A DNA stretch of 63,273 nucleotides from a virus. Below the pieces are notes generated by a model. The model made no database searches. It saw nothing but the letters and a program-made list of their open reading frames with translations, and had not been told where the DNA came from. The stretch lies in the IMG/VR virus record IMGVR_UViG_3300048583_000095, positions 1 through 63,273 of that record; one strand, 5' to 3'. How positions within the stretch are numbered: position 1 is the stretch's first letter; the number at the start of each line of letters is the position of its first letter. Shown here in pieces: positions 1 through 63,273 of this stretch. The translations under genes were made by a program, and so were the position numbers.

Positions 1-127
1 CGGCCGGATCGCGACGGTACCCGACATGCTCTCTTGCCGGGCCGCGAGCATCGGCCCCATGTCGGCGAGCGCTTCGCGAAGCGCGGCGCTCGCGCGGGCG
101 CGCTGGGAATCGTCGAGATCGGCGGCG
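1..127. repeat. 127-bp exact end overlap (copy 1), identical to 63147..63273: circular closure or terminal redundancy
   Basis: Compared base by base: 1-127 equals 63147-63273, so the unique length is 63146 bp. Confidence 0.95.
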
Positions 128-519
128 TCGAGCGCCTTCGTGAGCGCCCGAGCGATCATCTGCGCCTCAGCACGCAGCGAATCGATGTATCGCTCAGAGA
201 GCCCCGCGCGCACCGCGTCGGCCGCGACCTTCGTGAGGTGCGCGCGCTCTTTGCGACTCTGCTCGATCCACTGCCGCAGCTCGTCGCCCCGCAGGCGCAC
301 GGCGATCTCGTAATCGGTCGCCTTCTCGAAGTCGCCCCCGTCCGAGTCGATGAGCGCGCGCTCGCGCTTCGCCTCAAGGTCGATCCGCTCGTCGATCCAC
401 GCCGCGCGGTACGCGCTCCGGCGCACCTCCCCCAAGATCGCATCCCACGGGTTCACGTTCAGTTCGCCTGACCACGGTCGCCGTGCAAGCTCGTATGTCG
501 GGTCGCTCTCGTCGTCCAT
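1..519 (-). CDS. hypothetical protein, 5' part of a gene that crosses the circular junction (continues 63146..63063; about 200 aa in total)
   Basis: Minus-strand ATG at 519-517 preceded by CGAGAGGACGAGCG RBS motif. Translation MDDESDPTYELARRPWSGELNVNPWDAIL... stays open to position 1. Absent from the ORF track because it leaves the window. Confidence 0.7.
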   Translation of the reverse strand, partial: MDDESDPTYELARRPWSGELNVNPWDAILGEVRRSAYRAAWIDERIDLEAKRERALIDSDGGDFEKATDYEIAVRLRGDELRQWIEQSRKERAHLTKVAADAVRAGLSERYIDSLRAEAQMIARALTKALDAADLDDSQRARASAALREALADMGPMLAARQESMSGTVAIRP

Positions 520-560
520 CGCTCGTCCTCTCGAATGTCACGCTCGGTAGCCGATTTTCG

Positions 561-862
561 AGCCTGTGCAGGGATCGCTGTGCAGGTGTGCAGGGATCGG
601 TTGCATTTTCAGTTCTACATTCTATGTTGTACTACATATGTTCTAATTTTTGATTCTCACATAAGAGATCAGGATAAACCCTGCAATCCCTGCACACCGC
701 AGGTCAAAGACTCTTCGAACCCTGCACGCATCCCTGCACAGCATCCCTGCACACATCCCTGCACAGATCACGATCAGATAACATACCAAGTGACTAGGAC
801 ATCACCCGAAGTAGCTGTGCAGGGATCGCTGTGCAGGGATCGGCCTTCGATCCCTGCACAGC
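561..862. repeat. iteron/operator array: 12 copies of TCCCTGCACA-like 10-mer (7 forward, 5 inverted) around an AT-rich core at 601-680
   Basis: Forward copies near 679, 687, 719, 731, 744, 756, 851. Inverted TGTGCAGGGA copies at 565, 579, 587, 816, 830. The longer unit GCTGTGCAGGGATCG is duplicated at 563-586 and 814-843. Confidence 0.9.
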
Positions 863-882
863 AAAATTGTCACGCTCCGTAA

Positions 883-2493
883 TCAGATTTCGGAGCTGAG
901 ACGCGCGCCGCGAAGCACTTGGACTTGGCGGCCGTCGATGCGCGTGCGCGAGCCTTCGAGCTGCCCCGGGTACGCCGCGAGCAGGTCGCGGAAGAAGACG
1001 TTCTTCCCCTTCGCCATGTACCCCTCGCTCGCGCACCACAGCGTGTAAGCCTCGTACACGCTGTCTTTCGGCGACATGGCTTCGGGCGACATGTCCATCA
1101 CGAGGCAGTCGGACGCGAACGCCTTGATCGGGCTCGCCGACCGCTCGACGTCTTCCATCGACGCCGCGACGCTCTCGCCGATCGTGAACCGGCCTTCCCG
1201 GTCCCACAGCCGGTCCGCGCCGTCGAGCGCCCATGTGAAGATGCCCGGCAGCTCGTCGGCGAGCGTCCGCTTCAGGTTGAAGTCCTCGCGACCGAGGAAC
1301 CCTTCGACGCGGATGCGCAGCGGCAGGAACCGCGACGCGAGTGCGCCCGTCGAGTCGCGAAGGTCGGGCATGTCGTTCGAGACGATCATGAGCCGCGCGC
1401 CGAGCTTGACGTTCAGCTCGTCGCGGTTCTTCCGGTTCACGGTTACCGGGTCCTCACCCGAGATCATGAGCAGCTTCTCGACGATGGCGGGATCGCTCTT
1501 GCCGATCCGTGCATCCCCGACGATCGCAAGGCGCTTGCCCAGCATGGGCGCGAGCCCGAAGGGCTCGGCGAGCCGCGCCATCGTCGGGTGGTCGACCTGC
1601 CCCGTCCCGCCGAGCAGCTGCTCAAGGACCCATGCGATCGTGCTCTTACCCGAGCGCCTCGGCCCGACGAGCGTCATGATCTTGTGCAGTCCCGTCGAGC
1701 CCGCGAGCACGTAGCCGAACCACTCTTGCAAGAGCGCGTGCGAGTCCGCATCGCCCGGCCACAGCTCGTCTAGGAACTTGAGCCACCGGTCGCACCGCGC
1801 GCTCGGCTCGTAATCGACCACGACGGCCGTGTCCGTGAAGAAGCTCGGCGTGTGGTCGACGAGCGTGCGCGCCGCCGCGCCGCCTTCGCGCGGGCACCAC
1901 AGCAGGCCGTTCCGCACGCACGTGATCTCATCGCCGGGCATGGTCTCGGACGCTTCCGACCGGCGCAGCCACGCCGGGACGTCCATCGATTCCCTCATGC
2001 GCATCTGCGACGCCATCGCTTCGACGACTTCGCGCACGCTCGACGTGTTCGGCGACCACGGGCGCGGCTCGGCTCCGTCCTTCGTGACGTGCATGTACTG
2101 CGCATCGGCGAGCAGCGTCCGTACGGCGTCGGCGACGGCATAGCGGTTGTCCGCCCCGCCGAGCCGCAGGTACGCGCCGCCCGTGTCGCCCTCGCGGTAC
2201 AGGTACCACTCGTCGCGCCAGTGCTTCAGGTGAATCCCGGCGTCCGCGAAGAGGTACAGCAGGAACCGCGCGACCTTGTCGGGTTCCTTCGGCCCCGGAA
2301 CCGGCTCGTCGAGCGTGACGCTCTCGGGCAGGAACCGGTACGACTGGTCAAGGTCGACGACGGCCGTCGCGTCGGGCAGCTCGTCGGCGCGCTCGCGCGC
2401 TCCAGTGATACCGCCGACGATGCTTGCGGCGAAGTCGTCCGTTTCGGGCGTGCTAGGGTCGGTTTCAGGGTTATCTGTCTGGTCGTCGATCAT
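883..2493 (-). CDS. DNA primase/helicase, D5/P4-type NTPase
   Basis: ORF 883..2631 trimmed to ATG 2493 (GAAAGGTGA RBS just after the PrimPol stop). Walker A VGPRRSGKST. D5/P4-like C-terminal region. Confidence 0.85.
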   Translation of the reverse strand: MIDDQTDNPETDPSTPETDDFAASIVGGITGARERADELPDATAVVDLDQSYRFLPESVTLDEPVPGPKEPDKVARFLLYLFADAGIHLKHWRDEWYLYREGDTGGAYLRLGGADNRYAVADAVRTLLADAQYMHVTKDGAEPRPWSPNTSSVREVVEAMASQMRMRESMDVPAWLRRSEASETMPGDEITCVRNGLLWCPREGGAAARTLVDHTPSFFTDTAVVVDYEPSARCDRWLKFLDELWPGDADSHALLQEWFGYVLAGSTGLHKIMTLVGPRRSGKSTIAWVLEQLLGGTGQVDHPTMARLAEPFGLAPMLGKRLAIVGDARIGKSDPAIVEKLLMISGEDPVTVNRKNRDELNVKLGARLMIVSNDMPDLRDSTGALASRFLPLRIRVEGFLGREDFNLKRTLADELPGIFTWALDGADRLWDREGRFTIGESVAASMEDVERSASPIKAFASDCLVMDMSPEAMSPKDSVYEAYTLWCASEGYMAKGKNVFFRDLLAAYPGQLEGSRTRIDGRQVQVLRGARLSSEI

Positions 2494-2509
2494 CGCTCTC
2501 GTCACCTTT

Positions 2510-3439
2510 CTACGTTTCACGGACGGGAGCGTGATCGACGGCCTTCGCCGTCTGTGCTGCCCGTCCCGCTTCCCAACCGGACGTGAAGGTTCGCATCTGC
2601 TGCTCGCGCGAGTCGTTCGCCCCGGCCGCATCCATCGCGTCGAAGCACCACGCGCGCGCGGCGTCTTCGCTCGGCTCGCCGTATAGAGCTGCTAGCGTAC
2701 CGAGCCGGAAGGCCGTCCGGTTGAGCATGTCGTTCCGCGATCCGGGGGCCGACCGTGCCAACTTCCGCACGCTCTCGGCCGCTTCGTACTTCGCCCATCG
2801 CGCCCCGCCTGCTCCCATGCGCGCGCGGACGTCGGCGTTCGTCATGGGCTCGGCGCTCGCGTTTCGGCGTTTCTTGCAGAGTGGAATCAGCCACTCGGGC
2901 GCGCTCGCAAGCGTCGTGATCTTCCGGCCGTCCCGCTCGATCAAGCGGTAAGCGCCGACCTCGGGAGCCCGCACGTATCCACGGATGCCGCGCACGTCGA
3001 GCCCCGGCGCGAGCTGCTTCGACGAGTTGCGCACGCCGCCTTCGGCCCCGCTCGCCTCATCCCAGGCGAAGTAGACGTGTGCGCCGCCGCTCGGCGTCCG
3101 AACGGTCATGGTTCGCGTGAAGGCGTCGACCGTCCCGCCGTGCCGCTGCGTGAGGTCGCGCAGCGTCGCGAAGCCGTCCGCGTCCTTCACGTCGATGTCG
3201 AGCACCCACGTGCCCGACTCGGGGCCGGTGGCGATCCCGACGCCGCAGCGCGAGAAGTTGCCCGTCCACCACTCCCGAATCAGGTCGGCGTCGAGCGTGG
3301 CGCGCTCGGGCCACTCGGCGAAGGCCGGAGTGCCGGTGTCGGCGCGCAGGGGGAACACCCGGAACCCGAGCCGCGAGCAGGCGTACGCCGCCGCGCCGGG
3401 AGTCGCCGAAGCGAACCGGGAAAAAGTCACACTAGCCAC
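2510..3439 (-). CDS. bifunctional primase-polymerase (PrimPol/AEP) domain protein
   Basis: GTG start with GATGAAAGGA RBS motif. N-terminus FRVFPL...CGVGIATGPESGTWVLDIDVKD is typical of PrimPol domains. Confidence 0.8.
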   Translation of the reverse strand: MASVTFSRFASATPGAAAYACSRLGFRVFPLRADTGTPAFAEWPERATLDADLIREWWTGNFSRCGVGIATGPESGTWVLDIDVKDADGFATLRDLTQRHGGTVDAFTRTMTVRTPSGGAHVYFAWDEASGAEGGVRNSSKQLAPGLDVRGIRGYVRAPEVGAYRLIERDGRKITTLASAPEWLIPLCKKRRNASAEPMTNADVRARMGAGGARWAKYEAAESVRKLARSAPGSRNDMLNRTAFRLGTLAALYGEPSEDAARAWCFDAMDAAGANDSREQQMRTFTSGWEAGRAAQTAKAVDHAPVRET

Positions 3440-3557
3440 ATCTTCTTTCCTTTCATCCGTCGTCTACCAACCATAATACCGCTCGTGCTAGGCTTCGGTC
3501 GTACCGGTACGCAACCGGACCGATCAAGACGACGACACGATGATGAAAGGACGACAC

Positions 3558-4175
3558 ATGTCGACTACTGCAACCGCACCGATTGATGTCCGCACTGAGG
3601 CGTTTGCCGACTTCATGGCGGATTACCCCTATGCGTCCGACGTCGAGAGCATCGCCGATCTGCCCTTGCAGTTCTTCACGGCCGACGACTCCGGCGACGT
3701 GTTCAACGCGCGCGTACTCGGCTTCGGCTCGTCGTACCGCAAGACGCACCTGAATCACGCGCCCGGCACGAAGCCCGGCAAGGGGGTGCGCTGCTCGGGA
3801 TGCCGGTGGACCGACACGGCGATCATGTGGGCGCAGCCGCTCGAAGACGAGGGTGAAGGCCGGTTCAAGCCGGTCGCGCGCTGGCAATACGTCTTCGTCT
3901 CGCTCGGGAAGTCGGCGATCGAAGGGGAGTGGCAGCGCGACACGGTCATTTGGACCGAAGACGCCGAAGACGTGCTTCGCAAGCTCTTCGTGCCCACGAA
4001 GGCCGGATTCCGGCGCGACACGGGTGAGATGGCGATCCCGCCGCATAACGCCGCCGCGTTCCGCGACGCCGCGTGCGTCGATGAGCGCATTGCCGACCTG
4101 CTCGCCCGGTATGAGCCGGTGATCCCCGAGGTGAACCGCACCGGGCTCGACGCCGACCCGCTCGCGGGACTCTGA
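3558..4175 (+). CDS. hypothetical protein
   Basis: ORF 3540..4175 trimmed to the ATG after GATGAAAGGACGACAC motif; protein-like composition. Confidence 0.75.
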   Translation: MSTTATAPIDVRTEAFADFMADYPYASDVESIADLPLQFFTADDSGDVFNARVLGFGSSYRKTHLNHAPGTKPGKGVRCSGCRWTDTAIMWAQPLEDEGEGRFKPVARWQYVFVSLGKSAIEGEWQRDTVIWTEDAEDVLRKLFVPTKAGFRRDTGEMAIPPHNAAAFRDAACVDERIADLLARYEPVIPEVNRTGLDADPLAGL

Positions 4176-4274
4176 CGTATATGCTAGGCTCGGGTGAGTC
4201 GGGCCGGTTCGATGAGGGGTGCGGACCGGCCCGTTCCATATCCACCCCGAGACGACAAGACGAGAGGACAGACG

Positions 4275-4607
4275 ATGGACCCAGAAGACCACCGGGCGCA
4301 CACGGTCGCCGGATTGCACCAACTCGCCGATTTCCTGTACGAGTACGACGACAGCGCCGCGCTCAACACGGCGTGCGGCAACGACGTCACGTACTACGTG
4401 CTCAACCCCGATGCCGACGAGGCGCGCGCCGAGTTCGACGATCGCGCCGCGTTCCTGAGCGAGTACGGCGGACCGCTGCGCTTCGCGCAGACATCGCGCG
4501 AGCACGAAGGCACCGTGCAGCACGTCGCGCGGCTTGCCTTCGCTCACGGGCGGATCGGCTACTGCGTGGTGTGGATCGAGCAGAAGGCGCAGGCCGACAA
4601 TGACTGA
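4275..4607 (+). CDS. hypothetical protein
   Basis: ATG after AGACGAGAGGACAGACG RBS motif within ORF 4194..4607. Confidence 0.7.
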   Translation: MDPEDHRAHTVAGLHQLADFLYEYDDSAALNTACGNDVTYYVLNPDADEARAEFDDRAAFLSEYGGPLRFAQTSREHEGTVQHVARLAFAHGRIGYCVVWIEQKAQADND

Positions 4608-4773
4608 TACAGATTTGCTTTCCGACCTGCTCATCGTGCTGATCGGCGGGTGCATCGGATTCGTGCTGTCGGTTCCTCTGACGTGGGGAATCTTCAAATG
4701 GATCAAGTACCGAGACATGACGCGGGTCGATCGCCTCATGCGGAAATACGAGAAGACTAAAGGGAAGCGATGA
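4600..4773 (+). CDS. small membrane protein
   Basis: ATG overlaps the upstream stop region; one hydrophobic helix LLIVLIGGCIGFVLSVPLTWGIF. Confidence 0.6.
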   Translation: MTDTDLLSDLLIVLIGGCIGFVLSVPLTWGIFKWIKYRDMTRVDRLMRKYEKTKGKR

Positions 4774-5129
4774 GGGGCGAAACGAAAGACTTCAAGTACT
4801 ACGCCGCGCAGGCCGAGAAGCAGCTTCAATTCTCACTGGGGCGCGACGAGCACGGGCAGCCGCTCTACAACACCGACGAGGCGAAGACGAGACACGTTAT
4901 GCGCGCCCACGTCTATGCGCTGCTCGCATCCGTAGCCTCGAAGGCCGAGCCCGATCCGAAGTCTAACTTCTTCTACTTCGTGAACGGGCAGCACGTCGAA
5001 GGGCAACGATGCTTCGCGCAGCGGTTCACAAACCGGCTCGTCGACCCGGCGAACAGCCAGTGTGTGCGCGAACTCGATCACGGCGGACCGCACAAGACGG
5101 CGAACGGCTCGTACTTCGAGCCGGAGTAA
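4770..5129 (+). CDS. hypothetical protein
   Basis: ATGA start/stop overlap with the upstream gene; 119-aa ORF. Confidence 0.7.
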   Translation: MRGETKDFKYYAAQAEKQLQFSLGRDEHGQPLYNTDEAKTRHVMRAHVYALLASVASKAEPDPKSNFFYFVNGQHVEGQRCFAQRFTNRLVDPANSQCVRELDHGGPHKTANGSYFEPE

Positions 5130-5154
5130 CCACGTCGACACGAGTAAGGAAATC

Positions 5155-5283
5155 ATGCCGGTAATCGGAGCGGTCGCGTGCATCGTGACCATGTTCATCC
5201 TCATGATCATGGGAGAGCCGGGTTATGCGATCCTGCCGCTCGGCCTCATGATCGCGATCAACGGACAGAAGTGGAAGAAATGA
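5155..5283 (+). CDS. small membrane protein
   Basis: ATG after GTAAGGAAATC; hydrophobic 42-aa product. Confidence 0.5.
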   Translation: MPVIGAVACIVTMFILMIMGEPGYAILPLGLMIAINGQKWKK

Positions 5284-5429
5284 TGAAAGAAACTAACGAG
5301 AGCACCGGCCCGCGCCTGAACGGCTGCGGGTGGACGGCGCTCGCCGTGATCGTGGGGCTCGCACTCGCCTTCGTGGCTGCGATCCTGTACATCCTGGTCA
5401 GCTTCGGCTCATTCCTCGGGGGACTGTGA
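5280..5429 (+). CDS. small membrane protein
   Basis: ATGA overlap; TM helix WTALAVIVGLALAFVAAILYILV. Confidence 0.55.
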   Translation: MMKETNESTGPRLNGCGWTALAVIVGLALAFVAAILYILVSFGSFLGGL

Positions 5430-6157
5430 TGTATCAGAGCTTCACGATCTCGTGGTTCATGGGCGACGATGCCGACCACGGGACGACATTCACGGTCGCC
5501 GACGACGACGCTGTGAACGTCGCGCACATGCTCGCGGCCGGGTTCAACACGATGAGCCGCAACATGCTCGGCGACTTCGTGCTAGGCGTCGTCGACACGA
5601 AGGCCGGAACCGTGCAGTACGACGGGAAGATCGAGCAGATCAAGCGCGACGATCCGTGGTCGGTCTCGCAGTCGTTCAATTTCGAAGCATCGACCGCAGG
5701 CGACACGCTGCTGACGTTCTTCGGGCTCGACGAGCAGACGGCGACCACGCTGCGCGGCGACGTCAAGTTTCACGACGATCCCGGACCGGCCTCAGTCGAG
5801 ACCGAAACCATCGGCCCTGAGTGCTTCGGTACGAAGAACGGTGACCGCGTGTGTTGGCGCGGGCGCAACTACGTGCCGCAAGACGAGCACGAAGCCGACA
5901 TGCGGAAGTTCGCCGACGCTAACGCCGAAGCGAACGCGGCAGCGCGCGCAGAGATGATCAGCTTCGTCAAGCGCGCTCACGCGAAGATGCTCAAGCTCGA
6001 AGGAACGGAGTATGCGAAAGGTCGCGACCTGCGCCAACGGTGGCAAGGAATGCTCGACGTTCTCGCGAAGTTCCTCGTCGTGACAGGCGAAGCCGACAAA
6101 GACGAAAGCCACGCCGTCGCACGGCGTCTCTGTGAGATCGACGCCGATGAGTTCTGA
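5429..6157 (+). CDS. hypothetical protein
   Basis: ATG overlaps the upstream TGA; ORF 5330..6157 trimmed. Confidence 0.7.
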   Translation: MYQSFTISWFMGDDADHGTTFTVADDDAVNVAHMLAAGFNTMSRNMLGDFVLGVVDTKAGTVQYDGKIEQIKRDDPWSVSQSFNFEASTAGDTLLTFFGLDEQTATTLRGDVKFHDDPGPASVETETIGPECFGTKNGDRVCWRGRNYVPQDEHEADMRKFADANAEANAAARAEMISFVKRAHAKMLKLEGTEYAKGRDLRQRWQGMLDVLAKFLVVTGEADKDESHAVARRLCEIDADEF

Positions 6158-6428
6158 GCGTGATATGCGCGTCGCCGAGTTCATGACCGTGCGCGGCGGC
6201 ATCGGGAACGACGCCTTCGCCGCAACGCAGAACCTCGTGAACTTCGCTCGCGCGATGTTCGCGAACGAGGGGATCAACCTGAAGACGGTCGAATCCTTCC
6301 GCTGCCGCGTCACGCGGAACCACGACGTCGACGAGCTGCAAGGCGGAAGCGTGCTGCCCATGTGGGACACGTGGGTTGAGGTCGAATACCCGGCTTCGGC
6401 CGACGACGACACCGACAAGCCCGAATAG
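6147..6428 (+). CDS. hypothetical protein
   Basis: ORF 6132..6428; the start is ambiguous (GTG 6132, ATG 6147 or ATG 6165). Confidence 0.6.
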   Translation: MSSERDMRVAEFMTVRGGIGNDAFAATQNLVNFARAMFANEGINLKTVESFRCRVTRNHDVDELQGGSVLPMWDTWVEVEYPASADDDTDKPE

Positions 6429-6443
6429 CGACGACGACGAACA

Positions 6444-6478
6444 CGGAGGCCGGTCCCGTTCCCGGGGTCGGCCTCCCG
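6444..6478 (+). terminator. stem-loop after the early operon segment
   Basis: CGGAGGCCG ... CGGCCTC(C)CG hairpin; no clear T-run. Confidence 0.45.
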
Positions 6479-6525
6479 TAGTCTTGACCGTAATTCCACC
6501 CGCGTAACACCTGCTAGGACCCGCT

Positions 6526-6822
6526 ATGGACTGGGGATCACTCTTCGCAACTATCTACCTACTAGGCGCAATGTTCACCGCTGCGGCACTCACGAACCCG
6601 ATCCGGCGCGTCATGGGCGACGACCGGACCGGAGACCACGCCGACGTCGACTCGGCGAGTGACGCTCGCATGGTCGTCGTCTTCATCGTGCTCGGCGTCG
6701 CCGCAATCTGGCCGCTCACGCTCGGGATGTACTCGCTCTCGCGGCTCATCCCATCGTCGGCCGAGGACATCGACGACGATTACCACGGCGTCGACCTCGT
6801 ACTAGCTGATCGACCGGAGTAA
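6526..6822 (+). CDS. membrane protein
   Basis: Two hydrophobic helices (LFATIYLLGAMFTAAAL; MVVVFIVLGVAAIWPLTLGMY). Confidence 0.7.
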   Translation: MDWGSLFATIYLLGAMFTAAALTNPIRRVMGDDRTGDHADVDSASDARMVVVFIVLGVAAIWPLTLGMYSLSRLIPSSAEDIDDDYHGVDLVLADRPE

Positions 6823-6836
6823 GATAGAAATCGACG

Positions 6837-6862
6837 AGCCCCGCGCACGCGCGGGGCTTCGT
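6837..6862 (+). terminator. intrinsic terminator-like hairpin
   Basis: AGCCCCGCG-CACG-CGCGGGGCT followed by TCGTTG. Confidence 0.6.
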
Positions 6863-6890
6863 TGTCAGACGAACGATGAAAGGACGACAC

Positions 6891-8705
6891 ATGGCATTGC
6901 AAGGCGTGAACTTGCACCTCGTCGAGACGTACGACGACGTCGCGAAGTGCCTTGAGTGGCTATCCGGCCTCACCTGCGACCGGCTCGGCTTCGACACGGA
7001 GTCGACCGGCCTCTCTCCCGAAGTCGACTCCGTGCGCCTCGTGCAGTTCGGCGACGCGTTCACCGGATGGGCGATCCCGATCGACCGGTGGTACGGCCTC
7101 GTCGAAGAGATCGTGAGCCGGTGGAAGCGGCGCGGCCGGTTCGTCGCACACAACGCGCGGTACGACGTCGCCATGCTCCGCAAGCACGGGATTCACATCC
7201 CCGTGCACCTGGTCGACGACACGATGATGCTCGCACACATCGTGAACCCGACCGTCTCAGTCGGCCTGAAGCAGCAGTGCGCGAAGCACATCGATCCGGT
7301 CGCCGCAGCAGCGCAGCAGCAGTTGAGCGACGTCATGCGTTCGGGCGGGTACACATGGGCGACCGTGCCCATCGCGGCGACCGGGCCGTGCGCCGTGTAC
7401 TGGATTTACGCTGCGCTCGATCCGGTGCTCACGGTCCGGCTGTGGGAATTCCACTGGCCTACGGTCGCGAAGATCGCGCCCCGCGCGTACGACATTGAGC
7501 TGTCGGTGGGGTGGATCGCCGATCGCATGGAACGCAAGGGTGTGATGATCGACCGCGAGTACACGCAGACGAAGCAAGCCGAGTTCGTCGAACTGCACGA
7601 CGCGCTCGCGAAGCGCGGGATCGACGAGTTCGGGGTGAACCTCGGGGCTTCACAGCAGATCGTCGACATCCTCGTGCGCGACGACGTGCCGCTGTGGAAG
7701 AAGACGCAGGAAGGCGCGTGGTCGCTCGATAAGTTCGCGCTCGAAGGCATCCGGCACCCGCTCGTGCAGCTCTTGCAGGAATACAAGCGGGTCGAAAAGC
7801 TGAACTCGACGTACCTGCGCCGGTTCCTGGAGTACTCCGAACTCGACGGCCGCTTGCACCCGAGCATCAATACGCTCGGCTTCAAAGAGCAGACGTCGGG
7901 AGCCTTCGGCGTGATCACGGGGCGCATGTCGATGTCGAAGCCGAACTTGCAGCAGCTTCCGCGTGTCGACGAGGATGATCCGCTCTCGATCGTGGTGCGG
8001 AACTGCGTCGTGTCGTCGCCGGGCTCGACGCTCGTCATGTTCGACTTCGATCAGATCGAACTGCGGATCATGGCGCACCTCACGCAGGACCCGGGATTGT
8101 TCGACGCCTTCGCGCAGCCAGGCGACTTCTTCACGTACATGACGCAGACGATCTACGGCGATCCGACCATCGTGAAGAAGGACCCGCGTCGCAGCCTCAC
8201 GAAGTCGTACGTCTACGCCTCGAACTACGGCAGCGGGAACGACCGGCTCGCGCGGACCACACACATTCCGCTCGCCGAGATCGAAAAGCTCGCGGCCGAC
8301 TACAAGCGCGCATACGCCGGAGTCCCGAAGCACCAGCGGGCCGTGCAGCGCGAGGCCGAGCAGCGGTACAAGGCCGAAGGGCTCGCGTACGTCACGTCGC
8401 CCATGACCGGCCGCCGCTTCATCGCCGACGATTACCGCAAGCTCTATCCCCTGGTGAACTACCAGATTCAAGGGCTCGCGGCCGAGATCATGAAGACGAA
8501 GCTACTCGAACTCGACGCGGCCGGACTCGGCGATTACCTCGTACTCGCCGTGCACGACGAAGCGATCTCCGAAATCCCCGACGCGGACGTGCCGGACGCG
8601 ATCGAGACGATGAACACGATCATGAACGACGACAAGTTGCTGTCGCTTCCGCTCACCTCGGGCGGCGCGACCGGAAAACGATGGGCGGAAAAGAAGGATG
8701 TCTAG
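6891..8705 (+). CDS. DNA polymerase I (family A) with 3'-5' exonuclease domain
   Basis: Exo motifs DTESTGL, HNARYD, YAALD. Pol motifs DFDQIELRIMAHL, RRSLTKSYVYASNYG, VHDE. ATG after GATGAAAGGACGACAC. Confidence 0.92.
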   Translation: MALQGVNLHLVETYDDVAKCLEWLSGLTCDRLGFDTESTGLSPEVDSVRLVQFGDAFTGWAIPIDRWYGLVEEIVSRWKRRGRFVAHNARYDVAMLRKHGIHIPVHLVDDTMMLAHIVNPTVSVGLKQQCAKHIDPVAAAAQQQLSDVMRSGGYTWATVPIAATGPCAVYWIYAALDPVLTVRLWEFHWPTVAKIAPRAYDIELSVGWIADRMERKGVMIDREYTQTKQAEFVELHDALAKRGIDEFGVNLGASQQIVDILVRDDVPLWKKTQEGAWSLDKFALEGIRHPLVQLLQEYKRVEKLNSTYLRRFLEYSELDGRLHPSINTLGFKEQTSGAFGVITGRMSMSKPNLQQLPRVDEDDPLSIVVRNCVVSSPGSTLVMFDFDQIELRIMAHLTQDPGLFDAFAQPGDFFTYMTQTIYGDPTIVKKDPRRSLTKSYVYASNYGSGNDRLARTTHIPLAEIEKLAADYKRAYAGVPKHQRAVQREAEQRYKAEGLAYVTSPMTGRRFIADDYRKLYPLVNYQIQGLAAEIMKTKLLELDAAGLGDYLVLAVHDEAISEIPDADVPDAIETMNTIMNDDKLLSLPLTSGGATGKRWAEKKDV

Positions 8706-9210
8706 GCAGTACGTGATCTTCGGCGTCGACCCCGGCAAGACGACGGGGCTGTTCGTGTACTCGAACGGACCCCGCTTCGGGTTCCTTGACCGGCAGTACC
8801 TGCACGACGAGGTCGACGCCGAACGGATGCCGAAGCGCATGACCGATCTGATCGTGAAGGCGACCGACTACGTCGGCTTTGGCGGCGTGTACATCGCCGT
8901 CGAACGGTTCATCATCTCGGGCCGCACGGCGAAGCTGTCGCAGCAGGCCGACGCGCTCGAAGTGACGGGGATGGTTCGCGCCTTCGCGAAGCTCCACACC
9001 CGGAACGAGATCACGCAGTACATGAAGGCGAATCTGAAGTTCGCGAGCGACGGCGCGCTGCGCAAGGCCGGGTGGTACTCGTCGAAGCTCGGACACGCCA
9101 CCGACGCCGCGCGGCAGGCGTACGCGCTGCTCAAAGATGTCGACTACCCGGAATGGCTCGCCGTGTCGAACGGTGCTATGATGAAAATCGACGACGAGAC
9201 GAAGGGATAG
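8698..9210 (+). CDS. RuvC-like Holliday junction resolvase
   Basis: N-terminal FGVDPGKTTG, VERF, C-terminal GHATDAARQA: RuvC-fold catalytic pattern. Confidence 0.7.
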   Translation: MSRQYVIFGVDPGKTTGLFVYSNGPRFGFLDRQYLHDEVDAERMPKRMTDLIVKATDYVGFGGVYIAVERFIISGRTAKLSQQADALEVTGMVRAFAKLHTRNEITQYMKANLKFASDGALRKAGWYSSKLGHATDAARQAYALLKDVDYPEWLAVSNGAMMKIDDETKG

Positions 9211-9212
9211 AG

Positions 9213-11243
9213 ATGACATCGATCATCGCAGAACTCGACGAGACGGGAAGCCGGATCGTCCTGCACGACACGCTGTGGCAAGACAAGCCGCTCGTGACGC
9301 AGATTCCGGGCAAGGAATGGAACGCCGACCTGAAGAAGTGGATGCTCCCGAAGTCGTGGGCGGCGTGCATTCAGGCGCGGGCGATCTTCGGCGACCGGCT
9401 CAAGGTCGGCAAGCTGCTCGGCGAGTGGTCGCGAGGCGAGAAGACTCGACGTGACGCGGTCCTGAAACTGCGTGACGCTCGCGAGCCCGTGCAGCCGTAC
9501 ACGCCCGTGAACGAGCACGACGAGAAGCTGTACCCCTTCCAGATTCCCGGGGCCGACTTCCTTGTGCAAGCGCGGTATGCGCTGCTCGGCGACGAGATGG
9601 GCTCGGGTAAGACGCTTCAGACGCTCGCAGCGATGCGCCGCGTCGACATGATCATGCCCGAGTACGGAGGCGGCGCGTACCCCGCGCTCGTCGTCTGCCC
9701 TAACTCCACTAAGCGGAACTGGGCTCGCGAGGTCGCGAAGTGGCTTCCCGAAGCGAACGCCGTCGTGATCGACGGTGCGGCCGCCAAGCGCCGGAAGCAG
9801 ATCGCCGAAGCGCTCGACGTTCCGAACCTCGTGCTCATCATGAACATCGAAAGCGTGCGTCTGCACTCGCGGCTCGCGCCGTACGGCTCCGTTCGCCTGA
9901 AGAAGTGCCGCGAGTGCGACCCGGTCTCGGGCGACGAGGCGTTGACTCCGGCGAAGTGCGAGACGCACGACAAGGAACTGAACTCGATTCCGTTCAAGGT
10001 CTGCGTGCTCGACGAGGCGCACCGCGTGAAGGACCCGCGAGCCTTGCAGTCCCGCGCGATCTGGCGTGTATTTCACGGCCCGACCGTGAACTACCGGTGG
10101 GCGCTCACAGGAACGCCCGTGGCGAACCACCCGGGCGACATCTGGTCGATTCTGCACACGATCGACCCGGCCGGGTTCCCGCGCAAGTCGGCCTTCATCG
10201 ACCGGTACGCGCTCACTGAGTTCAACGCCTTCGGCGGGATGTCAATCGTCGGACTCAACCCGGCGACGCGCGACGAGTTCCTTTCGCTGCTCGACGTTCG
10301 GATGCGCCGCATGTTGAAGGCGCTCGTGCTGGATCAGCTTCCGGCGAAGACGCGCGTCGTGCGCCACGTCGAGATGAGCGCGAAGCAGAAGAAGGCATAC
10401 GACGAGGTCGCGGCCGAATACGTGCTCACGACGGACTCGGGCGACAAGCTCGTCATGAACGGGAACCTCCCGGCCGCGACGCGCCTATTGCAACTCGCGT
10501 CCGCGATGTGCGACGTCGACAAGGGTGAGAACCCGGCCGACCCCGGCTCGTGGAAGGTCACGCTCACGGACCCGTCTTCGAAGGTCGACGAACTCATGTC
10601 GATCATCGACGACAACCCCGGCAAGCCGCTTGCCATTGCGGCCGAGCACAAGCAGCTTATCGACCTCGCGGCGAAGCGCCTCACGGCGGCCGGGATCGAG
10701 TACGGCGTGATCACGGGCGGCGTGTCCGGCGCGCAGCGTGACGAGACGGTCGAAGCCTTTCAGTCCGGCAAGCTCAAGTACATCTTGTTCACGTACAAGG
10801 CCGGTGGCGTCGGCCTGAACATGACGGCCGCCGACACCCTCGTGCGCTTGCAACGGTCGTGGTCGCTCATCGACAACATGCAGGGCGAAGACCGGGTGCA
10901 CCGTATCGGGTCGGAACAGCACGAGGCGATCACGATCATCGACATCATCACGGCCGACACGATCGAAGAGACGCAGGTCGAAAAGCTGTACGCCAAGATG
11001 CAGCGGCTCGAAGAGATCGTGCGTGACCGTGAGCAGCTTCAGGCGGCCGGGAAGTCGACGGCGCACCTTGACGCCGAAGCCGCTCGGATCGAATCGCTTG
11101 ATCTGCTCGATCAGGCGGCCGGATACGACGAGGCCACGGCCTACGCCAAGCACGCCGAGTACCTGAACGAGATGATCGACATCGACGCCGAGATCACGAA
11201 GTACGAAGACGCCATGAACGACGACATCGACGGAGGACCATGA
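9213..11243 (+). CDS. SNF2/RAD54-family helicase
   Basis: LGDEMGSGKTLQT (motif I), LDEAHRVK (II), LTGTPVANHPGDIWS (III), GGVGLNM and QGEDRVHRIGS (V/VI). ORF 9072.. trimmed to ATG 9213. Confidence 0.9.
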   Translation: MTSIIAELDETGSRIVLHDTLWQDKPLVTQIPGKEWNADLKKWMLPKSWAACIQARAIFGDRLKVGKLLGEWSRGEKTRRDAVLKLRDAREPVQPYTPVNEHDEKLYPFQIPGADFLVQARYALLGDEMGSGKTLQTLAAMRRVDMIMPEYGGGAYPALVVCPNSTKRNWAREVAKWLPEANAVVIDGAAAKRRKQIAEALDVPNLVLIMNIESVRLHSRLAPYGSVRLKKCRECDPVSGDEALTPAKCETHDKELNSIPFKVCVLDEAHRVKDPRALQSRAIWRVFHGPTVNYRWALTGTPVANHPGDIWSILHTIDPAGFPRKSAFIDRYALTEFNAFGGMSIVGLNPATRDEFLSLLDVRMRRMLKALVLDQLPAKTRVVRHVEMSAKQKKAYDEVAAEYVLTTDSGDKLVMNGNLPAATRLLQLASAMCDVDKGENPADPGSWKVTLTDPSSKVDELMSIIDDNPGKPLAIAAEHKQLIDLAAKRLTAAGIEYGVITGGVSGAQRDETVEAFQSGKLKYILFTYKAGGVGLNMTAADTLVRLQRSWSLIDNMQGEDRVHRIGSEQHEAITIIDIITADTIEETQVEKLYAKMQRLEEIVRDREQLQAAGKSTAHLDAEAARIESLDLLDQAAGYDEATAYAKHAEYLNEMIDIDAEITKYEDAMNDDIDGGP

Positions 11244-12493
11244 ACGACATCCGGCGTATCTCGCAGTCAGACCTGAAGGATTTCCAGCGCTGCAAGCGCC
11301 GGTACTGGCTGCGGCACGTGCGCCGCCTCGCGCCGCGACTGCACGGCCCCACGGGGCCGTTGCAGTCGGGCACGCGGGTGCACGCCGCGCTCGAAGCGTT
11401 CTACACGCCGAACGGCGCGGTCGACCCCCGGCAGGCGCTCGAAGACGCCATCTCGGACGCTGCGCGCGAGTACCACTCGCAGTGTCAGACGCTCGGCGTC
11501 GAGCCCGACGCGGCCGTGATCGACAAGTTCCTGAAGGACACCGACCTTGAACGGGCGATGGTCGAAGGCTACTTCGAATGGCTCGCCGACACCGGGGCCG
11601 ACGCGCACTTGCAGGTGATCGGGGCCGAAGAGCAGGTCAGGATCACGAGCGACCAACTCGGGGCCGACTTCGGGCAACTCGTCGAGATCGTCGGCAAGCT
11701 CGACGCTCGCGTGCTCGACGAGGTCACCGGCTTCACGCAGTTCGTTGACCACAAGACGGTACAGAACTTCGCGCAGGTGTTGCCGACGCTGCAAAGCGAC
11801 CCGCAGATGCTTCACTATCACCTGCTGCTCTCGATCGTGTATCCAGAGCAGCAGGTCGACGGGGCGCTGTACAACATGCTGCGGAAGGTCAAGCGCGGGA
11901 AGACGGCGAAGCCGCCGTTCTACATGCGCGAGACGATCGTGCACAACGCCGACGAAGTCGAGTCGTACCGGCTTCGGCTGATCGGCCTCATTACGAACGT
12001 GATCGAGTTCGAAGCGCGGATTGCGCAGCTCGGCGAGATCGGCGTGAAGATGTTCGCGCAGCCGAATCCGACTCGGGATTGTTCATGGGATTGCTCGTTC
12101 TTCGACGTCTGCGGCATGTTCGACGACGGCTCGCGGGTTGAAGACGCGATCCGCGATCTCTTCGAAGAAAGGGACCCGCACGAGCGATACGCTGCGCCTA
12201 TGCTAGACTTATGTAATAGATCAGAGCGACAGAGAGGAGAGGATGAATGCCCGAAGTGTTCAGTGAGTTCGAGACCGCTAGCTTTCTCGCGTACGGCGAG
12301 ACGAAGAACGGTAAGAGCACACTGCTCGCCACCATGCCGACGCCGGGAGTCATCTTCGACACCGAAGGCAAGTGGCAGTTCTTTCAAGGGCGACCGAATC
12401 CGAACCGCGACGGCGAGCCGTTCCGGCTCAAGCTGTGGAACCCGGCCGAAGCACCCCCGAAGGACGACGGGACGTACGACTTCGCCATCGTGA
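11240..12493 (+). CDS. Cas4/RecB-like PD-(D/E)XK exonuclease; the last ~90 codons look non-genic and overlap the next gene
   Basis: N-terminal CKRRYWL; KLDARV...FVDHKT nuclease motifs; Cys cluster CSWDCSFFDVC. No in-frame stop until 12493, although AT-rich intergenic-like sequence starts near 12200. Confidence 0.75.
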   Translation: MNDIRRISQSDLKDFQRCKRRYWLRHVRRLAPRLHGPTGPLQSGTRVHAALEAFYTPNGAVDPRQALEDAISDAAREYHSQCQTLGVEPDAAVIDKFLKDTDLERAMVEGYFEWLADTGADAHLQVIGAEEQVRITSDQLGADFGQLVEIVGKLDARVLDEVTGFTQFVDHKTVQNFAQVLPTLQSDPQMLHYHLLLSIVYPEQQVDGALYNMLRKVKRGKTAKPPFYMRETIVHNADEVESYRLRLIGLITNVIEFEARIAQLGEIGVKMFAQPNPTRDCSWDCSFFDVCGMFDDGSRVEDAIRDLFEERDPHERYAAPMLDLCNRSERQRGEDECPKCSVSSRPLAFSRTARRRTVRAHCSPPCRRRESSSTPKASGSSFKGDRIRTATASRSGSSCGTRPKHPRRTTGRTTSPS

Positions 12494-13041
12494 AGATCAC
12501 GAGCGCCGCCGTCATGGCGCAGGCGATGCCGTGGATTGACCGTAATGATCACCCGTTCGTCTCGATCGGGCTCGACTCGCTCACGGTCGGTCAAGAGCAG
12601 GGGATCGAAGCGATTCGCTCGGTCGACGAGGATTTCCGCATTCAGGACTGGGGCGCTATCCGGCGTCGCGTCCTCTCCGACCTGTCGCGTATCATGGCGC
12701 GCGTGTCGGACCCGGCGAATCCGCTGCGCGTCTTCGCGGCGACGGCGCACGGCCACACGAAAGACGGCCGGTACCGTCCCGCGATGCAAGGCGGCATTCA
12801 GGTACGAATGCCGTACTCGTTCGACTCCGTGATCTGCATGAAGAAAGCGTTCGTGAAGAACGAGCAGGGCATGATCCCGGACGACGCGCCTTCGGTGTTC
12901 CGAGCGCTCGTCAAGTCGCACCCGGCGTACGCCACCGGGTCGAACTTCGAAGACCGATTCCCGAAGGGGATCATCGACAACCCGAACCTTACGCACATGA
13001 TGCGTATGATTTTCCCGGCTGCGGCCGAAACGAAAGGATAG
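12247..13041 (+). CDS. RecA-like AAA ATPase (Sak4-like recombination protein candidate)
   Basis: Walker A YGETKNGKST; RBS GAGAGGAGAGG; position next to nuclease and SSB-like genes. Confidence 0.75.
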   Translation: MPEVFSEFETASFLAYGETKNGKSTLLATMPTPGVIFDTEGKWQFFQGRPNPNRDGEPFRLKLWNPAEAPPKDDGTYDFAIVKITSAAVMAQAMPWIDRNDHPFVSIGLDSLTVGQEQGIEAIRSVDEDFRIQDWGAIRRRVLSDLSRIMARVSDPANPLRVFAATAHGHTKDGRYRPAMQGGIQVRMPYSFDSVICMKKAFVKNEQGMIPDDAPSVFRALVKSHPAYATGSNFEDRFPKGIIDNPNLTHMMRMIFPAAAETKG

Positions 13042-13046
13042 AGGAC

Positions 13047-13559
13047 ATGGCAGACGAAACATGGGATGCGTTCATCGAAGAAGCGGCCGACGCCTTCAAC
13101 CCGCTTCCCGAAGGGACGTACGACTTCATCGTCACCGGGGCCGAAGGCAAGGTTTCCGGCAGCGGGAACCCGATGGTCAAGGTCGACGCGAAGGTCACGA
13201 CCGGGCCGCACGCAGGGAAGGCGATCAAAAGCTTCTACGTGATCCGCACGGCTTCGCAGGCGAAGAAGTTCGTGCTGCACATGAAGGCTATGGGCATCTC
13301 GATCGAAGTGCTCACGGCGCACAAGCCGACCATGCAGCAGCTCGCGAAGGCCATGGAAGGCAAGCCCTTCCGAGGCAAGGTCAAGCACACCAGTGACGAC
13401 ACCTACGGCGACGCCGTCGAACTGTCGTGGGCGATGCTGCCACCCTCCGGTGGCGCGATCGCCGTGACCTCGTTCCCGGCGCTGAGCGAAGGCGAGTCGC
13501 TCGGCTACGGCTCCGACTCCGGCGCGAGCGTCGCGACCGACGACGACGCCGGTTTCTAG
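13047..13559 (+). CDS. SSB-like protein candidate (DUF669-like)
   Basis: Acidic C-terminal tail DDDAGF resembling SSB tails; synteny with the ATPase and nuclease. Confidence 0.55.
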   Translation: MADETWDAFIEEAADAFNPLPEGTYDFIVTGAEGKVSGSGNPMVKVDAKVTTGPHAGKAIKSFYVIRTASQAKKFVLHMKAMGISIEVLTAHKPTMQQLAKAMEGKPFRGKVKHTSDDTYGDAVELSWAMLPPSGGAIAVTSFPALSEGESLGYGSDSGASVATDDDAGF

Positions 13560-13568
13560 ACCCGGCTC

Positions 13569-13603
13569 AAGAGGGTGTCCGCGATGCGGGCACCCTCTTT
13601 TTC
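13569..13603 (+). terminator. rho-independent terminator
   Basis: AAGAGGGTG-13 nt-CACCCTCTT followed by TTTT. Confidence 0.85.
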
Positions 13604-13644
13604 ATAAATGGTAGAATCGCAAGATCACGAAGAAAGGACAAATA

Positions 13645-14331
13645 GTGTTCACTGCACGAAACCGACAAAATGCATTCGCCAAGCGGCGGCGCGAGGTGCG
13701 CGAAGCGCAAGCGGCCGTCCCTGCGCCGGAGTCGTCGCCGGAGCCACCGGCCCCGAAGCCGGTACAGATGGCAGCAGCGCCATATGACACGCGTACCGGC
13801 GAGAGTGACGACATCACGGACGCGCCGGACGTCTCGACGCTCGCCACGGGCGGCGTGGTCTTCCCGCCCACCGAAGAGCAGCAGGCAGCGGCCGACGAGC
13901 TGCTACAGGCCGGGCAAGAGGTCGACCCGACGCCGGTCGCCGAGCCGATCCCCGTCGAGCTTGCTCCCGTGATCAGCGCCGAGACGCGGGCGAAGATCGA
14001 CGCCGTCATGAACCACGCGATCACGCCGGTCGACGACTCCGCCCCCGTCGAGTCCGAGCCCGCGCCGGAACCGGCCGCCGCGCCCACTGAGAGCGAGCCT
14101 AAGCGCGGTCGCGGTCGGCCCCGGCCGCAAGAGACGATCGACCGCGACAACGCCGTGTACGCGCTGCTCGTCCGCGCGGACGCCGACACCGGCATCTCGA
14201 AAGAATCGATCGCGGCCGAACTCGACGAGAAGGAACAGCAGGTGTATTCGAGCCTGCGGCAGCTCACCAAAGAGAAGCGCGCCGAGACGCGGTACGTCAA
14301 GCCCCACGGCTACCGGTGGTTCGCACTCTGA
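13645..14331 (+). CDS. DNA-binding protein candidate (AT-hook-like KRGRGRPRP plus C-terminal winged-helix-like region)
   Basis: GTG start 8 nt after GAAAGGACA; Pro/Glu-rich linker; basic C-terminal domain. Confidence 0.6.
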   Translation: MFTARNRQNAFAKRRREVREAQAAVPAPESSPEPPAPKPVQMAAAPYDTRTGESDDITDAPDVSTLATGGVVFPPTEEQQAAADELLQAGQEVDPTPVAEPIPVELAPVISAETRAKIDAVMNHAITPVDDSAPVESEPAPEPAAAPTESEPKRGRGRPRPQETIDRDNAVYALLVRADADTGISKESIAAELDEKEQQVYSSLRQLTKEKRAETRYVKPHGYRWFAL

Positions 14332-14354
14332 GCAGCGGAAACGCAAGAGGGTAC

Positions 14355-14375
14355 CCCCGGGTTGCAAGCCCGGGG
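14355..14375 (+). terminator. stem-loop
   Basis: CCCCGGG-TTGCAAG-CCCGGGG. Confidence 0.5.
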
Positions 14376-14498
14376 CACACATGCTATTGTTTAATAGTTC
14401 AAGGCGCACGAGCCCGACGACGACAGACGACGGGACAACGGCGAAGACACGAACGTCGAAGTGAAGTAGCATGAAAGTGCCGGGTCCGCCCGGCGCTA

Positions 14499-14570
14499 GC
14501 CTTCGTAGCTCATTGGCAGAGCAGCGGCTTCCAAACCCGCGTGCAGGTGGTTCGATTCCATCCGGGGGTG
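14499..14570 (+). tRNA. tRNA-Trp(CCA)
   Basis: Hand fold: acceptor GCCTTCG/CGGGGGT (G-U rich), D-arm GCTC..GAGC, anticodon loop TTCCAAA, T-arm GGTGG-TTCGATT-CCATC, G73. Confidence 0.75.
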
Positions 14571-14680
14571 CGTAGTGTGTTGATCCGTACATTGCAAGGC
14601 CACGCGACTAACCATCGCAACGGATCGACCGGCTCGGGTAGCTCCCGGGACCGGAAAAGGCTCCCGGTGGTTCGGGGGTA

Positions 14681-14746
14681 AACGTACTAGCTCAATGGCA
14701 GAGCACCCGGTGAGGGAGGTTCGGGGTTCGATTCCCCGGTACGTTA
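14681..14746 (+). pseudogene. tRNA-like remnant (66 nt) with a truncated anticodon arm
   Basis: Perfect acceptor AACGTAC/GTACGTT, D-arm GCTC-AATGGCA-GAGC and T-arm CGGGG-TTCGATT-CCCCG. Only 17 nt lie where 22-23 are needed, and no canonical anticodon loop forms. Confidence 0.5.
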
Positions 14747-14770
14747 CGAGGCGCGCAAGCGCCACACGAT

Positions 14771-14840
14771 GCGGGATAGCTTAAGGGTAGAGCTGCGGCC
14801 TCATAAGCCGTAAGGTGCCGGTTCGACTCCGGTTCCCGCT
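14771..14840 (+). tRNA. tRNA-Met(CAT) (could be elongator, initiator or Ile2 type)
   Basis: Acceptor GCGGGA/TCCCGC, anticodon stem GCGGC/GCCGT, loop CTCATAA, T-loop TTCGACT; the T-stem/acceptor junction is irregular. Confidence 0.65.
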
Positions 14841-14902
14841 ACTAGGACGGTTCGGCACGGAGTGCTCGGGGATGCACCTCATGGGAACCCGGATCGTCCG
14901 AT

Positions 14903-14987
14903 GGAAAGTGCGTGTATTGGCAAGCACAGCCGGGTTGCTAACTCGGCGATCCCGCACGGGGTCGGGGTTCGATTCCCTCACTTTCCA
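14903..14987 (+). tRNA. tRNA-Ser(GCT)
   Basis: Acceptor GGAAAGT/ACTTTCC, loop TTGCTAA, long variable arm, T-loop TTCGATT. Confidence 0.8.
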
Positions 14988-15088
14988 CTTTCGTTCCCAC
15001 GGGATGACACGGGTACGGGAGAAGGGGAACCGGCAGTACGTAGGAACTAGGCCGATGTGGCTAGGTGACCGCAAGTGCTGCCGGACAT

Positions 15089-15178
15089 GGAAAGTATGCG
15101 CCAACGGGTGCGCACCTGGTCTCGAAAACCGGGACGTCGGCCGCGAGGTCGGCGGGGGTTCGAATCCTCTACTTTCCG
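15089..15178 (+). tRNA. tRNA-Ser(CGA)
   Basis: Acceptor GGAAAGT/ACTTTCC, anticodon stem CTGGT/ACCGG, loop CTCGAAA, long variable arm, T-loop TTCGAAT. Confidence 0.8.
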
Positions 15179-15183
15179 CGCAA

Positions 15184-15269
15184 TGGCGTCAGTCGCAGGT
15201 GCGACAGCGAGCCTGTAAAGCTCGCGTCGGGGAAACTCGACAAGGTGGGTTCGATACCCACGGCGTCAA
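15184..15269 (+). tRNA. tRNA-Tyr(GTA)
   Basis: Anticodon stem CGAGC/GCTCG, loop CTGTAAA, long variable arm, T-arm GTGGG-TTCGATA-CCCAC, acceptor TGGCGTC/GGCGTCA with two G-U pairs. Confidence 0.65.
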
Positions 15270-15330
15270 CAAAGCGGCTTCGGTTCCAACACACTACTAA
15301 CGGTGCGCTGGTCTCGACCCGAAGCCGCGA

Positions 15331-15403
15331 GCCCGCCTAGCTCAGCGGATAGAGCATCCGGTTCCGGACCGGAAGGCGCGTGGTTCGAGTCCACGGGCGG
15401 GCA
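15331..15403 (+). tRNA. tRNA-Arg(CCG)
   Basis: Acceptor GCCCGCC/GGCGGGC, stem TCCGG/CCGGA, loop TTCCGGA, T-loop TTCGAGT. Confidence 0.85.
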
Positions 15404-15434
15404 CGCCAGATACACGACGAAAGAGGATGGATAC

Positions 15435-15848
15435 ATGCGAAAACTGACGAAGACGCTCGTCGCCGCTGCCGGTGCCGCGACGCTCGGGGTCACGCTCACG
15501 GCGTGCACCGCAGCCGACACGGCTTCACACAACATCTCCACAGCGGCCGAGAACTTCGAAGTCCTACGGCGCATCGTGTTCTTCAACGGGATCACGGACA
15601 CGTACCTTCTGACGATCGAAGGCCGCTGCAACATCGAAGACGAGGGCAATCAGCTCGAAGTCACGTGCAAGATCGCGGACGGCGACGGCGAGAACGCGTA
15701 CACGAAGCACTTTCTCGGCCTGTCCGACAACGTGACATACTTCGTCGAGCAGATGGAAGTCGTCGATGTCGACGAGTTCCATCACCGGATCATCTTCCGG
15801 CCCGAGACGATCGTGCCGGACATCGATCTAGAGACGTCGGGCAACTAA
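15435..15848 (+). CDS. secreted lipoprotein (signal peptide with lipobox LTAC)
   Basis: ORF 15303.. trimmed to ATG 15435 because the upstream part overlaps tRNA-Arg. N-terminus MRKLTKTLVAAAGAATLGVTLTAC. Confidence 0.8.
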   Translation: MRKLTKTLVAAAGAATLGVTLTACTAADTASHNISTAAENFEVLRRIVFFNGITDTYLLTIEGRCNIEDEGNQLEVTCKIADGDGENAYTKHFLGLSDNVTYFVEQMEVVDVDEFHHRIIFRPETIVPDIDLETSGN

Positions 15849-15854
15849 GCTTCA

Positions 15855-15872
15855 CGGGGGTGCGAGCCCCCG
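15855..15872 (+). terminator. short stem-loop after the lipoprotein gene
   Basis: CGGGGG-TGCGAG-CCCCCG. Confidence 0.45.
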
Positions 15873-15880
15873 GAAGCCGA

Positions 15881-15953
15881 GCGGGTTTAGAGTAGCGGTC
15901 ATCTCGTCACATTCTCAATGTGAAGATCACGGGTTCGAATCCCGTAACCCGTG
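15881..15953 (+). tRNA. tRNA-Glu(CTC)
   Basis: Acceptor GCGGGTT/AACCCGT, stem TCACA/TGTGA, loop TTCTCAA, T-arm ACGGG-TTCGAAT-CCCGT. Confidence 0.8.
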
Positions 15954-16037
15954 CAAGGCGACATGAGGCATACGAAGAAGGTCGCCCCGATCATCGGTCG
16001 GGAGCCGGGGGAGCCTCATCTCCGGCTCTGAAATAAA

Positions 16038-16111
16038 TGCCTTGTGGTGTAACCCGGCAACACGCTAAGCTTTGGACTTAGAGATTCTTGGTTCGAATCC
16101 AAGCGGGGCAG
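16038..16111 (+). tRNA. tRNA-Gln(TTG)
   Basis: U1-A72 acceptor TGCCTTG/CGGGGCA, stem CTAAG/CTTAG, loop CTTTGGA, G73. Confidence 0.8.
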
Positions 16112-16119
16112 CTATACGA

Positions 16120-16191
16120 TGCTCGGTAGCTCAGCGGCAGAGCGCGCGACTGTTAATCGCGTGGTCGAAGGTTCGAATCCTTCTCGGGCAG
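16120..16191 (+). tRNA. tRNA-Asn(GTT)
   Basis: Acceptor TGCTCGG/TCGGGCA, stem CGCGA/TCGCG, loop CTGTTAA, T-arm GAAGG-TTCGAAT-CCTTC, G73. Confidence 0.85.
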
Positions 16192-16211
16192 CTCGAACAA
16201 CTGAAGAACGA

Positions 16212-16283
16212 TGCTCGCTAGTTCAATGGCAGAACGGCCGCCTCTGGAGCGGAAGGTTCGTGGTTCGAATCCACGGTGAGCAG
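16212..16283 (+). tRNA. tRNA-Gln(CTG)
   Basis: Acceptor TGCTCGC/GTGAGCA, loop CTCTGGA, T-arm CGTGG-TTCGAAT-CCACG, G73; one mismatch at the top of the anticodon stem. Confidence 0.75.
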
Positions 16284-16341
16284 CTTGGACAAGCAAGACG
16301 TGAAGGCGTGACCAACCGCAGCGATGCGCGCGCCTGATCTA

Positions 16342-16413
16342 GCTCCGGTCGTCTATGGGTTAAGATCCGAGATTTTCACTCTCGGGTACAGGGTTCGAGT
16401 CCCTGTCGGAGTA
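16342..16413 (+). tRNA. tRNA-Glu(TTC)
   Basis: Acceptor GCTCCGG/TCGGAGT, stem CGAGA/TCTCG, loop TTTTCAC, T-arm CAGGG-TTCGAGT-CCCTG. Confidence 0.8.
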
Positions 16414-16605
16414 CGTGTGAGGTGACCGTGTGATAACTCTAGGTGACTCTAGAGCGTGATAACGGGTGAACTCAGGCAATGCCGGGTAAGGCTAGGGTCT
16501 CTCTGCCCCGGTCGCCGAAGTGAGGACTCGACGGTTAGTTTCCGGACGGAACCGCCGATGCCGGGTTAGTCGCCCGAATGCCTCGCGGAAGCGAGGAGAG
16601 AATAT
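16414..16605 (+). ncRNA. unassigned structured spacer inside the tRNA array (candidate small RNA)
   Basis: 192 nt with no tRNA T-loop and no ORF. Local hairpins CTCTAG-GTGACT-CTAGAG, CCGGG..CCCGG, CCTCGC-GGAA-GCGAGG. GTGATAAC is repeated twice. Confidence 0.3.
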
Positions 16606-16677
16606 GCCGTGTTAGCTCATTGGTAGAGCGTTCGCCTGTCGAGCGAAGGGTAACGGGTTCGATCCCCGTACATGGCG
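16606..16677 (+). tRNA. tRNA-Asp(GTC)
   Basis: Acceptor GCCGTGT/ACATGGC, stem TTCGC/GCGAA, loop CTGTCGA, G73. Confidence 0.85.
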
Positions 16678-16714
16678 CAAGGTTCCGACCGCTGACAGGA
16701 CGGCCGGAGCCGGA

Positions 16715-16786
16715 CGGGTTATGGCCTAGTGGGATGGCGCGTGATTTGGGATCACGAGGACCCCGGTTCGATTCCGGGTAACCCGA
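16715..16786 (+). tRNA. tRNA-Pro(TGG)
   Basis: Acceptor CGGGTTA/TAACCCG, stem CGTGA/TCACG, loop TTTGGGA, T-arm CCCGG-TTCGATT-CCGGG, A73. Confidence 0.85.
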
Positions 16787-16788
16787 CT

Positions 16789-16861
16789 GTGACGTTAGCT
16801 CAGCGGCAAGAGCGTTCGGATGTGGCCCGAAAGGTCGCGGGTTCGAATCCCGTACGTCACC
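16789..16861 (+). tRNA. tRNA-His(GTG)
   Basis: Acceptor GTGACGT/ACGTCAC, stem TTCGG/CCGAA, loop ATGTGGC, C73; no encoded G-1. Confidence 0.85.
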
Positions 16862-16876
16862 CCAACTTCATAGCAA

Positions 16877-16950
16877 GCCCCGTTAGCCCAACTGGCAGAG
16901 GCGTCTGATTTAGGTTCAGAAGGTTCCGAGTTCGACTCTCGGACGGGGTA
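16877..16950 (+). tRNA. tRNA with Leu anticodon TAG but a short (class I) variable arm
   Basis: Acceptor GCCCCGT/ACGGGGT, stem TCTGA/TCAGA, loop TTTAGGT, 5-nt variable region AGGTT, T-arm CCGAG-TTCGACT-CTCGG, A73. Confidence 0.6.
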
Positions 16951-16955
16951 CGTAA

Positions 16956-17028
16956 GCTCGTGTAGTCCAACGGCAGAGACACCGGATTCAAATCCCGGCA
17001 AGTCCCGGTTCGAATCCGGGCACGAGTA
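16956..17028 (+). tRNA. tRNA with Leu anticodon CAA but a short (class I) variable arm
   Basis: Acceptor GCTCGTG/CACGAGT, stem CCGGA/CCCGG (one A-C mismatch), loop TTCAAAT, variable CAAGT, T-arm CCCGG-TTCGAAT-CCGGG, A73. Confidence 0.6.
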
Positions 17029-17032
17029 CAGC

Positions 17033-17105
17033 GCCCCGGTAGCTCAGCGGATAGAGCGACGGTCTACGAAGCCGGTAGTCGATGGTTCGATTCCATCTCG
17101 GGGCA
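17033..17105 (+). tRNA. tRNA-Arg(ACG)
   Basis: Acceptor GCCCCGG/TCGGGGC, loop CTACGAA, T-arm GATGG-TTCGATT-CCATC, A73. Confidence 0.8.
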
Positions 17106-17123
17106 CGCAAGACAACTAGATAT

Positions 17124-17194
17124 GCCGGTGGGGTGTGTGGGTTGCACGACTGTCTTCCAAACAGTTAGACCGTGTTCGAGTCACGGTACCGGTT
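17124..17194 (+). tRNA. tRNA-Gly(TCC)
   Basis: Acceptor GCCGGTG/TACCGGT, stem ACTGT/ACAGT, loop CTTCCAA, T-arm CCGTG-TTCGAGT-CACGG, U73. Confidence 0.8.
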
Positions 17195-17267
17195 CGAGAG
17201 AAGGCGTCGCACAGACAGCAGGTGCGCGCACTGTGAAGGCTCGAAACCTTCGGCGTCTTCTCGCACT

Positions 17268-17340
17268 GCCTTCGTAGCTCAGTGGACAGAGCAGCCGTTT
17301 CGTAATCGGCCGGTCCGGGGTTCGAATCCTCGCGGAGGCT
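17268..17340 (+). tRNA. tRNA-Thr(CGT)
   Basis: Acceptor GCCTTCG/CGGAGGC, loop TTCGTAA, T-arm CGGGG-TTCGAAT-CCTCG. Confidence 0.8.
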
Positions 17341-17406
17341 CAAGGCTCGACAACGGCAGTTGGCGAGTTCGGCAAGACGTCAAATCTCGACCCCGAGATT
17401 TGAGAT

Positions 17407-17480
17407 GTCTCGTTAGCTCAGTTGGCAGAGCACCGGAGTGAAGTCCCGGGCGGCGTGGTTCGATCCCACGGCAAGAGACG
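17407..17480 (+). tRNA. tRNA-Phe(GAA), atypical T-stem/acceptor junction
   Basis: D-arm GCTC-AGTTGGCA-GAGC, stem CCGGA/CCCGG, loop GTGAAGT, T-loop TTCGATC. Acceptor GTCTCGT/AAGAGAC only fits with 2 extra nt or a 7-bp T-stem. Confidence 0.55.
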
Positions 17481-17506
17481 GTTAAGTGTGCTGCTATACT
17501 CGACGC

Positions 17507-17905
17507 ATGACGAAACGTGAAAATTACAATGAGTACATGCGCGAGTACATGCTTAAGCGATACCACCGACGCCGGTCGGACTCGATCGAGAATCTAGGCG
17601 GGAAGTGTGTCGTCTGCGGCACCACGGACAATCTAGAGATCGACCACATCGACCGGAGCACGAAGACGATGGATATCAGCGGCCTATGGTCGTGCAATAT
17701 CCAGCGGTACGAGACGGAACTCAAGCTCTGTCAACTGCTGTGCGAAGCGCACCACCAGGAGAAGACGAGCCGGGAAAGCTCTGTACCTCACGGAGGCGGC
17801 GCGTCCGGTAAGCGCAACTGTAAATGCGAACCGTGCAGACTTCGCAAAAACGAATATATGCGCAATTGGAAACAAAAGAATAAGCAAGCCTCGTTAGCTC
17901 AGTAG
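17507..17905 (+). CDS. HNH endonuclease
   Basis: CVVCGTTDNLEIDHIDRSTK ... LLCEAHHQEKT HNH/zinc motif. ORF 17486.. trimmed to ATG 17507. The last 18 nt overlap tRNA-Lys(CTT). Confidence 0.85.
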   Translation: MTKRENYNEYMREYMLKRYHRRRSDSIENLGGKCVVCGTTDNLEIDHIDRSTKTMDISGLWSCNIQRYETELKLCQLLCEAHHQEKTSRESSVPHGGGASGKRNCKCEPCRLRKNEYMRNWKQKNKQASLAQ

Positions 17906-17961
17906 GTCAGAGCTTCCGGCTCTTAACCGGTAGGTCCCTGGTTCGAATCCAGGACGGGGCA
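17888..17961 (+). tRNA. tRNA-Lys(CTT)
   Basis: Acceptor GCCTCGT/ACGGGGC, loop CTCTTAA, T-arm CCTGG-TTCGAAT-CCAGG, A73. Confidence 0.85.
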
Positions 17962-17962
17962 C

Positions 17963-18035
17963 GCCTCGCAAGCACATGTGGACGTGCTCTCGACTTTTAA
18001 TCGAGAGGTACCCGGTTCGAGGCCGGGGCGGGGCA
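17963..18035 (+). tRNA. tRNA-Lys(TTT)
   Basis: Acceptor GCCTCGC/GCGGGGC, D GCAC/GTGC, stem CTCGA/TCGAG, loop CTTTTAA, T-arm CCCGG-TTCGAGG-CCGGG. Confidence 0.85.
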
Positions 18036-18043
18036 CGTTTTAC

Positions 18044-18118
18044 ACCCCGCTAGCTCAGCGGATAGAGCCGGAGTTTCCTAAACTCTGTGGGTCTCGGGTT
18101 CGAATCCCGGGCGGGGTA
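18044..18118 (+). tRNA. tRNA-Arg(CCT)
   Basis: Acceptor ACCCCGC/GCGGGGT, stem GGAGT/ACTCT, loop TTCCTAA, T-loop TTCGAAT. Confidence 0.8.
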
Positions 18119-18119
18119 C

Positions 18120-18194
18120 GGCGAGTTAGCTCAACATGGTTAGAGCGCGATCCTGATACGATCGTGGTTCCGAGTTCAAATCTCGGGCTCGCTA
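18120..18194 (+). tRNA. tRNA-Ile(GAT)
   Basis: Acceptor GGCGAGT/GCTCGCT, stem CGATC/GATCG, loop CTGATAC, T-arm CCGAG-TTCAAAT-CTCGG. Confidence 0.8.
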
Positions 18195-18195
18195 C

Positions 18196-18268
18196 GCACC
18201 GGTAGCTTAGTGGCAAAAGCAGCGGCTTTACATACCGCTGATCGAAGGTTCGAGTCCTTCTCGGTGCA
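18196..18268 (+). tRNA. tRNA-Val(TAC)
   Basis: Acceptor GCACCGG/TCGGTGC, loop TTTACAT, T-arm GAAGG-TTCGAGT-CCTTC, A73. Confidence 0.8.
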
Positions 18269-18357
18269 CGGATACGCACGCTGTGCATGGCGTGTATAGA
18301 CGGGGTTAAGTACCGTCTCGCGGGGATGTCGCTCCCGTGTCCTCCCATGCGGCGCAA

Positions 18358-18430
18358 GGGCTGTTAGCTCCAACGGTAGAGCGTCTGTTTTGCAAACAGA
18401 GGGTTGTCGGTTCGAATCCGTCACGGTCCA
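18358..18430 (+). tRNA. tRNA-Ala(TGC)
   Basis: Acceptor GGGCTGT/ACGGTCC with a G3-U70 pair, stem TCTGT/ACAGA, loop TTTGCAA, A73. Confidence 0.85.
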
Positions 18431-18485
18431 CGGAGGGTGCGAGCGCGTGTTAACGACTTCGGCGCGCGCTCGCGCTCTACCCCAC

Positions 18486-18556
18486 GGCGTGATGTCCGAG
18501 TGGCTAGGTCGCAGACTGCAAATCTGCTCACGTGGGTTCGAATCCCGCTCGCGCCT
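18486..18556 (+). tRNA. tRNA-Cys(GCA)
   Basis: Acceptor GGCGTGA/TCGCGCC, stem GCAGA/TCTGC, loop CTGCAAA, T-arm GTGGG-TTCGAAT-CCCGC, U73. Confidence 0.8.
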
Positions 18557-18584
18557 CTCATGAAGTACGACGAAAGGACGAAAG

Positions 18585-18929
18585 ATGGACATTGCGATTC
18601 TCATCGTGCACACGTTGCTGTGGCTGCTGCTCGGCGCGTTCAGCTTCACGCTGATCGGGAAGCAGACGAAGGGCGACCGACGCACCGGGGTCGCCATCCT
18701 GGCATGGCTGAACGGTATCTTCACGATTGCCTTCGTGTTCTGGTGGGACACGCCCGACACGGCGTCGATGATCGCGAAGTACTCGATCATCGCCTTCATG
18801 TGGATCACATGGCTGCTCAGTCTCCCGAACATCAATAAGCCGTACCCGGTTCCCCGGCTGTGGACGACCACGATCGGCGCGGCCTTGATCGCGGCGCGCA
18901 TCGGCGTCGTGATCGTCTTCTGGCACTGA
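18585..18929 (+). CDS. multi-pass membrane protein
   Basis: ATG after CGACGAAAGGACGAAAG motif; 3-4 hydrophobic helices. Confidence 0.8.
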   Translation: MDIAILIVHTLLWLLLGAFSFTLIGKQTKGDRRTGVAILAWLNGIFTIAFVFWWDTPDTASMIAKYSIIAFMWITWLLSLPNINKPYPVPRLWTTTIGAALIAARIGVVIVFWH

Positions 18930-18940
18930 TAACTCAAGAT

Positions 18941-18998
18941 GAGCGCGCATGAGCGCGCACCTCGTGATGAGCGCGCATCCCCCCGGATGCGCGCTCAT
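18941..18998. repeat. three direct copies plus one inverted copy of ATGAGCGCGCA; the last pair forms a terminator
   Basis: gATGAGCGCGCATGAGCGCGCAcctcgtgATGAGCGCGCAtccccccggATGCGCGCTCATtttcg. Confidence 0.9.
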
Positions 18999-19002
18999 TT
19001 TC
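18967..19002 (+). terminator. rho-independent terminator
   Basis: 12-bp stem ATGAGCGCGCAT / ATGCGCGCTCAT followed by TTTCG. Confidence 0.8.
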
Positions 19003-19003
19003 G

Positions 19004-19020
19004 TACTCTGATACAATTCG
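19004..19020 (+). promoter_or_regulatory. class-1 phage promoter-like box TACTCTGATACAATTCG
   Basis: One of four near-identical ACTCTGAYAnnATTC boxes (also at 46415, 53852, 56533), each 23-35 nt upstream of a start codon; -10-like TACAAT. Confidence 0.6.
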
Positions 19021-19047
19021 CTGACGACGAGATGAGAGGACGAAACG

Positions 19048-20268
19048 ATGAACGATTTCACTGCTACCCCGAACGGCGCGCTCGTGAGCGCGCTCGCGCT
19101 CGCAGCGCTCATGATGATCGTGATCGCGCTCGTGACCTCGCGCGGTGCGCGAGCGCGCGCAGTCGAGAAGGCGCGCGCATGGGCGGCGCTCAAGGCTCCC
19201 GAGTGGGAAGCGCGCGCTGAGCGCAAGCGCGAAGAGCGCGTATCCGGCGCGCGTAACCGAGCGCGTATCCGGGGCGCGCTCTTGCTCGCCGTCGCGCTCG
19301 TCGCGCTCGGCGCGACGAACCTGAGCGCGCACGGGACGCTCGACATGATCGCGCGCGCCGGTCTCGACTCGCTTGACGCGCAGATCGCCGTAATCGTCGT
19401 CTTCGAAATGTTCCTTGCGATTCTAGGGGCGCTCTCGTACTGGCACATGCACCACGGCACCGGGTTTAACAAGTACGAAGCTGGTGTGTGGGCGATGGCG
19501 TCGCTCATGGGCGTGCTGTCGTGGTGGGGCGCGGGAAGCATGATCTTCGCGCTGTGGCCGCTTCTCGCGGCCGTTGCGTGGCACATGGTCATCACCTTCG
19601 GACGCGAGCACAAGACGTCTCCCCTGATCACCTGGTGGCGTCTGAAGCGAGGCAAGGCGACCTCGCGCGACGCGAGCACGGTCATCACTGAGCGCCTGAT
19701 CACCCGGATCGTGAACAACGGCTACGCCGCCAACGAAGGCGCGAAGCTGCTGCGCTCGGCGCGCTCGCGCGCGTTCGACCGCGCGTGGGCGGAAGCCGAC
19801 GCGCTCGGCATCCTCACGCCCGAGGTGCGCGCGCGCATCCAGACGCGCACGGCCGCGCGCTACGCAGGCGCGAGCGCTCTCGCGCGCGACGCCGTCATGC
19901 ACATGAGCCCTTGGAATGAGCGCGCGCAGAGCGCGCGCACCGTGCGCGCAGTGCGCCCCGTGAGCGCGCCCCCCGCACTCGCCGTCGAGACGAGCGCGCA
20001 CGAGGACACCGACGAGCGCGCACCCGAGATCGTCGAGAGCGCGCCCGCGCGCGTCGTCCTTCCCGGCGCGCACACCACGGCCGATCTGATCGACGCCGTC
20101 AAGGCGAACTTCGCCGGACCGGTCGAACTCGTCGAGTGGATCGAGACGTTCATTCGCACGAACGGCGCGCTGCCCACCCGGAACGACCTCGCGGTTCCCG
20201 CGCAGAAGTCCCCCGGGCACGTGGCCCGATGGATGATGCCGGTCCGCAAGGAACTCGGCCTCAGCTAG
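19048..20268 (+). CDS. membrane protein with a C-terminal soluble domain (DUF2637-like, tentative)
   Basis: N-terminal half has about 4 TM helices (LLLAVALVALGA.., IAVIVVFEMFLAILGAL.., VWAMASLMGVLSWWGA.., ALWPLLAAVAWHMVITF). Ala/Arg-rich linker. Immediately upstream of the FtsK-like gene. Confidence 0.7.
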   Translation: MNDFTATPNGALVSALALAALMMIVIALVTSRGARARAVEKARAWAALKAPEWEARAERKREERVSGARNRARIRGALLLAVALVALGATNLSAHGTLDMIARAGLDSLDAQIAVIVVFEMFLAILGALSYWHMHHGTGFNKYEAGVWAMASLMGVLSWWGAGSMIFALWPLLAAVAWHMVITFGREHKTSPLITWWRLKRGKATSRDASTVITERLITRIVNNGYAANEGAKLLRSARSRAFDRAWAEADALGILTPEVRARIQTRTAARYAGASALARDAVMHMSPWNERAQSARTVRAVRPVSAPPALAVETSAHEDTDERAPEIVESAPARVVLPGAHTTADLIDAVKANFAGPVELVEWIETFIRTNGALPTRNDLAVPAQKSPGHVARWMMPVRKELGLS

Positions 20269-20470
20269 CGGCACAGTGAGCGGCACACCGGCACAGCTGG
20301 TGTGCCGCTCCGGCACGGTTCCCACCGGCACCGGCACACCCCCTTTGGGTGTCTGATCAGGGAAAACACCGATCCGACACGCTCGGCACGGTGTGCCGGA
20401 CTAGCGCGCGACAAAAACGAATGTGCAGGTCGGGCACCCCTAGGGGGTGCCCGCCTGGTGTGCCGTGCCG
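20269..20470. repeat. array of 11 CGGCAC hexamers (7 forward, 4 inverted) in an intergenic region
   Basis: Forward at 20269, 20281, 20289, 20311, 20326, 20332, 20384. Inverted GTGCCG at 20302, 20393, 20460, 20465. Includes palindromes CGGCACAGCTGGTGTGCCG and CGGCACGGTGTGCCG. Confidence 0.9.
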
Positions 20471-20476
20471 GAGGGG

Positions 20477-20484
20477 TGTATAAT
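20477..20484 (+). promoter_or_regulatory. consensus -10 element TGTATAAT downstream of the CGGCAC array
   Basis: TATAAT at 20479-20484 preceded by TG, 40 nt upstream of ATG 20525. Confidence 0.55.
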
Positions 20485-20524
20485 GAAATACCTGATCAAT
20501 CCACAGACGAAAGGACGACAGACT

Positions 20525-20995
20525 ATGGATATCGCGATTGAAAGCACGCTCGGGAACGGTGCCGCTGGCTTCGTTTCGCTCGTGCTCTTCGTCGGCGCGT
20601 GGATTCTGAACAACGTGCTCGATCAAAAGAAGTGGTCGGCGTTCCTCGTGCTCCCGATCGCGCTCACGGCCTCGTTCGTGCTGTACGCGTCGACCTGGTC
20701 GGCGACGTGGTGCCGCTGGATCGGCAACATCTTGGGCGGCGTCGGCGGGATGTTCGGCGTTGACGACATGCCGCTGAGCTTCATCTTCAGTCTCGCCTGC
20801 GTCGTCGCCGTCGTCGTCGTCGCGGCCGACCTCAGCATCGACCCACGCGACAACCCGGCCGCCGTGTGGTCGCTCTTCATCGCGCCGGTCACGGCGCACG
20901 GAGCGGGCGGCGTCGTCGGCAGCGCGGCCGACGCCTTCTTTAGCGGGATGGCTCTCGGGCTCATCGACGCCGTGAAGCAGTTGACGGGCGCGTGA
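20525..20995 (+). CDS. multi-pass membrane protein
   Basis: ORF 20447.. trimmed to the ATG after AGACGAAAGGACGACAGACT; 4-5 hydrophobic helices. Confidence 0.75.
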   Translation: MDIAIESTLGNGAAGFVSLVLFVGAWILNNVLDQKKWSAFLVLPIALTASFVLYASTWSATWCRWIGNILGGVGGMFGVDDMPLSFIFSLACVVAVVVVAADLSIDPRDNPAAVWSLFIAPVTAHGAGGVVGSAADAFFSGMALGLIDAVKQLTGA

Positions 20996-20996
20996 C

Positions 20997-22814
20997 ATGA
21001 CCGACGAACTTCAGAACGACGAGCGCGCACCTGCGCGCAACGCGGCGCGCGCTTCGTGGGAACTCTTCTCGCGGGGCGCGCGCCGCCACGCTGACAGCGC
21101 GCGCGCATGGGTGCGCGCCGAAGGACTCGAAGCAGTCATCAAAGAGCGCGACGCGCGCGCGATCACGGCGCACATCGAACGGGAGGCGCGCGCGCGCAAG
21201 TCGAAGCGCGCGCGCACTCGCTACACGCCGCCCCCGCGCGCGCTCGCGCCTATCGAGATCAAGGCGCGCGCGTTCGGGAAGCGCGCAGTGCGCTCGGGGG
21301 TCGCGCTCGCGATCCCGTGCGCGCTCATCGGCTACCCGGTGCACGCGCTCTTTCAGGGCGATCCCGGATTCCTGCTCGTGTGGCCTGCCACGTACGCCTA
21401 TCTCGTTTGGGACGGGTGGGCGCACCGCGCCGACGAAGTCGACGGCGCTCCCGTCGCCGACGAGGTCGCCGAGTCCGGCGAGTCGAAGCCGTCGCTCTTC
21501 GCGAAGATGCGTGGCACGTCCGGCCTGAAGCCGACGCCGGAGGAATCGGAGATCATTCACCGGATCACGGCATGGGACGAACGCGCCGCCGAGCGCAAGC
21601 TTCACGAGGTGATCCCCGGCCCCCCGGTGATCGACGAGTCGGGCTTGCTCATCCCGATCGGCTTCGCCGGGGTGTGGACTCCGGCGAAGCTCGACGAGCA
21701 AGTCGACCAGGTGCGCGCGCTGCTCGCCGTTCCCGACAAGGTGCGTACGCAAGTCAAGCCGGGAGGCACGGCCGATCGCGCGGTGCTGCGCGTCCGCACC
21801 CGGACGCGCGCGCTCGATCTGACGTGGTCGCCCGAGCGCGAAGGAATCGGGCTCGACGCCGACACGGCCGAAGTCGTCCGGGTGAACACCGATGAGCGCC
21901 TGCTCGTCGCGGGTACGTCCGGCTCGGGTAAGTCGGTCGCGCTGCGTGTGCTCATGGCGGATGCGCTCGCGAAGCCGCACACGGCGCTCGTGATCCTTGA
22001 CCTGAAGCGTGCCGAAGGCGCGCTCTGGCGTCACACGGCGCGCGTCGAGTCGGAGCCCGAAGGCGTGCAAGGCGTCATTGACGAGCTGATCGCCGAGATG
22101 AAAGAGCGCGAAACCATCATGGAATCGCGCGGCATCGACCTATGGGAGCCCACCGACGAGCGGCCGAACATCGTCGTGTCGGTCGACGAGGGTGCGGAAC
22201 TCATGGCGGAAGTTCCCGATTCAGTCGGCGGACTCCGGTCGCTTGCTCGACGTGCCCGCGCTGCGGGTATCCGCCTATGGTGGGCGACGCAGAAACCCAC
22301 CATGACGGGGAACGGTCCGGGGCTCGATTCGCAGATTGCCGGACAGCTCACGACGCAAGTGTGCCTCGCGGTCGCGGGCTCGAAGGAAGCGCGCGTTGTG
22401 CTCGGCGAAGACGCCACCGGCAAGGGATGGCACGCGGAAGACTTGGAAAAAGGCGGGTGGGCGCTTGTACGCGTGCAGGGTGAGGATCGCGCCCCCGATC
22501 CCGTCCGAGTATGGTTTATGGAAAAGGAACACGTGAAGGCGCTTCCGGCGCGCGAGGCGTGGCGACGGGAGTCGGCCGCGCCGAGTGCGTACAAGGCTCA
22601 CAACGTGCTCGACGCCGCGTTGCACCTCTCCGAAGGACTGCACGGCGTCGCCACGGCGCGGCTCGCGGCGTACCTCGGGATCACGGATGTCGAAGTGCAC
22701 ACGCGGATGCGCGCGTACGGCTGCACGCCGGAGCCGAACGCCTTCGCGATGGGCAACGGCGAAAAGGCTCGGGGATACCGCCGATCGGTTCTCGAAGCTG
22801 CGAAGAACGGATGA
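20997..22814 (+). CDS. FtsK/SpoIIIE (TraB-like) DNA translocase
   Basis: Walker A LLVAGTSGSGKSVAL, Walker B VVSVDEGAELM, N-terminal hydrophobic segment, Ala/Arg-rich N-terminus. Confidence 0.85.
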   Translation: MTDELQNDERAPARNAARASWELFSRGARRHADSARAWVRAEGLEAVIKERDARAITAHIEREARARKSKRARTRYTPPPRALAPIEIKARAFGKRAVRSGVALAIPCALIGYPVHALFQGDPGFLLVWPATYAYLVWDGWAHRADEVDGAPVADEVAESGESKPSLFAKMRGTSGLKPTPEESEIIHRITAWDERAAERKLHEVIPGPPVIDESGLLIPIGFAGVWTPAKLDEQVDQVRALLAVPDKVRTQVKPGGTADRAVLRVRTRTRALDLTWSPEREGIGLDADTAEVVRVNTDERLLVAGTSGSGKSVALRVLMADALAKPHTALVILDLKRAEGALWRHTARVESEPEGVQGVIDELIAEMKERETIMESRGIDLWEPTDERPNIVVSVDEGAELMAEVPDSVGGLRSLARRARAAGIRLWWATQKPTMTGNGPGLDSQIAGQLTTQVCLAVAGSKEARVVLGEDATGKGWHAEDLEKGGWALVRVQGEDRAPDPVRVWFMEKEHVKALPAREAWRRESAAPSAYKAHNVLDAALHLSEGLHGVATARLAAYLGITDVEVHTRMRAYGCTPEPNAFAMGNGEKARGYRRSVLEAAKNG

Positions 22815-22825
22815 AAGGAATCGAT

Positions 22826-23065
22826 ATGCCGCTGAAATGGATTAAGGACGACGAGAGCCTACACACGTACCGTGCGGAGACGGTTCGATACCGCTTCATC
22901 ATGGTCGCGCCCCTGCGTGCACGGGCGACGCTGTGGGTACAGCACGTCGCCGACGACTGGGGAGAGAACCCGATCGACCAGCGGTTGTGCCGGGGTCGGC
23001 GTACCGCCGAGCGCATCGCGCAGCGGTTCGCCGACAAGCCGTTTACGCCGCGTCGCCTGCGCTGA
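22826..23065 (+). CDS. hypothetical protein
   Basis: ATG after GGATGAAAGGAATCGAT motif. Confidence 0.65.
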   Translation: MPLKWIKDDESLHTYRAETVRYRFIMVAPLRARATLWVQHVADDWGENPIDQRLCRGRRTAERIAQRFADKPFTPRRLR

Positions 23066-23153
23066 GAAAAACTTCAAAAAATTTTGCTGTCTCGCTTGCA
23101 GCACCCGGAAGCGTCGGTATATGCTTCATAGACCGACGACGAAAGGACGAACG

Positions 23154-23621
23154 ATGAACACTCTCGCTATCACTTCCCCCGCCTCCCCGGCTCAGCTCGG
23201 CTACCTCCGTAGCCTGCTGATCGAGCGGATCGAAGACAAGGCGGCGTCGGATGCTGCTGTGCAGTGGCTCGACGGTCACCGGCTGTCGAAGGCGACGGCG
23301 TCGGCGAAGATCAAGGAATACGAGAACAAGCCGAAGTTCCGCGAAGTGCTCGACGAGGGGATGTACAAGGTCGGCGAAGACATCTTCAAGGTGTACTTCA
23401 CACAGGAAGGCCACATCGCGACGAAGCAGCTTACCCCGGACGGCTTCGAGTACACCGGCCGTAAGCCGCTCGCCGTGATCAAGCCCGAGCACCGCATGAC
23501 GCTCGACGAGGCGAAGGAATACGGCAAGGTCACCGGCACGTGCTGCTCGTGCGGTCGCCTGCTGACGAACGAAGAGAGCATTGCGGCCGGGATCGGCCCG
23601 ATCTGCGCGACGAAGTTCTAG
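23154..23621 (+). CDS. hypothetical protein with C-terminal CCxCG...GIGPxC motif (DUF6011-like)
   Basis: ATG after CGACGAAAGGACGAACG; C-terminus TGTCCSCGRLLTNEESIAAGIGPICATKF. Confidence 0.75.
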   Translation: MNTLAITSPASPAQLGYLRSLLIERIEDKAASDAAVQWLDGHRLSKATASAKIKEYENKPKFREVLDEGMYKVGEDIFKVYFTQEGHIATKQLTPDGFEYTGRKPLAVIKPEHRMTLDEAKEYGKVTGTCCSCGRLLTNEESIAAGIGPICATKF

Positions 23622-23629
23622 GGGAAAAT

Positions 23630-24076
23630 TTGAATCAACCGGGGGAGAGGGCTCGCGGCTTCGGCCGCGAGCCTTCGCGCCGTTGGCGGGACGACGCCGC
23701 CTGTCGGACGATGGCGGATCGCTACTTCGACCCGTGGGACTCCGACGACAAAGCGATCGAGCCCACGCCGACAGCGGCGCAGATATGCGGGACATGTCCT
23801 GTCCGGCGAGCCTGCCTGGTCGAAGCCATCGCGAACGCCGAGAGCTACGGGACGTGGGGTGGGCTCACCCTGAAGCAGCGGAAGAAACTCATCCGCGCGC
23901 GGAAGCGCGTCCGGTGTCCGATCTGCTCGGGGAACCTGCTCGCGCTCACGGAGGATCACGCGCAAGCCTGCCTCTCGTGCGGGATCACATGGCGCACGAT
24001 CGCCCCTACCCGTCGTAATGCGCAAGCCAGTTCACCGGAACGTCCACCCACGTCGACACGTCAGCGGACCCGCTGA
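23630..24076 (+). CDS. whiB: WhiB-family Fe-S transcription factor with an extra C-terminal zinc-ribbon-like CPIC...CLSC
   Basis: WRDDAAC...CGTCPVRRAC...GTWGG WhiB signature. The only in-frame start upstream of the first Cys is TTG 23630. The 3' end overlaps convergent gene 24006..24488. Confidence 0.75.
   Translation: MNQPGERARGFGREPSRRWRDDAACRTMADRYFDPWDSDDKAIEPTPTAAQICGTCPVRRACLVEAIANAESYGTWGGLTLKQRKKLIRARKRVRCPICSGNLLALTEDHAQACLSCGITWRTIAPTRRNAQASSPERPPTSTRQRTR
23650..23673 (+). terminator. GC-rich hairpin (terminator/attenuator-like) inside the 5' end of the WhiB ORF
   Basis: GGCTCGCGGC-TTCG-GCCGCGAGCC. Confidence 0.5.
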
Positions 24077-24488
24077 ACACGAACATCGTGAAGCCCGTTG
24101 TCGTGATGTTGATCGGCCGGGCGATCCATCGCGCCGTGGCACCCGCACCGCTGTCGATGTTCCCGAACACCTTCGGGACCCCGGGGAACGTGAAGCCGAA
24201 GTTCACGGCCGTTGTCGAAGCATTGGTAGTTGTGAAGGACATGTTCACGGTTCCCGTACGAGTCCAGTTCTCAAGGTTGGTGAGCGCTGTCGCGCCGGAT
24301 TCGATGGAAGCCGTGTTTTCCGTGATGTTCGCGGCGTTGATATCGACCTTCGTCTCAATCGCAGCTAGCGCGCTGTCGACCTGAATCGCGAGGATCGGTG
24401 ATCCCCCTCCCGGTCCACCCGTGAGCGTGGTTCCCGGAAGCGACGACGGCGATTCGTACTCGAAGTCGTAGTTCGATGTGTTCGGCAC
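24006..24488 (-). CDS. minor tail protein (fibre/receptor-binding candidate), paralog A
   Basis: N-terminus MPNTSNYDFEYESPSSLPGTTLTGGPGGGSPILAIQVDSALAAIE parallels that of 24498..25049. Confidence 0.75.
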   Translation of the reverse strand: MPNTSNYDFEYESPSSLPGTTLTGGPGGGSPILAIQVDSALAAIETKVDINAANITENTASIESGATALTNLENWTRTGTVNMSFTTTNASTTAVNFGFTFPGVPKVFGNIDSGAGATARWIARPINITTTGFTMFVFSGSADVSTWVDVPVNWLAHYDG

Positions 24489-24497
24489 CGGTCCCCC

Positions 24498-25049
24498 TTA
24501 GTTCGTCGTCGAGACGAAGTACGTGTGCACGATCCGCACGGCGTCGTCGGTGCTGAGAACCGAGTTCGAGTGCATGTCGACGATCGTCACCACACCGGCC
24601 GTGCTGATTCGCATCGTGCCCGAGGTGACCGTGGCGTTGAACAAGCAGTGCGTCTGTTGGCTCGGCCGTGCCGCTACCGTGTTGATCGTGCACACGGTCG
24701 TGTCAGTGACGTTTCCGGCGCTGTTCGCCGGGAACGCGCCGCCTGTCCGGGTCAAGTCGATCATGATAGAGACGATCGGACCCCAGTGCCGATACTGCTG
24801 CAAGGTCACGGAGTAGCCACCTGCGGCCGTGACGCTGAGTGGAATCCATCCCGAGTCGTTCACGGTCTGCGCTTGCAGCGCGGCAATGTCGCCTTCCGCT
24901 GCCGAGACACGCGCGTCGACTCCGGCAAGCGCGGTTTCGACCTGCTCGGCGAGGATCGGCGACGAGCCGTTGATATCGCCCGTGAGCGTGATCCCAGGCT
25001 TCGACTGCGGCGTCTCGAACTCGAACCCGTATGTCGGTGTCTGCGGCAT
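24498..25049 (-). CDS. minor tail protein (fibre/receptor-binding candidate), paralog B
   Basis: N-terminus MPQTPTYGFEFETPQSKPGITLTGDINGSSPILAEQVETALAGVD. Confidence 0.75.
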   Translation of the reverse strand: MPQTPTYGFEFETPQSKPGITLTGDINGSSPILAEQVETALAGVDARVSAAEGDIAALQAQTVNDSGWIPLSVTAAGGYSVTLQQYRHWGPIVSIMIDLTRTGGAFPANSAGNVTDTTVCTINTVAARPSQQTHCLFNATVTSGTMRISTAGVVTIVDMHSNSVLSTDDAVRIVHTYFVSTTN

Positions 25050-26161
25050 TACGTCACCCCTACGTGCACGATGGTTGATTGCCGGGTGCCGATGTCGAGA
25101 GCGGCATCGACGCTGAGCGGGATAGAGACCTTCTCGACGACGTGCAGCTCTCGGTTGCCATCGTCGTAAACGACGCGAATGACATCGTACGGCTTCAAGG
25201 CCGGGTTTGGTACCGCAGACGCACCGACGTCGTACGGAGCGCCCAGGGACTGCCTCAGCAGGTTTACGGCCGCATTCTCGGCCTGCGACTGCGTCGTGAT
25301 GAACGGCGACGAGTAGAACCGGGGCACGCGGCCGAACGGACCCCCGAAGAAGGTCGGGCTCGATTCCTGCGCGTCGAAGGCGACGGCGCGAACCGGTGGC
25401 ATCTGGTCGGTACCTTCGCCGAGCACGACGACGGCGTTATAGACGCCGTTGCGGGAGAGCGATCGGTCGGCTTCGACCATCACGCCGCCGACTCCGGCGT
25501 TCACAATCCAGATTGGTTCATCCTCGTCGGGGATGGTCTCGAAGAGCAACCGGCCTTGCGCATCCCAATAGAATATTTTCCCGAGACCTTCGGCGAGCGT
25601 CTTTAGGACTTCGAACCGCGACTCTTCAACGATGAGCGAACGGCCTAGTTCGGAATCGTCCGAGTCGTCGTCGAAGATGATCGTCGCGTTCGGGTAGATC
25701 TCCGTGACCACTTCATCGACGATATCGCCGACCCGCGTTCCCTGAAGCCATTGACGAGGCACAAGAAATCGTGAGTCGATGATCGTCGACATCCGGTCTT
25801 CGAGCGAGACGTCAACGGGACCCTTGGCGGCGTCGGACTGCTCGACATCGTTGATCCGGTAGTAACCGAGCGCCGCCCACAGCACACCCGCGCCGCCGAG
25901 GTCGACGCCGCGCGCAACGAAGACTTCGGCACCGAATGGCGCGAGCGAGCGGTTCCGCACTCGCGGCCACGGCTCGGCGAGCGTGAGCGACCCGGTTCCG
26001 CGCACATCGGCCGTGGCGTCGAGTTCGATCTCTCCGTCGATGAGCTTCAGTTCGGTTCCGGTCGGCGTCTCGCCGTCTTGATACCCGTCGACCGCGACGG
26101 CGCGGAACTTCGCCGTGTGCGAGCCCGAGACGATCGACGCGAAGTCAGCAGCAGTCACCAT
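25049..26161 (-). CDS. minor tail protein
   Basis: ORF 25049..26404 trimmed to ATG 26161 (1-nt overlap with the upstream TAA); position in the tail module. Confidence 0.7.
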   Translation of the reverse strand: MVTAADFASIVSGSHTAKFRAVAVDGYQDGETPTGTELKLIDGEIELDATADVRGTGSLTLAEPWPRVRNRSLAPFGAEVFVARGVDLGGAGVLWAALGYYRINDVEQSDAAKGPVDVSLEDRMSTIIDSRFLVPRQWLQGTRVGDIVDEVVTEIYPNATIIFDDDSDDSELGRSLIVEESRFEVLKTLAEGLGKIFYWDAQGRLLFETIPDEDEPIWIVNAGVGGVMVEADRSLSRNGVYNAVVVLGEGTDQMPPVRAVAFDAQESSPTFFGGPFGRVPRFYSSPFITTQSQAENAAVNLLRQSLGAPYDVGASAVPNPALKPYDVIRVVYDDGNRELHVVEKVSIPLSVDAALDIGTRQSTIVHVGVT

Positions 26162-27042
26162 TAGGTCTGATGTCCTTCGAACCGGCGCACCATGACGCGC
26201 GTGAAGCCGCCTCCGGTGTTGCGCGCCTCGATTGTGAATGTCACGACGTCGTCGGGAAACACGGTCGTTCCCCATCCGGGGATACTGAATTCTCCACTCG
26301 ACGAAGCCGAGCCGGTGAAGACGACCGTGCCGTTCGCGAGGATGCGCCAGTCGGTTACGCCGGTCGCCGAAATGCCGATGTCGTACGACACACGAGGATG
26401 CCACACGGAAGGTCGACCTTCATAGATCGAGACATATGCCGCCGACGTGGTCGTAGGTACGAGGACGGTCCCGTTCAGCATGGCATTTGTCGTCGGCGCG
26501 AGCGGGTACGGCCAGTACGGACGGCCGATGCCATGCAGCGATGCCGAGTCGTTCTCGAAGATGCGGTTGTTACTCGGATCGTTGATGGAGATCGAATTGA
26601 GATTTGCGATCTGAAGTGCACGGGTCGACGCAGGATTGCCGTAGTACAGGATCGTCAACGGCTCGCCTTCGGCGTCGGAGCCGAAATAGACCTGGTCGTA
26701 TTCGCCGTTCTGCGTGCGGAATCGAACCGCCCCGAGATAGAACGTCAAGTCAGCAATGAACTCGCCGGGGTTCGACAGCTTGCCGATGATCCACCACGTA
26801 CCGACCCCCTTCGCGTTCTCGGGAGCCCACCCGAGCATTCCGACGACGTCGCCGGGCTTCAGAACGAGGTTGTTCAAGCCTTCGATCATGGGCACGTCTG
26901 TGAGCGTGATCCCGCGCCATTCGATCGTGTTGCGAAGCTCGATCCGGTCCCATGTCAGAATCGTTCCCTGCGAGAACTGCACACCTCGCGACGGGGGAGG
27001 CGTCAAGAGTGCCGCGAGGTCGCGGTTCGTCCGGTCGGTCAT
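26161..27042 (-). CDS. minor tail protein
   Basis: 293-aa ORF in the tail module; start overlaps the upstream gene end. Confidence 0.7.
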   Translation of the reverse strand: MTDRTNRDLAALLTPPPSRGVQFSQGTILTWDRIELRNTIEWRGITLTDVPMIEGLNNLVLKPGDVVGMLGWAPENAKGVGTWWIIGKLSNPGEFIADLTFYLGAVRFRTQNGEYDQVYFGSDAEGEPLTILYYGNPASTRALQIANLNSISINDPSNNRIFENDSASLHGIGRPYWPYPLAPTTNAMLNGTVLVPTTTSAAYVSIYEGRPSVWHPRVSYDIGISATGVTDWRILANGTVVFTGSASSSGEFSIPGWGTTVFPDDVVTFTIEARNTGGGFTRVMVRRFEGHQT

Positions 27043-29162
27043 CCTACTATCGTCCCTCCGAGAGCGAGCGGGTTACCGGGCGTGAGCCACAGTTCTTGCC
27101 ACGTCGACCACGTCGCCCACACGTCTTCCCACGTGCCATCGGGGCCGATGAGTTCCCACAGCTGCGCCCACGTGATTGTGGTCGGCAAGATGTTCGACGT
27201 GTCGGCCGCCGCGACGCGCGTGAAGTCGACCGTCCATAGCCACATAGGCTTGCCGTACACGGTGCGCGACTGCACGGAGTCGCCGACCATGACATACCCC
27301 TCGGGGATGCCGGAGAACGACGTCGGGCACTCGATACTCTCGTCGTCGCCGGGCGGTTGCAGCAGCATTACGCCGCCGTACGTCAGCAGCGCGACGACAG
27401 CGCGGTTCTCGGCCTTCGAGTACGTGATGAAGGTGAGCGAGAACGACGCCGACGAGCCGACGTCGGCGATCCCGAGGATTTCGTGTCGCCCCTTGATATC
27501 GAAGAACGCCGTGCGCGACGAGCGGTTGAGTTCCTGCCAGTCGACGCACTCGATCTGTCGATTCAGCATGGGGTATGTGATCGACTTGAGGAACACTTCC
27601 GTCTGTACCGGCGTGACCGTGACCGTGCTCGCGATGCTCGCCGGGATGGAGTGCACCTCAATCGGGCCGAACCACTGCTCATAGGCGACGCCGCTCGGCT
27701 TCGTACCGCGCGCATACACGCCGGTTCCGGCGACGAGATCGGTATCAACGGTAACGACGTGCCAGTTCGCGGGCTCGTCGCTTCCCTCTTGCCATGCTCG
27801 CGCCGACAGCGTCGAGCCCTGCACGCGGAAGCGCACGTTCCACGGGATGCCCGGAATCCAGCTGCCCACGGTGGTCACGGCTCCGATGTCCGTCTGTACG
27901 TCGGCAACGAACTTATTGATTCGCAACGTCACGGCGTAGTCGTCGGCGTCCGTGGTGAATTGCAGGTTCGCCGTGTAGGCGTTGTTCGCGTCGACCGCGC
28001 GAAGACCGACGAACCAATTCACGTCCGCATCGAGTAGGTTCGCCGCTCCCGGATAGATCGCCGACCACGTGACTTCGGCGTCTTCGGCTCCCGGAATCTG
28101 ATCAGTGACCATCTCCACGGTGAGGCCGGTGGGATCGTTGTCCGCCATGACGCCGACGCCGTTGTTCACGTAGGCGCTGAAACCGCTCGACGAGCCTCCG
28201 AGGTTCCAGTCCTGTCCGGTATTCGCGGTACCCCAATCGATACCGGGAACCGGCTCGATCGTGATGATCTCGGCTTCGCTGTGCACGGTCCATGTGCGTC
28301 CGGCTGAGTCGACGAAGTTCGTCGTCCCGGCCGCTTGGTTGGCGAAGATCGGGTTCGCCACGACGGTTCCACTGATCGAGCTGCGCACCTGCGCATAGTG
28401 CACTTGACCGGTAAGGTTGCCGTTCGTACCGAAGTCCCATGATCCGACTTCCAGCGGCGACGTGCTTGAGAAGTTCGTGATCGTGCCTGCCACAGTGACC
28501 GAGCTTCCGAGCTGTACCCACGGCCCGCTCACAGTCGCCCCGGCCGACGTGTAGAACGTCGCCGTATGTCCGCCCGAGCCGTTCGAGACGTCGAGCGTCA
28601 CGCGCACCCCGAGTCGACCGCTCGTGACGGGAACGGCCACGGTCGACGTTAGGAACGTCTGCGTCGCGCTCGTGCCGTCTGTCGACCGGTACAAGCGAAG
28701 ACGGCCCGTGTCTTCGACCGTGAAGAGATAGCTTCGCTGCTCGCCTACGAACGTCCACTTCCCGATGAGACCTTGCTGTGTCCCGCCCCATGTCAGCGTC
28801 GCGTTCACGCGTAGGTCGATGTCGCCCGTGATATCGAGCGCCGCGTTATCCGGGGTGCTCGCGTAACTGTCATTAGCGCCCGAGAGCGACAGCGTACCGG
28901 CCGAAGGGTACGCCCGGTCGAAGGCGTCGTAAAAGACCGGCTCGACGAGCCGGTACGAGTTGACAACGTTCGGCGTGTACTCGTAATCGTCGATGATGGT
29001 CGTGTGCGTGGTCGAAAGGAACTGTCCGCCTCGCACGTCAACCCACGTCGGCGCATCGGCCGTCGAACGCTGCACACGGTATCGAACGCCGGGCTCGGCG
29101 TCCGTGAGTTCGAGACGCACACGGCCGAGGTCGTCGAGATATGTCGCCGTCAACGTCGCCAT
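27039..29162 (-). CDS. minor tail protein (large; distal tail/baseplate-like)
   Basis: 707-aa ORF immediately downstream of the tape measure gene. Confidence 0.75.
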   Translation of the reverse strand: MATLTATYLDDLGRVRLELTDAEPGVRYRVQRSTADAPTWVDVRGGQFLSTTHTTIIDDYEYTPNVVNSYRLVEPVFYDAFDRAYPSAGTLSLSGANDSYASTPDNAALDITGDIDLRVNATLTWGGTQQGLIGKWTFVGEQRSYLFTVEDTGRLRLYRSTDGTSATQTFLTSTVAVPVTSGRLGVRVTLDVSNGSGGHTATFYTSAGATVSGPWVQLGSSVTVAGTITNFSSTSPLEVGSWDFGTNGNLTGQVHYAQVRSSISGTVVANPIFANQAAGTTNFVDSAGRTWTVHSEAEIITIEPVPGIDWGTANTGQDWNLGGSSSGFSAYVNNGVGVMADNDPTGLTVEMVTDQIPGAEDAEVTWSAIYPGAANLLDADVNWFVGLRAVDANNAYTANLQFTTDADDYAVTLRINKFVADVQTDIGAVTTVGSWIPGIPWNVRFRVQGSTLSARAWQEGSDEPANWHVVTVDTDLVAGTGVYARGTKPSGVAYEQWFGPIEVHSIPASIASTVTVTPVQTEVFLKSITYPMLNRQIECVDWQELNRSSRTAFFDIKGRHEILGIADVGSSASFSLTFITYSKAENRAVVALLTYGGVMLLQPPGDDESIECPTSFSGIPEGYVMVGDSVQSRTVYGKPMWLWTVDFTRVAAADTSNILPTTITWAQLWELIGPDGTWEDVWATWSTWQELWLTPGNPLALGGTIVG

Positions 29163-29163
29163 A

Positions 29164-31674
29164 TCAGGTGTTCCTTCCCGTTGCCGCGCGAGCGCGCCGT
29201 GTCAGCGTCTTGTTATTGCGGTTCACGCGTGTATCCACCATACTCGTGATGGTCTCATTCCCGATCTGCACGACCACCTGAATCGGCTGCTCGTCGCTTC
29301 CGGGGAATCCGGCCGAACGGAGCGCGGCCGCGAGCGCGTTGATACCGTTCGAGTTCGTCAGCGGAAGCACCATCTCGTCGGGGTGGAGCATCGCGAGCCC
29401 TTCGGCCTGCGTGAATCCGCCCGTCTGCAAGTAGGGGATGTTCGGCGTGTTGATCGTTCCGCCACCGACCGACCCGATGCCGGGAATGTCGACCGAAGGA
29501 ATGGAAAATGACAGGTTGTTCCATCCCGAAATGATCGAGTTGATCGCTGATCGGAATCCGTCCGCCATCGGATCGAACAAGTTGCTGAGAGCACTGCGAA
29601 TCCGGCCCGGAATGCCCTGCACGGAACTCACAAAATTGTTGAAACCGGTTCGGATGCCTGTGATGTTGTTGAGAACAGTGTTCTTCAAGGTGGTAATGCC
29701 GTTCTTAATCGGCGTGAACACCTGATTGTTCAGGATCGACCACCCGGCTTGGAACAGTGTGACTAGGGCATCGAATCCAGCTACCATCTCTTCGACACGC
29801 GCAACGATCGTGTCACGAATGAAGTTCCAAATTACTTCCAGTCCGAGCCCGGCGAGCTGGAATTGCTCCATGAGCCACTGCACAGCGCCGCCGAGCACGA
29901 CCGTCAGTACCTCAACCAAGTCTTCGATGATCGGGATCACGAAGGGCAGAATGACGTTCTCGACGAGCCACAGCAGGATGTCGCCGAGTACCTGAATGAT
30001 CGGCCCAAGCACCGCGCCGACGAGATCGGCGATCAGTCCGAGGACATCGAACAACGGCTGTAGTGCTTCAATTACCGGTTGTAGTGCTTCGAGAATGACC
30101 GTAAAAATCGGGGCAAGTGCCTCCAAAACGGAAGCAACTAGCTCAATCGCGACACCTAGCGCACCGCCGAGCAAATCGGCAAGTAGCTCGATAATCGGCA
30201 TAAGAGTTGTAATCGTGTCAACTAGGATAGGGCCGAGCAAACCGAGCACTTCGGTCAAAGGTCCGATGAGCGGTTGAATCGCTGCCGCGACGATGCCGAG
30301 GATCGGCGCGAGCGCCGTCAAGACGGAGCCGACGAGCTGCGAGAGCGGGCCGAGCAGCGGGGAAACTGCGGAGAGGATTCCCGAGATACCCGAGATGATC
30401 GGAGGCAGCGCCGGAGCGATGTTCGTGAGCACGGTTCCGAAGCTCGCGCCGACCTGATTCAGCGCTTCGAAGAGCGTCACGAGCACGTCTTGACCCTGCG
30501 CCGACGCTAGGAAGTCGTCGAACACCTGAAGCCCTTGACCGAAGACGCCGAGGATGTTCCCGCCTGTCTCCGACGCCGCTTGTCCGATCGAAAGGAAAAT
30601 GCCGACCAGCGGCGACAGAATGTCGCCGACCTGCTGAAAGACGGCGAGCGCGTTCTCAACCCACGCGACGGCCTCACCCGACGCGGTCGCCGTGGCGATG
30701 AAGTCGGCGAACTGCTGAATCATCGCGGCAAGTCCGGCCCCGGCTTCCGCGCCACCGAAGGCCGTATTGATGGCGGTACCGAGATCAAGGAACGCCGTAA
30801 AGAGGTTCGCCACCGGCACGGCGAGCTGCGACAGGATGCCGTTCAGCGTCTCGAAGCTCGACGTCACGAAGTTGACGCCGGTCTCGGAACCGGCGACGTT
30901 CAGCAGCGCCGCGACGAGGTCGCCCGACTCTTCGGCCGCGACGCGCATTCCGTCAGAGAGCGGTCCGAGCAGGGATGCGGCGACGTTCGTGATGATCGTG
31001 TCGAACTCGGCAAAGAAGGCATCTTGCACGCTGTCTTGCAGTGCTTGCAGCTCGGGCACGACCTCGCGGAAGGCTTCGGCCGCAGCCTGCGCCTTCGGCG
31101 ACAGACCTTCGATCGCGGCGTCGAAGGATGCCGTGTCTTCGAAGGCCGCAGCCATCGCGTCACTGAATCCGGCCGTGGCGACTTGCAGCGTGCCGATTGC
31201 GGCAGCGCCGACGCCGACAGCAGCCGGGAGCCCGGCGACAATCCCCACGGCCGGAGCGAGCGCCGCGCCGAGCTGAATCACGGCACCGGCAGCGGCAGCG
31301 GCGGCCGTACCGAGCGCGGCGAATCCTGCCACCGGCAGGCGCACACCAGTGATCGACGACAGGAACCGCGAGAATGTGCCTTCGCGGTCGATGTCGATGT
31401 CGATACCGACTCGGCGACCGCTGACGCGGTCGATCTCGTCGCCGAGATCGTCTAGCTCGTCCTTCGCTGCTTCAATCGGTCGATCGAGTCCGTCGAATGA
31501 GTCGGCGATCGTGTCGCCCATCCGAGCGAACTGATCTTCAACGTTGCCGACCGCGTTCCCGATCTGTCGGCTCATGTTCCGGGCAGCAGCGGACACGCCA
31601 GCGGTAACGTTGCGGTTGAACGTCGAGAAGTCGGGTTCGATCTCGACGTATGCGCGATCGAGTGCGTCGGACAT
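29164..31674 (-). CDS. tape measure protein
   Basis: 836 aa, Ala/Gly/Leu/Ile-rich repetitive helical sequence, directly after the frameshifted chaperone pair. Confidence 0.9.
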   Translation of the reverse strand: MSDALDRAYVEIEPDFSTFNRNVTAGVSAAARNMSRQIGNAVGNVEDQFARMGDTIADSFDGLDRPIEAAKDELDDLGDEIDRVSGRRVGIDIDIDREGTFSRFLSSITGVRLPVAGFAALGTAAAAAAGAVIQLGAALAPAVGIVAGLPAAVGVGAAAIGTLQVATAGFSDAMAAAFEDTASFDAAIEGLSPKAQAAAEAFREVVPELQALQDSVQDAFFAEFDTIITNVAASLLGPLSDGMRVAAEESGDLVAALLNVAGSETGVNFVTSSFETLNGILSQLAVPVANLFTAFLDLGTAINTAFGGAEAGAGLAAMIQQFADFIATATASGEAVAWVENALAVFQQVGDILSPLVGIFLSIGQAASETGGNILGVFGQGLQVFDDFLASAQGQDVLVTLFEALNQVGASFGTVLTNIAPALPPIISGISGILSAVSPLLGPLSQLVGSVLTALAPILGIVAAAIQPLIGPLTEVLGLLGPILVDTITTLMPIIELLADLLGGALGVAIELVASVLEALAPIFTVILEALQPVIEALQPLFDVLGLIADLVGAVLGPIIQVLGDILLWLVENVILPFVIPIIEDLVEVLTVVLGGAVQWLMEQFQLAGLGLEVIWNFIRDTIVARVEEMVAGFDALVTLFQAGWSILNNQVFTPIKNGITTLKNTVLNNITGIRTGFNNFVSSVQGIPGRIRSALSNLFDPMADGFRSAINSIISGWNNLSFSIPSVDIPGIGSVGGGTINTPNIPYLQTGGFTQAEGLAMLHPDEMVLPLTNSNGINALAAALRSAGFPGSDEQPIQVVVQIGNETITSMVDTRVNRNNKTLTRRARAATGRNT

Positions 31675-31725
31675 GATTCCCCCAGTAGCGGCAGCTTCAC
31701 ACTACCGCGTCGTAAGGGGTATTCA

Positions 31726-32468
31726 TCACCCTACTTTGAGCGACTTAGCGACGATAAGCGCTTGTCGAGTGGCCGTCTCGTCGTCGCCCCAGCCAGCCGG
31801 GCGCGGCGGAAGCTTGCCGGTACGGATCGGCCGCGATTCCTGCGGTACTTCGGGTACCCCTGAAGGCTGCTCGGCGCTCTCCGTGGCTCTCAGAGCGTTT
31901 TTCCTGGTCAACGCCATCTTTCGCAGGGTATCGGCCGTGACCTGCTTCGACATTGCGGCGTCGAATTCCTGTTTCTTCTCTTTTGAGGCATTCCGCGTCG
32001 CGAAGTAGTAAACGAGATTCAGACAGCGATCCCACGGCAGTTCGAGCGGTGCGACCCCCTGCGAGGCGCACCACCCGTCGAACAACGGCCACACCTCGTC
32101 ATGCGTGGCCCATGAGGCTAGGAACCCTGCGGCGGCGTATTGCCTTTTCCCAAACCTTCGCCGACGATCCATTGCGTGATGTCGATGAGCGTCAAGGGGT
32201 CGATCGGCGTCGCCTTGTCGTCGCACGTGCCTTCGAGAAGTGGCTCAAACCGCTTCCATGCGGCTTTGGTGAGAATCTTCTCGTATACCTGCTTGAGCTC
32301 TTCGAATGCTTCCGCGCGCTCGGCTCCGGCGTCTTCGCGCTTGTCGCCCATCTTCACGAACGTGCCTTGCAGTCGGAAGATGATTCCGGCCGCGATGGCG
32401 TTCTTCGTCTCGAACTTTTGCCCGTCGACCGTGAAATCGAGCTTGTTCTTCGCGGTTGTGAAATCCAT
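31726..32468 (-). CDS. tail assembly chaperone, -1 frameshift (GT-like) product
   Basis: After G_GGA_AAA, the -1 frame reads GKRQYAAAGFLASWATHDEVW..., the same sequence as ORF 31726..32226. Confidence 0.7.
32118..32468 (-). CDS. tail assembly chaperone (short, G-like form)
   Basis: ORF 32118..32525 trimmed to ATG 32468; located upstream of the tape measure gene; contains the slippery site near its 3' end. Confidence 0.8.
   Translation of the reverse strand: MDFTTAKNKLDFTVDGQKFETKNAIAAGIIFRLQGTFVKMGDKREDAGAERAEAFEELKQVYEKILTKAAWKRFEPLLEGTCDDKATPIDPLTLIDITQWIVGEGLGKGNTPPQGS
32145..32151 (-). promoter_or_regulatory. programmed -1 ribosomal frameshift slippery heptamer G_GGA_AAA
   Basis: Plus-strand TTTTCCC at 32145-32151 gives GGGAAAA on the coding strand, in X_XXY_YYZ register with the chaperone frame. 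Confidence 0.7.
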
Positions 32469-32487
32469 GCGCACAGCGTAACACCGA

Positions 32488-32820
32488 TTAAGCGAATTGC
32501 TGCATCCCGCGACGGAGGCCGTCACGCAGGAACGGGTTCGCTTCCATGTAGACGGTTCCCTCGTGCACGTAAATCGAGTACTCGACGTCGGTCCCGATGC
32601 GCGCGATGGGGATTCCGCTCCGGTAATAGATGCGAATCTGAATCGAGTTGATCAGGTTGCCGGTGTCGATACGCTGCGGAACCTCGCGAATGCGCTGCTT
32701 CGACGCCGCTTGCACGGCGAGCGCGCGCAGCTCAAGGTACCGTTCGAGCGGGCCGCCCGGACGGGAGAGCCTACGGATGTAGCCTTCGTTCACATCCTGC
32801 GTGACGCGGACCGTCGCCAT
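32488..32820 (-). CDS. head-tail joining protein (HK97 gp10-like)
   Basis: IDTGNLINSIQ ... YSIYVHEGT pattern typical of the gp10 family. Confidence 0.65.
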   Translation of the reverse strand: MATVRVTQDVNEGYIRRLSRPGGPLERYLELRALAVQAASKQRIREVPQRIDTGNLINSIQIRIYYRSGIPIARIGTDVEYSIYVHEGTVYMEANPFLRDGLRRGMQQFA

Positions 32821-32828
32821 GTCGCCCC

Positions 32829-33395
32829 CTAGCTAACCTCGCACGGGTAGCAGCCGTTTTGAATCGTGACCGTCACCGGCAGCGCCGAGCCCATGCACGC
32901 GCCTTGCGGGCCGACGAACGTCTGCGTGCCGGTCGTGAAGTCGACGTACAGCTTCGTCCCGTTCGGCAGCCGATCGCGGATCGCCGACGACAGGCAGCAG
33001 ATCACCCCGGCGCGGACCGCCCACGCGTCTTCGCTCGCGCCGCGCGCCGCCGCTTCGAGTTCATCGCACGTTGGCGGCGCGGTGTTCGTGCCCGTGGGCG
33101 CGCACCGCAGGATCGTCACGACGTAATTGAAGACGAAGAGCGGAGGACCGCACTCCCGTCGACCCGGCGTCTCCGTGGCCGTTCGCGCAAGCGTCGTCCC
33201 GGACGCCTCATAGGCGTTCTGCAAGGCGACCGTGAGCTGTCCGCACTCGCAGTCATCCCACGCGATTTCGCCCGCCACGACGCACGCACGGTCGGGTGCG
33301 CCGTCCGTGGTCGTGGCGAGCCGTTCGAGGACGCAGTCTTTGATCTGCACACCGATGTCGAACCCGGCAAAGGGGTTCGCGTTGCTCTGCCCCAT
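32829..33395 (-). CDS. virion structural protein (head-tail connector region)
   Basis: 188-aa Cys-rich ORF in the structural operon. Confidence 0.6.
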   Translation of the reverse strand: MGQSNANPFAGFDIGVQIKDCVLERLATTTDGAPDRACVVAGEIAWDDCECGQLTVALQNAYEASGTTLARTATETPGRRECGPPLFVFNYVVTILRCAPTGTNTAPPTCDELEAAARGASEDAWAVRAGVICCLSSAIRDRLPNGTKLYVDFTTGTQTFVGPQGACMGSALPVTVTIQNGCYPCEVS

Positions 33396-34204
33396 TACGT
33401 ACCCACCCGTCGAGCGTGCTCGCCGTCGATGTCGAAGATGGTCGCGATCCCAGTGTTCGAGGGGTTCTTGCGGTTCAAGAACAGATCAGTCCAGTACAGG
33501 CCGGTCCGACCAGCCGAGAACGAGTCGGCGTCGAAGAACACCTTCGTTACGCCTTGCCGCGTGATCTGTTGAACCATGCTCTCAGGTAGCAGACAGTCGC
33601 CCGCGCCGACACAGCGCTTCACGATCTCCGTTGCGAGCTGTCCGGCCGCCATCTGTCCGGCGCGCGGCACCCGCGTGCCGTACTGCGCCGTGACCGACCA
33701 CGTTCCGTCTTCGGTGTCCGCTAGGTTGAGATCGTTACACCGGGGCCAGTCCTGCCCGTCGAGCCGCACGAGTAGACGCCAGTCGTCGACCCGGTATGCC
33801 GTCGTCGGCAGCATGACGCCGTCGACCTTCACTTGCGTCACGTTCGCGACGGGGTAGGGAAGCGCGACTTCAGAGACCTGCGAGCACGAACAGCCCGACG
33901 AGCACGAGCCGCACGCAATGTTGAACCACTTCCCGCCGACGAGCGCCGGAGCCGGGTACGGCCACGACATGCCGCCGACGTCGTACCATCCGGTCGACGG
34001 AATCCACGGCCACGCCGGGAAGCAGTCCTTCCGGCACGGCCGGAGCGTCATGGAGCATAGGCCGAACTGCTTCTTCGTGCCTTCCCACAGGACTTCCGTC
34101 GCGATCCACTCGGCTTCTTCGATCTGCGCGGGTGTGGCTCCGGCCGGGTAGCTCGTGCAGAGCGTAGGCCACGGCTCGCACGGCCCGGTGTCTAGCGCTG
34201 CCAT
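33395..34204 (-). CDS. virion structural protein (head-tail adaptor candidate)
   Basis: 269-aa Cys/Trp-rich ORF; synteny. Confidence 0.6.
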   Translation of the reverse strand: MAALDTGPCEPWPTLCTSYPAGATPAQIEEAEWIATEVLWEGTKKQFGLCSMTLRPCRKDCFPAWPWIPSTGWYDVGGMSWPYPAPALVGGKWFNIACGSCSSGCSCSQVSEVALPYPVANVTQVKVDGVMLPTTAYRVDDWRLLVRLDGQDWPRCNDLNLADTEDGTWSVTAQYGTRVPRAGQMAAGQLATEIVKRCVGAGDCLLPESMVQQITRQGVTKVFFDADSFSAGRTGLYWTDLFLNRKNPSNTGIATIFDIDGEHARRVGT

Positions 34205-34996
34205 CTATCCCGATCCTTCCGGCCGCTCCGGCACGACATCCCCGTTGCGTCCCTGCTTCGGCACACGAAGCTTGCGAGCGACGTGATAGCCGCGAGTCCC
34301 GTACGGCCCGAGCGGCGCGGACGTACCGCCGATGTACCGGGCGACGGTTCGCGTTCCGCTCATGCGGACCGATCCTTTATCCCAGTCTACCGTCAGAGCG
34401 GACGTGTCTTCGCCGATGAAGTGGTGCGCAACCCGGCCGTCTCCGTGCCCGATCAGTGAAGGGATGTTCCGATGGTCGACGAGGCTCGGGAAGGTGCACC
34501 ACGTACCCATACGCTTCACGTCGATCGCGAAGCGACCGATACGCCGGTCGTAGTTCGGATAGTCCTGCACGTCGCACCACGGCAACATTTCGTCGATGAT
34601 CGACGTCGGCGCGGTGATCGCGACTCCCCAATTCAGGGACGGCATTTCGATGAACGCGGCTCCGGCCGCAGCGGCTTCGCGCACGACCCGCTCGACGCGC
34701 CCCGCGACGGGGCGTCGCGTGCCGATGTACGGCGTCACGAGCACGTTCGGCGGGACGCGATCGAGCGCCTTTTCCATCCCGGCGATGAGGTCGGCGCACG
34801 GAAGCGCGTCGTCCTGCACGACCATGCCCCAATCGGCGGCCGGGTCGATCGCTTCCCACGCGCGGCGGCCGGTGTCCCACCGATCATTACGGCGATCCCA
34901 GATCACATCGTCGTCCGTGAGCCCGAGCCGTTCGACGAGGTCGCCGACGTACTGCGCCCGCTTCTCGTGCGCCATGATCTTTACGGAGAGTCGCAT
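34205..34996 (-). CDS. glycosyltransferase-like protein
   Basis: ORF trimmed to ATG 34996 (MRLSVKIMAHEK...). GT-A-like features (VVQDDALP). Tentative from motif and context. Confidence 0.55.
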   Translation of the reverse strand: MRLSVKIMAHEKRAQYVGDLVERLGLTDDDVIWDRRNDRWDTGRRAWEAIDPAADWGMVVQDDALPCADLIAGMEKALDRVPPNVLVTPYIGTRRPVAGRVERVVREAAAAGAAFIEMPSLNWGVAITAPTSIIDEMLPWCDVQDYPNYDRRIGRFAIDVKRMGTWCTFPSLVDHRNIPSLIGHGDGRVAHHFIGEDTSALTVDWDKGSVRMSGTRTVARYIGGTSAPLGPYGTRGYHVARKLRVPKQGRNGDVVPERPEGSG

Positions 34997-35592
34997 TACC
35001 GCACCTTCTCGTATACGAAGAACGAAGCGAGACCTTCGCGAAGCGGCGTCTCGACGGTCGTGAGTCCCCAATCGGGGAACCGCTCGGCGATGTTCGGCGT
35101 GAATTCGCGCCGGAAGACGTGACGAGCCGTACGGCCGCCTGCGTAGTTCGTTGCATAGATCATGACGTACTTGTCGGCGCTCTGAAAGAGGTTCGCGAGG
35201 TACGAGAAGTAGTCGACGTCGTCGGGGAAGTGAAAGAGCACGTCGAGCGACAGCGCGAGGTCGAAGTGCGTGCGGGTGCCGGTGGCGAAGGCTTCGGGGG
35301 TGTGGAACAGGTAGCGCGGACCGGTGAACTTCTCGCGCATCTTCGCCACGATCAGCGGTGAGACGTCGACCCCGAGATACTGCGTCTCGGCCGGAAGCTC
35401 GACGAGTCCGAGTACCTGCCCGTCGCCGCATCCCCAGTCGACGACGGTCTTCACGTCGTGGTCGGCGATGAACTTCGAGACGTACTCGGCCTTGTACGCG
35501 CCTTCGTCGCCTTCGGAACCCGCGCCCGAGCTGCGTCCCTCGCGGTATCGCCGATCCCAGTACCCGGCCGGTGTGTATTCGATCTGCTTCAC
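34996..35592 (-). CDS. class I SAM-dependent methyltransferase
   Basis: GTG start in GTGA overlap; motif I VVDWGCGDGQ; post-I LGVDVS. Confidence 0.75.
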   Translation of the reverse strand: MKQIEYTPAGYWDRRYREGRSSGAGSEGDEGAYKAEYVSKFIADHDVKTVVDWGCGDGQVLGLVELPAETQYLGVDVSPLIVAKMREKFTGPRYLFHTPEAFATGTRTHFDLALSLDVLFHFPDDVDYFSYLANLFQSADKYVMIYATNYAGGRTARHVFRREFTPNIAERFPDWGLTTVETPLREGLASFFVYEKVR

Positions 35593-36215
35593 TTCGTCAC
35601 TCCCGGCTTCCGCGCGCCGACGACATCGCCCGCGTGGGCGATGGCAAGCCGTTCGCTCTTGAGCTTGTCGATGTCGATCAGTTCGCCGGAGGTTTCGAGA
35701 TCGCCGACCGCGAGCGACACGCCGGGGTTCTTCGTGACGCCGAAGTCGTCGAAGATGATCACGGCATGGGGCGCAAGGTGACGCCGCCACGCGCGGAAAT
35801 CGGCTAGCACGGCCTCGCGCGAGTGGTCGCCGTCGATGTACAGCAGGCCGACCGGTGGCCCGTCGTACAGCTCGGCCGCGAGCGTCGTCAGCGATCGAAT
35901 GACGTGCACGCCGTCGCTCACTCCGGCCTTGTCGAGCTGCGCCGTGAAGTCTTCGAAGGCGGGGCTCGGGAGCGTCGAGAGCACGGCGGCGCGCCACGCC
36001 GACACTTCTTCCGACCACGCATCGACCGCGTACACGGGCGCGCTGTTGTCGATCGCTGCGCCGGTCGCGAGATAGCACGTCGACTTGCCACGGTACGAGC
36101 CGAGTTCGACGATTGCCTGATCGGCGGGCACGAGCGCGGCGAAGGCGTACAGCAGCTCGCCGACGTCGCGCGAGATCAGGCCGTCGAGTTCGGCGAGTTC
36201 ATCGAAGTTCATCAT
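35589..36215 (-). CDS. class I SAM-dependent (O-)methyltransferase
   Basis: IVELGSYRGKST motif I-like, LLYIDGDHS motif; Methyltransf_24-like pattern. Confidence 0.7.
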   Translation of the reverse strand: MMNFDELAELDGLISRDVGELLYAFAALVPADQAIVELGSYRGKSTCYLATGAAIDNSAPVYAVDAWSEEVSAWRAAVLSTLPSPAFEDFTAQLDKAGVSDGVHVIRSLTTLAAELYDGPPVGLLYIDGDHSREAVLADFRAWRRHLAPHAVIIFDDFGVTKNPGVSLAVGDLETSGELIDIDKLKSERLAIAHAGDVVGARKPGVTK

Positions 36216-36216
36216 G

Positions 36217-36885
36217 TTAGACCCTTCGGGCAGGTTGCCGAGCGTACAAGACGCGCCGGGTGTGATCCCAACTGTGCACAGCGTAAACGTCCGCTGCGAA
36301 GTCCTCGGGCACCGTGCCGCGCTTGACGTCGATGTACGAGTACGGGAACCACGACCGTTGCGGCGCTATGTGCCCGCCGTAACGATTCCACACGGGCGTG
36401 ATGTACTGCGGCCCGCTCAGCTTGTTCGGTCGCTTGCCCCGGAATCGGTGCACGTTCGCCGGGAGCCCGGCGACGAGCGTTTGCATGATCTCGTGCCCCG
36501 GGATAGCCCCGAGGTACGTGTTCCCGATCCACGTCCGATCCTCGTGCGCCGCGAACTCACGATGCCCGGCAAGCGCCGGTTCGATCGGCCGGAGCGGGAT
36601 CGTATCGACGTCGGCGTACATGCCGCCGAAGAGGGCGAGGACTTCATACCGCACGATGTCGGCGCGGAACTGCTCGACGGCGTCGCGCGGCACGATCCGC
36701 TCAGCCTGGTCGTACAGTGCTCGGTTCTGAAGCCCGATCTCGTCGATCTCGCGCTCAGTCCAGAGCTTCATATCCCAGTCGGGATGCATCTCTGCCCACG
36801 CGGCGCAGTTCGCCGCGAGGTGATCCGGCATCGGTGGCCCGATCCACACCTGATGCATGATCTTCGGAATGTGCTGTTCGGTCAT
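36217..36885 (-). CDS. glycosyltransferase (GT32 / DXD sugar-transferase-like)
   Basis: IPKIMHQVWIG ... RADIVRYEVLALFGGMYADVD signature. Confidence 0.75.
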   Translation of the reverse strand: MTEQHIPKIMHQVWIGPPMPDHLAANCAAWAEMHPDWDMKLWTEREIDEIGLQNRALYDQAERIVPRDAVEQFRADIVRYEVLALFGGMYADVDTIPLRPIEPALAGHREFAAHEDRTWIGNTYLGAIPGHEIMQTLVAGLPANVHRFRGKRPNKLSGPQYITPVWNRYGGHIAPQRSWFPYSYIDVKRGTVPEDFAADVYAVHSWDHTRRVLYARQPARRV

Positions 36886-36963
36886 GTCACCTCGTCTATG
36901 CCGAAGCGCCCGTGACCGGATGTCACGGGCGCTTCATAGGTCAGATGGAATTAGCTTAGCGCA

Positions 36964-37626
36964 TTAGCTGCCGATCTCGACAGCACCGCATCCCGCTTCC
37001 GGTGGCGGCGTCGTCGTGATGGCGAAGGCGTAGTGCTTCCCGGGTCCCCACGCCGATACGGGCGTGTTCGAGAGCCACGGGTTCCCGATGTCCCACAGCG
37101 GGGAAGCGGGGCGCGTCTTCGACATGTACGAGAAGGTGAAGACGTCGTTCGCGAAGGTGAACTCTTGAATCTGCGCGTCGTACTCGTGCGGGAAGGCCCA
37201 ATAGATCCACCGTTGGTTGCCTTCGGCGTCGCACGAGCCTTGTCCGGCGACCGGCTGCCACACCTCTTTGGAGAATCGAGCGTTCAGCAGGCCGTCGCCG
37301 AACTGCACGCCGACGAAGTCGGTCGCCGACGAAATCGGGTCCTCACCCGTCACGAGGGCGATCAGGTCGACGTCGAGCGTGCAGAGATTGACCGTCTGCT
37401 CAACCCAATTCAGAAAGCCGGGGTCCTGCTCGTTCACGCAGGGCTCGCCGTTCGCCTTCCGCTGTAGGAACCGGGTTCCGGCCTCGTAGTTCGGCGCATT
37501 CTGGATTTCGACGAACGAATCGGTCGTGACCTGCGCCGACCCATCGCCGAATACCGGAGCGCCGCAGGCGTCGAGCAGCGTAAACCGCGCCACTTCCGCC
37601 TTGATCGGTGCTTCGCACACGGGCAT
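36964..37626 (-). CDS. virion structural protein (major tail subunit candidate)
   Basis: ORF trimmed to ATG 37626 (MPVCEAPIKAEV...); abundant-protein-like composition; function uncertain. Confidence 0.6.
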   Translation of the reverse strand: MPVCEAPIKAEVARFTLLDACGAPVFGDGSAQVTTDSFVEIQNAPNYEAGTRFLQRKANGEPCVNEQDPGFLNWVEQTVNLCTLDVDLIALVTGEDPISSATDFVGVQFGDGLLNARFSKEVWQPVAGQGSCDAEGNQRWIYWAFPHEYDAQIQEFTFANDVFTFSYMSKTRPASPLWDIGNPWLSNTPVSAWGPGKHYAFAITTTPPPEAGCGAVEIGS

Positions 37627-38516
37627 TACAGTTCTCCGTTCAGAATCGGGATGGCGAATAGGCAGCAGTCCCACCCGAACACGTACGTGCGCTCGGCGAT
37701 CATGCTCAGCGTGTTCACGTTCCGGTCGAAGGACTCCACAGCCCGGAACGAATGCGGTTGCGGCTCGCGCATGTAGAACACTTCGCCGGTCGCGTACATC
37801 CAGGTCTGCCCTTCGGGCGGAACCGTTCCGTCCGGTCCCGTTCCGGGGTACTCGCCGATAACCACCTTCGAGCCGACCGACGTCGTGTACATGACGCCGC
37901 CGCGCGGGGCGATCAAGTCATGAGCAGCGGCTAGCGACGCAAGCCGAATCGGCATGTGGATTGTCGCGACGCCGGGATAGCAACGACGCATCGCGGCTTC
38001 GAGCATCCCTAGGCCGACTTCGATCGTCTGCGCGTCGGTGCTCACCACCGTGGCGGGAATCTGCAAGACGTCGCCGCCGTCGACCACTTCCGCGTCTGCC
38101 CCGAGGTGCGGATACGCATCGGTCACGCCTGCGCCCGCGACGATCCCGCCATACCAGAAGATACGTTCGAGTTCGCGCTCTTCAGCTCGAATGAGCGCCT
38201 GCTGATTCGTGGGGCCTAGCTGGTCCCACGTCCCCACAGGCGCGCAGTCGGCTCGGCTGTAGACCGTGATCGGCGTCGCGCCTCGCGAAATCCACTCCCA
38301 CGTTTCGCCCTTCGGCGGCGCTTCGGGAACCTCGTCGAGACGGAAGCAGTCGTCATACGTTCCTGCCGTGTTCGGACAGAACGCCTGCCATTGCAGCCCC
38401 ATACGCCATTGCGGGCCGGTGAGCTGCAATTCCGTCGTAGCAGGCGACAGCAGTCCGTACGCGGAAGTGGTGAACGGCAGAAAGCCGTTATCAAGCGGGA
38501 ATCGCCCTCGTGCCAC
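37626..38516 (-). CDS. virion structural protein with a capsid-like C-terminus (function uncertain)
   Basis: GTG start 9 nt after GGAGG; C-terminal ...NVNTLSMIAERTYVFGWDCCLFAIPI resembles HK97-fold capsid C-termini. Confidence 0.6.
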   Translation of the reverse strand: MARGRFPLDNGFLPFTTSAYGLLSPATTELQLTGPQWRMGLQWQAFCPNTAGTYDDCFRLDEVPEAPPKGETWEWISRGATPITVYSRADCAPVGTWDQLGPTNQQALIRAEERELERIFWYGGIVAGAGVTDAYPHLGADAEVVDGGDVLQIPATVVSTDAQTIEVGLGMLEAAMRRCYPGVATIHMPIRLASLAAAHDLIAPRGGVMYTTSVGSKVVIGEYPGTGPDGTVPPEGQTWMYATGEVFYMREPQPHSFRAVESFDRNVNTLSMIAERTYVFGWDCCLFAIPILNGEL

Positions 38517-38560
38517 TACCGTTCACCTCCTTTCGTGCTGCTCACTGTCGTCACGGCTGC

Positions 38561-40372
38561 TTACGAGCCTGCGCAGGTGAACGTACGAGCGCCGATCTCA
38601 CCCGACGGGCAGAGAGCGACGGTCACGACGCGGGACTCGTGTCCCGGCTTCAGGATGGCGAAGCAGTCCTCAGCCCATGCCGCCGTGTGGTCGTTCGTGG
38701 CGTTCAGAACCGAGTCGCGCGTGACGCCGAGATCGAGCGACATGGAGTTGCCGCGCACGAAGGTGCCGGGCGCGAAGACCATGTAGTCGAGCGTGTCGGG
38801 CCACTCCGTGAGCGCCGTCGCGCCGCCCGGCGTCGCGGTTCCGGCTGCGCCGGGCTCGCGAACCTGCCAGTCGCCGACGAACTGCACGCGAGCGCCGCGC
38901 AGGTTGAACCAGTCGGCAATCATGCCGTTGGTGACGCCGAAGACGTCGATGCCGTCGCGGTTCGCGAGGTCGGCGCGGATCACGGCGTTCGCCCACCGGG
39001 GAAGGACGACTTCGAGTACCGAGTCCGAGCACATCGAGTACTTCTCGCGGTAGTCGATGATCGACAGTTCGATCGACTGAAGCAGCGCCGACGTCGTCGC
39101 GCCGAGTAGGCCGGTGTGGTCGACGGGGATCGATGCCGAGATGGGGTCGCCCGATCCGCCACCGTTCAACATGATGTCGATGATCGCGGCGTTCGTCGCC
39201 TTCGCGCGGATCGCGAACACGAGGCGTAGCCAGTTCGCAATGAGTTCGGGGTACGCGTAGTCGACCAGGTTACCGGCCGTGACGCAGAATCCGAAGCAGT
39301 CGGCGCGACGGTCGACGAAGGTCGGGCACTCGACACGTACGCAGGGCTTGAAGACGGAATCCGACGTCAGCGCGTCGATGTCGTCCTGTTCCGTCCATCC
39401 CCACACGATGTCGGGGATCGTGACGATGTCGCCGAAGCTCGGCGACGTTGGGTACTGCACGCCGCCCCGGTTGAGTCCGACCGTGGGAAGGTCGATCATG
39501 CCGTCTTCGCAGACAATGTTGAAGAAATCGTAAGAGATTTCGCTCGGGGCGCACCATCCGCCAGCGGCCGTGAGGATATCGACGTCGGTCGCGGCCGTCA
39601 AAACGGCGTTGATCTCCTGCGGCGTCGACTTCTCGTTTAGCGTGAAGTTGAACTCACGCTGTAGCGCGGCGACGGGGTAGATGTTGGGGTCGCCGGTCTT
39701 CGAGACCGGGAGCATCCGAGCGCGCGCGTGCATCGCCTGCGCGAGCCCATAGATGTTCTCGACGCGACCACCCTGCACGAAGCCGGGAACGTCGGCCGAC
39801 GCCACAATGACGGCTTCGGAGCGCTCTTCATGCACTCCGGCGTCGGGCGCGTACTTGGCGATCTCGCCGAGCCGGAGGCGACGGTTCAGGTCGGTCTCTG
39901 GCTTGATCCAGTCGGCCGCAAACGCCTTCATCGTGTTCGCGGTCTCCGTCATGGCGAGCATTGCTGCGACGAGCGGCGTGTCACCCTGCGCGGCGACGAG
40001 TTCCCCGGCCTGCTCGGCGTCGGCGTTCTCGCCGTCTGCCTCGTCGGCGCTGCCCTCGTCGGCCTGCGCGTCGGCGTCGGCCGCAGGCCGAACCGAGTTG
40101 CGAAGCTCGGCGGCGCGCCGGTCGCGCTCTTCGCGCTCAGCGTCCCGCGTCGTCGCGACGTCCTGAGCTGCCTTGATCTGCTTCCCGAGCGTTTCCAGCT
40201 CGGTCAGTGCCTCGTCGGTGAGCCCGGTTCCGTCGCCGTACTTGTCGTCGAAAGCCTCTCCGAGCTTCGTCAGCAGCCCGGACAGCTCGGCGTCGTTCAT
40301 CTCCGCCAGCCGAGCATTCAGCTCTTCGGTGCTCTCTGGCAGGTTGAACCCGCCTTCGCTGTTCTTAGGCAT
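38561..40372 (-). CDS. major capsid protein with a long N-terminal coiled-coil/acidic (scaffold-like) extension
   Basis: 603 aa. N-terminal ~190 aa are helical and acidic. The C-terminal ~400 aa have an HK97-like pattern (GGWCAPSE..., ...LNATNDHTAAWAEDCFAILKPG). Follows the protease gene. Confidence 0.75.
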   Translation of the reverse strand: MPKNSEGGFNLPESTEELNARLAEMNDAELSGLLTKLGEAFDDKYGDGTGLTDEALTELETLGKQIKAAQDVATTRDAEREERDRRAAELRNSVRPAADADAQADEGSADEADGENADAEQAGELVAAQGDTPLVAAMLAMTETANTMKAFAADWIKPETDLNRRLRLGEIAKYAPDAGVHEERSEAVIVASADVPGFVQGGRVENIYGLAQAMHARARMLPVSKTGDPNIYPVAALQREFNFTLNEKSTPQEINAVLTAATDVDILTAAGGWCAPSEISYDFFNIVCEDGMIDLPTVGLNRGGVQYPTSPSFGDIVTIPDIVWGWTEQDDIDALTSDSVFKPCVRVECPTFVDRRADCFGFCVTAGNLVDYAYPELIANWLRLVFAIRAKATNAAIIDIMLNGGGSGDPISASIPVDHTGLLGATTSALLQSIELSIIDYREKYSMCSDSVLEVVLPRWANAVIRADLANRDGIDVFGVTNGMIADWFNLRGARVQFVGDWQVREPGAAGTATPGGATALTEWPDTLDYMVFAPGTFVRGNSMSLDLGVTRDSVLNATNDHTAAWAEDCFAILKPGHESRVVTVALCPSGEIGARTFTCAGS

Positions 40373-40456
40373 TTCATCCCTCTATGTATTCAGGTAGATA
40401 CGCGGATCATACATCGATTCGAAGGCGTTCCTTTCGAAAAGCCTTCGTATCTGCGG

Positions 40457-40618
40457 TTAGTTCTGTGCGGCAGGTGCGGTTTCCGGCGCGGGCGCGACCT
40501 GCTGAGACCGCGCCGTCGTCACGACGACGCCGCCGCGCTCGCGAGCGATCCGGGCTTGATCTTCTGTCGAGAAGTGGTTGATCGTTCCCTTTTTCTTGCT
40601 TCCGCAGTTGCAACCCAT
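40457..40618 (-). CDS. small hypothetical protein (53 aa)
   Basis: ATG 2 nt after the MuF-protease stop; MGCNCGSKKKGTINHFSTEDQARIARERGG...; below the ORF-track size cut-off. Confidence 0.4.
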   Translation of the reverse strand: MGCNCGSKKKGTINHFSTEDQARIARERGGVVVTTARSQQVAPAPETAPAAQN

Positions 40619-40619
40619 G

Positions 40620-42992
40620 TCAGTTCCCCCTTACCGCTGCGAGTTCCGCAGCGAAACTGTGGACGCGCGACGCGCGGTCGCGCCCGATCGATGCCGCGAT
40701 GCGCTCGGCTGCGGCGTCCGCATTGAAGCTCATCGTCTGCGGCTCGACGACGCGGCCGAACCGCACTGGCACCGTGACGTGTTCGAGCTGTCCGCCCCTC
40801 ATGCTCATGAAGGCGTTCGAGCGCTTCGGGAATCCGGGCACCGGCACGAGCAGCGCCCCGGCGAGTTCACGCTTCCCGGGCTTCTCGCGGTGCGGACCCC
40901 AGTCGCCGGAAAGCTGGCAAGCCATCATCCGGCGCACCTGGTCGGGCGTGACGTCCGGCAGCACTGCGCCGGAAATCCACACGCCGCGCGAGTTCTCGCC
41001 GACGCGAACGGTCGCCACGATCGAGCACGAATTGTCGTAGTGCTCGCGCCGCGCCGCGCCGACGACGCGCGGCGACGCCACGGCGTGCCCGCAGTCCATC
41101 GTGATCGGGCCGGTTGCGACTCGGGAGTACCCGCCGTGCCCGTCGTCGGCGAGCGTTACGCGGTTCATCCAAATGCCGTAGTCGACGTTCCCCATCGGCA
41201 CCGTGACGCGCTTGTCCCGGATGCCGCGATGGGCGACGTTCTTCGGCGCGAGGTATCCGAAGATGCGTCCTTCATCGGTGATCGTGATCGCGCCAATCTC
41301 GGGCTCATCGTGCGGCTCGGCGAACCACTCGGCCGGAGGCAGGTCGGGGATTTCCATCGTGAACGACGAAGCCGTGACCGGCATGTCGACAACGTCGGCT
41401 TCGACTGGCGTTCCCTCCGGCACCGGCTCGTCGAGATAGAGCCGGGCTTCGACGTACGCCGGGATGTCGACGAGCGTCGCGGCGCGGATGCGGCCGGAGT
41501 GGTACACGACCATCTCGGGGATCATGCACGCCATGTCGGGGCCGTCATTGTCGTCGAGCAGCGTCCCGGCGTCGTCGGGCGCTTCTTCGAGTTCACACGA
41601 GTCCGGAAAGACATACTCGACGTTCAACCCCTGCGGGTCCTCGGGATCGTCGGCGTCGATCGAGACACCGGCTAGGAATCCGGGATCATCGCGCGTTCCC
41701 ATCTGCTCAGCAGCGCGTCGACCCCATTCGGTATCGAGATTGAGCACGCCGCGCCCGTGCAGCTCGTTACCGACGCGCGTGATCGTGTCGATGCGGCCGA
41801 CGTTCACAACCTTGTCGGTCGCCATGCCGCCGTGTGAGCGCTCGTACATCCAACCGAGCGGGATTTCTAGCGAGGCCGTATCGCCGAGCGCGGGCCACGT
41901 GAGCGCGCCCGCCGCGAACTGACGGCCGTCACCGGTCGGCGTGCCTTCGACGACGAGCACGCCCGACCACGGCACGGTGTTGCGCATCGTGGCAGGCATC
42001 ACGGCGTCGGCCCCGTCTTCGGCCTCCGACGCGTGCAGCGCGGCAAGCTGCGCTTCGGCATCCTCGCGCGTGGCGTGGCAGCCTTCGAGTTCGTTGTCTT
42101 CGTCCTTCACGACGGCGAACTCACCAGCGTCGCAACGCTCGTCGCCTTCGACAATCGACCACGGCATTTCGGTGTCCTCAATCTGGTAAGCAGCGGCGTT
42201 CAGGGTTACGGTGCCGGTCGACGCCGTGTTGAGCGCATCGACGTCGATGATCGTAATCGTCGTGCACCGGCAGTTGATCACTTCGCCCGGTGGTCCGGCC
42301 GGGTCGCCGGGGAAGTCGAGCGACGCGCCGCCGACCGTGAAGGGCTCGTTCAGGCCGACCGTCTGCCCGTCCGCTTCCACGTGCGTCGGGCGCGTGCGCG
42401 CGTCTTCGGCCGCCTGCCAGCGCCGAGAGAACGCGCTCGGGACGCCGAAGGACGCGCTCACGCGGCGCACGCTCGCGGCGTTCACGGTGTTGCGCGCGCC
42501 GTGCGACTCCGTGCGCGCGATCACGCGCGCGCGCGGCTCCGTGACTCCGGCCGCCGCGCGCACGCGCTGCGCAATCGTCGGGATGTCTTCCCCCGCTGCG
42601 AGTCCTTCGGCGATGGCAGTGCGCGCGTTGAACCACAGCTCATTACCGATGCCGACGAGCCGGTTCTTCGCCTGCGCAAGGTAGCGCTGCGTGTCGAGTG
42701 GTTCGTCTAGCAACGGGAGCGCGCCGAGCGCGCTGCTCAGTGCGCGCGCAGCGTCGTCACCCGCGATGGACATCGACACCGTGAGCGCCGGAAGCAACTG
42801 CGCGTCGACATACTCGTTCCACAGCGTCGTGATGAGGTCGACGACCGCCCCCGACAGCGTCGACAGGTTGTTGTGTTCGACTTCTTCGGCCGCAGCCGCA
42901 ACAACTAGGACGAGCCCGGCCGCAACTAGGGCTTCGTACTCTTCGGCTGCTGCTTCGAGTTCTTCGATCGACTGCGGTTCGAGTTCAGCCAC
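40620..42992 (-). CDS. MuF-like head morphogenesis protein fused to capsid maturation protease
   Basis: MuF/gp7 motif ARTESHGARN...TRPTHVEADGQTV...INCRC in the N-terminal third; long C-terminal domain in protease position; GTG start overlaps the portal stop. Confidence 0.75.
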   Translation of the reverse strand: MAELEPQSIEELEAAAEEYEALVAAGLVLVVAAAAEEVEHNNLSTLSGAVVDLITTLWNEYVDAQLLPALTVSMSIAGDDAARALSSALGALPLLDEPLDTQRYLAQAKNRLVGIGNELWFNARTAIAEGLAAGEDIPTIAQRVRAAAGVTEPRARVIARTESHGARNTVNAASVRRVSASFGVPSAFSRRWQAAEDARTRPTHVEADGQTVGLNEPFTVGGASLDFPGDPAGPPGEVINCRCTTITIIDVDALNTASTGTVTLNAAAYQIEDTEMPWSIVEGDERCDAGEFAVVKDEDNELEGCHATREDAEAQLAALHASEAEDGADAVMPATMRNTVPWSGVLVVEGTPTGDGRQFAAGALTWPALGDTASLEIPLGWMYERSHGGMATDKVVNVGRIDTITRVGNELHGRGVLNLDTEWGRRAAEQMGTRDDPGFLAGVSIDADDPEDPQGLNVEYVFPDSCELEEAPDDAGTLLDDNDGPDMACMIPEMVVYHSGRIRAATLVDIPAYVEARLYLDEPVPEGTPVEADVVDMPVTASSFTMEIPDLPPAEWFAEPHDEPEIGAITITDEGRIFGYLAPKNVAHRGIRDKRVTVPMGNVDYGIWMNRVTLADDGHGGYSRVATGPITMDCGHAVASPRVVGAARREHYDNSCSIVATVRVGENSRGVWISGAVLPDVTPDQVRRMMACQLSGDWGPHREKPGKRELAGALLVPVPGFPKRSNAFMSMRGGQLEHVTVPVRFGRVVEPQTMSFNADAAAERIAASIGRDRASRVHSFAAELAAVRGN

Positions 42993-44433
42993 GGCCTACC
43001 CCCGTCAGCAGTCGGCGAGCGCGCTCGGCGACGTCCTCGGGAGGCGGCGCGTCAATCCCGCCTTCTTGCGTCTCTGTCGTGTCGGGGTCGCCGGTCTCGA
43101 CGGTCTCGTTATTGCGGTTGTCGTCCTCGCTCGCGACGACTTCCGTCGTGACCGCGAGCCGGTGCTTCAGTTCGATGATCCGCTCAAGCTCGGCTTCGTC
43201 CGGCTGGTCGTTCTCCGAGAATCCGAGTTCACGCAGCAGCGCCGGGCCGGATAGCTCGCCACGGTCGTACGCTTCGAGCGCGACTTGCGACCGGTCCGGC
43301 CGCATGACGATCTCACTCGGGTCGTACCAGATAACCGCCCGGCCGCCTTGCGGCCCGGTGAGCGACCGGCCTTCGGCTTCGAGCGTGGGGTATAGGAACC
43401 CTTCCGTGAAGGCGTGGCAGATCATTTCCATATCGGGCGTAATGTGCACTTTGATGCCCGACTCTTCGATCTGCGCCGCGCCCCAATGGTTCATGTCGCC
43501 GAGCCCCGTCAACTGCTCGGCGGGGATGTCGAGCGCCGTCGCGAGGCGCGTCACGGCGGCGTTCCGCTGATCGAGCATCCGCTCAGAGAACGGGTTCGAC
43601 AGGTCGATCACGTGAATGAGATCGGAAATCTTCACGTCCGAATCGCCGAGATCAGCGCCGATCGGAATCTTAATGGTCGCCTGCGCGCTCGTCGGGTCGG
43701 CGACACCCTTCGAGCCGACGTCGACAAGAATCTGTGCGAACGGGTCGACCGACTCGGCGCTCACGGGCGTGGGCAGCTCGGGGAAGCTGAGCTTCCCCCG
43801 GTCGTACAGGATCACACCGTTCGCAGCCATGCGCGAGATGGTCTCGGCGATGATCCGACGATTGATCAGGTCAAGCTCTTTCATCGCACCGAGCGCGTAC
43901 GCCGCGCGCGAGGTCGCCCGCCATCCCCATCGGGGATGCGGACGCCAGAAACGCACGACGAGCGTGTCAACGGGAAGCGTCTCCCATGAGCGCGAGCTTT
44001 CGCCGACCCGAATCTGATACTCGCGGTTGCGAATCCGCAGCTCGTCGGCGCTGTACACCTTCCAGGTGCGTTCGCCGAAGATGTCTTCGACGCCGCATAG
44101 CCATCCTTCACCGGGCACGTTCAGGTGAATCGCGGTCTCGCCGAGAATCTGCGACTGCCCGCCGATGCCTCCGGCGAACTCGGCGACGAGATCGGCAATC
44201 GGCCCTTCAGTGATCGGAATCGGCTCGTCGCCTCCCGGCATGAACTCGGCAGCGATCAGCCGAACGCGGGAGATCGCGTTCGCCTTCCAATTCACCGCTG
44301 CCGAGAACTCTTCGAGCCGCTGATAGTAATCCCAGAGCTGATCTTGCTCCGACGTGTACTCGGGATCGTGCATCCGGCGCGGCGGGATGACAGCAGCGGA
44401 CGCCGTCACGCTGTTGAACGCCGGTAGCCGCAT
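42985..44433 (-). CDS. portal protein
   Basis: ORF trimmed to ATG 44433 (AGGGG RBS); 482 aa; position upstream of the MuF/protease and capsid genes. Confidence 0.8.
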   Translation of the reverse strand: MRLPAFNSVTASAAVIPPRRMHDPEYTSEQDQLWDYYQRLEEFSAAVNWKANAISRVRLIAAEFMPGGDEPIPITEGPIADLVAEFAGGIGGQSQILGETAIHLNVPGEGWLCGVEDIFGERTWKVYSADELRIRNREYQIRVGESSRSWETLPVDTLVVRFWRPHPRWGWRATSRAAYALGAMKELDLINRRIIAETISRMAANGVILYDRGKLSFPELPTPVSAESVDPFAQILVDVGSKGVADPTSAQATIKIPIGADLGDSDVKISDLIHVIDLSNPFSERMLDQRNAAVTRLATALDIPAEQLTGLGDMNHWGAAQIEESGIKVHITPDMEMICHAFTEGFLYPTLEAEGRSLTGPQGGRAVIWYDPSEIVMRPDRSQVALEAYDRGELSGPALLRELGFSENDQPDEAELERIIELKHRLAVTTEVVASEDDNRNNETVETGDPDTTETQEGGIDAPPPEDVAERARRLLTGVGRG

Positions 44434-44441
44434 GGTCGCCC

Positions 44442-44780
44442 CTAGTCTGAATCGATGCGCCCGATCAAGCCGACGATGGTCGACGTCGCGAGCCACAGCA
44501 ACGCGAACATAAGGTAATCGAGCCCGTACGCCATCGATACTAGCAACGATCCCGCACCTGAAACCCAGAATCCAATGCACCACGGGCACGAGAGCATGTA
44601 CGCCGTCTTCGAATTGAAGTGCGTATCCGAGCCTTCCGGCCCGTGCTTCGCGTACCAACGGCGTTCGAGTCCGAATCGAACCCGGTCGAAGAACGGTTCC
44701 GTGATCTTGTCCGTTGTGACGAGACGCGTCACGCGGTAGCAGGCGAGCGCGAGCACCGCGAAGAGCACAGCCTCATGCAT
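44442..44780 (-). CDS. membrane protein (DUF1360-like, CPWC motif), lysis-cassette member
   Basis: TM helices plus the SCPWCIGFW motif. Confidence 0.65.
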   Translation of the reverse strand: MHEAVLFAVLALACYRVTRLVTTDKITEPFFDRVRFGLERRWYAKHGPEGSDTHFNSKTAYMLSCPWCIGFWVSGAGSLLVSMAYGLDYLMFALLWLATSTIVGLIGRIDSD

Positions 44781-44985
44781 CCTCGTCGGTGTCCTTCCGC
44801 TTAGGCCACGCCTTCACGGTGGCGAGCACGAGCGCGCCGAAGGGAATCGCCGCGCCGAGCATGGCTTGCCACAGGGCGATTTCGTTGACTTCCGCATCGA
44901 CGTAGTAAGCGACCGTGGCGAGCACCGTTGCACCGAAGACGTACACGGTCGTACGCGGTGCGCTCGTGTTGTTCTGGTCGTTCAT
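44773..44985 (-). CDS. holin candidate (2 TM)
   Basis: ATG after GGGAGG; two hydrophobic helices and a charged C-terminus KRKDTDEDA; directly downstream of the endolysin. Confidence 0.6.
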   Translation of the reverse strand: MNDQNNTSAPRTTVYVFGATVLATVAYYVDAEVNEIALWQAMLGAAIPFGALVLATVKAWPKRKDTDEDA

Positions 44986-44998
44986 GGCGAGCCTCCCG

Positions 44999-45676
44999 TT
45001 ATAGGCCGAGCAGCTTGTTCCACGTGATCGGGCCGACAATGCCGTCAACCGGCTTCGCATACTTCGTCTGAAACGCTCGTACGGCCGATTCAGTTTTCGG
45101 GCCGAAGATGCCGTCAACCCGGATGTTGTGGCCCCACGCGATGAGCAGACCTTGCAGCATCCGAACCCGGCTGCCCTTGTTCCCGCGCTCGATCGTCGGC
45201 ATCTTGTCTCCCAGCTTCGTTCCGGTGCTCGGCTTCGACGGCTTCGCCGGAGGCGGCGCGCCGTCGCCCATCGACGCGATGCGCCATGCCGTCGAGCCGT
45301 TGTCGTAGTTCGTGGTGCTGCGGCCGTCCGGCCCGTTGCCGACCGATACGTGCGCGTGGCTCTTGTGCTTGTTCGAGCCGTTGTAATCCTGCGGTGCGAA
45401 GCCGTTCTTCCGCTGGTAGATCACCTCATTGAAGATCACGTAGCGCAAGTTCGGGTGCGGGTTATCGATCAGGTGCGCAACGAACGTTCCGAGGTTCATA
45501 CCGCCGTCGCCGAGTACGTCGATCGCGCAGACGACACCCTTCGCGTTCGGGTTGTGGTCGGAGTATCCGGCCTGATGATCCTCGTCGCCGATGTCCCATA
45601 CGGTCGTGCCGGGATACGCCGCTTTGACTTCCGCTTCGAGCTTCGCAAGACTCTTCGCGAGTCGCCAGCTAGCCAT
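44999..45676 (-). CDS. endolysin: N-terminal peptidase-like domain plus C-terminal peptidoglycan-binding domain
   Basis: C-terminus GSRVRMLQGLLIAWGHNIRVDGIFGPKTESAVRAFQ is a PG_binding_1 pattern; N-terminal His/Asp-rich catalytic-like region (SDHNP, HAHVS). Confidence 0.8.
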   Translation of the reverse strand: MASWRLAKSLAKLEAEVKAAYPGTTVWDIGDEDHQAGYSDHNPNAKGVVCAIDVLGDGGMNLGTFVAHLIDNPHPNLRYVIFNEVIYQRKNGFAPQDYNGSNKHKSHAHVSVGNGPDGRSTTNYDNGSTAWRIASMGDGAPPPAKPSKPSTGTKLGDKMPTIERGNKGSRVRMLQGLLIAWGHNIRVDGIFGPKTESAVRAFQTKYAKPVDGIVGPITWNKLLGL

Positions 45677-45902
45677 CCTGTACCCCTAGTCGGCTGCGCG
45701 CGATGGCGGCGTTCGCCCACATCATCGCGTCTTCGAGATGCGTTTGCGTGAGCGCCTTCTCGCGCGGCCGGTCGGCCGGAAGCAGCTCGTCGAGCGTCTG
45801 CGCGAGGTCGCCGAGCAAGGCGCGCACCTTCTCGTGCGCCTTCACGGCCGCCTCGTTCTTCGGCGGATGGTAAGCGAAACGGTGTGCGATTTCCTCATTC
45901 AT
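45669..45902 (-). CDS. hypothetical protein
   Basis: ORF trimmed to ATG 45902 (MNEEIAHRFAYHPP...). Confidence 0.65.
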   Translation of the reverse strand: MNEEIAHRFAYHPPKNEAAVKAHEKVRALLGDLAQTLDELLPADRPREKALTQTHLEDAMMWANAAIARSRLGVQDG

Positions 45903-45999
45903 ACCGCGAATGTAACATAATAGATTCGTACGGTTATGCAAAAGAGCATGACGAAGCCCCGGACGTTCGTACAGTCCGGGGCGGAAATCGGGCGGGAAT

Positions 46000-46296
46000 C
46001 TAAGCCGCTCGACCGAGCAGGTCGACGCGTCGAATCGTCTTCAGGGCTCGGCGCATCGCGCAGCTCTTCGCGACCGGGAGCGAGTACGGCGTCACAGCAT
46101 ACGTGCCGTACGCCATCTTCGTCAGCTTCGGCTTGTGGGCGACGATGATGTTCGCCGACCAATACCACCGGCCGCCGACCTCGTGCACCTGAAGGTATGC
46201 GCGCCCGGTGCGGTCGGCCGTGTTCACCTGCGCGAGGTAGCGCACGCGAACTTCGCCGGTCCACTCGTTCAGCTCTTCGACTCGCTGCCACTTCAT
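46000..46296 (-). CDS. hypothetical protein
   Basis: ATG after AGACGAGAGGACGAAACG motif (minus strand). Confidence 0.7.
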   Translation of the reverse strand: MKWQRVEELNEWTGEVRVRYLAQVNTADRTGRAYLQVHEVGGRWYWSANIIVAHKPKLTKMAYGTYAVTPYSLPVAKSCAMRRALKTIRRVDLLGRAA

Positions 46297-46414
46297 CGTT
46301 TCGTCCTCTCGTCTGTGTCCTTCGAGCCTATCGCGTGGGCACGCCGCGTGCTTGTCGCCGAGCAACAAATTTTTTCCCCGATCTTTGTAGGGTCGGGTAC
46401 ATGCGGCACGCTGC

Positions 46415-46431
46415 AACTCTGATAGTATTCA
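46415..46431 (+). promoter_or_regulatory. class-1 promoter-like box AACTCTGATAGTATTCA
   Basis: Member of the ACTCTGAYAnnATTC family; 35 nt upstream of ATG 46466. Confidence 0.55.
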
Positions 46432-46465
46432 GGGACCGACACGACGACGGACAAAGGATGAAACG

Positions 46466-46702
46466 ATGAACGCTCAGGCTCTCAACACGATCAACGTTCT
46501 GACCACCCGCCGCAACCTTGCGGCTCGGAAGCTCGCGCAGCTCGGCGACGCCATGGCGGCCGACGTGCGCTCGCAGCTTCAGACCTTCATCATCGGAGCC
46601 GACGCGCGGGCGCGCGCGCTCGGCGCTCGCCTCGTCGCGATGCCCGGCCGCCCCGGGGCCGTCATCGCCGATGTGTTCCTGTCGATGGTCGCCGACGACT
46701 GA
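46466..46702 (+). CDS. hypothetical protein (reverse-oriented insert in the leftward late block)
   Basis: Own promoter box and RBS motif GGACAAAGGATGAAACG; shares a bidirectional terminator with the terminase gene. Confidence 0.7.
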   Translation: MNAQALNTINVLTTRRNLAARKLAQLGDAMAADVRSQLQTFIIGADARARALGARLVAMPGRPGAVIADVFLSMVADD

Positions 46703-46716
46703 CCTACTCGACACCG

Positions 46717-46744
46717 TGAGCCCGCCCCTTCGGGGGCGGGCTCA
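46717..46744. terminator. bidirectional terminator hairpin
   Basis: TGAGCCCGCCCC-TTCG-GGGGCGGGCTCA between convergent genes. Confidence 0.8.
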
Positions 46745-48292
46745 TCGGCGTGGAACGAGGCTCGTCGGGATGCCGGACGGGAAGCCGGGGATGAACGAGT
46801 TCGGGAACACCGCACCCGGACCGGCGATGCCTCCCGTGAGGTCGGCGGCGTCGAACGCCTGCCGCGAGTCCGACACGGGCGGAATCCAAATGCCGTCGAA
46901 GAACGCGAGTAGCAGCGCGTCGGCGATGTCGGGAGAGCGGCCGAGTCGTTCCTTCACATCCTCTTTCGGCTCGACGAGGATGCGGCCGTTCTTCTCTAGA
47001 TAGCGCGGCATCGTGAGTTCGGCAATCGCATCATCGTCGAGGTTCGCGAGTGACCACGCCTTGTCCCGGGACAGCTCGCGGCCGTGCCACCAGGCTTCGG
47101 CGCGGATGTTCACGAAGCGCTTCGGGAAGTTCGAGCGGTCGGAGAACTTGACGCTCTCGATCGCCACGCCTTCGGCCTTGAGTTCCTTGCGCAGCATCCC
47201 GGCGAGGCCCCACCCGACGCCGATCGTGTCGACGTTCACGCGCGTGAGTCGCCATCGTCGGATCACGTCGGCAAGCTTCTCGGCCGCCGCTTCGGGGTCC
47301 CGTTCTTGGAACGACTCGACGCGGCCGACAGCGTCGTTCACGCGCTCGACGAGCACCGTACGGTCGCCGCCCGCACCGATGTCGAGCCCGCCGACGCGCA
47401 CCGGATCGGCGTCGTAGGCCGGTTCGATGTAGCGGCACGCGGCGGCGTGCACTTCGGAGATCACGCGCCACGGGTCGGCCGCGCCGGTCGGGAAGTGTCC
47501 GAGTACCTTCGCCTGATACAGCGCCGACTCTTCGCCCCACTCGGCGCGCCGGTCTTCCGCCCACTCCGGCGAGATCAGGTAGTCGAGCAGTTCGGCCGGG
47601 ACGGCTTCGCCCGTGAGCGCGGGCGCGTGCTCGATCCCGATGTGAATGACGTTGTACGGGCTCGACGGCTTGCACGCCGTCGCGAGTGGCGAGTGCGGCA
47701 GGTCGGGGTTCCCGATCGCGAGGATGCGAGAGAGCCGGTTCGATGCGATCGACTCGGCCGCCTCCCAAATCTTCGTGTCGACGCCTGAAGCCTCGTCGAG
47801 AATGACGAGCACGTACTTCGAGTGCACACCCTGAAACGCGGCTTCGTTGTCCTTCGACGTGGTGCGGCCGAAGGCAACTAGCTCTTCGCCTCCGGCGTCG
47901 TTCGGGATGTACCACTCAGTGAGGTTCACCCGGCCGAAGAGGTTCGCGCGCCCGTGCAGGCGGCCGATTTCACGCCAGAGCAGCGCCTTCACCTGCGGTG
48001 CGGTCGGCGCAGTCGAGAGTACGAAGGCTTCGCCGGGCTTGTGCGAGGCAATCCACCACGCCGCCGTCACGGCCGCCGTGAACGTCTTGCCGACGTTGTG
48101 GCACGAGTGCACGGCCGTGCGTCGGTGGTCGCGTACGGACTGAATCACGTCCCGCTGCTTCGACCACAGGTGCACGCCGACGTCGGTCGCCCACCGAACG
48201 GGGTCGGCCGTGTAGTCGATCTTCGCGCGCTCGGCATCGTCGAGCGCGGCAATGATCTCTGTCGCGAGGTCGGGCGATTCAGGCGCGTGCAT
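46742..48292 (-). CDS. terminase large subunit
   Basis: ORF trimmed to ATG 48292. Walker A-like HSCHNVGKTFTAAV, Walker B VLVILDEASGV, C-terminal nuclease-like region. Confidence 0.85.
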   Translation of the reverse strand: MHAPESPDLATEIIAALDDAERAKIDYTADPVRWATDVGVHLWSKQRDVIQSVRDHRRTAVHSCHNVGKTFTAAVTAAWWIASHKPGEAFVLSTAPTAPQVKALLWREIGRLHGRANLFGRVNLTEWYIPNDAGGEELVAFGRTTSKDNEAAFQGVHSKYVLVILDEASGVDTKIWEAAESIASNRLSRILAIGNPDLPHSPLATACKPSSPYNVIHIGIEHAPALTGEAVPAELLDYLISPEWAEDRRAEWGEESALYQAKVLGHFPTGAADPWRVISEVHAAACRYIEPAYDADPVRVGGLDIGAGGDRTVLVERVNDAVGRVESFQERDPEAAAEKLADVIRRWRLTRVNVDTIGVGWGLAGMLRKELKAEGVAIESVKFSDRSNFPKRFVNIRAEAWWHGRELSRDKAWSLANLDDDAIAELTMPRYLEKNGRILVEPKEDVKERLGRSPDIADALLLAFFDGIWIPPVSDSRQAFDAADLTGGIAGPGAVFPNSFIPGFPSGIPTSLVPRR

Positions 48293-48303
48293 ACCGTGAG
48301 TAT

Positions 48304-48330
48304 ACGAAAACGGCCGCCCGAAGGCGGCCG
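48304..48330 (-). terminator. terminator hairpin upstream of the terminase gene
   Basis: Coding-strand CGGCCGCC-TTCG-GGCGGCCG followed by TTTTCG. Confidence 0.65.
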
Positions 48331-48339
48331 TTCGCGGTG

Positions 48340-48642
48340 CTACAGGATCGGGCTCGGCGTCTTCGTGCGGCGCGCCGCCTTCGCCTTGACCGTGGGGCGG
48401 TTCTGCCGCTTCGTGTACCACGCCTTGAGCGCGTCGTACTCGAAGACGAAGCGCGCCTTGCTCTTGTTCGCCTTGCGCCACGACTCGTCGGTGTCGATCT
48501 TGAGCCGGATCAAGCGCGGGTCGGCCGCCTTGTCGCTCATCTGGAGCATTGCACGGAAGTAGTCGCGCGAATAGCCGAAGTGGTCGGCCGCCTGGTCGGC
48601 CGTCAGCAGGTCGCCCGGCTCATAAATGATCACGGTTTTCAT
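48340..48642 (-). CDS. HTH DNA-binding protein (small terminase or excisionase-like candidate)
   Basis: LLTADQAADHFGYSRDYFRAML helix-turn-helix-like segment; basic C-terminus; immediately upstream of the large terminase. Confidence 0.55.
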   Translation of the reverse strand: MKTVIIYEPGDLLTADQAADHFGYSRDYFRAMLQMSDKAADPRLIRLKIDTDESWRKANKSKARFVFEYDALKAWYTKRQNRPTVKAKAARRTKTPSPIL

Positions 48643-48666
48643 CCTATGTCTTCCCTTCGTCGTTAT

Positions 48667-48846
48667 CTAGTACATGTACGGATCGGCGTCGGTAACCCGC
48701 TCGATCTGCGTCGTATCGTCGGTGCACTCCGCAGGCTCCGGCTCAGTCTCGTCGTCAGCGTCGAAGGCTCGGGAACCGAGCACGACGCCGACGATCGGAC
48801 CGGCCGCGAGCACTGCCACGCTCCCGACGTACAGCCAAACATTCAT
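48667..48846 (-). CDS. small membrane protein (59 aa)
   Basis: ATGA overlap with the upstream ORF; MNVWLYVGSVAVLAAGPIVGVVLG TM helix then an acidic tail; below the ORF-track cut-off. Confidence 0.45.
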   Translation of the reverse strand: MNVWLYVGSVAVLAAGPIVGVVLGSRAFDADDETEPEPAECTDDTTQIERVTDADPYMY

Positions 48847-48959
48847 GGTCCTACCTTGAGGTACGTCTCGGCGAGCGCGATCAATACGAGCGCCGAGAGC
48901 GTCATTACCGCGCCGACGATCACAAGCATGAGACCGACGCGCTTCGGATCGAGCTTCAC
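48843..48959 (-). CDS. small membrane protein (38 aa)
   Basis: GTGA overlap with the upstream stop; GLMLVIVGAVMTLSALVLIALA helix. Confidence 0.4.
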   Translation of the reverse strand: MKLDPKRVGLMLVIVGAVMTLSALVLIALAETYLKVGP

Positions 48960-49255
48960 GCCGTATCGGGGCCGTACAGCGCCGTCATGATCTCGTCGCG
49001 CCGGTCGGTGGCGTGCTGTGCGAACTCGTCGGCGAAGCCTTCGAGACCACGAATCGCCCGGATGGCGAGCGGTGCGTTTCGCAGCAGCGCGAGCGCGGCT
49101 TTCTCGGCGTCGGCGATCTGCTCTTTCGTGGCGTCTTTCGCCTGTCCAGATTCGATCTGCTCGGCGAGCAACTGCACGCCTTCGGCGAAGCTCTTCACTT
49201 CGAGCGCTCGCAGGGTCGGCGTGTACACGATCGTCTTCTCTGTCATGCTGTCCAT
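48956..49255 (-). CDS. hypothetical protein
   Basis: ORF trimmed to ATG 49255 (MDSMTEKTIVY...); helical. Confidence 0.65.
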   Translation of the reverse strand: MDSMTEKTIVYTPTLRALEVKSFAEGVQLLAEQIESGQAKDATKEQIADAEKAALALLRNAPLAIRAIRGLEGFADEFAQHATDRRDEIMTALYGPDTA

Positions 49256-49260
49256 TCTCT

Positions 49261-49455
49261 CTAACCGAAGATGATCAAGCCACCGACGAGGATCGCGACC
49301 ACGCCGACGCAGAGCGCCGTAAAGAACACGGCTCCGACGACGATGTCGCGCCACAGGGGATCGGGCTTGCGCGCCGTCTTCGAGCGGTACACACCCGCCC
49401 GGCCGTCGCGGTGCGACGGCGTCGCCTTGTGCCTGGTCGTAGTCATGATCGTCAT
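49261..49455 (-). CDS. small membrane protein
   Basis: ATG after CAGGATGAAATC; C-terminal TM helix IVVGAVFFTALCVGVVAILVGGLIIF. Confidence 0.6.
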   Translation of the reverse strand: MTIMTTTRHKATPSHRDGRAGVYRSKTARKPDPLWRDIVVGAVFFTALCVGVVAILVGGLIIFG

Positions 49456-49553
49456 GATTTCATCCTGTGTCGCGAGCGGCCGGTGCCCGTGCGTGGAAGT
49501 GGTGCGATCTAGGTTGCGCCTAGGCACCGGCCCTTGTTAGCTGCCCTCCCAAC

Positions 49554-49994
49554 CTAGCAGACGGCGCGGTCGATGCTGATCACGTCGGCGCGGAAACCGA
49601 GTCGCTTCGCGAAGAGCTTTGCGATCTTCTCGAAGGTGTTCGCCTTGATCGTGATGGTTCCGGCCGTCAGCATGTAGCGGCGGCCGACGCGGACGATCGA
49701 ACCGCCCACGGTGCGGCCGTCGAAGGCGGCCGTGACGATGGCGCGGCCGGGAGCGTCGCGCAGAATGGCGACCTCGTTCGGCTGCTGCGACTGGCCGACC
49801 TGCTCGGCGAAGCGCTCTTGCGCGGCGTCGTCGATGTTCTCGATCGCGATCGACAGCTCGGCGAGGCCGTCGTGAGCGAGCACGGCGACGAGTTCGCCCT
49901 TCTTCATCGTCGAGCGTCCGGCGATGTTGTATGAAGCGGCGAGCTTACGCAGCTCGGCAACAGTCTTGCTGTTCAGGGAAGCCGTGAGGTTCAT
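49554..49994 (-). CDS. protein with a Rho-N/SAP-like N-terminal motif
   Basis: TVAELRKLAASYNIAGRSTMKKGELVAVL; ATG after AGACGATAGGACGAAACG motif. Confidence 0.7.
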   Translation of the reverse strand: MNLTASLNSKTVAELRKLAASYNIAGRSTMKKGELVAVLAHDGLAELSIAIENIDDAAQERFAEQVGQSQQPNEVAILRDAPGRAIVTAAFDGRTVGGSIVRVGRRYMLTAGTITIKANTFEKIAKLFAKRLGFRADVISIDRAVC

Positions 49995-50050
49995 CGTTTC
50001 GTCCTATCGTCTGTCGTCGTTCTGACTGGTAAAAGTAATTTAGCATGGCA

Positions 50051-50079
50051 TCGGGGGACCCTGCAAGGGGGTCCCCCGA
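50051..50079. terminator. bidirectional hairpin between dcd and the next transcription unit
   Basis: TCGGGGGACCC-7 nt-GGGTCCCCCGA with flanking A/T runs. Confidence 0.7.
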
Positions 50080-50107
50080 TTTATTTCAGAGCATGTATTT
50101 CCGCAGG

Positions 50108-50605
50108 TCACAGCACGCTAGGCGTGGCTCCGGCCTGCCCTTGGTAGTGGCTCCCAAGGTCGGGGGAGCCGTACGGCCGCTCAGAACGGCTCATGCAGCG
50201 AAGGTACGTGATCTGACACAACCGCGCGCCCACCGGAAGTCGCAGCGTCTCTGTCTGCGTGAGGTTCTTCAGTTCGAGCGTGATCGTGCCCCGGAAGCCG
50301 GGGTCAACGAACCCGGCCGTCGCGTGCACGAGCAGTCCCTTCCGACCCCACGACGACCGGCCTTCGACCCGTGCGGCGTAGCCGTTCGGCACGTACACAG
50401 CTTCACGTGTGGTGGTAAGGATGAACTCGCCGGGCGCGAGCGCGTACGACGCGCCTTTGACAAGCTCGTGCTTCACGCCGTCTGCGATGAACTCGTTCCC
50501 TAGCGTGAGATCGACGCTCGCAGGTTGCAGGTGATCAGCTTCCCACGGCTCGACGATCCCGTGTCGCCGTTGCAAGTCCCACAGATCGATGTCGGCAAGG
50601 ATCAC
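50108..50605 (-). CDS. dcd: dCTP deaminase (dUTPase superfamily)
   Basis: QPASVDLTLG ... GRSSWGRKGLLVHATAGFVDPGFRGTITLEL signature. Confidence 0.88.
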   Translation of the reverse strand: MILADIDLWDLQRRHGIVEPWEADHLQPASVDLTLGNEFIADGVKHELVKGASYALAPGEFILTTTREAVYVPNGYAARVEGRSSWGRKGLLVHATAGFVDPGFRGTITLELKNLTQTETLRLPVGARLCQITYLRCMSRSERPYGSPDLGSHYQGQAGATPSVL

Positions 50606-50739
50606 CGGTCACCCTCCGGCTTCGTGCCGTACTTCTTCGCGAAGGGGTTCCCCTTCGTCGTCTGGTCGCGCACCTGCTCGGTTTGCGGATCACGCGGCGT
50701 CGGCCGCGAGCCGATGCGGGGCGGACGTTGGTCTGCCAT
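50602..50739 (-). CDS. small basic protein (45 aa)
   Basis: ATG after GAGGATTGACC; ATGA-type coupling to dcd. Confidence 0.5.
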   Translation of the reverse strand: MADQRPPRIGSRPTPRDPQTEQVRDQTTKGNPFAKKYGTKPEGDR

Positions 50740-50741
50740 GG

Positions 50742-51242
50742 TCAATCCTCCGTGTTCTCGTCGTGCGTGGCGCACGTCGGCTTGTCGATCTCCGTGCGCG
50801 CATAGCAGTCGTACGTCTGGCAGCACAGCACGGCCGTGCAGATGTGTGCGTACGCGCCGTATTCCTGCTCGAAGAGTGCTTCAGGCGCGTCGCCCCGGTC
50901 GACCGTGTTCCGCGCCGCCTGCGCGTCCTCCTGCGCCGAGCGGATCACAACGACGATCTGCACGGGCAGCTCGGGCAAGAACGGCACGATCTCGGCGGGC
51001 GCGTGGTGCGCCGGATCGCGGTAGCCGTGCTGATTCTCGAAGCGCTGCGCGCCGCCGAAGGCCCCGTTCCGGTTCTTGTACACGAACCGCTTGATAGGGG
51101 GCGCGCTCGGCGAGTCGCCCCGGTGCTGCACGCTCAGCTCGGCGCGGCCGTCGTCGTAGTTGATCAGCGTGTACTGAAACGCGGCGCTGAGCGCCTGCTG
51201 AATGTTGATCTGCTTCGGATGCAGGTTCCACACGAGTTGCAT
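50742..51242 (-). CDS. hypothetical protein with a Cys-rich C-terminus
   Basis: ORF trimmed to the ATG after CGACGAGAGGACAGACG motif; divergent from the Y-RNA/Ro60 operon. Confidence 0.7.
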   Translation of the reverse strand: MQLVWNLHPKQINIQQALSAAFQYTLINYDDGRAELSVQHRGDSPSAPPIKRFVYKNRNGAFGGAQRFENQHGYRDPAHHAPAEIVPFLPELPVQIVVVIRSAQEDAQAARNTVDRGDAPEALFEQEYGAYAHICTAVLCCQTYDCYARTEIDKPTCATHDENTED

Positions 51243-51345
51243 CGTCTGTCCTCTCGTCGGTTGTCGATGAGAAAATTTTATCACGGGCCGATCGAGTCCA
51301 CGGCACCGGCCTTGAGCTGCGGCGACGCCGAAGGCGGGTACCCGG

Positions 51346-51374
51346 TTGCGAGCCTTCGGACCCTCGTGTATATT
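51346..51374 (+). promoter_or_regulatory. near-consensus sigma-70/SigA-type promoter TTGCGA-17-TATATT with TG extension
   Basis: -35 at 51346-51351; TG at 51367-51368; -10 at 51369-51374; predicted start near 51381, where the first Y-RNA-like helix begins. Confidence 0.7.
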
Positions 51375-51381
51375 CGAATCA

Positions 51382-51500
51382 TGCACCGCTCGAAGTGCCG
51401 TGAATGGCTACTTCATTGGTTCGATTCCGATCGGTCCCCCTTACTTGGGACCGTGCCCGTTGGCGGGCATATCCGATCACACTTTGATTCGAGCGGCACA
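51382..51500 (+). ncRNA. Y RNA-like module 1 (YrlA-like, with tRNA-like domain)
   Basis: Closing helix CCGCTCGAA (51386-94) / TTCGAGCGG (51488-96) with CGAAGTG and GATTCG. T-arm ATTGG-TTCGATT-CCGAT. Closed acceptor-like hairpin CGGTCCC-8 nt-GGGACCG. D-arm CCCG-TTGG-CGGG. Confidence 0.6.
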
Positions 51501-51502
51501 AC

Positions 51503-51628
51503 TTCATCCCGAAGTGCAGCACGCGGTTACTTCCACTACCAATCTCAGTGGACGCGGCAAGCATCCGGTTCGGCCGGAAGTAGCTTCCGATCACGTCCGT
51601 TTCCGCAGGCGACGAGATTCGGGATGAT
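51503..51628 (+). ncRNA. Y RNA-like module 2 (no clear tRNA-like domain; YrlB-like)
   Basis: Closing helix TCATCCCGAA (51504-13) / TTCGGGATGA (51618-27) with the same CGAAGTG...GATTCG signature; internal hairpins. Confidence 0.45.
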
Positions 51629-51632
51629 CTAA

Positions 51633-51787
51633 GTTCATAGCTGTCCGAAGTGAAGAGTTCGGTTACTTCGAATCAGGATCGAGAGGTCGGAGGTTCGATT
51701 CCTCCCATCCCGAAGAGTCGGGATGTAGCTCAGTGGATAGAGCGCTAACATTTCCGCACTCGCCCGGATTCGGACAGCTCATAAGTT
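51633..51787 (+). ncRNA. Y RNA-like module 3 (YrlA-like, with tRNA-like domain)
   Basis: Helix AGCTGTCCGAA (51639-49) / TTCGGACAGCT (51769-79). Second helix GAGTTCGG/CCGCACTC. T-arm GGAGG-TTCGATT-CCTCC. Hairpin CATCCCG-AAGAGT-CGGGATG. TA + D-arm GCTC-AGTGGATA-GAGC. Confidence 0.65.
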
Positions 51788-51790
51788 TCA

Positions 51791-51887
51791 CATCTCCCGA
51801 TGTGACGCGCACGGATACTTCGGAAAAGGTTCTTTGCTAGAACGTGGTTCGAAACCACATGCCGAGCGCACTGTGAATCGGGAGGTC
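51791..51887 (+). ncRNA. Y RNA-like module 4 (variant CGATGTG/GAATCG; partial tRNA-like elements)
   Basis: Helix ATCTCCCGA (51792-800) / TCGGGAGGT (51878-86); internal GTTC-TTTGCTA-GAAC and T-arm-like GTGG-TTCGAAA-CCAC. Confidence 0.45.
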
Positions 51888-51894
51888 TCAACTG

Positions 51895-52043
51895 AAGAGC
51901 GACGCGCGAAGTGCAGAGAACGGTTCCTTCCGTCTGTTAAACGGCTGATCCGGGTTCGAGTCCCGGCCCTCGTCTAAACGCTTGGGTAGCTCAATTGGTA
52001 GAGCAGCAGTGTCCCGGTCTCGATCGGATTCGCGCGCCGCTTT
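51895..52043 (+). ncRNA. Y RNA-like module 5 (YrlA-like, with tRNA-like domain)
   Basis: Helix CGCGCGAA (51903-10) / TTCGCGCG (52029-36). T-arm CCGGG-TTCGAGT-CCCGG. Imperfect closed acceptor-like hairpin. TA + D-arm GCTC-AATTGGTA-GAGC. Confidence 0.55.
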
Positions 52044-52085
52044 CTTCGGGTGTAGTCCTCCCACCCCTGTAAACGAGAGGACATC

Positions 52086-53732
52086 ATGACGAAGTTCAAC
52101 AAGGTCGGAACCCGCACGGCGACGCAGTCGCCGATTTCGAGCGCCGTCAAGCCGCGTCTGAAGACGGGCGAAGGCGCACAGGGATTCAAGCGCGACGCGA
52201 AGGGCGAACTCTTCGTGCTCGCGGTCGGCCGCTTCTTCGGCGAGAAGACGTTTTACGAGACGCCCGACGCAGGCGCGAAGCGCTTCGTCGCGCTCGTGCG
52301 CGAGGTCGCCACGGCCGACCCCGCTTGGGTCGCTGAGTTCCTGAAGTGGCTCCGCAGTGAAGCCAACATCCGCACGTCGGCGATCGTCGGCGCAGTGGAG
52401 TACGCGCGCACCATGCAGGCACTCGCGCGTGACGGCGAGCTGCCGCTTCACGCGTCGCACACGGCGCGCGCCGTCGTCCGTTCGGTACTTCAGCGCGCCG
52501 ACGAGCCCGGCGAGATGATCGCGTACTGCCGCTCGCAGTACGGCCGCTCGATCCCGATCGCCGTGAAGCGCGGCATCGCCGACGCGATCTCGGGGCTGAA
52601 GACGGGCCGGAAGGCGCTGTACACGGAGTATTCGCTTCTCAAGTACGACACGCCGTCGCACGGCTACCGCTTCGGCGACGTCGTCGACACGGTGTGCCCG
52701 GCGACCACGCACCCCGACGTGCGCGACACGCCGACCGGCGATCTCTTCGAGTTCGCCATCGACCGTCGCCACGGCCGTGAGAGCATCGACCCCGAGCTGT
52801 TCCCGCTGCTCACGAAGAACTCGCAGTACCGTCGACTCGTCGGTTCGAACCCGAACCTACTCCTCGACGTCGAGAAGCTTCGCGCGGCCGGGCTCACGTG
52901 GGAAGACGCACTCTCGCTCGGGGGCGACAAGATCGACAAGCGGAAGCTGTGGGAAGCGCTCATCGACGCCGACGCGCTCGGCTACATGGCGTTGATTCGC
53001 AACCTTCGCGGCTTCGACGAAGCCGGAGTGTCGAAGGTGCACGCGCAGAAGGTCGCCGATATCATCGCCGACCCCGAGCGCGTGAAGTCCTCGCGACAGC
53101 TTCCGTACCGGTACCTGTCGGCGTACAAGGCCGCGCCGTCGCTCCGTTGGGGGCAGGCGCTCGAAGAAGCGCTTGACCTGTCAACAGCGAACGTACCGAA
53201 GCTGCGCGGGCGCACGCTCGTGCTCGTCGACACGTCGGCGTCGATGCAGACGCCGTTGTCGGACCGCTCTTCGGTGCACTACGTCGAAGCGGCGGCGCTC
53301 TTCGGCGTCGCGCTCGGGCGCAACGCCGCGAAGGTCAACCTGTACGGCTTCGCGACGGGCACGTTCCGGCACGAACTCGCTTACGGCGGGTCGGTGCTGC
53401 GGCAGACGAAGCAGCTCGTCGACCGTGTCGGCGAAGCCGGGCACGGAACCGACATCGCCGGAGCCGTGCGCGCCACGTACGCCGGGCACGACCGCGTCGT
53501 GATTCTGACGGACATGCAGACGGTCGGCGGAATCGGGTACTACGGCCGCAGTGTCACGGAATCCGTTCCCGCGAACGTCCCGCTGTACGCGTGGAACCTC
53601 ACGGGCTACGTGGCGTCGATGATGCCGACCGGATCGGGCAACCGGCACGAGTTCGGCGGGTTCTCGGATTCGGCGTTCAGCATCATGCAGACGCTCGAAG
53701 CCGGGCGCGACGGCCGGTGGCCGTGGCAGTGA
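52086..53732 (+). CDS. rsr: Ro60-related protein (TROVE domain + vWA domain), Rsr ortholog
   Basis: N-terminal TROVE-like pattern (GEGAQGFKRDAKGELFVLAVGRFFGEKTFYE). C-terminal vWA MIDAS LVLVDTSASM with later GHGTDI and VVILTDMQT. RBS GAGAGGA. Confidence 0.85.
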   Translation: MTKFNKVGTRTATQSPISSAVKPRLKTGEGAQGFKRDAKGELFVLAVGRFFGEKTFYETPDAGAKRFVALVREVATADPAWVAEFLKWLRSEANIRTSAIVGAVEYARTMQALARDGELPLHASHTARAVVRSVLQRADEPGEMIAYCRSQYGRSIPIAVKRGIADAISGLKTGRKALYTEYSLLKYDTPSHGYRFGDVVDTVCPATTHPDVRDTPTGDLFEFAIDRRHGRESIDPELFPLLTKNSQYRRLVGSNPNLLLDVEKLRAAGLTWEDALSLGGDKIDKRKLWEALIDADALGYMALIRNLRGFDEAGVSKVHAQKVADIIADPERVKSSRQLPYRYLSAYKAAPSLRWGQALEEALDLSTANVPKLRGRTLVLVDTSASMQTPLSDRSSVHYVEAAALFGVALGRNAAKVNLYGFATGTFRHELAYGGSVLRQTKQLVDRVGEAGHGTDIAGAVRATYAGHDRVVILTDMQTVGGIGYYGRSVTESVPANVPLYAWNLTGYVASMMPTGSGNRHEFGGFSDSAFSIMQTLEAGRDGRWPWQ

Positions 53733-53815
53733 TAGGGCTCGCGTGCGTGGCCGCGTGGATATCACTGGTAGTCGTGATCATCTGCGCGGCGCAGGAATCG
53801 CGTAGGCGGAAGTAA
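53729..53815 (+). CDS. possible 28-aa membrane peptide
   Basis: GTGA overlap with the rsr stop; VIGLACVAAWISLVVVIICAAQESRRRK. Confidence 0.3.
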   Translation: MIGLACVAAWISLVVVIICAAQESRRRK

Positions 53816-53819
53816 GCGC

Positions 53820-53845
53820 AGGGCCGACCCCGAAGGGTCGGCCCT
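53820..53845 (+). terminator. terminator hairpin after the rsr operon
   Basis: AGGGCCGACCC-CGAA-GGGTCGGCCCT. Confidence 0.75.
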
Positions 53846-53851
53846 TCGTGG

Positions 53852-53868
53852 TACTCTGACATAATTCG
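53852..53868 (+). promoter_or_regulatory. class-1 promoter-like box TACTCTGACATAATTCG
   Basis: ACTCTGAYAnnATTC family; 23 nt upstream of ATG 53891. Confidence 0.6.
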
Positions 53869-53890
53869 ACAACCGACGAAAGGACAGAAC

Positions 53891-54598
53891 ATGACCGATA
53901 TCGACTGGGAAGAAGCCGCGCGGCGAAACCTTGCGGACTACCGGACCGCTCAGGCACAGCTCGATGTTCTGCGCGAACACCTCGCGGCCGGAACGGCGTC
54001 GGACGGACACCACACGCACAATGAGCTGTATCAGTACCGGATGTTGTACAACGCCCTCGCGCTGCACGGATTCACGGCAGTCGGATGGGAAGTCACCCGG
54101 TCGTGGCGTCACCACAGCGGGGAAGAGTGCTTCGGCGGGGGATGGTTCGTCGTGCAGGCGGACACTCCGGCCGGGCAGGTGACGAACCACTACCAGGCCG
54201 ATCACTGGTATCTCTTCGAAGGCATCCCCGACGTCGAGACGTCGCCCGCTTGGGACGGCCACACGCCGCCCATCGCAGCGCAGCGGCTCGAAGCCGCGAT
54301 CACATTCCTACGGCAGGCGTTCGCCGAGAAGAGGAACCGCGCCGACCTCATGCGCCGCGCATACGCGCGCGTGATCCGCGAGCGCGACATGCAGGCTGGT
54401 CCCGGCCTCACGCTCCACATCAATGCGCTGTCGCAGGTGGCGGGCGCATCGATGCACCTCGTACAGCAGTGGGCAGAGACGAGCGACGACGGCCGGAACC
54501 ACCTGCTGTCGAACCTCGCGAAGTCCTTGGACAAGCTCGAATACGTCGAAGCGAAGCTAGGGATCGCCATCGACGAGTATCCGAAGGGAGGTGAATAG
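53891..54598 (+). CDS. WDGH-motif protein (hypothetical)
   Basis: ATG after CGACGAAAGGACAGAAC; contains SPAWDGHTPP. Confidence 0.75.
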   Translation: MTDIDWEEAARRNLADYRTAQAQLDVLREHLAAGTASDGHHTHNELYQYRMLYNALALHGFTAVGWEVTRSWRHHSGEECFGGGWFVVQADTPAGQVTNHYQADHWYLFEGIPDVETSPAWDGHTPPIAAQRLEAAITFLRQAFAEKRNRADLMRRAYARVIRERDMQAGPGLTLHINALSQVAGASMHLVQQWAETSDDGRNHLLSNLAKSLDKLEYVEAKLGIAIDEYPKGGE

Positions 54599-54600
54599 GA

Positions 54601-54687
54601 ATGAAGGGGCCGTGCACTATCTGCGGGAACTACCATCCCGCCCCGGGAGCCGGGCAGGCTGCGAACGCCAATTGCGGCAGCACGTAG
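54601..54687 (+). CDS. possible 28-aa Cys-containing peptide
   Basis: ATG 3 nt after the upstream stop with GGAGGTGAATAGGA upstream; MKGPCTICGNYHPAPGAGQAANANCGST. Confidence 0.3.
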   Translation: MKGPCTICGNYHPAPGAGQAANANCGST

Positions 54688-54749
54688 CCGGATAGCGGAC
54701 AGCGCTCGACGCTGTCCGCTACGCTCGGCGTAACGAGAAAGGATGAAGG

Positions 54750-54971
54750 ATGTTCTACACCACGCGTCCGGGATGGAATGTCGAGACGTCCCACCCGGTC
54801 GAAGAAGGTCAGTCGGACAGCGAACCGCTCTGCCCGACTGCCGCATGTATCGACGGCATCGCCCCGGCAATCGCCTTCGCGACCGATTGGGGCTCGTCGG
54901 CGTTCCAAGCGCAGACGACCGACCCCGACAGCACCGTGCACACGATCGTCGTCCGGGAGATGGCACCGTAA
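54750..54971 (+). CDS. hypothetical protein
   Basis: ATG after CGAGAAAGGATGAAGG. Confidence 0.65.
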   Translation: MFYTTRPGWNVETSHPVEEGQSDSEPLCPTAACIDGIAPAIAFATDWGSSAFQAQTTDPDSTVHTIVVREMAP

Positions 54972-54974
54972 GGG

Positions 54975-54998
54975 GGTCCCGGCCGCGAGGCCGGGACC
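54975..54998 (+). terminator. terminator hairpin
   Basis: GGTCCCGGCC-GCGA-GGCCGGGACC. Confidence 0.7.
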
Positions 54999-55017
54999 GA
55001 CGAAAGGACGAAAGGTC

Positions 55018-55446
55018 ATGTTCGCAACCATCTTCGCGGCGCTACTCGTCGGGCACTACCTCGGCGACTACTTTGTGCAGACGGACTACCAGGCGCAGCA
55101 CAAGGGACAAGGCGGAACGCGGTTCCTTGACCAGCTCGGCCGGTGGAACTGCGCGAAGCACGCCGTGACGTACACGGCGTCGCTTGCCGGAGTGCTCGGC
55201 GCGGCGCTCGTCGTCGAAGGCGTCGAGTACGACGGACACGCCGCACTCGTCGTGTGGTCGACGTTGACCCTGAACGGGATCACGCACTACATCATCGACC
55301 GCAGGTGGACGCTCGAAGCCGCGATGCGCCTGATCGGCAAGTCGGGGTGGATCGACGCCGACCGCGAGGCGCTGCCGAAGCTCGACCAGGCGGCGCACGT
55401 CGTCTTGCTCGGCCTCTTTGCGCTCGCTATCGCCGCGCTGATCTAG
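55018..55446 (+). CDS. membrane protein (DUF3307-like, HYLGDY motif)
   Basis: ATG after CGACGAAAGGACGAAAGGTC; LVGHYLGDYFVQTDYQA and several TM helices. Confidence 0.75.
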   Translation: MFATIFAALLVGHYLGDYFVQTDYQAQHKGQGGTRFLDQLGRWNCAKHAVTYTASLAGVLGAALVVEGVEYDGHAALVVWSTLTLNGITHYIIDRRWTLEAAMRLIGKSGWIDADREALPKLDQAAHVVLLGLFALAIAALI

Positions 55447-55448
55447 GG

Positions 55449-55475
55449 AGCCGGACTCTTCGGGGTCCGGCTTTC
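55449..55475 (+). terminator. terminator hairpin
   Basis: AGCCGGAC-8 nt-GTCCGGCT followed by TTCG. Confidence 0.7.
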
Positions 55476-55599
55476 GTCGACCCCTAGGTGTTACCGTGAA
55501 CCCTACAAAAATAAGTTCGGTTATTTATATCAGAGTCACTAGACAGCGCCCCCGAACCGGCGTAGGCTTAAGGGACAAGCAAGACGACGAGACGACAGG

Positions 55600-56499
55600 A
55601 TGAAGAAGATGAACGTTCGAGCGAAGTTCAACGGCGGCGCGGTTCACCTCGGCGGCAGCGAATTCACCAACGGCCGTTGGTCCCCCGCCTGCGGAATGCA
55701 GCATCACAACGTCGGAGGCCGCACCCCGAGCGCGCTCTACCCCACCGAAGACGCCGTGACCTGCAAGCGCTGCCTTAAGGTGATCGCGAAGGACGCCGAG
55801 AAGACGCAGGCGCAGACCCCGGCCGCTCCCGAGATCAAGCCCGGCCGGTGCCTTCAGCGCGTCGGCAAGGTCGGGGCCACGCCGACGCAGTGCGTCAAGC
55901 CCCACGCTCACGAGGACGACCACGAAGACCGGTTCGGCGAGACCTACCGCAATCACGCCGTTGTTCCGGGTGCCGAGCCGCTGTCGCCCACGGCGCAGGC
56001 GCTCGCCGACGCGTCGACCCTGCGTGACAAGGCGATGAAGGCGGCGTACGACGCCGAAGGAACCGAACTCGAAGCCGTCGCCGACGCCGTGTACGAGTCG
56101 GCCGACGCGGTGTACAAGGCGGCACAGGCGGCGCACAGCGCGGCGCGCGAGGCGGCCGGGGATTTCCTCCCCCGCGCCGAGCGGGAGGCGCGTAAGGTGA
56201 AGCCCTTCACGCTCCATTACGACGCCGCCGAAGGCGTCTACATCGCGGCGGCGCTGCGCGAGAAGGCGCAGGCAGAGCGCGAGCTGTCGAAGGAACTGCG
56301 GGTGGAATACGACGGCGTCGGAGCGGGACAGGCCGACAACCGCGCCGGACTGCTCGACCTGGTCGCCGACCGGGTGCACACGCCCGTGAAGGCGGCGCTC
56401 GCCGACGACATGGGGCGCGCGCTCGACGCCGCCGAGAAGCAGGCGAAGCCGAGCCGCGCGGCGCGCCTGATTCAGGACGCGATCGGCCTCCGCTGGTAA
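55600..56499 (+). CDS. hypothetical protein
   Basis: 299-aa ORF; N-terminal Cys/His-containing region, Ala-rich helical C-terminus. Confidence 0.75.
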   Translation: MKKMNVRAKFNGGAVHLGGSEFTNGRWSPACGMQHHNVGGRTPSALYPTEDAVTCKRCLKVIAKDAEKTQAQTPAAPEIKPGRCLQRVGKVGATPTQCVKPHAHEDDHEDRFGETYRNHAVVPGAEPLSPTAQALADASTLRDKAMKAAYDAEGTELEAVADAVYESADAVYKAAQAAHSAAREAAGDFLPRAEREARKVKPFTLHYDAAEGVYIAAALREKAQAERELSKELRVEYDGVGAGQADNRAGLLDLVADRVHTPVKAALADDMGRALDAAEKQAKPSRAARLIQDAIGLRW

Positions 56500-56509
56500 G
56501 TTCGAGGGA

Positions 56510-56531
56510 CCCCGGGGCGCAAGCCCCGGGG
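56510..56531 (+). terminator. terminator hairpin
   Basis: CCCCGGGG-CGCAAG-CCCCGGGG. Confidence 0.7.
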
Positions 56532-56532
56532 G

Positions 56533-56549
56533 CACTCTGATAATATTCA
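56533..56549 (+). promoter_or_regulatory. class-1 promoter-like box CACTCTGATAATATTCA
   Basis: ACTCTGAYAnnATTC family; 25 nt upstream of ATG 56574. Confidence 0.6.
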
Positions 56550-56573
56550 AGACACAGACGAAAGGATGACATC

Positions 56574-57071
56574 ATGACACTCAGCACCGACATGTACGTT
56601 CAGAAGCCGGTCGACCTGCACGCGCTCAAGTACGTCGTGCAAGCCGCGCTCGCCGAGTTCGACGAGTACAGCCGCACCCCCGATCAGCAGCTCTGGGATA
56701 TCGAGAGCAGCGCCTTCCGCAACACCTGGTCGACCGTAGTCGGTCAAGGGCTCCCGGCGCGGACGTGGATTCACCTCGGGGCCGAAGACGCGTGGGCGCA
56801 GCCGAACGACGAGTACGCCGACGACTCCGATTACGACGAGGACGGCGAGCCCGCGCTTCAGACGCCGAAGCACTTCGCGTTGATCAACTTCGACACGGCG
56901 TACGGCTACCGCGACGCGAAGGGTCAAGGCTGTGCCGAGCTGCACATGCAGCTCATGACGCGAGTCGGCAAGTGGCTCGACGAGCAGTCGGTGCCGTGGA
57001 AGTGGCGCGACGAGTTCACCGGCGACATTCACGACGCGTACGACGGCTTCGACACCTTCGGGAAGTGGTGA
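56574..57071 (+). CDS. hypothetical protein
   Basis: ATG after AGACGAAAGGATGACATC. Confidence 0.75.
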   Translation: MTLSTDMYVQKPVDLHALKYVVQAALAEFDEYSRTPDQQLWDIESSAFRNTWSTVVGQGLPARTWIHLGAEDAWAQPNDEYADDSDYDEDGEPALQTPKHFALINFDTAYGYRDAKGQGCAELHMQLMTRVGKWLDEQSVPWKWRDEFTGDIHDAYDGFDTFGKW

Positions 57072-57163
57072 CCGTGAACGTGTGGCAGCATCTCGCACTC
57101 GCGGCCGTCGCGCTCGCCGGAGTGTTCATCATCGCGGCCGTGATCGGCTTCGCGATCGGATAG
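57068..57163 (+). CDS. possible 31-aa membrane peptide
   Basis: GTGA overlap with the upstream stop; HLALAAVALAGVFIIAAVIGFAIG. Confidence 0.35.
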   Translation: MTVNVWQHLALAAVALAGVFIIAAVIGFAIG

Positions 57164-57174
57164 AGCTTGCCTGT

Positions 57175-57200
57175 GGTTCTTCGGCTTGCGCCGAAGAACC
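57175..57200 (+). terminator. terminator hairpin
   Basis: GGTTCTTCGGC-TTGC-GCCGAAGAACC. Confidence 0.75.
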
Positions 57201-57243
57201 TAGGGGAGGCGCTACACCTCCGATCATTCGACGAAGGGGAAAC

Positions 57244-57327
57244 ATGAACACCGACAACGCACCGCAGGGCGACGACGACATTTGTTGGTACTGCGGTAAG
57301 AAGGTTCGGGACTGCACGCACCTGTGA
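57244..57327 (+). CDS. possible 27-aa Cys-rich peptide
   Basis: ATG after GAAGGGGAAAC; MNTDNAPQGDDDICWYCGKKVRDCTHL. Confidence 0.35.
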   Translation: MNTDNAPQGDDDICWYCGKKVRDCTHL

Positions 57328-57358
57328 CGAATCCGTCACTTGACGAAAGGATACTGAC

Positions 57359-57961
57359 ATGGGAACTCGCGGGTTCATGGGGCTCGTGATCGACGGGCAA
57401 CAGAAGATCGGCTATGTCCACTGGGATTCGTACCCCGAAGGACTCGGTGCGAGCACGCTCGACGCGCTGCGAACGCTGCTGCTCGCCGACTCCGGCGACC
57501 AGGTCGCCACGCTCGCGCGTCGGCTCGAAGTCGTCAACAGCGAGACGAAGCCGAGCCGGGAACAGCAGGAACGCCTTGCCGATTACGCCGACGTGAGAGT
57601 GTCGACACGGCAACTCGACGAGTGGTACGTGCTGCTGCGGCGCACGCACGGCGACCTCGTGCAGACGCTCAAGGCCGGGTACATCGAAGACGCGTCCGAC
57701 TTCCCGTACGACTCGCTTTTCTGCGAATGGGGATACCTCGTCGACTTCGATACGCGGACGTTCGAAGCGTATCGAGGATTCCAGACCAAGCCGCACACGC
57801 TCGGGCGCTTCGCTTCCGGTGGCTCCCCCGACCGGACGCAGGCGCTCGGGCACTCGTACTTCCCGGTCGCGCTCGTCGGGATGTGGACGTTCGACAACCT
57901 GCCCGCGACGGACGTCTTCGTGAAGGCGCTCGAACCCGGCGACGACGAAGACAAGGACTGA
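57359..57961 (+). CDS. hypothetical protein
   Basis: ATG after TGACGAAAGGATACTGAC. Confidence 0.8.
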   Translation: MGTRGFMGLVIDGQQKIGYVHWDSYPEGLGASTLDALRTLLLADSGDQVATLARRLEVVNSETKPSREQQERLADYADVRVSTRQLDEWYVLLRRTHGDLVQTLKAGYIEDASDFPYDSLFCEWGYLVDFDTRTFEAYRGFQTKPHTLGRFASGGSPDRTQALGHSYFPVALVGMWTFDNLPATDVFVKALEPGDDEDKD

Positions 57962-57966
57962 ACAGT

Positions 57967-58191
57967 ATGAAGAGCAAGCAGACGCGCGCGCAGCGCGCCG
58001 AGCTGAAGCGACGCGGGATCAAGCCCGGCAAGGTCACGGAGGAGAACCAACACGGGCAGGCGACGGGGGGATGGTCGCCGTTCGCCGCGCCTGCCGCTCC
58101 GGCCCGGATGGAACCGGTCGACGACGTCGCGTACGACGCCTTCGACCGCGTCAACCGGTCATGGTTCACGCACAAGCCGAAAGGGCAGTAA
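57967..58191 (+). CDS. hypothetical protein
   Basis: ATG 57967 within ORF 57622..58191; basic N-terminus. Confidence 0.6.
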   Translation: MKSKQTRAQRAELKRRGIKPGKVTEENQHGQATGGWSPFAAPAAPARMEPVDDVAYDAFDRVNRSWFTHKPKGQ

Positions 58192-58331
58192 TGGGAAGTC
58201 ACAAGCCGGGACGTCCGGCACCGGCCGCAGCGGCGCAGACGCGCCGCGAGACGCGCACGCAGAACCGCGAGACGCGGGTACAGGACGCAGAAAAGCAGAT
58301 GGAGCGCAAGCCCTTCGAGAACGGCGGGTAA
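58191..58331 (+). CDS. small basic protein (46 aa)
   Basis: TAATG overlap with the upstream stop. Confidence 0.45.
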   Translation: MGSHKPGRPAPAAAAQTRRETRTQNRETRVQDAEKQMERKPFENGG

Positions 58332-58345
58332 GGAATTGCCCGTGT

Positions 58346-58375
58346 TTGACCTGCTAGGGCTCGATTCGCTAGCAT
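58346..58375 (+). promoter_or_regulatory. sigma-70-like promoter TTGACC-18-TAGCAT
   Basis: -35 at 58346-51, -10 at 58370-75, 36 nt upstream of ATG 58411. Confidence 0.55.
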
Positions 58376-58410
58376 GTTGAGCACGGGCACAACCACGGAG
58401 GGACCCCGCC

Positions 58411-58671
58411 ATGATCCACGCTTACAGCGTCCGCGTGAACTTCGACCGGGCACTGAATCACGAAGACGACGCGGCGGGTACGCCTGCCACATCGGACGCC
58501 TTCACGCACGAAGTCGAAGCCGAGAACGCCGTGTGCGCGCTGTACGCGGCGATCGAAGGCGTACACCACCAATACCACCGGGTCGGGCGTCGGTTCCTGT
58601 CGCTCGACGCGCTCAAGGCAAGCGTGACGTTCGCCGAAGTGAACCGGCTCGACGAGACGCCTTCGGCCTAG
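58411..58671 (+). CDS. hypothetical protein
   Basis: ATG after ACGGAGGGACCCCGCC. Confidence 0.7.
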   Translation: MIHAYSVRVNFDRALNHEDDAAGTPATSDAFTHEVEAENAVCALYAAIEGVHHQYHRVGRRFLSLDALKASVTFAEVNRLDETPSA

Positions 58672-58787
58672 CTCACCTGCGAGAACAAAAGAATTCAAAA
58701 ATATTTGCCGTGGCCCTTGCACCCTCGTGCAAGGGCTACTAAGCTTGGTTACAGACGACAGGACGATTCGACGACTGGGAGGTCATC

Positions 58788-59186
58788 ATGGACAAGGTCA
58801 CGCTGCACTGGACGCCTTCGGTGAAGCACGGAAACATGCTCATCGCGATGTGGGGGCGGACGAAGATCCGCGTCTACGACGACACGTCGCGGACCAAGGG
58901 CGGCGCGTTCCTGGACATCATCGACGCGGACGCCGAGCACCGCACGCTCAGCAGCTCCCCCGCGCCGATCGCCGAGCGCTTCCGCAACTCCGTGGCGGCG
59001 CAGCACTACGCCGCCGCGTGGATTGAGCAGCAGTACGGGCAGTGCTGGAACCGCAGCCTCAAGACCGGTGTCCGCTGCGTCGAGCTGTCCACCCGCATCA
59101 ACGAGTTGGGCTCGCGGTACTGCGTCGCCTGCTACGAGCGGTACGCGGACAGCTGCCGGGCGCGCGGCGTCGCCGTCCGAGCGTAG
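58788..59186 (+). CDS. hypothetical protein (C-terminal Cys cluster)
   Basis: ATG after TGGGAGGTCATC. Confidence 0.75.
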   Translation: MDKVTLHWTPSVKHGNMLIAMWGRTKIRVYDDTSRTKGGAFLDIIDADAEHRTLSSSPAPIAERFRNSVAAQHYAAAWIEQQYGQCWNRSLKTGVRCVELSTRINELGSRYCVACYERYADSCRARGVAVRA

Positions 59187-59192
59187 ATTCCG

Positions 59193-59216
59193 AGCCCCGG
59201 CCCGCAAGGGCCGGGG
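59193..59216 (+). terminator. terminator hairpin
   Basis: GCCCCGGCCC-GCAA-GGGCCGGGGC. Confidence 0.75.
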
Positions 59217-59224
59217 CACCGTGC

Positions 59225-59242
59225 TATTATCATCAGAGTTGC
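59225..59242 (+). promoter_or_regulatory. class-2 promoter-like box TATTATCATCAGAGTTGC
   Basis: The TATTAT..AGAGTTGC family recurs at 60384-60398, 61863-61878, 62437-62453 and, more loosely, 55524-55539. Confidence 0.55.
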
Positions 59243-59265
59243 AAGTCAGACGATAGGATGAAACG

Positions 59266-59487
59266 ATGCCCCTCCGCTGGGTTCTACGCCGCAAGTACAC
59301 GCAGGCCGAGACCGATACCCACCGGTACCGCGTCACGTACACCGCGTTCGAAGGCGGGTTGCTGCACGTGTGGCGCTTCGACGACGACGCGCCGTACGGC
59401 CGCCGACTGATTCACACCCGCGAGCACCGCAGCTTCGTCGAAGCGCGGCGCTCGGCCGAGATCATCGCCGAGCACGCGGCGAAGTAG
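59266..59487 (+). CDS. hypothetical protein
   Basis: ATG after AGACGATAGGATGAAACG. Confidence 0.7.
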   Translation: MPLRWVLRRKYTQAETDTHRYRVTYTAFEGGLLHVWRFDDDAPYGRRLIHTREHRSFVEARRSAEIIAEHAAK

Positions 59488-59503
59488 ACGATAGGACGAA
59501 ACG

Positions 59504-59950
59504 ATGAACCTCGAAGACGCCGAAAACCTCGCGCTCACCCTCATGGAAGACCACGGCATCGGCAACACCTGGTCGTTCCGCTTCGACAACGCCAAGCGCC
59601 GTTGCGGCTCGTGCCACCACGGGAAGCGCACGATCACGCTGTCGCGGCACTTCGTCGAGCGGAACACCGAAGCGGACGTTGACGACACGATCCGGCACGA
59701 GATCGCGCACGCGCTCGCCGGGCACAAGGCCGGGCACGGCGTGCAGTGGCAGATGTGGGCGATCCGGCTCGGCGCTCGGCCGCAGCGGTGCGCCGAGAAC
59801 GTCGACATGCCCGAAGGCGGGATTGAAGGGGTATGCGCGCCGGACTGCACGGTTCGCCACACCCGGCACCGGATGCCCCCGAAGCGGCTCGCGGACGCCT
59901 ACTCGTGCAGCCGGTGCTATGCGCCGGTCACATGGGTTCGCGTGAAATAA
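59504..59950 (+). CDS. SprT-like zinc metalloprotease domain protein
   Basis: RRCGSCHHGKRTITLS ... IRHEIAHAL (HExxH) ... GHGVQW pattern. Confidence 0.75.
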   Translation: MNLEDAENLALTLMEDHGIGNTWSFRFDNAKRRCGSCHHGKRTITLSRHFVERNTEADVDDTIRHEIAHALAGHKAGHGVQWQMWAIRLGARPQRCAENVDMPEGGIEGVCAPDCTVRHTRHRMPPKRLADAYSCSRCYAPVTWVRVK

Positions 59951-59966
59951 CCAGAGAAAGGACGAC

Positions 59967-60347
59967 ATGATGGAACAGAAAGACTACGCAGTGTGCGGCT
60001 TCCACTTGCGGGAAGACGCCGGGATGCACCGACTCGGGATGATGTACAAGTACACGTCGTTGTGGCTGAACGGCGCACGAGGCGACGGGAAGCTGTACAC
60101 CCTGTACCCACCCGTCGTCGGCGACACGATGTGGCTCGCCGACGACACGCAGGACATCCATGGGACATTCAAGGTCATCGCTCGCGACATCTCGCACTCG
60201 TCGTATGGCTCGGCGAACTGGCCCTACGGCAAGCAGCACCCGGATGTCGGGCCGTACTTCACGTACCTCGTGATCCGATCGACGGGATTGTTCGTGAACG
60301 AGGTCTCGGAAATCTCCGAAGACGGACAGCACAGCGTCCTCGTGTGA
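59967..60347 (+). CDS. hypothetical protein
   Basis: ATG after AGAGAAAGGACGAC. Confidence 0.75.
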   Translation: MMEQKDYAVCGFHLREDAGMHRLGMMYKYTSLWLNGARGDGKLYTLYPPVVGDTMWLADDTQDIHGTFKVIARDISHSSYGSANWPYGKQHPDVGPYFTYLVIRSTGLFVNEVSEISEDGQHSVLV

Positions 60348-60356
60348 GGCAAGACA

Positions 60357-60386
60357 AGCCCCGGTCTTCACAGGCCGGGGCTTTTA
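60357..60386 (+). terminator. rho-independent terminator
   Basis: AGCCCCGG-10 nt-CCGGGGCT followed by TTTAT. Confidence 0.8.
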
Positions 60387-60424
60387 TGTTAGAGTTGCTG
60401 GACACAAGACGAAAGGACGAAGCG

Positions 60425-60613
60425 ATGAGCACACCCATCACGGACAAGCGCGGACGCGTCGTGCACCTCTCGGCGCTCGGATTCAAGCCGCTGTGCAAGC
60501 CGCACACCCGCGCCGTGTTCCACTCGGCGCTGATCGGCGCGAACGGCTCGAAGCTGTGCCCCGTCTGCGCCGAGAAGGACTTGCAAGCGCGGTACGAGAA
60601 CGGGGAACGATGA
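60425..60613 (+). CDS. hypothetical protein (62 aa, CxxC pair)
   Basis: ATG after AGACGAAAGGACGAAGCG. Confidence 0.65.
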   Translation: MSTPITDKRGRVVHLSALGFKPLCKPHTRAVFHSALIGANGSKLCPVCAEKDLQARYENGER

Positions 60614-60900
60614 AAGAGTTCGTGAACATGTCGCGTCCGCAGTTGTCTTCGGCAACTGCGGACCGGCCCGAAAAGGTGCGCCTCCCTTCGGGCTACCAGG
60701 TGCACGCCTACCCGATTCCGCTGTGCGACGCCGCATCCGCGCCGATCCTGGAAGACTTCATGCGCGTGTCAGTGTATCCACCAGGTTCGGACTGCATCGA
60801 CACTGAAGATCGCGTTGCCGAACTGCTCGTGCACCGCGACGAGGTCGACGTGCTGCTCAGCATGTGTGCGCGACCGATCGACGAGAACGGGGAACGATGA
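60610..60900 (+). CDS. hypothetical protein
   Basis: ATGA coupling. Confidence 0.65.
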   Translation: MKEFVNMSRPQLSSATADRPEKVRLPSGYQVHAYPIPLCDAASAPILEDFMRVSVYPPGSDCIDTEDRVAELLVHRDEVDVLLSMCARPIDENGER

Positions 60901-61091
60901 TGGCGAACAAGCGATACCAGGTTGAGGTTTGGGTGATCACCTCGTATCACCTCACGGTCGAAGCGCCGGACGCCGACGCCGCCGAGAAGCAGGCCGAAGG
61001 ACTGCTCTCGGAAGGGCATGTACGCGATTTCGGCGGGGTGTGGGCCGACAACTGGCAAGACGTCATGAGCGCTGCGGAGACCGAACGATGA
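60897..61091 (+). CDS. hypothetical protein
   Basis: ATGA coupling; MMANKRYQVEVWVITSYHL... Confidence 0.65.
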   Translation: MMANKRYQVEVWVITSYHLTVEAPDADAAEKQAEGLLSEGHVRDFGGVWADNWQDVMSAAETER

Positions 61092-61672
61092 GAACCCCGC
61101 AGCCACCGGCCTTGCAAGTGCTCTTCGAGCCATGGCCCGACGAAGCCGGAGCGGACCGGGACGGATACGAGGTGTTCGCCGGTCACTACCTGCTCGACGC
61201 GCTCGACGCGAACGGCGCACTGAAGGTGCGCGGGTTCCGCGCCGTCGTCGCCGGTTGCACGACGTGCCGCAGGGACGCGAAGGACGCGCGCGTGCACGTC
61301 CCGAACATCAATGATCTGAAGCCGGAGGGTCCACGCCGCCGCTGCCCGCAATGGAAGCGGGTGGAAGCGATCGTGAAGGCGTTCGGCGGGTGGAAGCGGG
61401 TGCACTACGTCGAGCTTGTGGAGTCGGAAGGGCTCGGATACCAGCCGATCCCGCAGCGGCGGCGCGAGGTCGCCGCGTGCGAGACGTGCGGCGGGAGCGG
61501 GTACCTGAAGGGATGGACCGAGCTTGACCCGATCCCGAAGCGCATCCCGCCGTGCGACGCCGGGTGCGGCGCGTTCACGTACGGCGGCCGGGGCGAAGTG
61601 CAGCGCGTGTACGAAGGGCCGGTGCGTCCCGACCGGCACGGCATGACGGCCGTTCAACTGCGGAAACGCTAG
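61088..61672 (+). CDS. hypothetical protein with several CxxC motifs
   Basis: ATGA coupling; ORF 60929.. trimmed to ATG 61088. Confidence 0.7.
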   Translation: MRTPQPPALQVLFEPWPDEAGADRDGYEVFAGHYLLDALDANGALKVRGFRAVVAGCTTCRRDAKDARVHVPNINDLKPEGPRRRCPQWKRVEAIVKAFGGWKRVHYVELVESEGLGYQPIPQRRREVAACETCGGSGYLKGWTELDPIPKRIPPCDAGCGAFTYGGRGEVQRVYEGPVRPDRHGMTAVQLRKR

Positions 61673-61779
61673 CTCTGAAGAAAATCTCCGTTCAACCCGA
61701 ACCGCACCGCGTACAACCCGACGTCGGTCGGTTACCGCCTCAGCTAGGATCGGAACCGGCACATCCTGCCGGTTCCGGG

Positions 61780-61808
61780 AAGCCCCGCCCATGAGGCGGG
61801 GCTTTTCG
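61780..61808 (+). terminator. rho-independent terminator (preceded by a second hairpin at 61752-61776)
   Basis: AAGCCCCGCC-CATGA-GGCGGGGCTT followed by TTCG. Confidence 0.8.
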
Positions 61809-61913
61809 CTGCCCTGAAAAATATTTGAGAAAGTTCGCCGCAGGGGTGGACGCTCGGCGCGCATTCGATTAGAGTTGCAGCTACAACACAACAGGGTACG
61901 ACGATAGGATGAG

Positions 61914-62141
61914 ATGATGCAAGGATCGCAGGACACGCGCATGATGCCGAGCCGGAATGCTCGGAACTGCACGCACAGCATCGACGAAATGAAAAGCTGC
62001 CTCTGTCCCGGCGTGAATGCGGCGCTGTACTGCCCGCGTTGCTCTGGTCACCGGTGCAACCCTTGGAATCCACAGATCGGCGGTTATACCGCAGCTTCGT
62101 ACTACGATGACGACCCCAGTGACGCGGCAGGTCGTCTCTAA
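61914..62141 (+). CDS. hypothetical Cys-rich protein
   Basis: ATG after CGACGATAGGATGAG. Confidence 0.7.
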   Translation: MMQGSQDTRMMPSRNARNCTHSIDEMKSCLCPGVNAALYCPRCSGHRCNPWNPQIGGYTAASYYDDDPSDAAGRL

Positions 62142-62144
62142 GGC

Positions 62145-62170
62145 AAAAGCCCCGTTTCGGCGGGGCTTTT
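62145..62170 (+). terminator. rho-independent terminator
   Basis: AAAAGCCCCG-TTTCGG-CGGGGCTTTT. Confidence 0.85.
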
Positions 62171-62309
62171 GTTCGGTCCGATTGGTAAGCGCTTTCCAAA
62201 CACGGTGTGCTTTCGGAGCCCGACCAAAAGGGGGTGCCCGCGCCGGACCGCGACACGCCCGAGCGAAACCCCCGAAGGGTACCCCCTACCAGGCATTATG
62301 CCCGTTCGG

Positions 62310-62338
62310 TTGACTCATGCTTGTACATTCGGTATCCA
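62310..62338 (+). promoter_or_regulatory. sigma-70-like promoter TTGACT-17-TATCCA
   Basis: In a 304-bp non-coding stretch, 138 nt upstream of the next start codon. Confidence 0.5.
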
Positions 62339-62475
62339 TATGTTGGCCGAAAGGTTGAGGTCACACGATGGCAAGCACATACTTACTACACATAACGGAC
62401 ATGGGGTGCCCACCTGCGCCCCTCATGGGGTGTGGTATTATGTAAGAGTTCAACGGACACAGACGAAAGGACGAC

Positions 62476-62643
62476 ATGAAGCTCACGAAGAACACGGCGA
62501 AGAAAGTGCAAGATGAGGCCCGAGCTGAGAAGCAGCGCATCATGGGCCAGTCGAAGAAGAACCTCAGCACGAAGGACAAGCAACGTATGGGTGTGCTGAA
62601 CGGCATCATTGCCGACGCGCAAGCCATCATCGACGGGAAGTAG
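62476..62643 (+). CDS. small basic protein (55 aa)
   Basis: ATG after AGACGAAAGGACGAC; MKLTKNTAKKVQDEARAEKQRIMGQSKK...; below the ORF-track cut-off. Confidence 0.65.
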   Translation: MKLTKNTAKKVQDEARAEKQRIMGQSKKNLSTKDKQRMGVLNGIIADAQAIIDGK

Positions 62644-62645
62644 CC

Positions 62646-62861
62646 ATGTCGAAGGACAAGCAGCACGACAAAGAGGTGTTTCAGCAGGTACTCAAGGCTG
62701 TCCAGGGGGACAACCCTGAGCACAAGAAAGCCACGGCGGCCGAGATCGCGAAGGCTCGACGCGTGATCGAGGGGCAGAAGAAGGCCCTGCGGAAGAAGTT
62801 CAACAGCAAGCAGAACGGCGGGGGCGACGACGACGTGATCGACACGGGCATGTTCCGCTAA
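62646..62861 (+). CDS. small basic protein (71 aa)
   Basis: Starts 3 nt after the upstream stop; Lys-rich, similar composition to 62476..62643. Confidence 0.65.
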   Translation: MSKDKQHDKEVFQQVLKAVQGDNPEHKKATAAEIAKARRVIEGQKKALRKKFNSKQNGGGDDDVIDTGMFR

Positions 62862-62873
62862 GCCGCTAGACAG

Positions 62874-62903
62874 AGGGGCGATCCGAGAGGATTGCCCCTT
62901 TTG
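62874..62903 (+). terminator. rho-independent terminator
   Basis: AGGGGCGATCC-GAGA-GGATTGCCCCT followed by TTTG. Confidence 0.8.
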
Positions 62904-62929
62904 CGTGCCATGGGAAGACACGCCCGATT

Positions 62930-63047
62930 ATTACTTGCGGGAACAACACTTCCCGTGAGTAATCCCGGTTCCCGCCGAACTTGAGTCGGGTCGACTCAAG
63001 TTCAGGGAAGTCGCCGTTTCCCTGAATACCGGCCTCCCGTATTCAGG
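62930..63047. repeat. cluster of four adjacent inverted repeats between convergent transcription units
   Basis: TTACTTGCGGGAA/TTCCCGTGAGTAA. GAACTTGAGTCG-GGT-CGACTCAAGTTC (12 bp, perfect). CAGGGAA-8 nt-TTCCCTG. CCTGAATAC-9 nt-GTATTCAGG. Confidence 0.85.
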
Positions 63048-63062
63048 TCTCCGTGAACGGCC

Positions 63063-63273
63063 CTACGGCCCGCGCTGGCTATCCGGGGGTACTCGGGTAT
63101 AGGAATCGGGGTGTGAGGCCGTCAGCGTTGACGCTAGGCCCCTTAACGGCCGGATCGCGACGGTACCCGACATGCTCTCTTGCCGGGCCGCGAGCATCGG
63201 CCCCATGTCGGCGAGCGCTTCGCGAAGCGCGGCGCTCGCGCGGGCGCGCTGGGAATCGTCGAGATCGGCGGCG
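63063..63273 (-). CDS. 3' part of the junction-spanning gene (63147-63273 duplicates 1-127)
   Basis: Same frame continues ...GTVAIRPLRGLASTL... to TAG (plus-strand CTA at 63063-63065). Confidence 0.65.
   Translation of the reverse strand, partial: AADLDDSQRARASAALREALADMGPMLAARQESMSGTVAIRPLRGLASTLTASHPDSYTRVPPDSQRGP
63147..63273. repeat. 127-bp exact end overlap (copy 2)
   Basis: Identical to positions 1-127. Confidence 0.95.

What the first reader, a model, noticed from the sequence alone, without database searches (positions are those of the whole stretch)
51346..53732. Phage Ro60 (TROVE-vWA) gene preceded by a tandem array of five Y-RNA-like modules under one strong promoter
CDS 52086..53732 has a TROVE-like N-terminus and a vWA MIDAS motif (LVLVDTSASM), which is the Ro60/Rsr architecture. 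The 700 bp upstream has no credible ORF. A TTGCGA-17-TATATT promoter with a TG extension sits at 51346-51374. After it come five consecutive modules. Each is closed by a long-range helix built on a conserved 5' CGAAGTG (51391, 51510, 51646, 51907; CGATGTG at 51798) and a 3' GATTCG (51486, 51616, 51767, 52027; GAATCG at 51875). The UCCGAAG-type lower stem resembles, from memory, the conserved Ro-binding stem of Y RNAs. Bacterial rsr genes are known to sit next to one or a few Y RNA genes, and phage examples are reported. Five tandem modules reading straight into rsr with no terminator in between looks like an unusually expanded Ro60/Y-RNA RNA-surveillance cassette.
Basis: partly seen in the sequence, partly recalled or inferred. 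Interest (0 to 1): 0.9.

Follow-up and report, generated by a model that had tools for sequence, protein, structure and literature searches.

The report
Phage Ro60 gene with five Y-RNAs
A complete 63-kb uncultivated phage genome carries a Ro60 (RNA-surveillance) gene preceded by one conserved promoter and five back-to-back Y-RNA-like genes, two of them tRNA mimics; this is a known kind of cassette in an expanded form.

Summary
CDS 52086-53732 is a Ro60/Rsr orthologue: Pfam TROVE E=1e-17, and the best solved relative is Thermus phage phiLo Ro60 at E=3e-30, with the MIDAS DTSAS motif.

The 843-bp gap upstream has no coding signature. It holds one promoter (51346-51374) that is nearly invariant in relatives, followed by five abutting modules of 95-144 nt.

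All five share a core: a closing stem ending in GAA/UUC, an internal loop (GUG / GA), a second stem ending in CGG/CCG, then NUACUUC. Across 53 distinct module cores from 14 related phage loci, 91.6% of cells pair, against 24-39% when partners are slid, and 14 of 18 pairs show compensatory changes.

M3 and M5 carry a T arm, a closed acceptor-like stem and a D arm, and hit Rfam YrlA (E=2e-5 and 1e-4), though below the gathering score. M1, M2 and M4 carry other inserts.

"Unusually expanded" needs tempering. Relatives of this phage have 4-6 modules. The cultured actinophages Satis and Atuin have unannotated arrays of 3-4. Eighty actinobacterial rsr loci have 0-4.

It is a new, copy-rich member of the known Ro60/Y-RNA (YrlA/YrlB) system. 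Ro binding and processing into five RNAs are inferred, not shown.

The parts
51346..51374 (+). Sigma-70-type promoter TTGCGA-17-TATATT. The predicted start is about 51381-51383, at the foot of module 1.
   Evidence: It is the only promoter-like site in 50500-54500. The block GGTACCCGGTTGCG...TCGTGTATATTCGAATCATGC is nearly invariant in 13 relatives whose Ro proteins are 63-95% identical. The 21-mer recovers the same phage family from IMG/VR.
51386..51496 (+). Module M1. It has the Y-RNA core, a T-arm-like hairpin (UUGGUUCGAUUCCGA, about 51415-51431) and two further hairpins. It resembles M. smegmatis YrlB (ACUUCA..GGUUCGA).
   Evidence: Fold z = -4.35. In the RNAalifold alignment of 13 orthologues, 8 of 21 pairs are compensatory. 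The YrlB probe sequence is taken from PMC4201824.
51504..51627 (+). Module M2. It has the Y-RNA core plus two hairpins and no tRNA-like element. It is variably present in relatives: no M2 in L001, L034, L037 or L039, and L005 has a different 96-nt element in its place.
   Evidence: Fold z = -3.70. 12 of 39 pairs are compensatory in 9 orthologues, including CCCGAA/UUCGGG to CUUGAA/UUCAAG and CAUGAA/UUCAUG.
51639..51779 (+). Module M3, a YrlA-type tRNA mimic. T arm 51689-51705; 7-bp closed acceptor-like stem 51706-51725; UA; D arm 51728-51743.
   Evidence: Rfam YrlA hit at 51668-51776, 33.8 bits, E=2e-5. 12 of 29 pairs are compensatory in 14 orthologues, in the closing stem, T stem and acceptor-like stem. 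The region shows 78% DNA identity to the stretch upstream of the TROVE gene in Xanthomonas phages.
51792..51886 (+). Module M4. It is the shortest module, with core motif CGAUGUG / GAAUCG. The window copy has an extra T-arm-like hairpin (GUGGUUCGAAACCAC) that orthologues lack.
   Evidence: Fold z = -2.88. 5 of 12 pairs are compensatory in 13 orthologues. The A-U to U-A flip at core pair 11/52 is specific to this module.
51898..52041 (+). Module M5, a second YrlA-type module. V hairpin with anticodon-loop-like CUGUUAA 51930-51944; T arm 51950-51966; acceptor-like stem 51967-51986 (two mismatches in this copy); D arm 51989-52004.
   Evidence: Rfam YrlA hit at 51920-52036, 31.2 bits, E=1e-4, and a sub-threshold tRNA hit at 51902-51974 of 24.7 bits. 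21 of 41 pairs are compensatory in 14 orthologues. The single-sequence fold is not better than shuffles (z = -0.30).
52042..52085 (+). Leader of the Ro60 gene. It begins with a U-rich tract (UUUCUU) directly after the M5 closing stem, followed by GUCCUC...GAGGAC, which can pair over the Shine-Dalgarno GAGAGGA.
   Evidence: The sequence is conserved in relatives. The fold shows the hairpin, but z = -0.70, so a regulatory role is only a possibility.
52086..53732 (+). Ro60/Rsr orthologue of 548 aa, with a TROVE (HEAT-repeat ring) domain and a vWA domain carrying the MIDAS motif DTSAS (aa 382-386).
   Evidence: Pfam TROVE E=1e-17, VWA_2 19.1 bits, which is below its cut-off. PDB 9KOP/9L5Y (Thermus phage phiLo Ro60) E=2.9e-30, aligned over aa 16-173 and 270-543. 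More than 4000 homologues. D382, S384 and S386 are invariant in 12 phage and actinobacterial orthologues. GC3 = 0.88.

Best explanation
This is a phage-borne Ro60/Y-RNA cassette. One promoter (51346-51374) drives a single transcript that starts at the foot of module 1. It runs through five Y-RNA-like modules and continues into the Ro60 gene.

Each module folds on itself through pairing of its own 5' and 3' ends. All five present the same Ro60-docking core: a closing stem ending in GAA/UUC, a GUG / GA internal loop, a second stem of 4 bp, one mismatch and CGG/CCG, then NUACUUC. Each carries a different apical 'effector' domain. M3 and M5 carry a circularly permuted tRNA-like domain (T arm, closed acceptor-like stem, D arm), which makes them the YrlA type. 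M1 carries a lone T-arm-like hairpin, like M. smegmatis YrlB. M2 and M4 carry plain hairpins.

Inferred steps are as follows. Host endonucleases cut the short (6-12 nt) A/U-rich spacers to release five Y RNAs. RNase P may also cut at the 7-bp acceptor-like stem of M3, as it does in M. smegmatis YrlA. Each RNA binds the outer face of the phage Ro60 ring. There it gates the ring and tethers it to a different host partner, with PNPase the best-documented one. This would redirect host RNA decay and quality control during infection, possibly as a counter-defence.

The identity of the protein, the modular RNA structures, their conservation and the shared promoter are shown. Processing, Ro binding and the partners are inferred from characterised homologues.
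For: Protein: TROVE E=1e-17. phiLo Ro60 structures 9KOP/9L5Y E=3e-30, including the MIDAS region.

RNA: YrlA hits in M3 and M5. Each module is closed by an 8-11 bp helix, with fold z-scores of -2.9 to -4.4 for M1-M4.

Orthologous arrays of 4-5 modules are found by the descriptor in 13 related phage contigs. Two more distant relatives, L040 and L041 (53-60% Ro identity), carry a variant-motif array of 5 and 6 modules, read by eye.

Compensatory changes occur in every module. On the pooled core alignment of 53 distinct sequences, 91.6% of cells are paired against 24-39% for slid partners. The covariation score is 0.605 against 0.05-0.12, and 0 of 500 shuffles reach it.

The promoter is almost invariant while its flanks diverge. 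No terminator-like site lies inside the array. There is no codon-position GC bias in the array.

Precedents:
- M. smegmatis YrlA and YrlB lie upstream of rsr, are processed from one precursor and are co-immunoprecipitated with Rsr, and YrlA is cut by RNase P (PMC4201824).
- phiLo Ro60 binds two upstream Yrl RNAs, identified by their CGAA motif, and forms ternary complexes with host PNPase (PMC12135203).
- The Ro60-like gp130 of phage Bas63 counters the ppl defence system (PMC11482910).
Against: No transcript, processing or binding data exist for this phage, and its host is unknown.

Both YrlA hits are well below Rfam's gathering score (34 and 31 bits against 69).

The published 5' motif GNCGAAN0-1G is only partly met. 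CGAAG is present in 4 of 5 modules, but the leading G is absent. In relatives the C of CGAA is replaceable by a compensated U or A.

M5 in this window has two mismatches in its acceptor-like stem and folds no better than shuffled sequence.

GAAGU can also pair locally with the conserved ACUUC (predicted for M1 and M3). Both motifs are invariant, so covariation cannot choose between that fold and the long-range GAA/UUC pairing.

The U-rich tract after M5 could stop part of the transcription before the Ro gene, so 'one operon' is not proven.
Confidence: 0.75

Rival explanations
1. The array is not cut into five RNAs. It acts as one long structured leader, or 'poly-Y' scaffold, that loads several Ro60 rings on a single transcript. 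It might also autoregulate Ro60 translation through the leader hairpin over the Shine-Dalgarno sequence.
For: The spacers are only 6-12 nt, and there is no internal promoter or terminator. A conserved GUCCUC...GAGGAC pairing over the SD lies directly after M5. phiLo Ro60 forms higher-order and dimeric RNPs with its Yrl RNAs (PMC12135203).
Against: In M. smegmatis, the closest characterised locus, the precursor is processed into separate YrlA and YrlB (PMC4201824). Modules are gained and lost as independent units among relatives (M2 is absent in four of them, and L041 has an extra module). That pattern fits independent genes better than one integrated leader. The SD hairpin is not more stable than shuffled sequence (z = -0.7).
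Confidence: 0.15
2. The tRNA-like modules act mainly without Ro60. They would serve as tRNA mimics or decoys that occupy host tRNA-binding enzymes or tRNA-targeting defence nucleases, complementing the phage's 28 tRNA genes.
For: M3 and M5 have a canonical T loop, D loop and 7-bp acceptor-like stem. The M5 V hairpin has a 7-nt loop CU-NN-U-AA in all 14 relatives, as in anticodon loops. tRNA finders mis-call such modules as tRNAs in relatives. [quoted passage not shown]
Against: All five modules, including the three without a tRNA-like domain, keep the same covarying docking core. They are strictly linked to a Ro60 gene in phages and bacteria, while control positions and the opposite strand show none. 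This argues that Ro60 binding is the common function. A decoy role could be an added function rather than an alternative.
Confidence: 0.08
3. The modules are decayed tRNA genes or a chance-structured GC-rich spacer, and have no function of their own.
For: There is a sub-threshold tRNA model hit on M5 (24.7 bits against 29). T-arm-like GGUUCGANNCC elements occur in four modules.
Against: ARAGORN calls no tRNA in the array. The arm order is permuted, with the T arm before the D arm. Structure is maintained by compensatory changes across loci whose Ro proteins are only 63-95% identical. The composite motif occurs 4 times against 0.01 expected.
Confidence: 0.02

Closest known systems
Mycobacterium smegmatis rsr locus with YrlA and YrlB (Chen et al. 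2014, RNA 20:1715; PMC4201824)
   Same: It is an actinobacterial-type locus with Y RNAs directly upstream of rsr on the same strand, made from one precursor. One RNA has a T arm, a 7-bp acceptor-like stem and a D arm (YrlA, like M3 and M5). Another has only a T arm (YrlB, like M1). The probe-derived sequences UUACCACUUC and GACUUCAAGGUUCGA resemble the NUACUUC(A..GGUUCGA) element seen here.
   Different: That locus has two RNAs against five here. M2 and M4 have no described counterpart there. The element here is phage-borne. [quoted passage not shown]
Thermus phage phiLo Ro60 with Yrl1 and Yrl2 (NAR 2025, gkaf470; PMC12135203; PDB 9KOP, 9L5Y)
   Same: It is a phage-encoded Ro60 with Y-RNA-like genes upstream, identified by a CGAA motif within a 5'/3' stem. 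Its protein is the best solved relative of this one (E=3e-30).
   Different: phiLo has two Yrl RNAs and reports no tRNA-like domain. The proteins are only distantly related. phiLo has biochemical evidence (EMSA, cryo-EM, PNPase ternary complex) that is lacking here.
Rfam RF02553 YrlA (Salmonella Typhimurium YrlA prototype, in the rtcBA-rsr operon)
   Same: M3 and M5 align end to end to the model (positions 1-114) with the same order: outer stems, T arm, acceptor-like stem, D arm.
   Different: Scores are 31-34 bits against a gathering score of 69. There is no RtcR/sigma-54 control or rtcB/rtcA neighbours here. A sigma-70-type promoter is used instead.
Deinococcus radiodurans Rsr with Yrn1/Yrn2 and the RYPER (Ro-Y RNA-PNPase) machine
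   Same: Several small RNAs are encoded upstream of rsr (four candidates, a-d, of which two are validated). The Y RNA tethers Ro to PNPase, and this is the mechanism inferred here.
   Different: The Y-RNA lineage is different, with both strands of the metazoan-like binding helix conserved and a different arm order. The locus is chromosomal and stress-induced.
Metazoan Y RNAs (e.g. human Y1/Y3/Y4/Y5)
   Same: They are about 80-150 nt, with 5' and 3' ends paired into a stem, internal loop and stem that carries the Ro60 site. The 5' strand GGUCCGA(A/U)G resembles M3's UGUCCGAAGUG and M4's CCCGAUGUG. Several paralogues exist, each with a different loop.
   Different: They are separate Pol III genes, not a polycistronic array. 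They have no tRNA-like domain, and there is no detectable sequence homology beyond the short motif.

Membership tests
Ro60 / Rsr protein | TROVE (HEAT-repeat ring) domain | tested here: met
   Pfam PF05731 E=1e-17, 64.9 bits against a cut-off of 23. phmmer to phiLo Ro60 9KOP/9L5Y E=2.9e-30 over aa 16-173 and 270-543.
Ro60 / Rsr protein | C-terminal vWA domain with MIDAS DxSxS | tested here: met
   LVLVDTSASM at aa 378-387 aligns with phiLo LFLVDVSGSM. D382, S384 and S386 are invariant in 12 orthologues. The Pfam VWA_2 and vWA_Ro60 hits are below their cut-offs (19.1/27 and 13.9/27.7 bits), so support comes from the motif and the alignment, not from a domain call.
Ro60 / Rsr protein | Closed ring fold with a central cavity | not tested
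   No structure prediction was run. The fold is inferred from full-length homology to solved Ro60 proteins.
YrlA (Rfam RF02553) | Covariance-model score at or above the curated gathering score (69 bits) | tested here: not met
   M3 scores 33.8 bits (E=2e-5) and M5 31.2 bits (E=1e-4). No hit appears at gathering threshold. All YrlA hits next to Ro genes in six cultured phages and four metagenomic relatives are also below the gathering score, at 32-50 bits.
YrlA (Rfam RF02553) | tRNA-like domain in the permuted order T arm, closed acceptor-like stem, D arm, set on a stem formed by the RNA's 5' and 3' parts | tested here: met
   Present in M3 and M5. The T stem, acceptor-like stem and closing stem all show compensatory changes in 14 orthologues.
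YrlA (Rfam RF02553) | Encoded within 4 kb of, and on the same strand as, a Ro60 orthologue (criterion of Chen et al. 2014) | tested here: met
   M3 ends 306 nt and M5 ends 44 nt upstream of the Ro60 start codon, on the same strand.
YrlA (Rfam RF02553) | 5' motif GNCGAAN0-1G (proposed Rsr contact) | tested here: inconclusive
   CGAAG is present in M1, M2, M3 and M5, and CGAUG in M4. The G two bases upstream is absent in all five. In relatives the C is replaced by U or A with a compensating change.
Y RNA (functional class) | 80-150-nt RNA whose 5' and 3' ends pair into a stem, internal loop and stem | tested here: met
   Modules are 95-144 nt. The shared core is paired in 91.6% of 954 cells, and 14 of 18 pairs have compensatory changes.
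Y RNA (functional class) | Bound by, and usually stabilised by, Ro60 | not testable with these tools
   This needs RIP or EMSA. Only linkage to Ro genes is shown: chains of modules end at the rsr start in 71 of 80 actinobacterial loci, against 2 of 79 at a control position and 0 of 80 on the opposite strand.
Y RNA (functional class) | Accumulates as a discrete small RNA | not testable with these tools
   No transcript data are available. Processing is inferred from M. smegmatis (PMC4201824).
tRNA | Cloverleaf recognised by tRNA finders, with arms in the order acceptor, D, anticodon, T | tested here: not met
   ARAGORN finds none in 51300-52100. The Rfam tRNA hit on M5 scores 24.7 bits, below the threshold of 29. 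The arm order is permuted.

The most novel reading that the evidence does not exclude
The array is a panel of adaptor RNAs. Five Y RNAs share one Ro60-docking core but carry five different effector domains. Each would couple the phage Ro60 ring to a different host factor, such as PNPase or other RNases, RNase P, the CCA-adding enzyme, or tRNA-modifying enzymes through the two tRNA mimics and the anticodon-loop-like V hairpin. Together they would form a multi-target take-over or counter-defence device whose repertoire evolves by gain and loss of modules, giving the 4-6 seen in relatives.
Probability: 0.25. Interest if true: 0.7.

Novelty: new member of a known kind. Interest (0 to 1): 0.42.

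Why it matters
Ro60/Y-RNA particles are conserved from bacteria to humans, where they are lupus and Sjogren autoantigens. How different Y RNAs specialise one Ro60 protein is still poorly understood.

This phage lineage offers a compact natural experiment. One promoter and one Ro60 gene sit with four to six Y RNAs that share an identical, covariation-defined docking core but differ in their effector domains. Modules are visibly gained and lost between close relatives.

The 53-sequence core alignment gives a sharper definition of the actinobacterial-type Ro-binding element than the published GNCGAAN0-1G motif. That element is G-R-W-GUG ... CGG-NUACUUC ... CCG ... GAWUC.

The work also shows that similar arrays of 3-4 modules sit unannotated, or mis-annotated as tRNAs, in cultured actinophages (Satis, Atuin, VanLee) and in many actinobacterial genomes. 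Those organisms are experimentally tractable.

Recent reports show that phiLo Ro60 recruits host PNPase and that a Ro60-like protein of phage Bas63 counters a defence system. Against that background, these arrays are good candidates for studying RNA-based host take-over.

Tried and rejected
- A near-identity search of the region against 50,697 GenBank phages found nothing, so no annotated record could be borrowed. A distant search found only short Ro-gene and tRNA-like matches.
- Rfam at gathering thresholds found only tRNAs elsewhere in the window. The YrlA hits appear only at E-value thresholds. Sub-threshold hits to Plastid-ycf2, cyano_tmRNA and mascRNA in the array cover the T-arm or tRNA-like elements and were dismissed.
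- My first, loose helix finder (any CGAxG ... TCG with a stem of 8 bp or more) gave about 50 hits per strand in the window and was useless. It was replaced by motif-anchored descriptors, whose background I measured.
- A first composite-motif search used the wrong spacing and hit nothing relevant. It was corrected.
- I considered building a 'mini-core' covariance model with the effector domain excised. I rejected this because the maximum hit length of such a model would exclude real modules of 95-150 nt. Module counts in bacteria and cultured phages therefore rest on a descriptor tuned to this family and are probably undercounts.
- The SD-sequestering hairpin was tested and is not more stable than shuffles, so it is reported only in passing.
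- The reviews by Sim et al. 2020 and Boccitto & Wolin 2019, and the supplementary tables of Chen et al. 2014, are not held. I therefore could not check whether multi-copy arrays in Actinobacteria are tabulated there.
- The long + strand ORF 50589-51632 that crosses M1-M2 was rejected as coding, with GC3 of 0.57 inside the array.


Full report
**1. What is in the sequence**

The window is a complete tailed-phage genome. It is 63,273 bp at 64% GC, and its first 100 nt recur at 63147, giving a 127-nt terminal repeat. PHROGs identify a primase, DNA polymerase, helicase, tape measure protein, major head protein, portal and terminase. There are 27 clustered tRNA genes at 14.5-18.6 kb and one more at 58.1 kb. 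No phage in GenBank is close at the DNA level.

The finding lies between two divergent genes. A minus-strand gene ends its reading at its ATG at 51242 (ORF 50742-51386, GC3 0.90). The plus-strand CDS is 52086-53732. The 843 bp between them have no coding signature: ORFs that cross it have GC3 of 0.53-0.63, against 0.88-0.90 in the neighbours. Gene callers placed nothing in the equivalent 680-930-bp gaps of ten relatives.

**2. The protein**

CDS 52086-53732 (548 aa) hits Pfam TROVE at E=1e-17. Among solved structures, it matches only the Ro60 of Thermus phage phiLo (9KOP/9L5Y, E=2.9e-30). That alignment covers both the N-terminal and C-terminal halves, with LVLVDTSASM opposite the phiLo MIDAS LFLVDVSGSM. 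D382, S384 and S386 are invariant in an alignment with phage and actinobacterial orthologues.

The protein has more than 4000 homologues. The closest 50 or so (63-95% identity) sit on contigs of up to about 61 kb, that is, sister phages. The nearest named bacteria are Actinomycetota at about 50% identity. The nearest cultured phages infect Streptomyces, Gordonia and Arthrobacter, at about 40%. The host is therefore probably an actinobacterium.

**3. The promoter**

TTGCGA-17-TATATT at 51346-51374 is the only sigma-70-like site in 4 kb, and no terminator-like site follows it before the CDS. The block GGTACCCGGTTGCG-N-TCGTGTATATTCGAATCATGC is almost invariant in 13 relatives while the flanks diverge. 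More distant relatives keep a promoter at the same place with different hexamers (TTGCAC-17-TATTGT). The TG abuts the hexamer rather than sitting at the canonical extended -10 position.

**4. The five modules**

Each module folds into a unit closed by an 8-11-bp helix between its own ends. The modules are:
- M1, 51386-51496
- M2, 51504-51627
- M3, 51639-51779
- M4, 51792-51886
- M5, 51898-52041

They are separated by 6-12 nt. The composite 5' motif GRWGTG-N8-GGNTWCYTC occurs four times in the window, all in the array, against 0.01 expected. M5 differs by one base. A descriptor requiring the 5' motif, the 3' motif and the closing helix finds the five modules and only one stray hit per strand elsewhere in 63 kb.

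**5. Comparative support**

I fetched loci around relatives of the protein from IMG/VR, JGI metagenomes and Logan assemblies. Thirteen loci with 63-95% identical Ro proteins have the same array in the same order, with 4 or 5 modules. M2 is missing in four of them and replaced by an unrelated 96-nt element in a fifth. Two relatives at 53-60% identity have a variant core (GAAGCG ... GGAUCUC), with five modules in L040 and six in L041.

Per-module RNAalifold alignments show compensatory changes in every module:

| Module | Compensatory pairs |
|---|---|
| M1 | 8 of 21 |
| M2 | 12 of 39 |
| M3 | 12 of 29 |
| M4 | 5 of 12 |
| M5 | 21 of 41 |

Aligning the 5' and 3' core segments of all modules (53 distinct sequences) exposes a common architecture. 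It consists of an 11-bp closing stem ending in G-C, A-U, A-U; an internal loop (GUG+2 nt on one side, 5 nt+GA on the other); a second stem of 4 bp, a 1x1 mismatch and CGG/CCG; then NUACUUC.

For that structure, 91.6% of 954 cells are standard pairs, against 24-39% when the partners are slid by 1-3 columns. Fourteen of 18 pairs have double changes. The covariation score is 0.605, against 0.05-0.12 for slid partners and 0.17 for shuffles, and 0 of 500 shuffles reach it.

The C of 'CGAA' is an ordinary covarying pair (C-G 47, U-A 6). The invariant letters are G9, G12-U13-G14, the GA before UUC, and most of CGG-NUACUUC.

One ambiguity remains. GAAGU can also pair locally with ACUUC (predicted for M1 and M3). 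Because both motifs are invariant, covariation cannot decide between this and the long-range GAA/UUC pairing.

**6. What the modules are**

M3 and M5 match Rfam YrlA end to end (33.8 bits, E=2e-5; 31.2 bits, E=1e-4). Both have the defining permuted tRNA-like domain. In M3 this comprises T arm 51689-51705, a perfect 7-bp acceptor-like stem closed by a 6-nt loop (51706-51725), UA, and D arm 51728-51743. The stems of both modules covary.

The scores are below Rfam's gathering score of 69. The same is true of every YrlA hit next to Ro genes in six cultured phages and four metagenomic relatives (32-50 bits). So the model seems poorly tuned to this clade.

M5 also has a 'V' hairpin whose 7-nt loop is CU-NN-U-AA in all 14 relatives. 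M1 has a lone T-arm-like hairpin after ACUUCA. The probe sequence printed in PMC4201824 shows the same arrangement (GACUUCAAGGUUCGA) in M. smegmatis YrlB. M2 and M4 have plain hairpins.

The motif that Chen et al. proposed as the Rsr contact, GNCGAAN0-1G, resembles the metazoan GGUCCGA (PMC4201824). It is met only in its CGAAG part.

**7. Mechanism**

Shown: a Ro60 orthologue; five conserved, independently folding RNAs with a common core and different apical domains; one conserved promoter; the same strand; and no internal terminator.

Inferred from characterised relatives:
- The transcript is cut into separate Y RNAs. M. smegmatis YrlA and YrlB come from one precursor, and YrlA is cut by RNase P at its 7-bp acceptor-like stem and receives CCA (PMC4201824).
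- Each RNA binds Ro60 through the core.
- The effector domains tether Ro60 to partners such as PNPase. This is the RYPER complex in D. radiodurans and Salmonella, and ternary Ro60-Yrl-PNPase complexes form with phiLo (PMC12135203).

A counter-defence role is conceivable, because the Ro60-like gp130 of phage Bas63 counters the ppl system (PMC11482910).

The rivals are an unprocessed poly-Y leader, Ro-independent tRNA decoys, and decayed tRNA genes. They are weighed in the rival section. The last is excluded by the covariation data and by the arm order.

**8. How unusual is it?**

The literature I could read documents two Y RNAs per characterised bacterium or phage, and four candidates in D. radiodurans (PMC4201824, PMC12135203). 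I found no paper describing a five-module phage array.

My own scans show that tandem arrays are common in this clade:
- Streptomyces phage Satis has three modules in the unannotated gap upstream of its Ro gene.
- Arthrobacter phage Atuin has four downstream of its Ro gene, filling gaps between annotated tRNAs.
- Spirillospora and other actinobacterial genomes have up to four.

In 80 actinobacterial rsr loci, chains of abutting modules ending at the rsr start have these lengths:

| Chain length | 0 | 1 | 2 | 3 | 4 |
|---|---|---|---|---|---|
| Loci | 9 | 20 | 26 | 13 | 12 |

Controls at another position gave a chain in 2 of 79 loci, and the opposite strand gave 0 of 80. The descriptor was tuned on the phage family, so the bacterial counts are probably underestimates.

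Five (and six in L041) is thus the top of a continuum, not a break from it.

**9. Verdict**

This is a new, copy-rich member of the known Ro60/Y-RNA (YrlA/YrlB-type) system, in an uncultivated actinophage lineage.

Its value lies in three things: the sharply defined common docking core, the natural series of effector-domain variants, and the pointer to unannotated arrays in tractable cultured phages.

Noticed in passing
window 1-63273 (repeat: 1-127 and 63147-63273): The contig has a 127-nt direct terminal repeat, so the window is a complete phage genome of about 63.1 kb at 64% GC. It encodes a primase, DNA polymerase I, helicase, FtsK-like protein, tape measure protein, major head protein, portal and terminase.
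   Followed up: partly
window 14499-18557 (+) and 58096-58182 (-): There is an array of 27 tRNA genes covering most amino acids, plus a lone tRNA-Ser(tga) on the other strand. That is a large tRNA set for a 63-kb phage that also carries two tRNA-mimicking Y RNAs.
   Followed up: no
L042 2204-2275 (Gordonia phage VanLee, NC_073474 65454-65525): The annotated 'tRNA-Arg(tct)' just upstream of the Ro-like gene looks like part of an M5-type Y-RNA module. It is UUACUUC, then the hairpin CGCCUUCUAAGCG (identical to the M5 V hairpin of L001), then a T arm. It is followed by an acceptor-like stem and a D arm, and is overlapped by a YrlA hit at 2244-2307. ARAGORN likewise calls pseudo-tRNAs inside modules of L028 (4149-4216) and L041 (2172-2240).
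   Followed up: partly
L043 2024-2428 (Streptomyces phage Satis); L045 4248-4830 (Arthrobacter phage Atuin): These cultured actinophages carry unannotated tandem arrays of 3 and 4 Y-RNA-like modules next to their Ro-like genes. In Atuin the array lies downstream of the gene, filling the gaps between annotated tRNA genes.
   Followed up: partly
L048-L127 (80 actinobacterial rsr loci), about 600 nt upstream of each rsr: Chains of 2-4 abutting Y-RNA-like modules end at the rsr start in 51 of 80 genomes. Examples with four are Spirillospora L053, Microbispora L059 and Planomonospora L064. Their core motif is a variant: GGUGCG ... NUACUUC ... GAUCUCGG.
   Followed up: partly
window 51930-51944 and the equivalent position in 13 relatives: The V hairpin of M5 has a 7-nt loop that reads CU-NN-U-AA in every relative (CUGUUAA, CUUCUAA, CUAUUAA, CUGCUAA, CUACUAA, CUUUUAA). 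This is an anticodon-loop-like signature (U33, U36, A37, A38) with a variable 'anticodon'. Its significance is unknown.
   Followed up: no
window 52042-52085: A UUUCUU tract lies directly after the long M5 closing stem and may be a leaky stop. A conserved GUCCUC...GAGGAC pairing covers the Shine-Dalgarno sequence of the Ro60 gene. The hairpin is not more stable than shuffled sequence (z = -0.7).
   Followed up: partly
window 51662-51757; L047 1750-1845 and 2226-2334 (Xanthomonas phage Usaquen): The tRNA-like part of M3 is 78% identical over 96 nt to an unannotated stretch just upstream of a 'hypothetical' TROVE-like gene in about ten Xanthomonas/Xylella phages of 43 kb. Those phages have two YrlA hits of their own, at 50 and 40 bits.
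   Followed up: partly
window 51821-51862: The window's M4 carries an extra insert (GGAAAAGGUUCUUUGCUAGAAC and the T-arm-like GUGGUUCGAAACCAC) that none of the 12 orthologous M4 copies has. This is a recent change of effector domain within one module.
   Followed up: no
window 49554-51242 (-) and 53891-55446 (+): The neighbours of the cassette are conserved in relatives. Upstream and divergent are a 166-aa protein of unknown function, a dCTP deaminase/dUTPase-like protein and a Rho_N-domain protein. Downstream are a WDGH-domain protein and a DUF3307 protein.
   Followed up: no

What the first reader, a model, noticed from the sequence alone, without database searches (positions are those of the whole stretch)
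51415..52004. Circularly permuted tRNA-like domains inside Y-RNA-like modules 1, 3 and 5
Three modules contain the same ordered set of parts. First comes a canonical T-arm (ATTGG-TTCGATT-CCGAT at 51415; GGAGG-TTCGATT-CCTCC at 51689; CCGGG-TTCGAGT-CCCGG at 51950). Next is a 7-bp acceptor-like stem closed by a loop (CGGTCCC..GGGACCG; CATCCCG-AAGAGT-CGGGATG; imperfect in module 5). Then comes TA/TG and a D-arm (CCCG-TTGG-CGGG; GCTC-AGTGGATA-GAGC; GCTC-AATTGGTA-GAGC). This is tRNA order rotated so that the anticodon-stem position opens into the closing helix, which is what is described for YrlA-type tRNA mimics. A linear tRNA scanner could miss these or mis-call them as tRNA fragments.
Basis: partly seen in the sequence, partly recalled or inferred. 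Interest (0 to 1): 0.75.

Follow-up and report, generated by a model that had tools for sequence, protein, structure and literature searches.

The report
Phage YrlA-type tRNA-mimic Y RNA array

Summary
The T-arm, closed acceptor-like hairpin and D-arm are at the stated coordinates in modules 1, 3 and 5. They lie in an 843-nt non-coding stretch between a conserved sigma-70-like promoter (51346-51374) and a TROVE+vWA Ro60 gene (52086-53732).

**Support**
- A covariance model built only from distant loci (Ro identity 52% or less) ranks module 3 (64 bits) and module 5 (55 bits) first and second in the window. Module 1 scores 32 bits.
- Orthologous arrays in eight related viral contigs show compensatory changes in the T, acceptor and closing helices.
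- The tRNA tertiary Levitt pair holds family-wide: G15:C48 in 90 cores and A15:U48 in 79 of 218. Module 3 is G:C and module 5 is A:U.
- All five modules share one Ro-binding-type stem grammar.

**Corrections**
- Module 1 is a divergent subtype, and its D-arm is better read as GCCC-GTTGGC-GGGC.
- Module 5's acceptor hairpin is imperfect in this phage, and its tRNA-like fold is 1.6 kcal/mol above the minimum-energy fold.

**Verdict**
This matches YrlA (Chen 2014; Wang 2018, "circularly permuted tRNAs with closed acceptor stems"), which is already reported in phages. It is a new member of a known kind.

**Side results**
- tRNA scanners miscall such modules, including two genes deposited as tRNA-Arg in GenBank.
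- Module 5 keeps an anticodon-arm-like hairpin.

The parts
51346..51374 (+). Sigma-70-like promoter TTGCGA-17 nt-TATATT in front of module 1
   Evidence: It is the only promoter-like site in 51150-52150. Both hexamers lie in blocks that are invariant across five related arrays.
51382..51500 (+). Module 1, a divergent YrlA-like RNA. Closing helix CCGCUCGAA/UUCGAGCGG; helix 2 GUGAAUGG/CCGAUCAC; CUACUUC; T-arm 51415-51431; 7-bp closed acceptor-like hairpin 51432-51453; D-like arm GCCC-GUUGGC-GGGC 51455-51468.
   Evidence: Supported (32.4 bits). The subclass with a GCCC D-stem and YUACUUC abutting the T-stem recurs in actinomycete rsr loci.
51501..51630 (+). Module 2, a Y RNA-like module with the same Ro-binding-type stem but no T/acceptor/D core (YrlB-like)
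   Evidence: The stem grammar is shown. There is no R1 hit. The module is present in L002, L004 and L010 and absent in L001.
51637..51781 (+). Module 3, YrlA-type. T-arm 51689-51705; 7-bp closed acceptor-like hairpin 51706-51725; U8A9 51726-51727; D-arm 51728-51743; G15:C48 Levitt pair (G 51733, C 51688).
   Evidence: R1 gives 64.3 bits, rank 1 in the window. Rfam YrlA gives 33.8 bits. The minimum-energy fold contains the arms. Compensatory changes are seen in the T, acceptor and closing helices.
51789..51889 (+). Module 4, a Y RNA-like module without a tRNA-like core. Its closing helix uses CGAU/AUCG in place of CGAA/UUCG.
   Evidence: Supported. The T-arm-like GUGGUUCGAAACCAC in this window is not conserved in relatives.
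51898..52041 (+). Module 5, YrlA-type with an extra anticodon-arm-like hairpin. Hairpin CCGU-CUGUUAA-ACGG 51930-51944; 5-nt variable loop 51945-51949; T-arm 51950-51966; imperfect acceptor-like hairpin 51967-51986; U8A9 51987-51988; D-arm 51989-52004; A15:U48 (A 51994, U 51949).
   Evidence: R1 gives 54.9 bits, rank 2. Rfam YrlA gives 31.2 bits and Rfam tRNA gives 24.7 bits on 51902-51974. The consensus fold shows covariation.
52086..53732 (+). rsr, the phage Ro60 ortholog (TROVE + vWA), 45 nt downstream of module 5
   Evidence: Pfam TROVE matches at 1e-17. The protein is about 40% identical to 'Ro-like RNA binding protein' of Streptomyces and Gordonia phages. It matches PDB 9KOP/9L5Y, Thermus phage phiLo Ro60, at E 3e-30.

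Best explanation
The 51.38-52.04 kb stretch is a co-transcribed array of five Y RNA genes. It is driven by the conserved promoter at 51346-51374 and runs into the phage's Ro60 (rsr) gene.

**Shared stem.** Each module has the same stem: helix 1 ending in CGAA/UUCG, an internal loop (GUGNN on the 5' side and NNNNNGA on the 3' side), an 8-position helix 2 with a central mismatch, then YUACUUC. This stem is inferred to be the docking site for the phage Ro60 ring.

**Effector domains.** Modules 3 and 5, and module 1 in a degenerate form, carry the YrlA effector domain. This is a tRNA body whose acceptor stem is closed by a loop and whose chain ends leave on the anticodon side. It folds into an L-shape held by the T-loop/D-loop and 15:48 interactions. 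Modules 2 and 4 are YrlB-like partners without this domain.

**Function (inferred).** The inference is by analogy with D. radiodurans, S. Typhimurium and Thermus phage phiLo. Once cut out of the primary transcript, the RNAs bind phage Ro60, gate its cavity, and tether it to host PNPase or to another factor that recognises the tRNA elbow. This would redirect structured-RNA decay or repair during infection. [quoted passage not shown]

**Shown versus inferred.** Shown here are the sequence anatomy, conservation, covariation, the Ro60 linkage and the family resemblance. Inferred are expression, processing, Ro binding and the effector.
For: **Locus context**
- The window is a tailed phage, with terminase, portal, major head, tape measure and DNA polymerase genes and a 27-tRNA array plus one further tRNA on the minus strand.
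- The downstream gene is a Ro60 ortholog.
- No plausible coding ORF lies in 51387-52085.

**Family match**
- Rfam YrlA is the top non-tRNA hit on M3 and M5 and on the orthologous positions in L001-L007.
- R1, trained on 110 cores from loci with Ro identity of 52% or less, scores M3 at 64.3, M5 at 54.9 and M1 at 32.4 bits.

**Covariation**
- RNAalifold on unselected MAFFT alignments of orthologs shows 18 of 35 pairs (M3) and 13 of 38 pairs (M5) with double-sided changes.

**Tertiary pair**
- Among 218 cores, 90 are G15:C48 and 79 are A15:U48, against 18 mixed purine/pyrimidine combinations (6 G:U and 12 A:C) and 31 other combinations. This feature was not part of the search descriptor.
- M3 and M5 obey the rule, and the L005 M3 ortholog switched both partners (read).

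**Position**
- Cores occur at 0.95 per kb upstream of Ro genes on the Ro strand, against 0.006 and 0.003 per kb elsewhere in 159 loci.

**Five-module grammar**
- The signature CGAWGTG-N8-GG-NTNCTTC occurs exactly 5 times in the window, against 0 expected.
- In the stem alignment 90% of cells are paired and 14 of 20 pairs have double-sided changes. Slid registers give 22-40% pairing.

**Literature**
- PMC4201824 reports YrlA in 254 bacteria and 22 phages, the motifs, and RNase P cleavage plus CCA addition in M. smegmatis.
- bioRxiv 10.1101/312249 gives the crystal structure and the permuted-tRNA description.
- PMC12135203 shows that phage phiLo Ro60 binds two phage Y RNA-like RNAs encoded upstream of its gene and forms a complex with host PNPase.
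Against: - Both Rfam YrlA hits are far below the gathering score (33.8 and 31.2 against 69). However, all 13 actinomycete loci and both known phage loci tested also stay below it, with a maximum of 50.4.
- The literal 5' motif GNCGAAN0-1G is not matched at its first G in any of the five modules.
- M1 lacks A14/R15 and a Levitt pair. It scores lower with R1 than several tRNA-tRNA junctions.
- M5's acceptor hairpin has two mismatches, and its minimum-energy fold omits the T-arm.
- In the stem alignment the 3' strands were located by a complementarity search. Its pairing percentage is therefore inflated by construction.
- There are no expression, processing or binding data for this phage.
Confidence: 0.85

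Rival explanations
1. The segments are decayed remnants of tandem tRNA genes: the 3' part of one tRNA followed by the 5' part of the next. They would have no present function of their own.
For: - R1 also hits tRNA-tRNA junctions in the phage's tRNA array at 28-52 bits, and the descriptor matches some of them.
- M5 keeps an anticodon-arm-like hairpin, a 5-nt variable loop and a T-arm, and Rfam tRNA scores 24.7 bits on 51902-51974.
- A dimeric-tRNA origin of YrlA has been proposed (Sim and Wolin 2018, as cited in bioRxiv 10.1101/312249).
Against: - The two acceptor strands pair with each other and change together across relatives. This is not expected of strands from two different, decaying tRNAs.
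- The missing halves are replaced in all five modules by one conserved stem grammar.
- The array, its promoter and its position next to Ro are kept down to 44-52% Ro identity.
- The 15:48 tertiary pair is maintained.
- The array lies 33 kb away from the tRNA array.
Confidence: 0.04
2. The array is only a structured 5' leader of the rsr mRNA, for example autoregulatory Ro60 binding sites. It would not be a source of separate stable RNAs.
For: - There is one conserved promoter in front of module 1 and no terminator-like site between the modules and rsr.
- Only 45 nt separate module 5 from the start codon.
- A conserved hairpin, GUCCUC/GAGGAC, covers the rsr ribosome-binding site.
Against: - In the characterised systems Y RNAs encoded next to rsr accumulate as discrete Ro-bound RNAs (PMC4201824, PMC12135203).
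- An L-shaped tRNA mimic that keeps its tertiary pairs is not needed for a protein-binding leader.
- The same modules occur in variable number (1 to about 7) in front of Ro genes.
- The two readings do not exclude each other.
Confidence: 0.07
3. They are true circularly permuted tRNA genes that are processed into working tRNAs, or into a two-piece tmRNA-like RNA.
For: - The order of arms matches the permuted pre-tRNAs of some algae (discussed in bioRxiv 10.1101/312249).
- Rfam's cyanobacterial (permuted) tmRNA model touches 51689-51727 at 23 bits.
- M1 and M3 have 7-bp acceptor-like stems, and M5 has a canonical-looking anticodon loop, CUGUUAA.
Against: - M1 and M3 have no anticodon loop at all.
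- ARAGORN finds no tmRNA and no tRNA here.
- CCA is not enriched after the 3' acceptor strand: 9 observed against 4.7 expected in 218 cores.
- The 'anticodon' of the M5-type hairpin drifts freely among close relatives (GUU, UCU, AUU).
- According to the same preprint, the splicing-type endonuclease needed for permuted tRNA maturation has not been reported in bacteria.
- No tag reading frame was looked for beyond ARAGORN's scan.
Confidence: 0.02

Closest known systems
YrlA (Y RNA-like A; Rfam RF02553; Chen et al. 2014, Wang et al. 2018, PDB 6CU1)
   Same: - It is encoded next to rsr on the same strand.
- The 5' strand contains CGAA-G, followed by the YUAY motif.
- The T-arm GGUUCGAnUCC, a closed acceptor-like hairpin, U8A9 and the D-arm GCUC-A(R)nnGGnA-GAGC are present.
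- The 15:48 pair switches between G:C and A:U.
   Different: - Rfam scores are half the gathering score.
- The first G of GNCGAA is not kept.
- There are three tRNA-like modules plus two without the domain in one array, whereas each of the three species studied experimentally has one YrlA-type RNA plus one or a few others.
- The M5 type carries a canonical-looking anticodon arm where the 'V' stem-loop is drawn.
- The M1 type has a different D-arm (GCCC/GGGC) and no V or anticodon stem.
Mycobacterium smegmatis YrlA/YrlB (Chen et al. 2014)
   Same: - It is an actinobacterial locus with the Y RNAs 5' of rsr.
- It has a 7-bp acceptor-like stem, as in M1 and M3.
- Its second Y RNA lacks the full tRNA-like domain.
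   Different: [quoted passage not shown] The phage array has five modules.
Thermus phage phiLo Ro60 with Yrl1/Yrl2 (NAR 2025, PMC12135203)
   Same: - A phage-encoded Ro60 has Y RNA-like genes directly upstream.
- The CGAA motif is present.
- The Ro proteins are homologous (E 3e-30).
   Different: In the passages of that paper retrieved here, the phiLo RNAs are described as stem-bulge-stem Y RNAs with no mention of a tRNA-like domain. There are two modules there and five here. Binding to Ro60 and host PNPase was tested there and not here.
Deinococcus radiodurans Yrn1
   Same: It is a Ro-binding stem joined to an effector domain with a T-arm, encoded upstream of rsr among several small RNAs.
   Different: According to Chen et al. 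2014, in Yrn1 the order of T- and D-like arms relative to the 5' end differs, and the hairpin between them sits at the anticodon position.
Circularly permuted tRNA genes (Cyanidioschyzon merolae type)
   Same: The 3' half precedes the 5' half and the acceptor stem is initially closed by a loop.
   Different: Those are matured into working tRNAs through a circular intermediate. Here the ends run into a long Ro-binding stem, and two of the three modules have no anticodon loop.

Membership tests
YrlA-type Y RNA | Encoded within a few kb of a Ro60/TROVE gene and on the same strand | tested here: met
   The array ends 45 nt before the TROVE+vWA ORF at 52086-53732 on the + strand.
YrlA-type Y RNA | 5' motif GNCGAAN0-1G (proposed Ro60 contact) | tested here: inconclusive
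   CGAAG is present in M1, M2, M3 and M5. M4 has CGAUG with a compensating AUCG partner. The first G of the motif is absent in all five modules.
YrlA-type Y RNA | Conserved YUAY before the V/T region | tested here: met
   M1 has CUAC, M2 UUAC and M3 UUAC. M4 has AUAC. M5 has UUCC in this window but UUAC or AUAC in relatives.
YrlA-type Y RNA | T stem-loop, then a closed acceptor-like hairpin, then a D stem-loop, in that order | tested here: met
   The coordinates are confirmed. R1 gives 64.3, 54.9 and 32.4 bits. Covariation is seen in orthologs. The M5 hairpin is imperfect in this window.
YrlA-type Y RNA | Nearly invariant D-arm sequence (GCUC...GAGC with A14 and G18G19) and tRNA tertiary partners, including a covarying 15:48 pair | tested here: met
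   M3 has G15:C48 and M5 has A15:U48. M1 does not meet this feature: it has a GCCC D-stem and no A14/R15.
YrlA-type Y RNA | Score at or above Rfam RF02553 gathering score (69 bits) | tested here: not met
   The scores are 33.8 and 31.2 bits. This is an operational cut-off. None of the 15 actinomycete and phage rsr loci tested reaches it either, with a maximum of 50.4.
YrlA-type Y RNA | Bound by Ro60/Rsr; pseudouridine 55 and dihydrouridine made by TruB and DusA | not testable with these tools
   This needs immunoprecipitation and modification mapping.
Ordinary tRNA gene | Linear cloverleaf order (acceptor 5', D, anticodon, T, acceptor 3') detected by tRNA scanners | tested here: not met
   ARAGORN calls no tRNA in 51.3-52.1 kb. 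Rfam tRNA reaches only 24.7 bits against a gathering score of 29, on M5's 5' part.
Two-piece (permuted) tmRNA | tRNA-Ala-like acceptor with G3:U70 and a tag reading frame | tested here: not met
   ARAGORN finds no tmRNA. The acceptor-like stems have G3-C70 in M1 and M3. The cyano_tmRNA hit covers only the T-arm plus one hairpin, at 23 bits against a gathering score of 70.

The most novel reading that the evidence does not exclude
**Structural part.** In module 5 and about half of the actinomycete and phage YrlA cores, the hairpin drawn as the 'variable' stem-loop is a preserved anticodon arm. It has a 5-bp stem, a 7-nt loop with consensus C-U-N-N-U-A-A (the loop context of ANN-reading tRNAs that carry t6A37), and then a 4-5-nt variable loop into the T-stem. 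On this reading these Y RNAs are complete four-arm cloverleaves permuted at the D/anticodon junction, not in the anticodon loop.

**Functional part.** The phage may use them, tethered to Ro60, to present a tRNA body plus an anticodon loop to tRNA-directed host enzymes. Candidates are anticodon nucleases, the t6A machinery and repair ligases. The RNA would act as a decoy or an adapter.

**Support.** The structural part rests. The functional part is speculation. I could not check whether the two Wolin-lab reviews already describe the hairpin in this way.
Probability: 0.12. Interest if true: 0.65.

Novelty: new member of a known kind. Interest (0 to 1): 0.3.

Why it matters
- **New example of a known class.** It adds an uncultured, tRNA-rich actinophage lineage to the phages that carry their own Ro60/Y RNA system. 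It shows a compact five-module array with three distinct tRNA-mimic subtypes that is conserved across relatives.
- **Annotation.** Such modules are missed or miscalled by tRNA scanners. At least two deposited phage genomes (Gordonia phage VanLee gene 125 and Streptomyces phage GiJojo gene 29) list what looks like a YrlA module as a tRNA-Arg gene. Rfam's YrlA threshold also misses the whole actinomycete and actinophage clade tested here.
- **Limit.** It does not open a new kind of biology. The tRNA mimicry, the permuted topology and the presence in phages are all published.

Tried and rejected
- **Rfam at gathering thresholds.** It found only tRNAs.
- **Close relatives among deposited phages.** Megablast of 20 kb of the window found none. 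blastn of the array found only a 96-nt match in Xanthomonas/Xylella phages, which turned out to be their own YrlA cores.
- **Thermodynamic folding of M5.** It does not support the T-arm, so I used constrained folding and comparative folding.
- **RNAalifold on M1 orthologs.** It gave a weak consensus (-8.4 kcal/mol), because the acceptor and D regions are too divergent to align. Only the closing helices came out.
- **Encoded CCA ends in the acceptor loops.** They are not enriched (9 against 4.7 expected), so I make no claim that RNase P/CCA processing is general.
- **RNA ligase, PNPase or CCA-adding genes in the window.** None turned up among 34 ORFs scanned.
- **Unavailable sources.** The supplements of Chen 2014 and the two reviews (PMC6047535, PMC10870794) are not held. 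I could therefore not check whether multi-YrlA arrays or the anticodon-like V hairpin are already described.
- **Rejected readings.** The tmRNA and ordinary-tRNA readings are rejected.
Full report
**What is in the sequence**

- Module 1 (M1): T-arm 51415-51431, 7-bp hairpin 51432-51453, small D-like arm up to 51468.
- Module 3 (M3): T-arm 51689-51705, hairpin CATCCCG/CGGGATG 51706-51725, TA, and D-arm GCTC-AGTGGATA-GAGC 51728-51743.
- Module 5 (M5): T-arm 51950-51966, imperfect hairpin 51967-51986, TA, and D-arm 51989-52004.

The stretch 51243-52085 holds no ORF with the codon-position GC pattern of this genome's genes. It lies between a divergently oriented gene and a 548-aa ORF at 52086-53732. 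That ORF has a TROVE domain plus a weak vWA match. It is about 40% identical to the 'Ro-like RNA binding protein' of Streptomyces and Gordonia phages. It also matches the solved Ro60 of Thermus phage phiLo (9KOP/9L5Y, E 3e-30).

The window itself is a tailed phage. It has terminase, portal, major head, tape measure, DNA polymerase, primase and helicase genes. It carries 27 tRNA genes in one array at 14.5-18.6 kb, plus one tRNA-Ser on the minus strand at 58.1 kb. There is no near-identical genome among deposited phages.

**Is it more than chance?**

- The T-loop word GGTTCGANTCC is expected 0.31 times in a shuffled window. It occurs 25 times: 21 in the tRNA array region, 3 in these modules and 1 in an ORF.
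- A descriptor written for the claimed order (T-arm, hairpin of 6-8 bp, 1-3 nt, 4-bp D-arm) gives its two best window hits at M1 and M3. M5 fails it only because its hairpin has two mismatches.
- Minimum-energy folding of M1 and M3 forms all three hairpins inside a long closing helix, with z-scores of -4.3 and -3.1.
- For M5 the minimum-energy fold omits the T-arm (z -0.5). The tRNA-like fold is 1.6 kcal/mol less stable and the T-arm pair probability is about 0.3. Thermodynamics neither supports nor refutes M5.

**Comparative evidence**

The Ro protein retrieved eight related viral contigs at 92-41% identity. It later retrieved 80 viral loci and 80 Actinomycetota genome loci.

The whole upstream array is conserved in the closer relatives. 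This includes a promoter-like TTGCGA-17-TATATT whose hexamers sit in invariant blocks.

RNAalifold on plain MAFFT alignments of orthologs recovers the closing helix, T-arm, 7-bp acceptor-like hairpin and D-arm.
- M3 orthologs: 18 of 35 pairs show double-sided changes.
- M5 orthologs: 13 of 38 pairs show double-sided changes.
- The D-arm never varies, as reported for YrlA.

I built covariance model R1 from 110 cores taken only from loci whose Ro protein is 52% identical or less. With filters off it ranks M3 first (64.3 bits, E 3e-14) and M5 second (54.9 bits, E 6e-12) in the whole window. M1 gets 32.4 bits (E 2e-6). The same model also hits junctions between adjacent tRNA genes at 28-52 bits, so it cannot separate a YrlA core from a tRNA-tRNA junction. 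Context does that.

Two results are independent of how the cores were selected.
- **Position.** Cores occur at 0.95 per kb in the 1.5 kb upstream of Ro genes on the Ro strand. Elsewhere in the same 159 loci the rates are 0.006 and 0.003 per kb.
- **Tertiary pair.** The nucleotide before the T-stem (position 48) and the second D-loop nucleotide (position 15) follow the tRNA Levitt-pair rule. Among 218 distinct cores, 90 are G:C and 79 are A:U, against 6 G:U and 12 A:C.

In the window M3 is G15:C48 and M5 is A15:U48. In contig L005 the M3 ortholog has switched both partners to A:U (sequences). M1 has no such pair.

**All five modules share one stem**

The 5' signature CGAWGTG-N8-GG-NTNCTTC occurs five times in the window, all in the array, against 0 expected.

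Each module reads as follows:
- helix 1 ending in CGAA/UUCG (CGAU/AUCG in module 4, a compensated change);
- an internal loop with GUGNN on the 5' side and seven nucleotides ending in GA on the 3' side;
- an 8-position helix 2 with a central mismatch;
- YUACUUC.

On 20 distinct modules from six genomes this structure is 90% paired. Fourteen of 20 pairs carry double-sided changes, whereas registers slid by 1-3 columns give 22-40% pairing. The 3' strands were found by a complementarity search, which inflates the pairing figure. The fixed 7-nt spacing and the slid-register control are the informative parts.

Modules 2 and 4 have this stem but no T/acceptor/D core. They resemble the second, non-tRNA-like Y RNAs (YrlB) of Salmonella and M. 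smegmatis.

**What it is**

Every element matches the published description of YrlA.
- Chen et al. 2014 (PMC4201824) found YrlA near Ro60 genes in 254 bacteria and 22 phages. They defined the 5' GNCGAAN0-1G motif, the YUAY motif, the T, AS, D and optional V stem-loops, and the compensating 15:48 pair.
- The same paper showed that M. smegmatis YrlA, with a 7-bp acceptor-like stem, is cut by RNase P and receives CCA.
- Wang et al. 2018 (bioRxiv 10.1101/312249) solved the structure. [quoted passage not shown] They also cite a dimeric-tRNA origin model.
- A 2025 study (PMC12135203) showed that Thermus phage phiLo Ro60 binds two phage-encoded Y RNA-like RNAs lying upstream of its gene, and assembles with host PNPase.

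Rfam's YrlA model gives only 33.8 and 31.2 bits here against a gathering score of 69. However, none of 13 actinomycete genome loci or 2 known phage loci reaches that score either, with a maximum of 50.4. The cut-off, not the RNA, is the limiting factor for this clade.

The literal first G of GNCGAA is not kept in any module. I mark that feature as inconclusive.

**Differences worth recording**

- **M1 is a divergent subtype.** YUACUUC abuts the T-stem, the T-loop is UUCGAUU, and the D-arm is best read as GCCC-GUUGGC-GGGC. This is nearly identical to GCCC-GAUUGGC-GGGC of a recurrent class in Streptosporangiales rsr loci.
- **Several tRNA-like cores per locus are common.** In 160 loci the descriptor finds 0, 1, 2, 3 or 4 cores upstream of Ro in 23, 74, 40, 19 and 4 loci respectively. 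Xylella phage Usme has three. The triple arrangement is therefore not unusual in itself.
- **M5 carries a hairpin CCGU-CUGUUAA-ACGG five nucleotides before its T-stem.**
  - Its stem covaries among relatives: CCGU/ACGG, UCGC/GCGA and UCUC/GAGA.
  - Across 126 GCTC-class cores not selected for this hairpin, 90 show at least 4 of 5 pairs in the canonical tRNA anticodon-arm geometry, that is a 5-bp stem, a 7-nt loop and a 4-5-nt variable loop.
  - The loop consensus is C-U-N-N-U-A-A.
  - Chen et al. call this the V stem-loop. Its geometry is that of an anticodon arm, which fits the dimeric-tRNA origin model.
- **This hairpin explains the scanner errors.**
  - ARAGORN calls nothing in this array.
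  - In relatives it calls tRNA-Asn(att), tRNA-Pro(agg), tRNA-Arg(tct), tRNA-Arg(cct) and tRNA-Asn(gtt) on YrlA modules.
  - The GenBank records of Gordonia phage VanLee and Streptomyces phage GiJojo carry two of those calls as tRNA genes directly upstream of their Ro genes.

**How it most likely works**

Shown here are the anatomy, the conservation, the Ro linkage and the tRNA-like tertiary constraint. The rest is inferred from the characterised systems.

The array is probably transcribed from the promoter at 51346-51374, together with rsr or ahead of it, and cut into module-sized RNAs. Each RNA would dock on phage Ro60 through the shared stem. The tRNA-shaped domains of modules 1, 3 and 5 would either protect the RNA or recruit a factor that recognises the tRNA elbow. 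Host PNPase is the precedent.

Modules 1 and 3, with 7-bp stems, are candidate RNase P substrates. I found no RNA ligase, PNPase or CCA-adding enzyme among the 34 window ORFs scanned.

**Rivals**

- **Non-functional decayed tRNA dimers.** This is contradicted by the compensatory changes between the two acceptor strands, by the shared stem that replaces the missing tRNA halves, and by the maintained 15:48 pair.
- **A purely cis-acting rsr leader.** This cannot be excluded without RNA data and is compatible with the main reading. A conserved GUCCUC/GAGGAC hairpin over the rsr ribosome-binding site hints at translational control.
- **Genuine permuted tRNAs or a two-piece tmRNA.** This is unlikely. 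Two modules have no anticodon loop, the M5 'anticodon' drifts among close relatives, CCA is not enriched, and ARAGORN finds no tmRNA.

**Verdict**

The finding is a new member of a known kind. Interest is modest. The main practical value is for annotating phage and actinomycete genomes.

Noticed in passing
L169 1204-1275 (Gordonia phage VanLee, gene 125) and L170 1269-1343 (Streptomyces phage GiJojo, gene 29): Both are deposited as tRNA-Arg(tct) and tRNA-Arg(cct). Each overlaps a YrlA-type core (R1 63.9 and 58.1 bits) about 160-230 nt upstream of the phage's Ro gene. They look like miscalled Y RNA modules. ARAGORN makes similar calls in L005, L010 and L171.
   Followed up: partly
window 51930-51949 and 217 cores in L009-L168: The hairpin before the T-arm (the 'V' stem-loop of YrlA) has canonical anticodon-arm geometry: a 5-bp stem, a 7-nt loop and a 4-5-nt variable loop. 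Its loop consensus is C-U-N-N-U-A-A, the context of ANN-reading tRNAs. The 'anticodon' varies freely (GUU, UCU, AUU and others).
   Followed up: partly
window 14680-14750: A tRNA-like stretch lies between tRNA-Trp and tRNA-Met. It has acceptor AACGTAC/GTACGTT, D-arm GCTCAATGGCAGAGC and T-arm GGGGTTCGATTCCCC, but no paired anticodon stem. Neither ARAGORN nor Rfam calls it. It may be a pseudo-tRNA or an unusual tRNA.
   Followed up: no
window 52055-52082: A hairpin GUCCUC/GAGGAC covers the rsr Shine-Dalgarno sequence (GAGAGGA). Both arms are invariant in five related arrays and the hairpin is present in the minimum-energy fold, but z is only -1.5. It may be a translational control element.
   Followed up: partly
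window 51744-51761 versus L005 2425-2441: The 3' tail of the window's module 3 (GCUAACAUUUCCGCACUC) resembles the tail of module 5 in L005, not the tail of module 3 in the window's closer relatives. This suggests exchange between paralogous modules. As a consequence the window's M3 lacks the ACCGA/UCGGU anticodon-stem pairing seen in relatives.
   Followed up: no
L007 1780-2500: A more distant relative (44% Ro identity) has about seven consecutive modules with a different stem grammar (CCGACGCC ... GGTTACTTC ... ATCGCGGA). Only two of them carry T-arm cores.
   Followed up: no
L090 59-930 (Catelliglobosispora koreensis), L006, L008, L170: Ro/Y RNA loci often sit directly next to tRNA arrays, in phages and in at least one bacterial genome. 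This matches the remark in Wang et al. 2018 that Y RNAs are sometimes encoded beside tRNAs.
   Followed up: no
15 loci: Rfam RF02553 (YrlA), with a gathering score of 69 bits, detects none of the actinomycete or phage YrlA-type RNAs tested (best 50.4 bits). The family model appears to under-represent this clade.
   Followed up: partly
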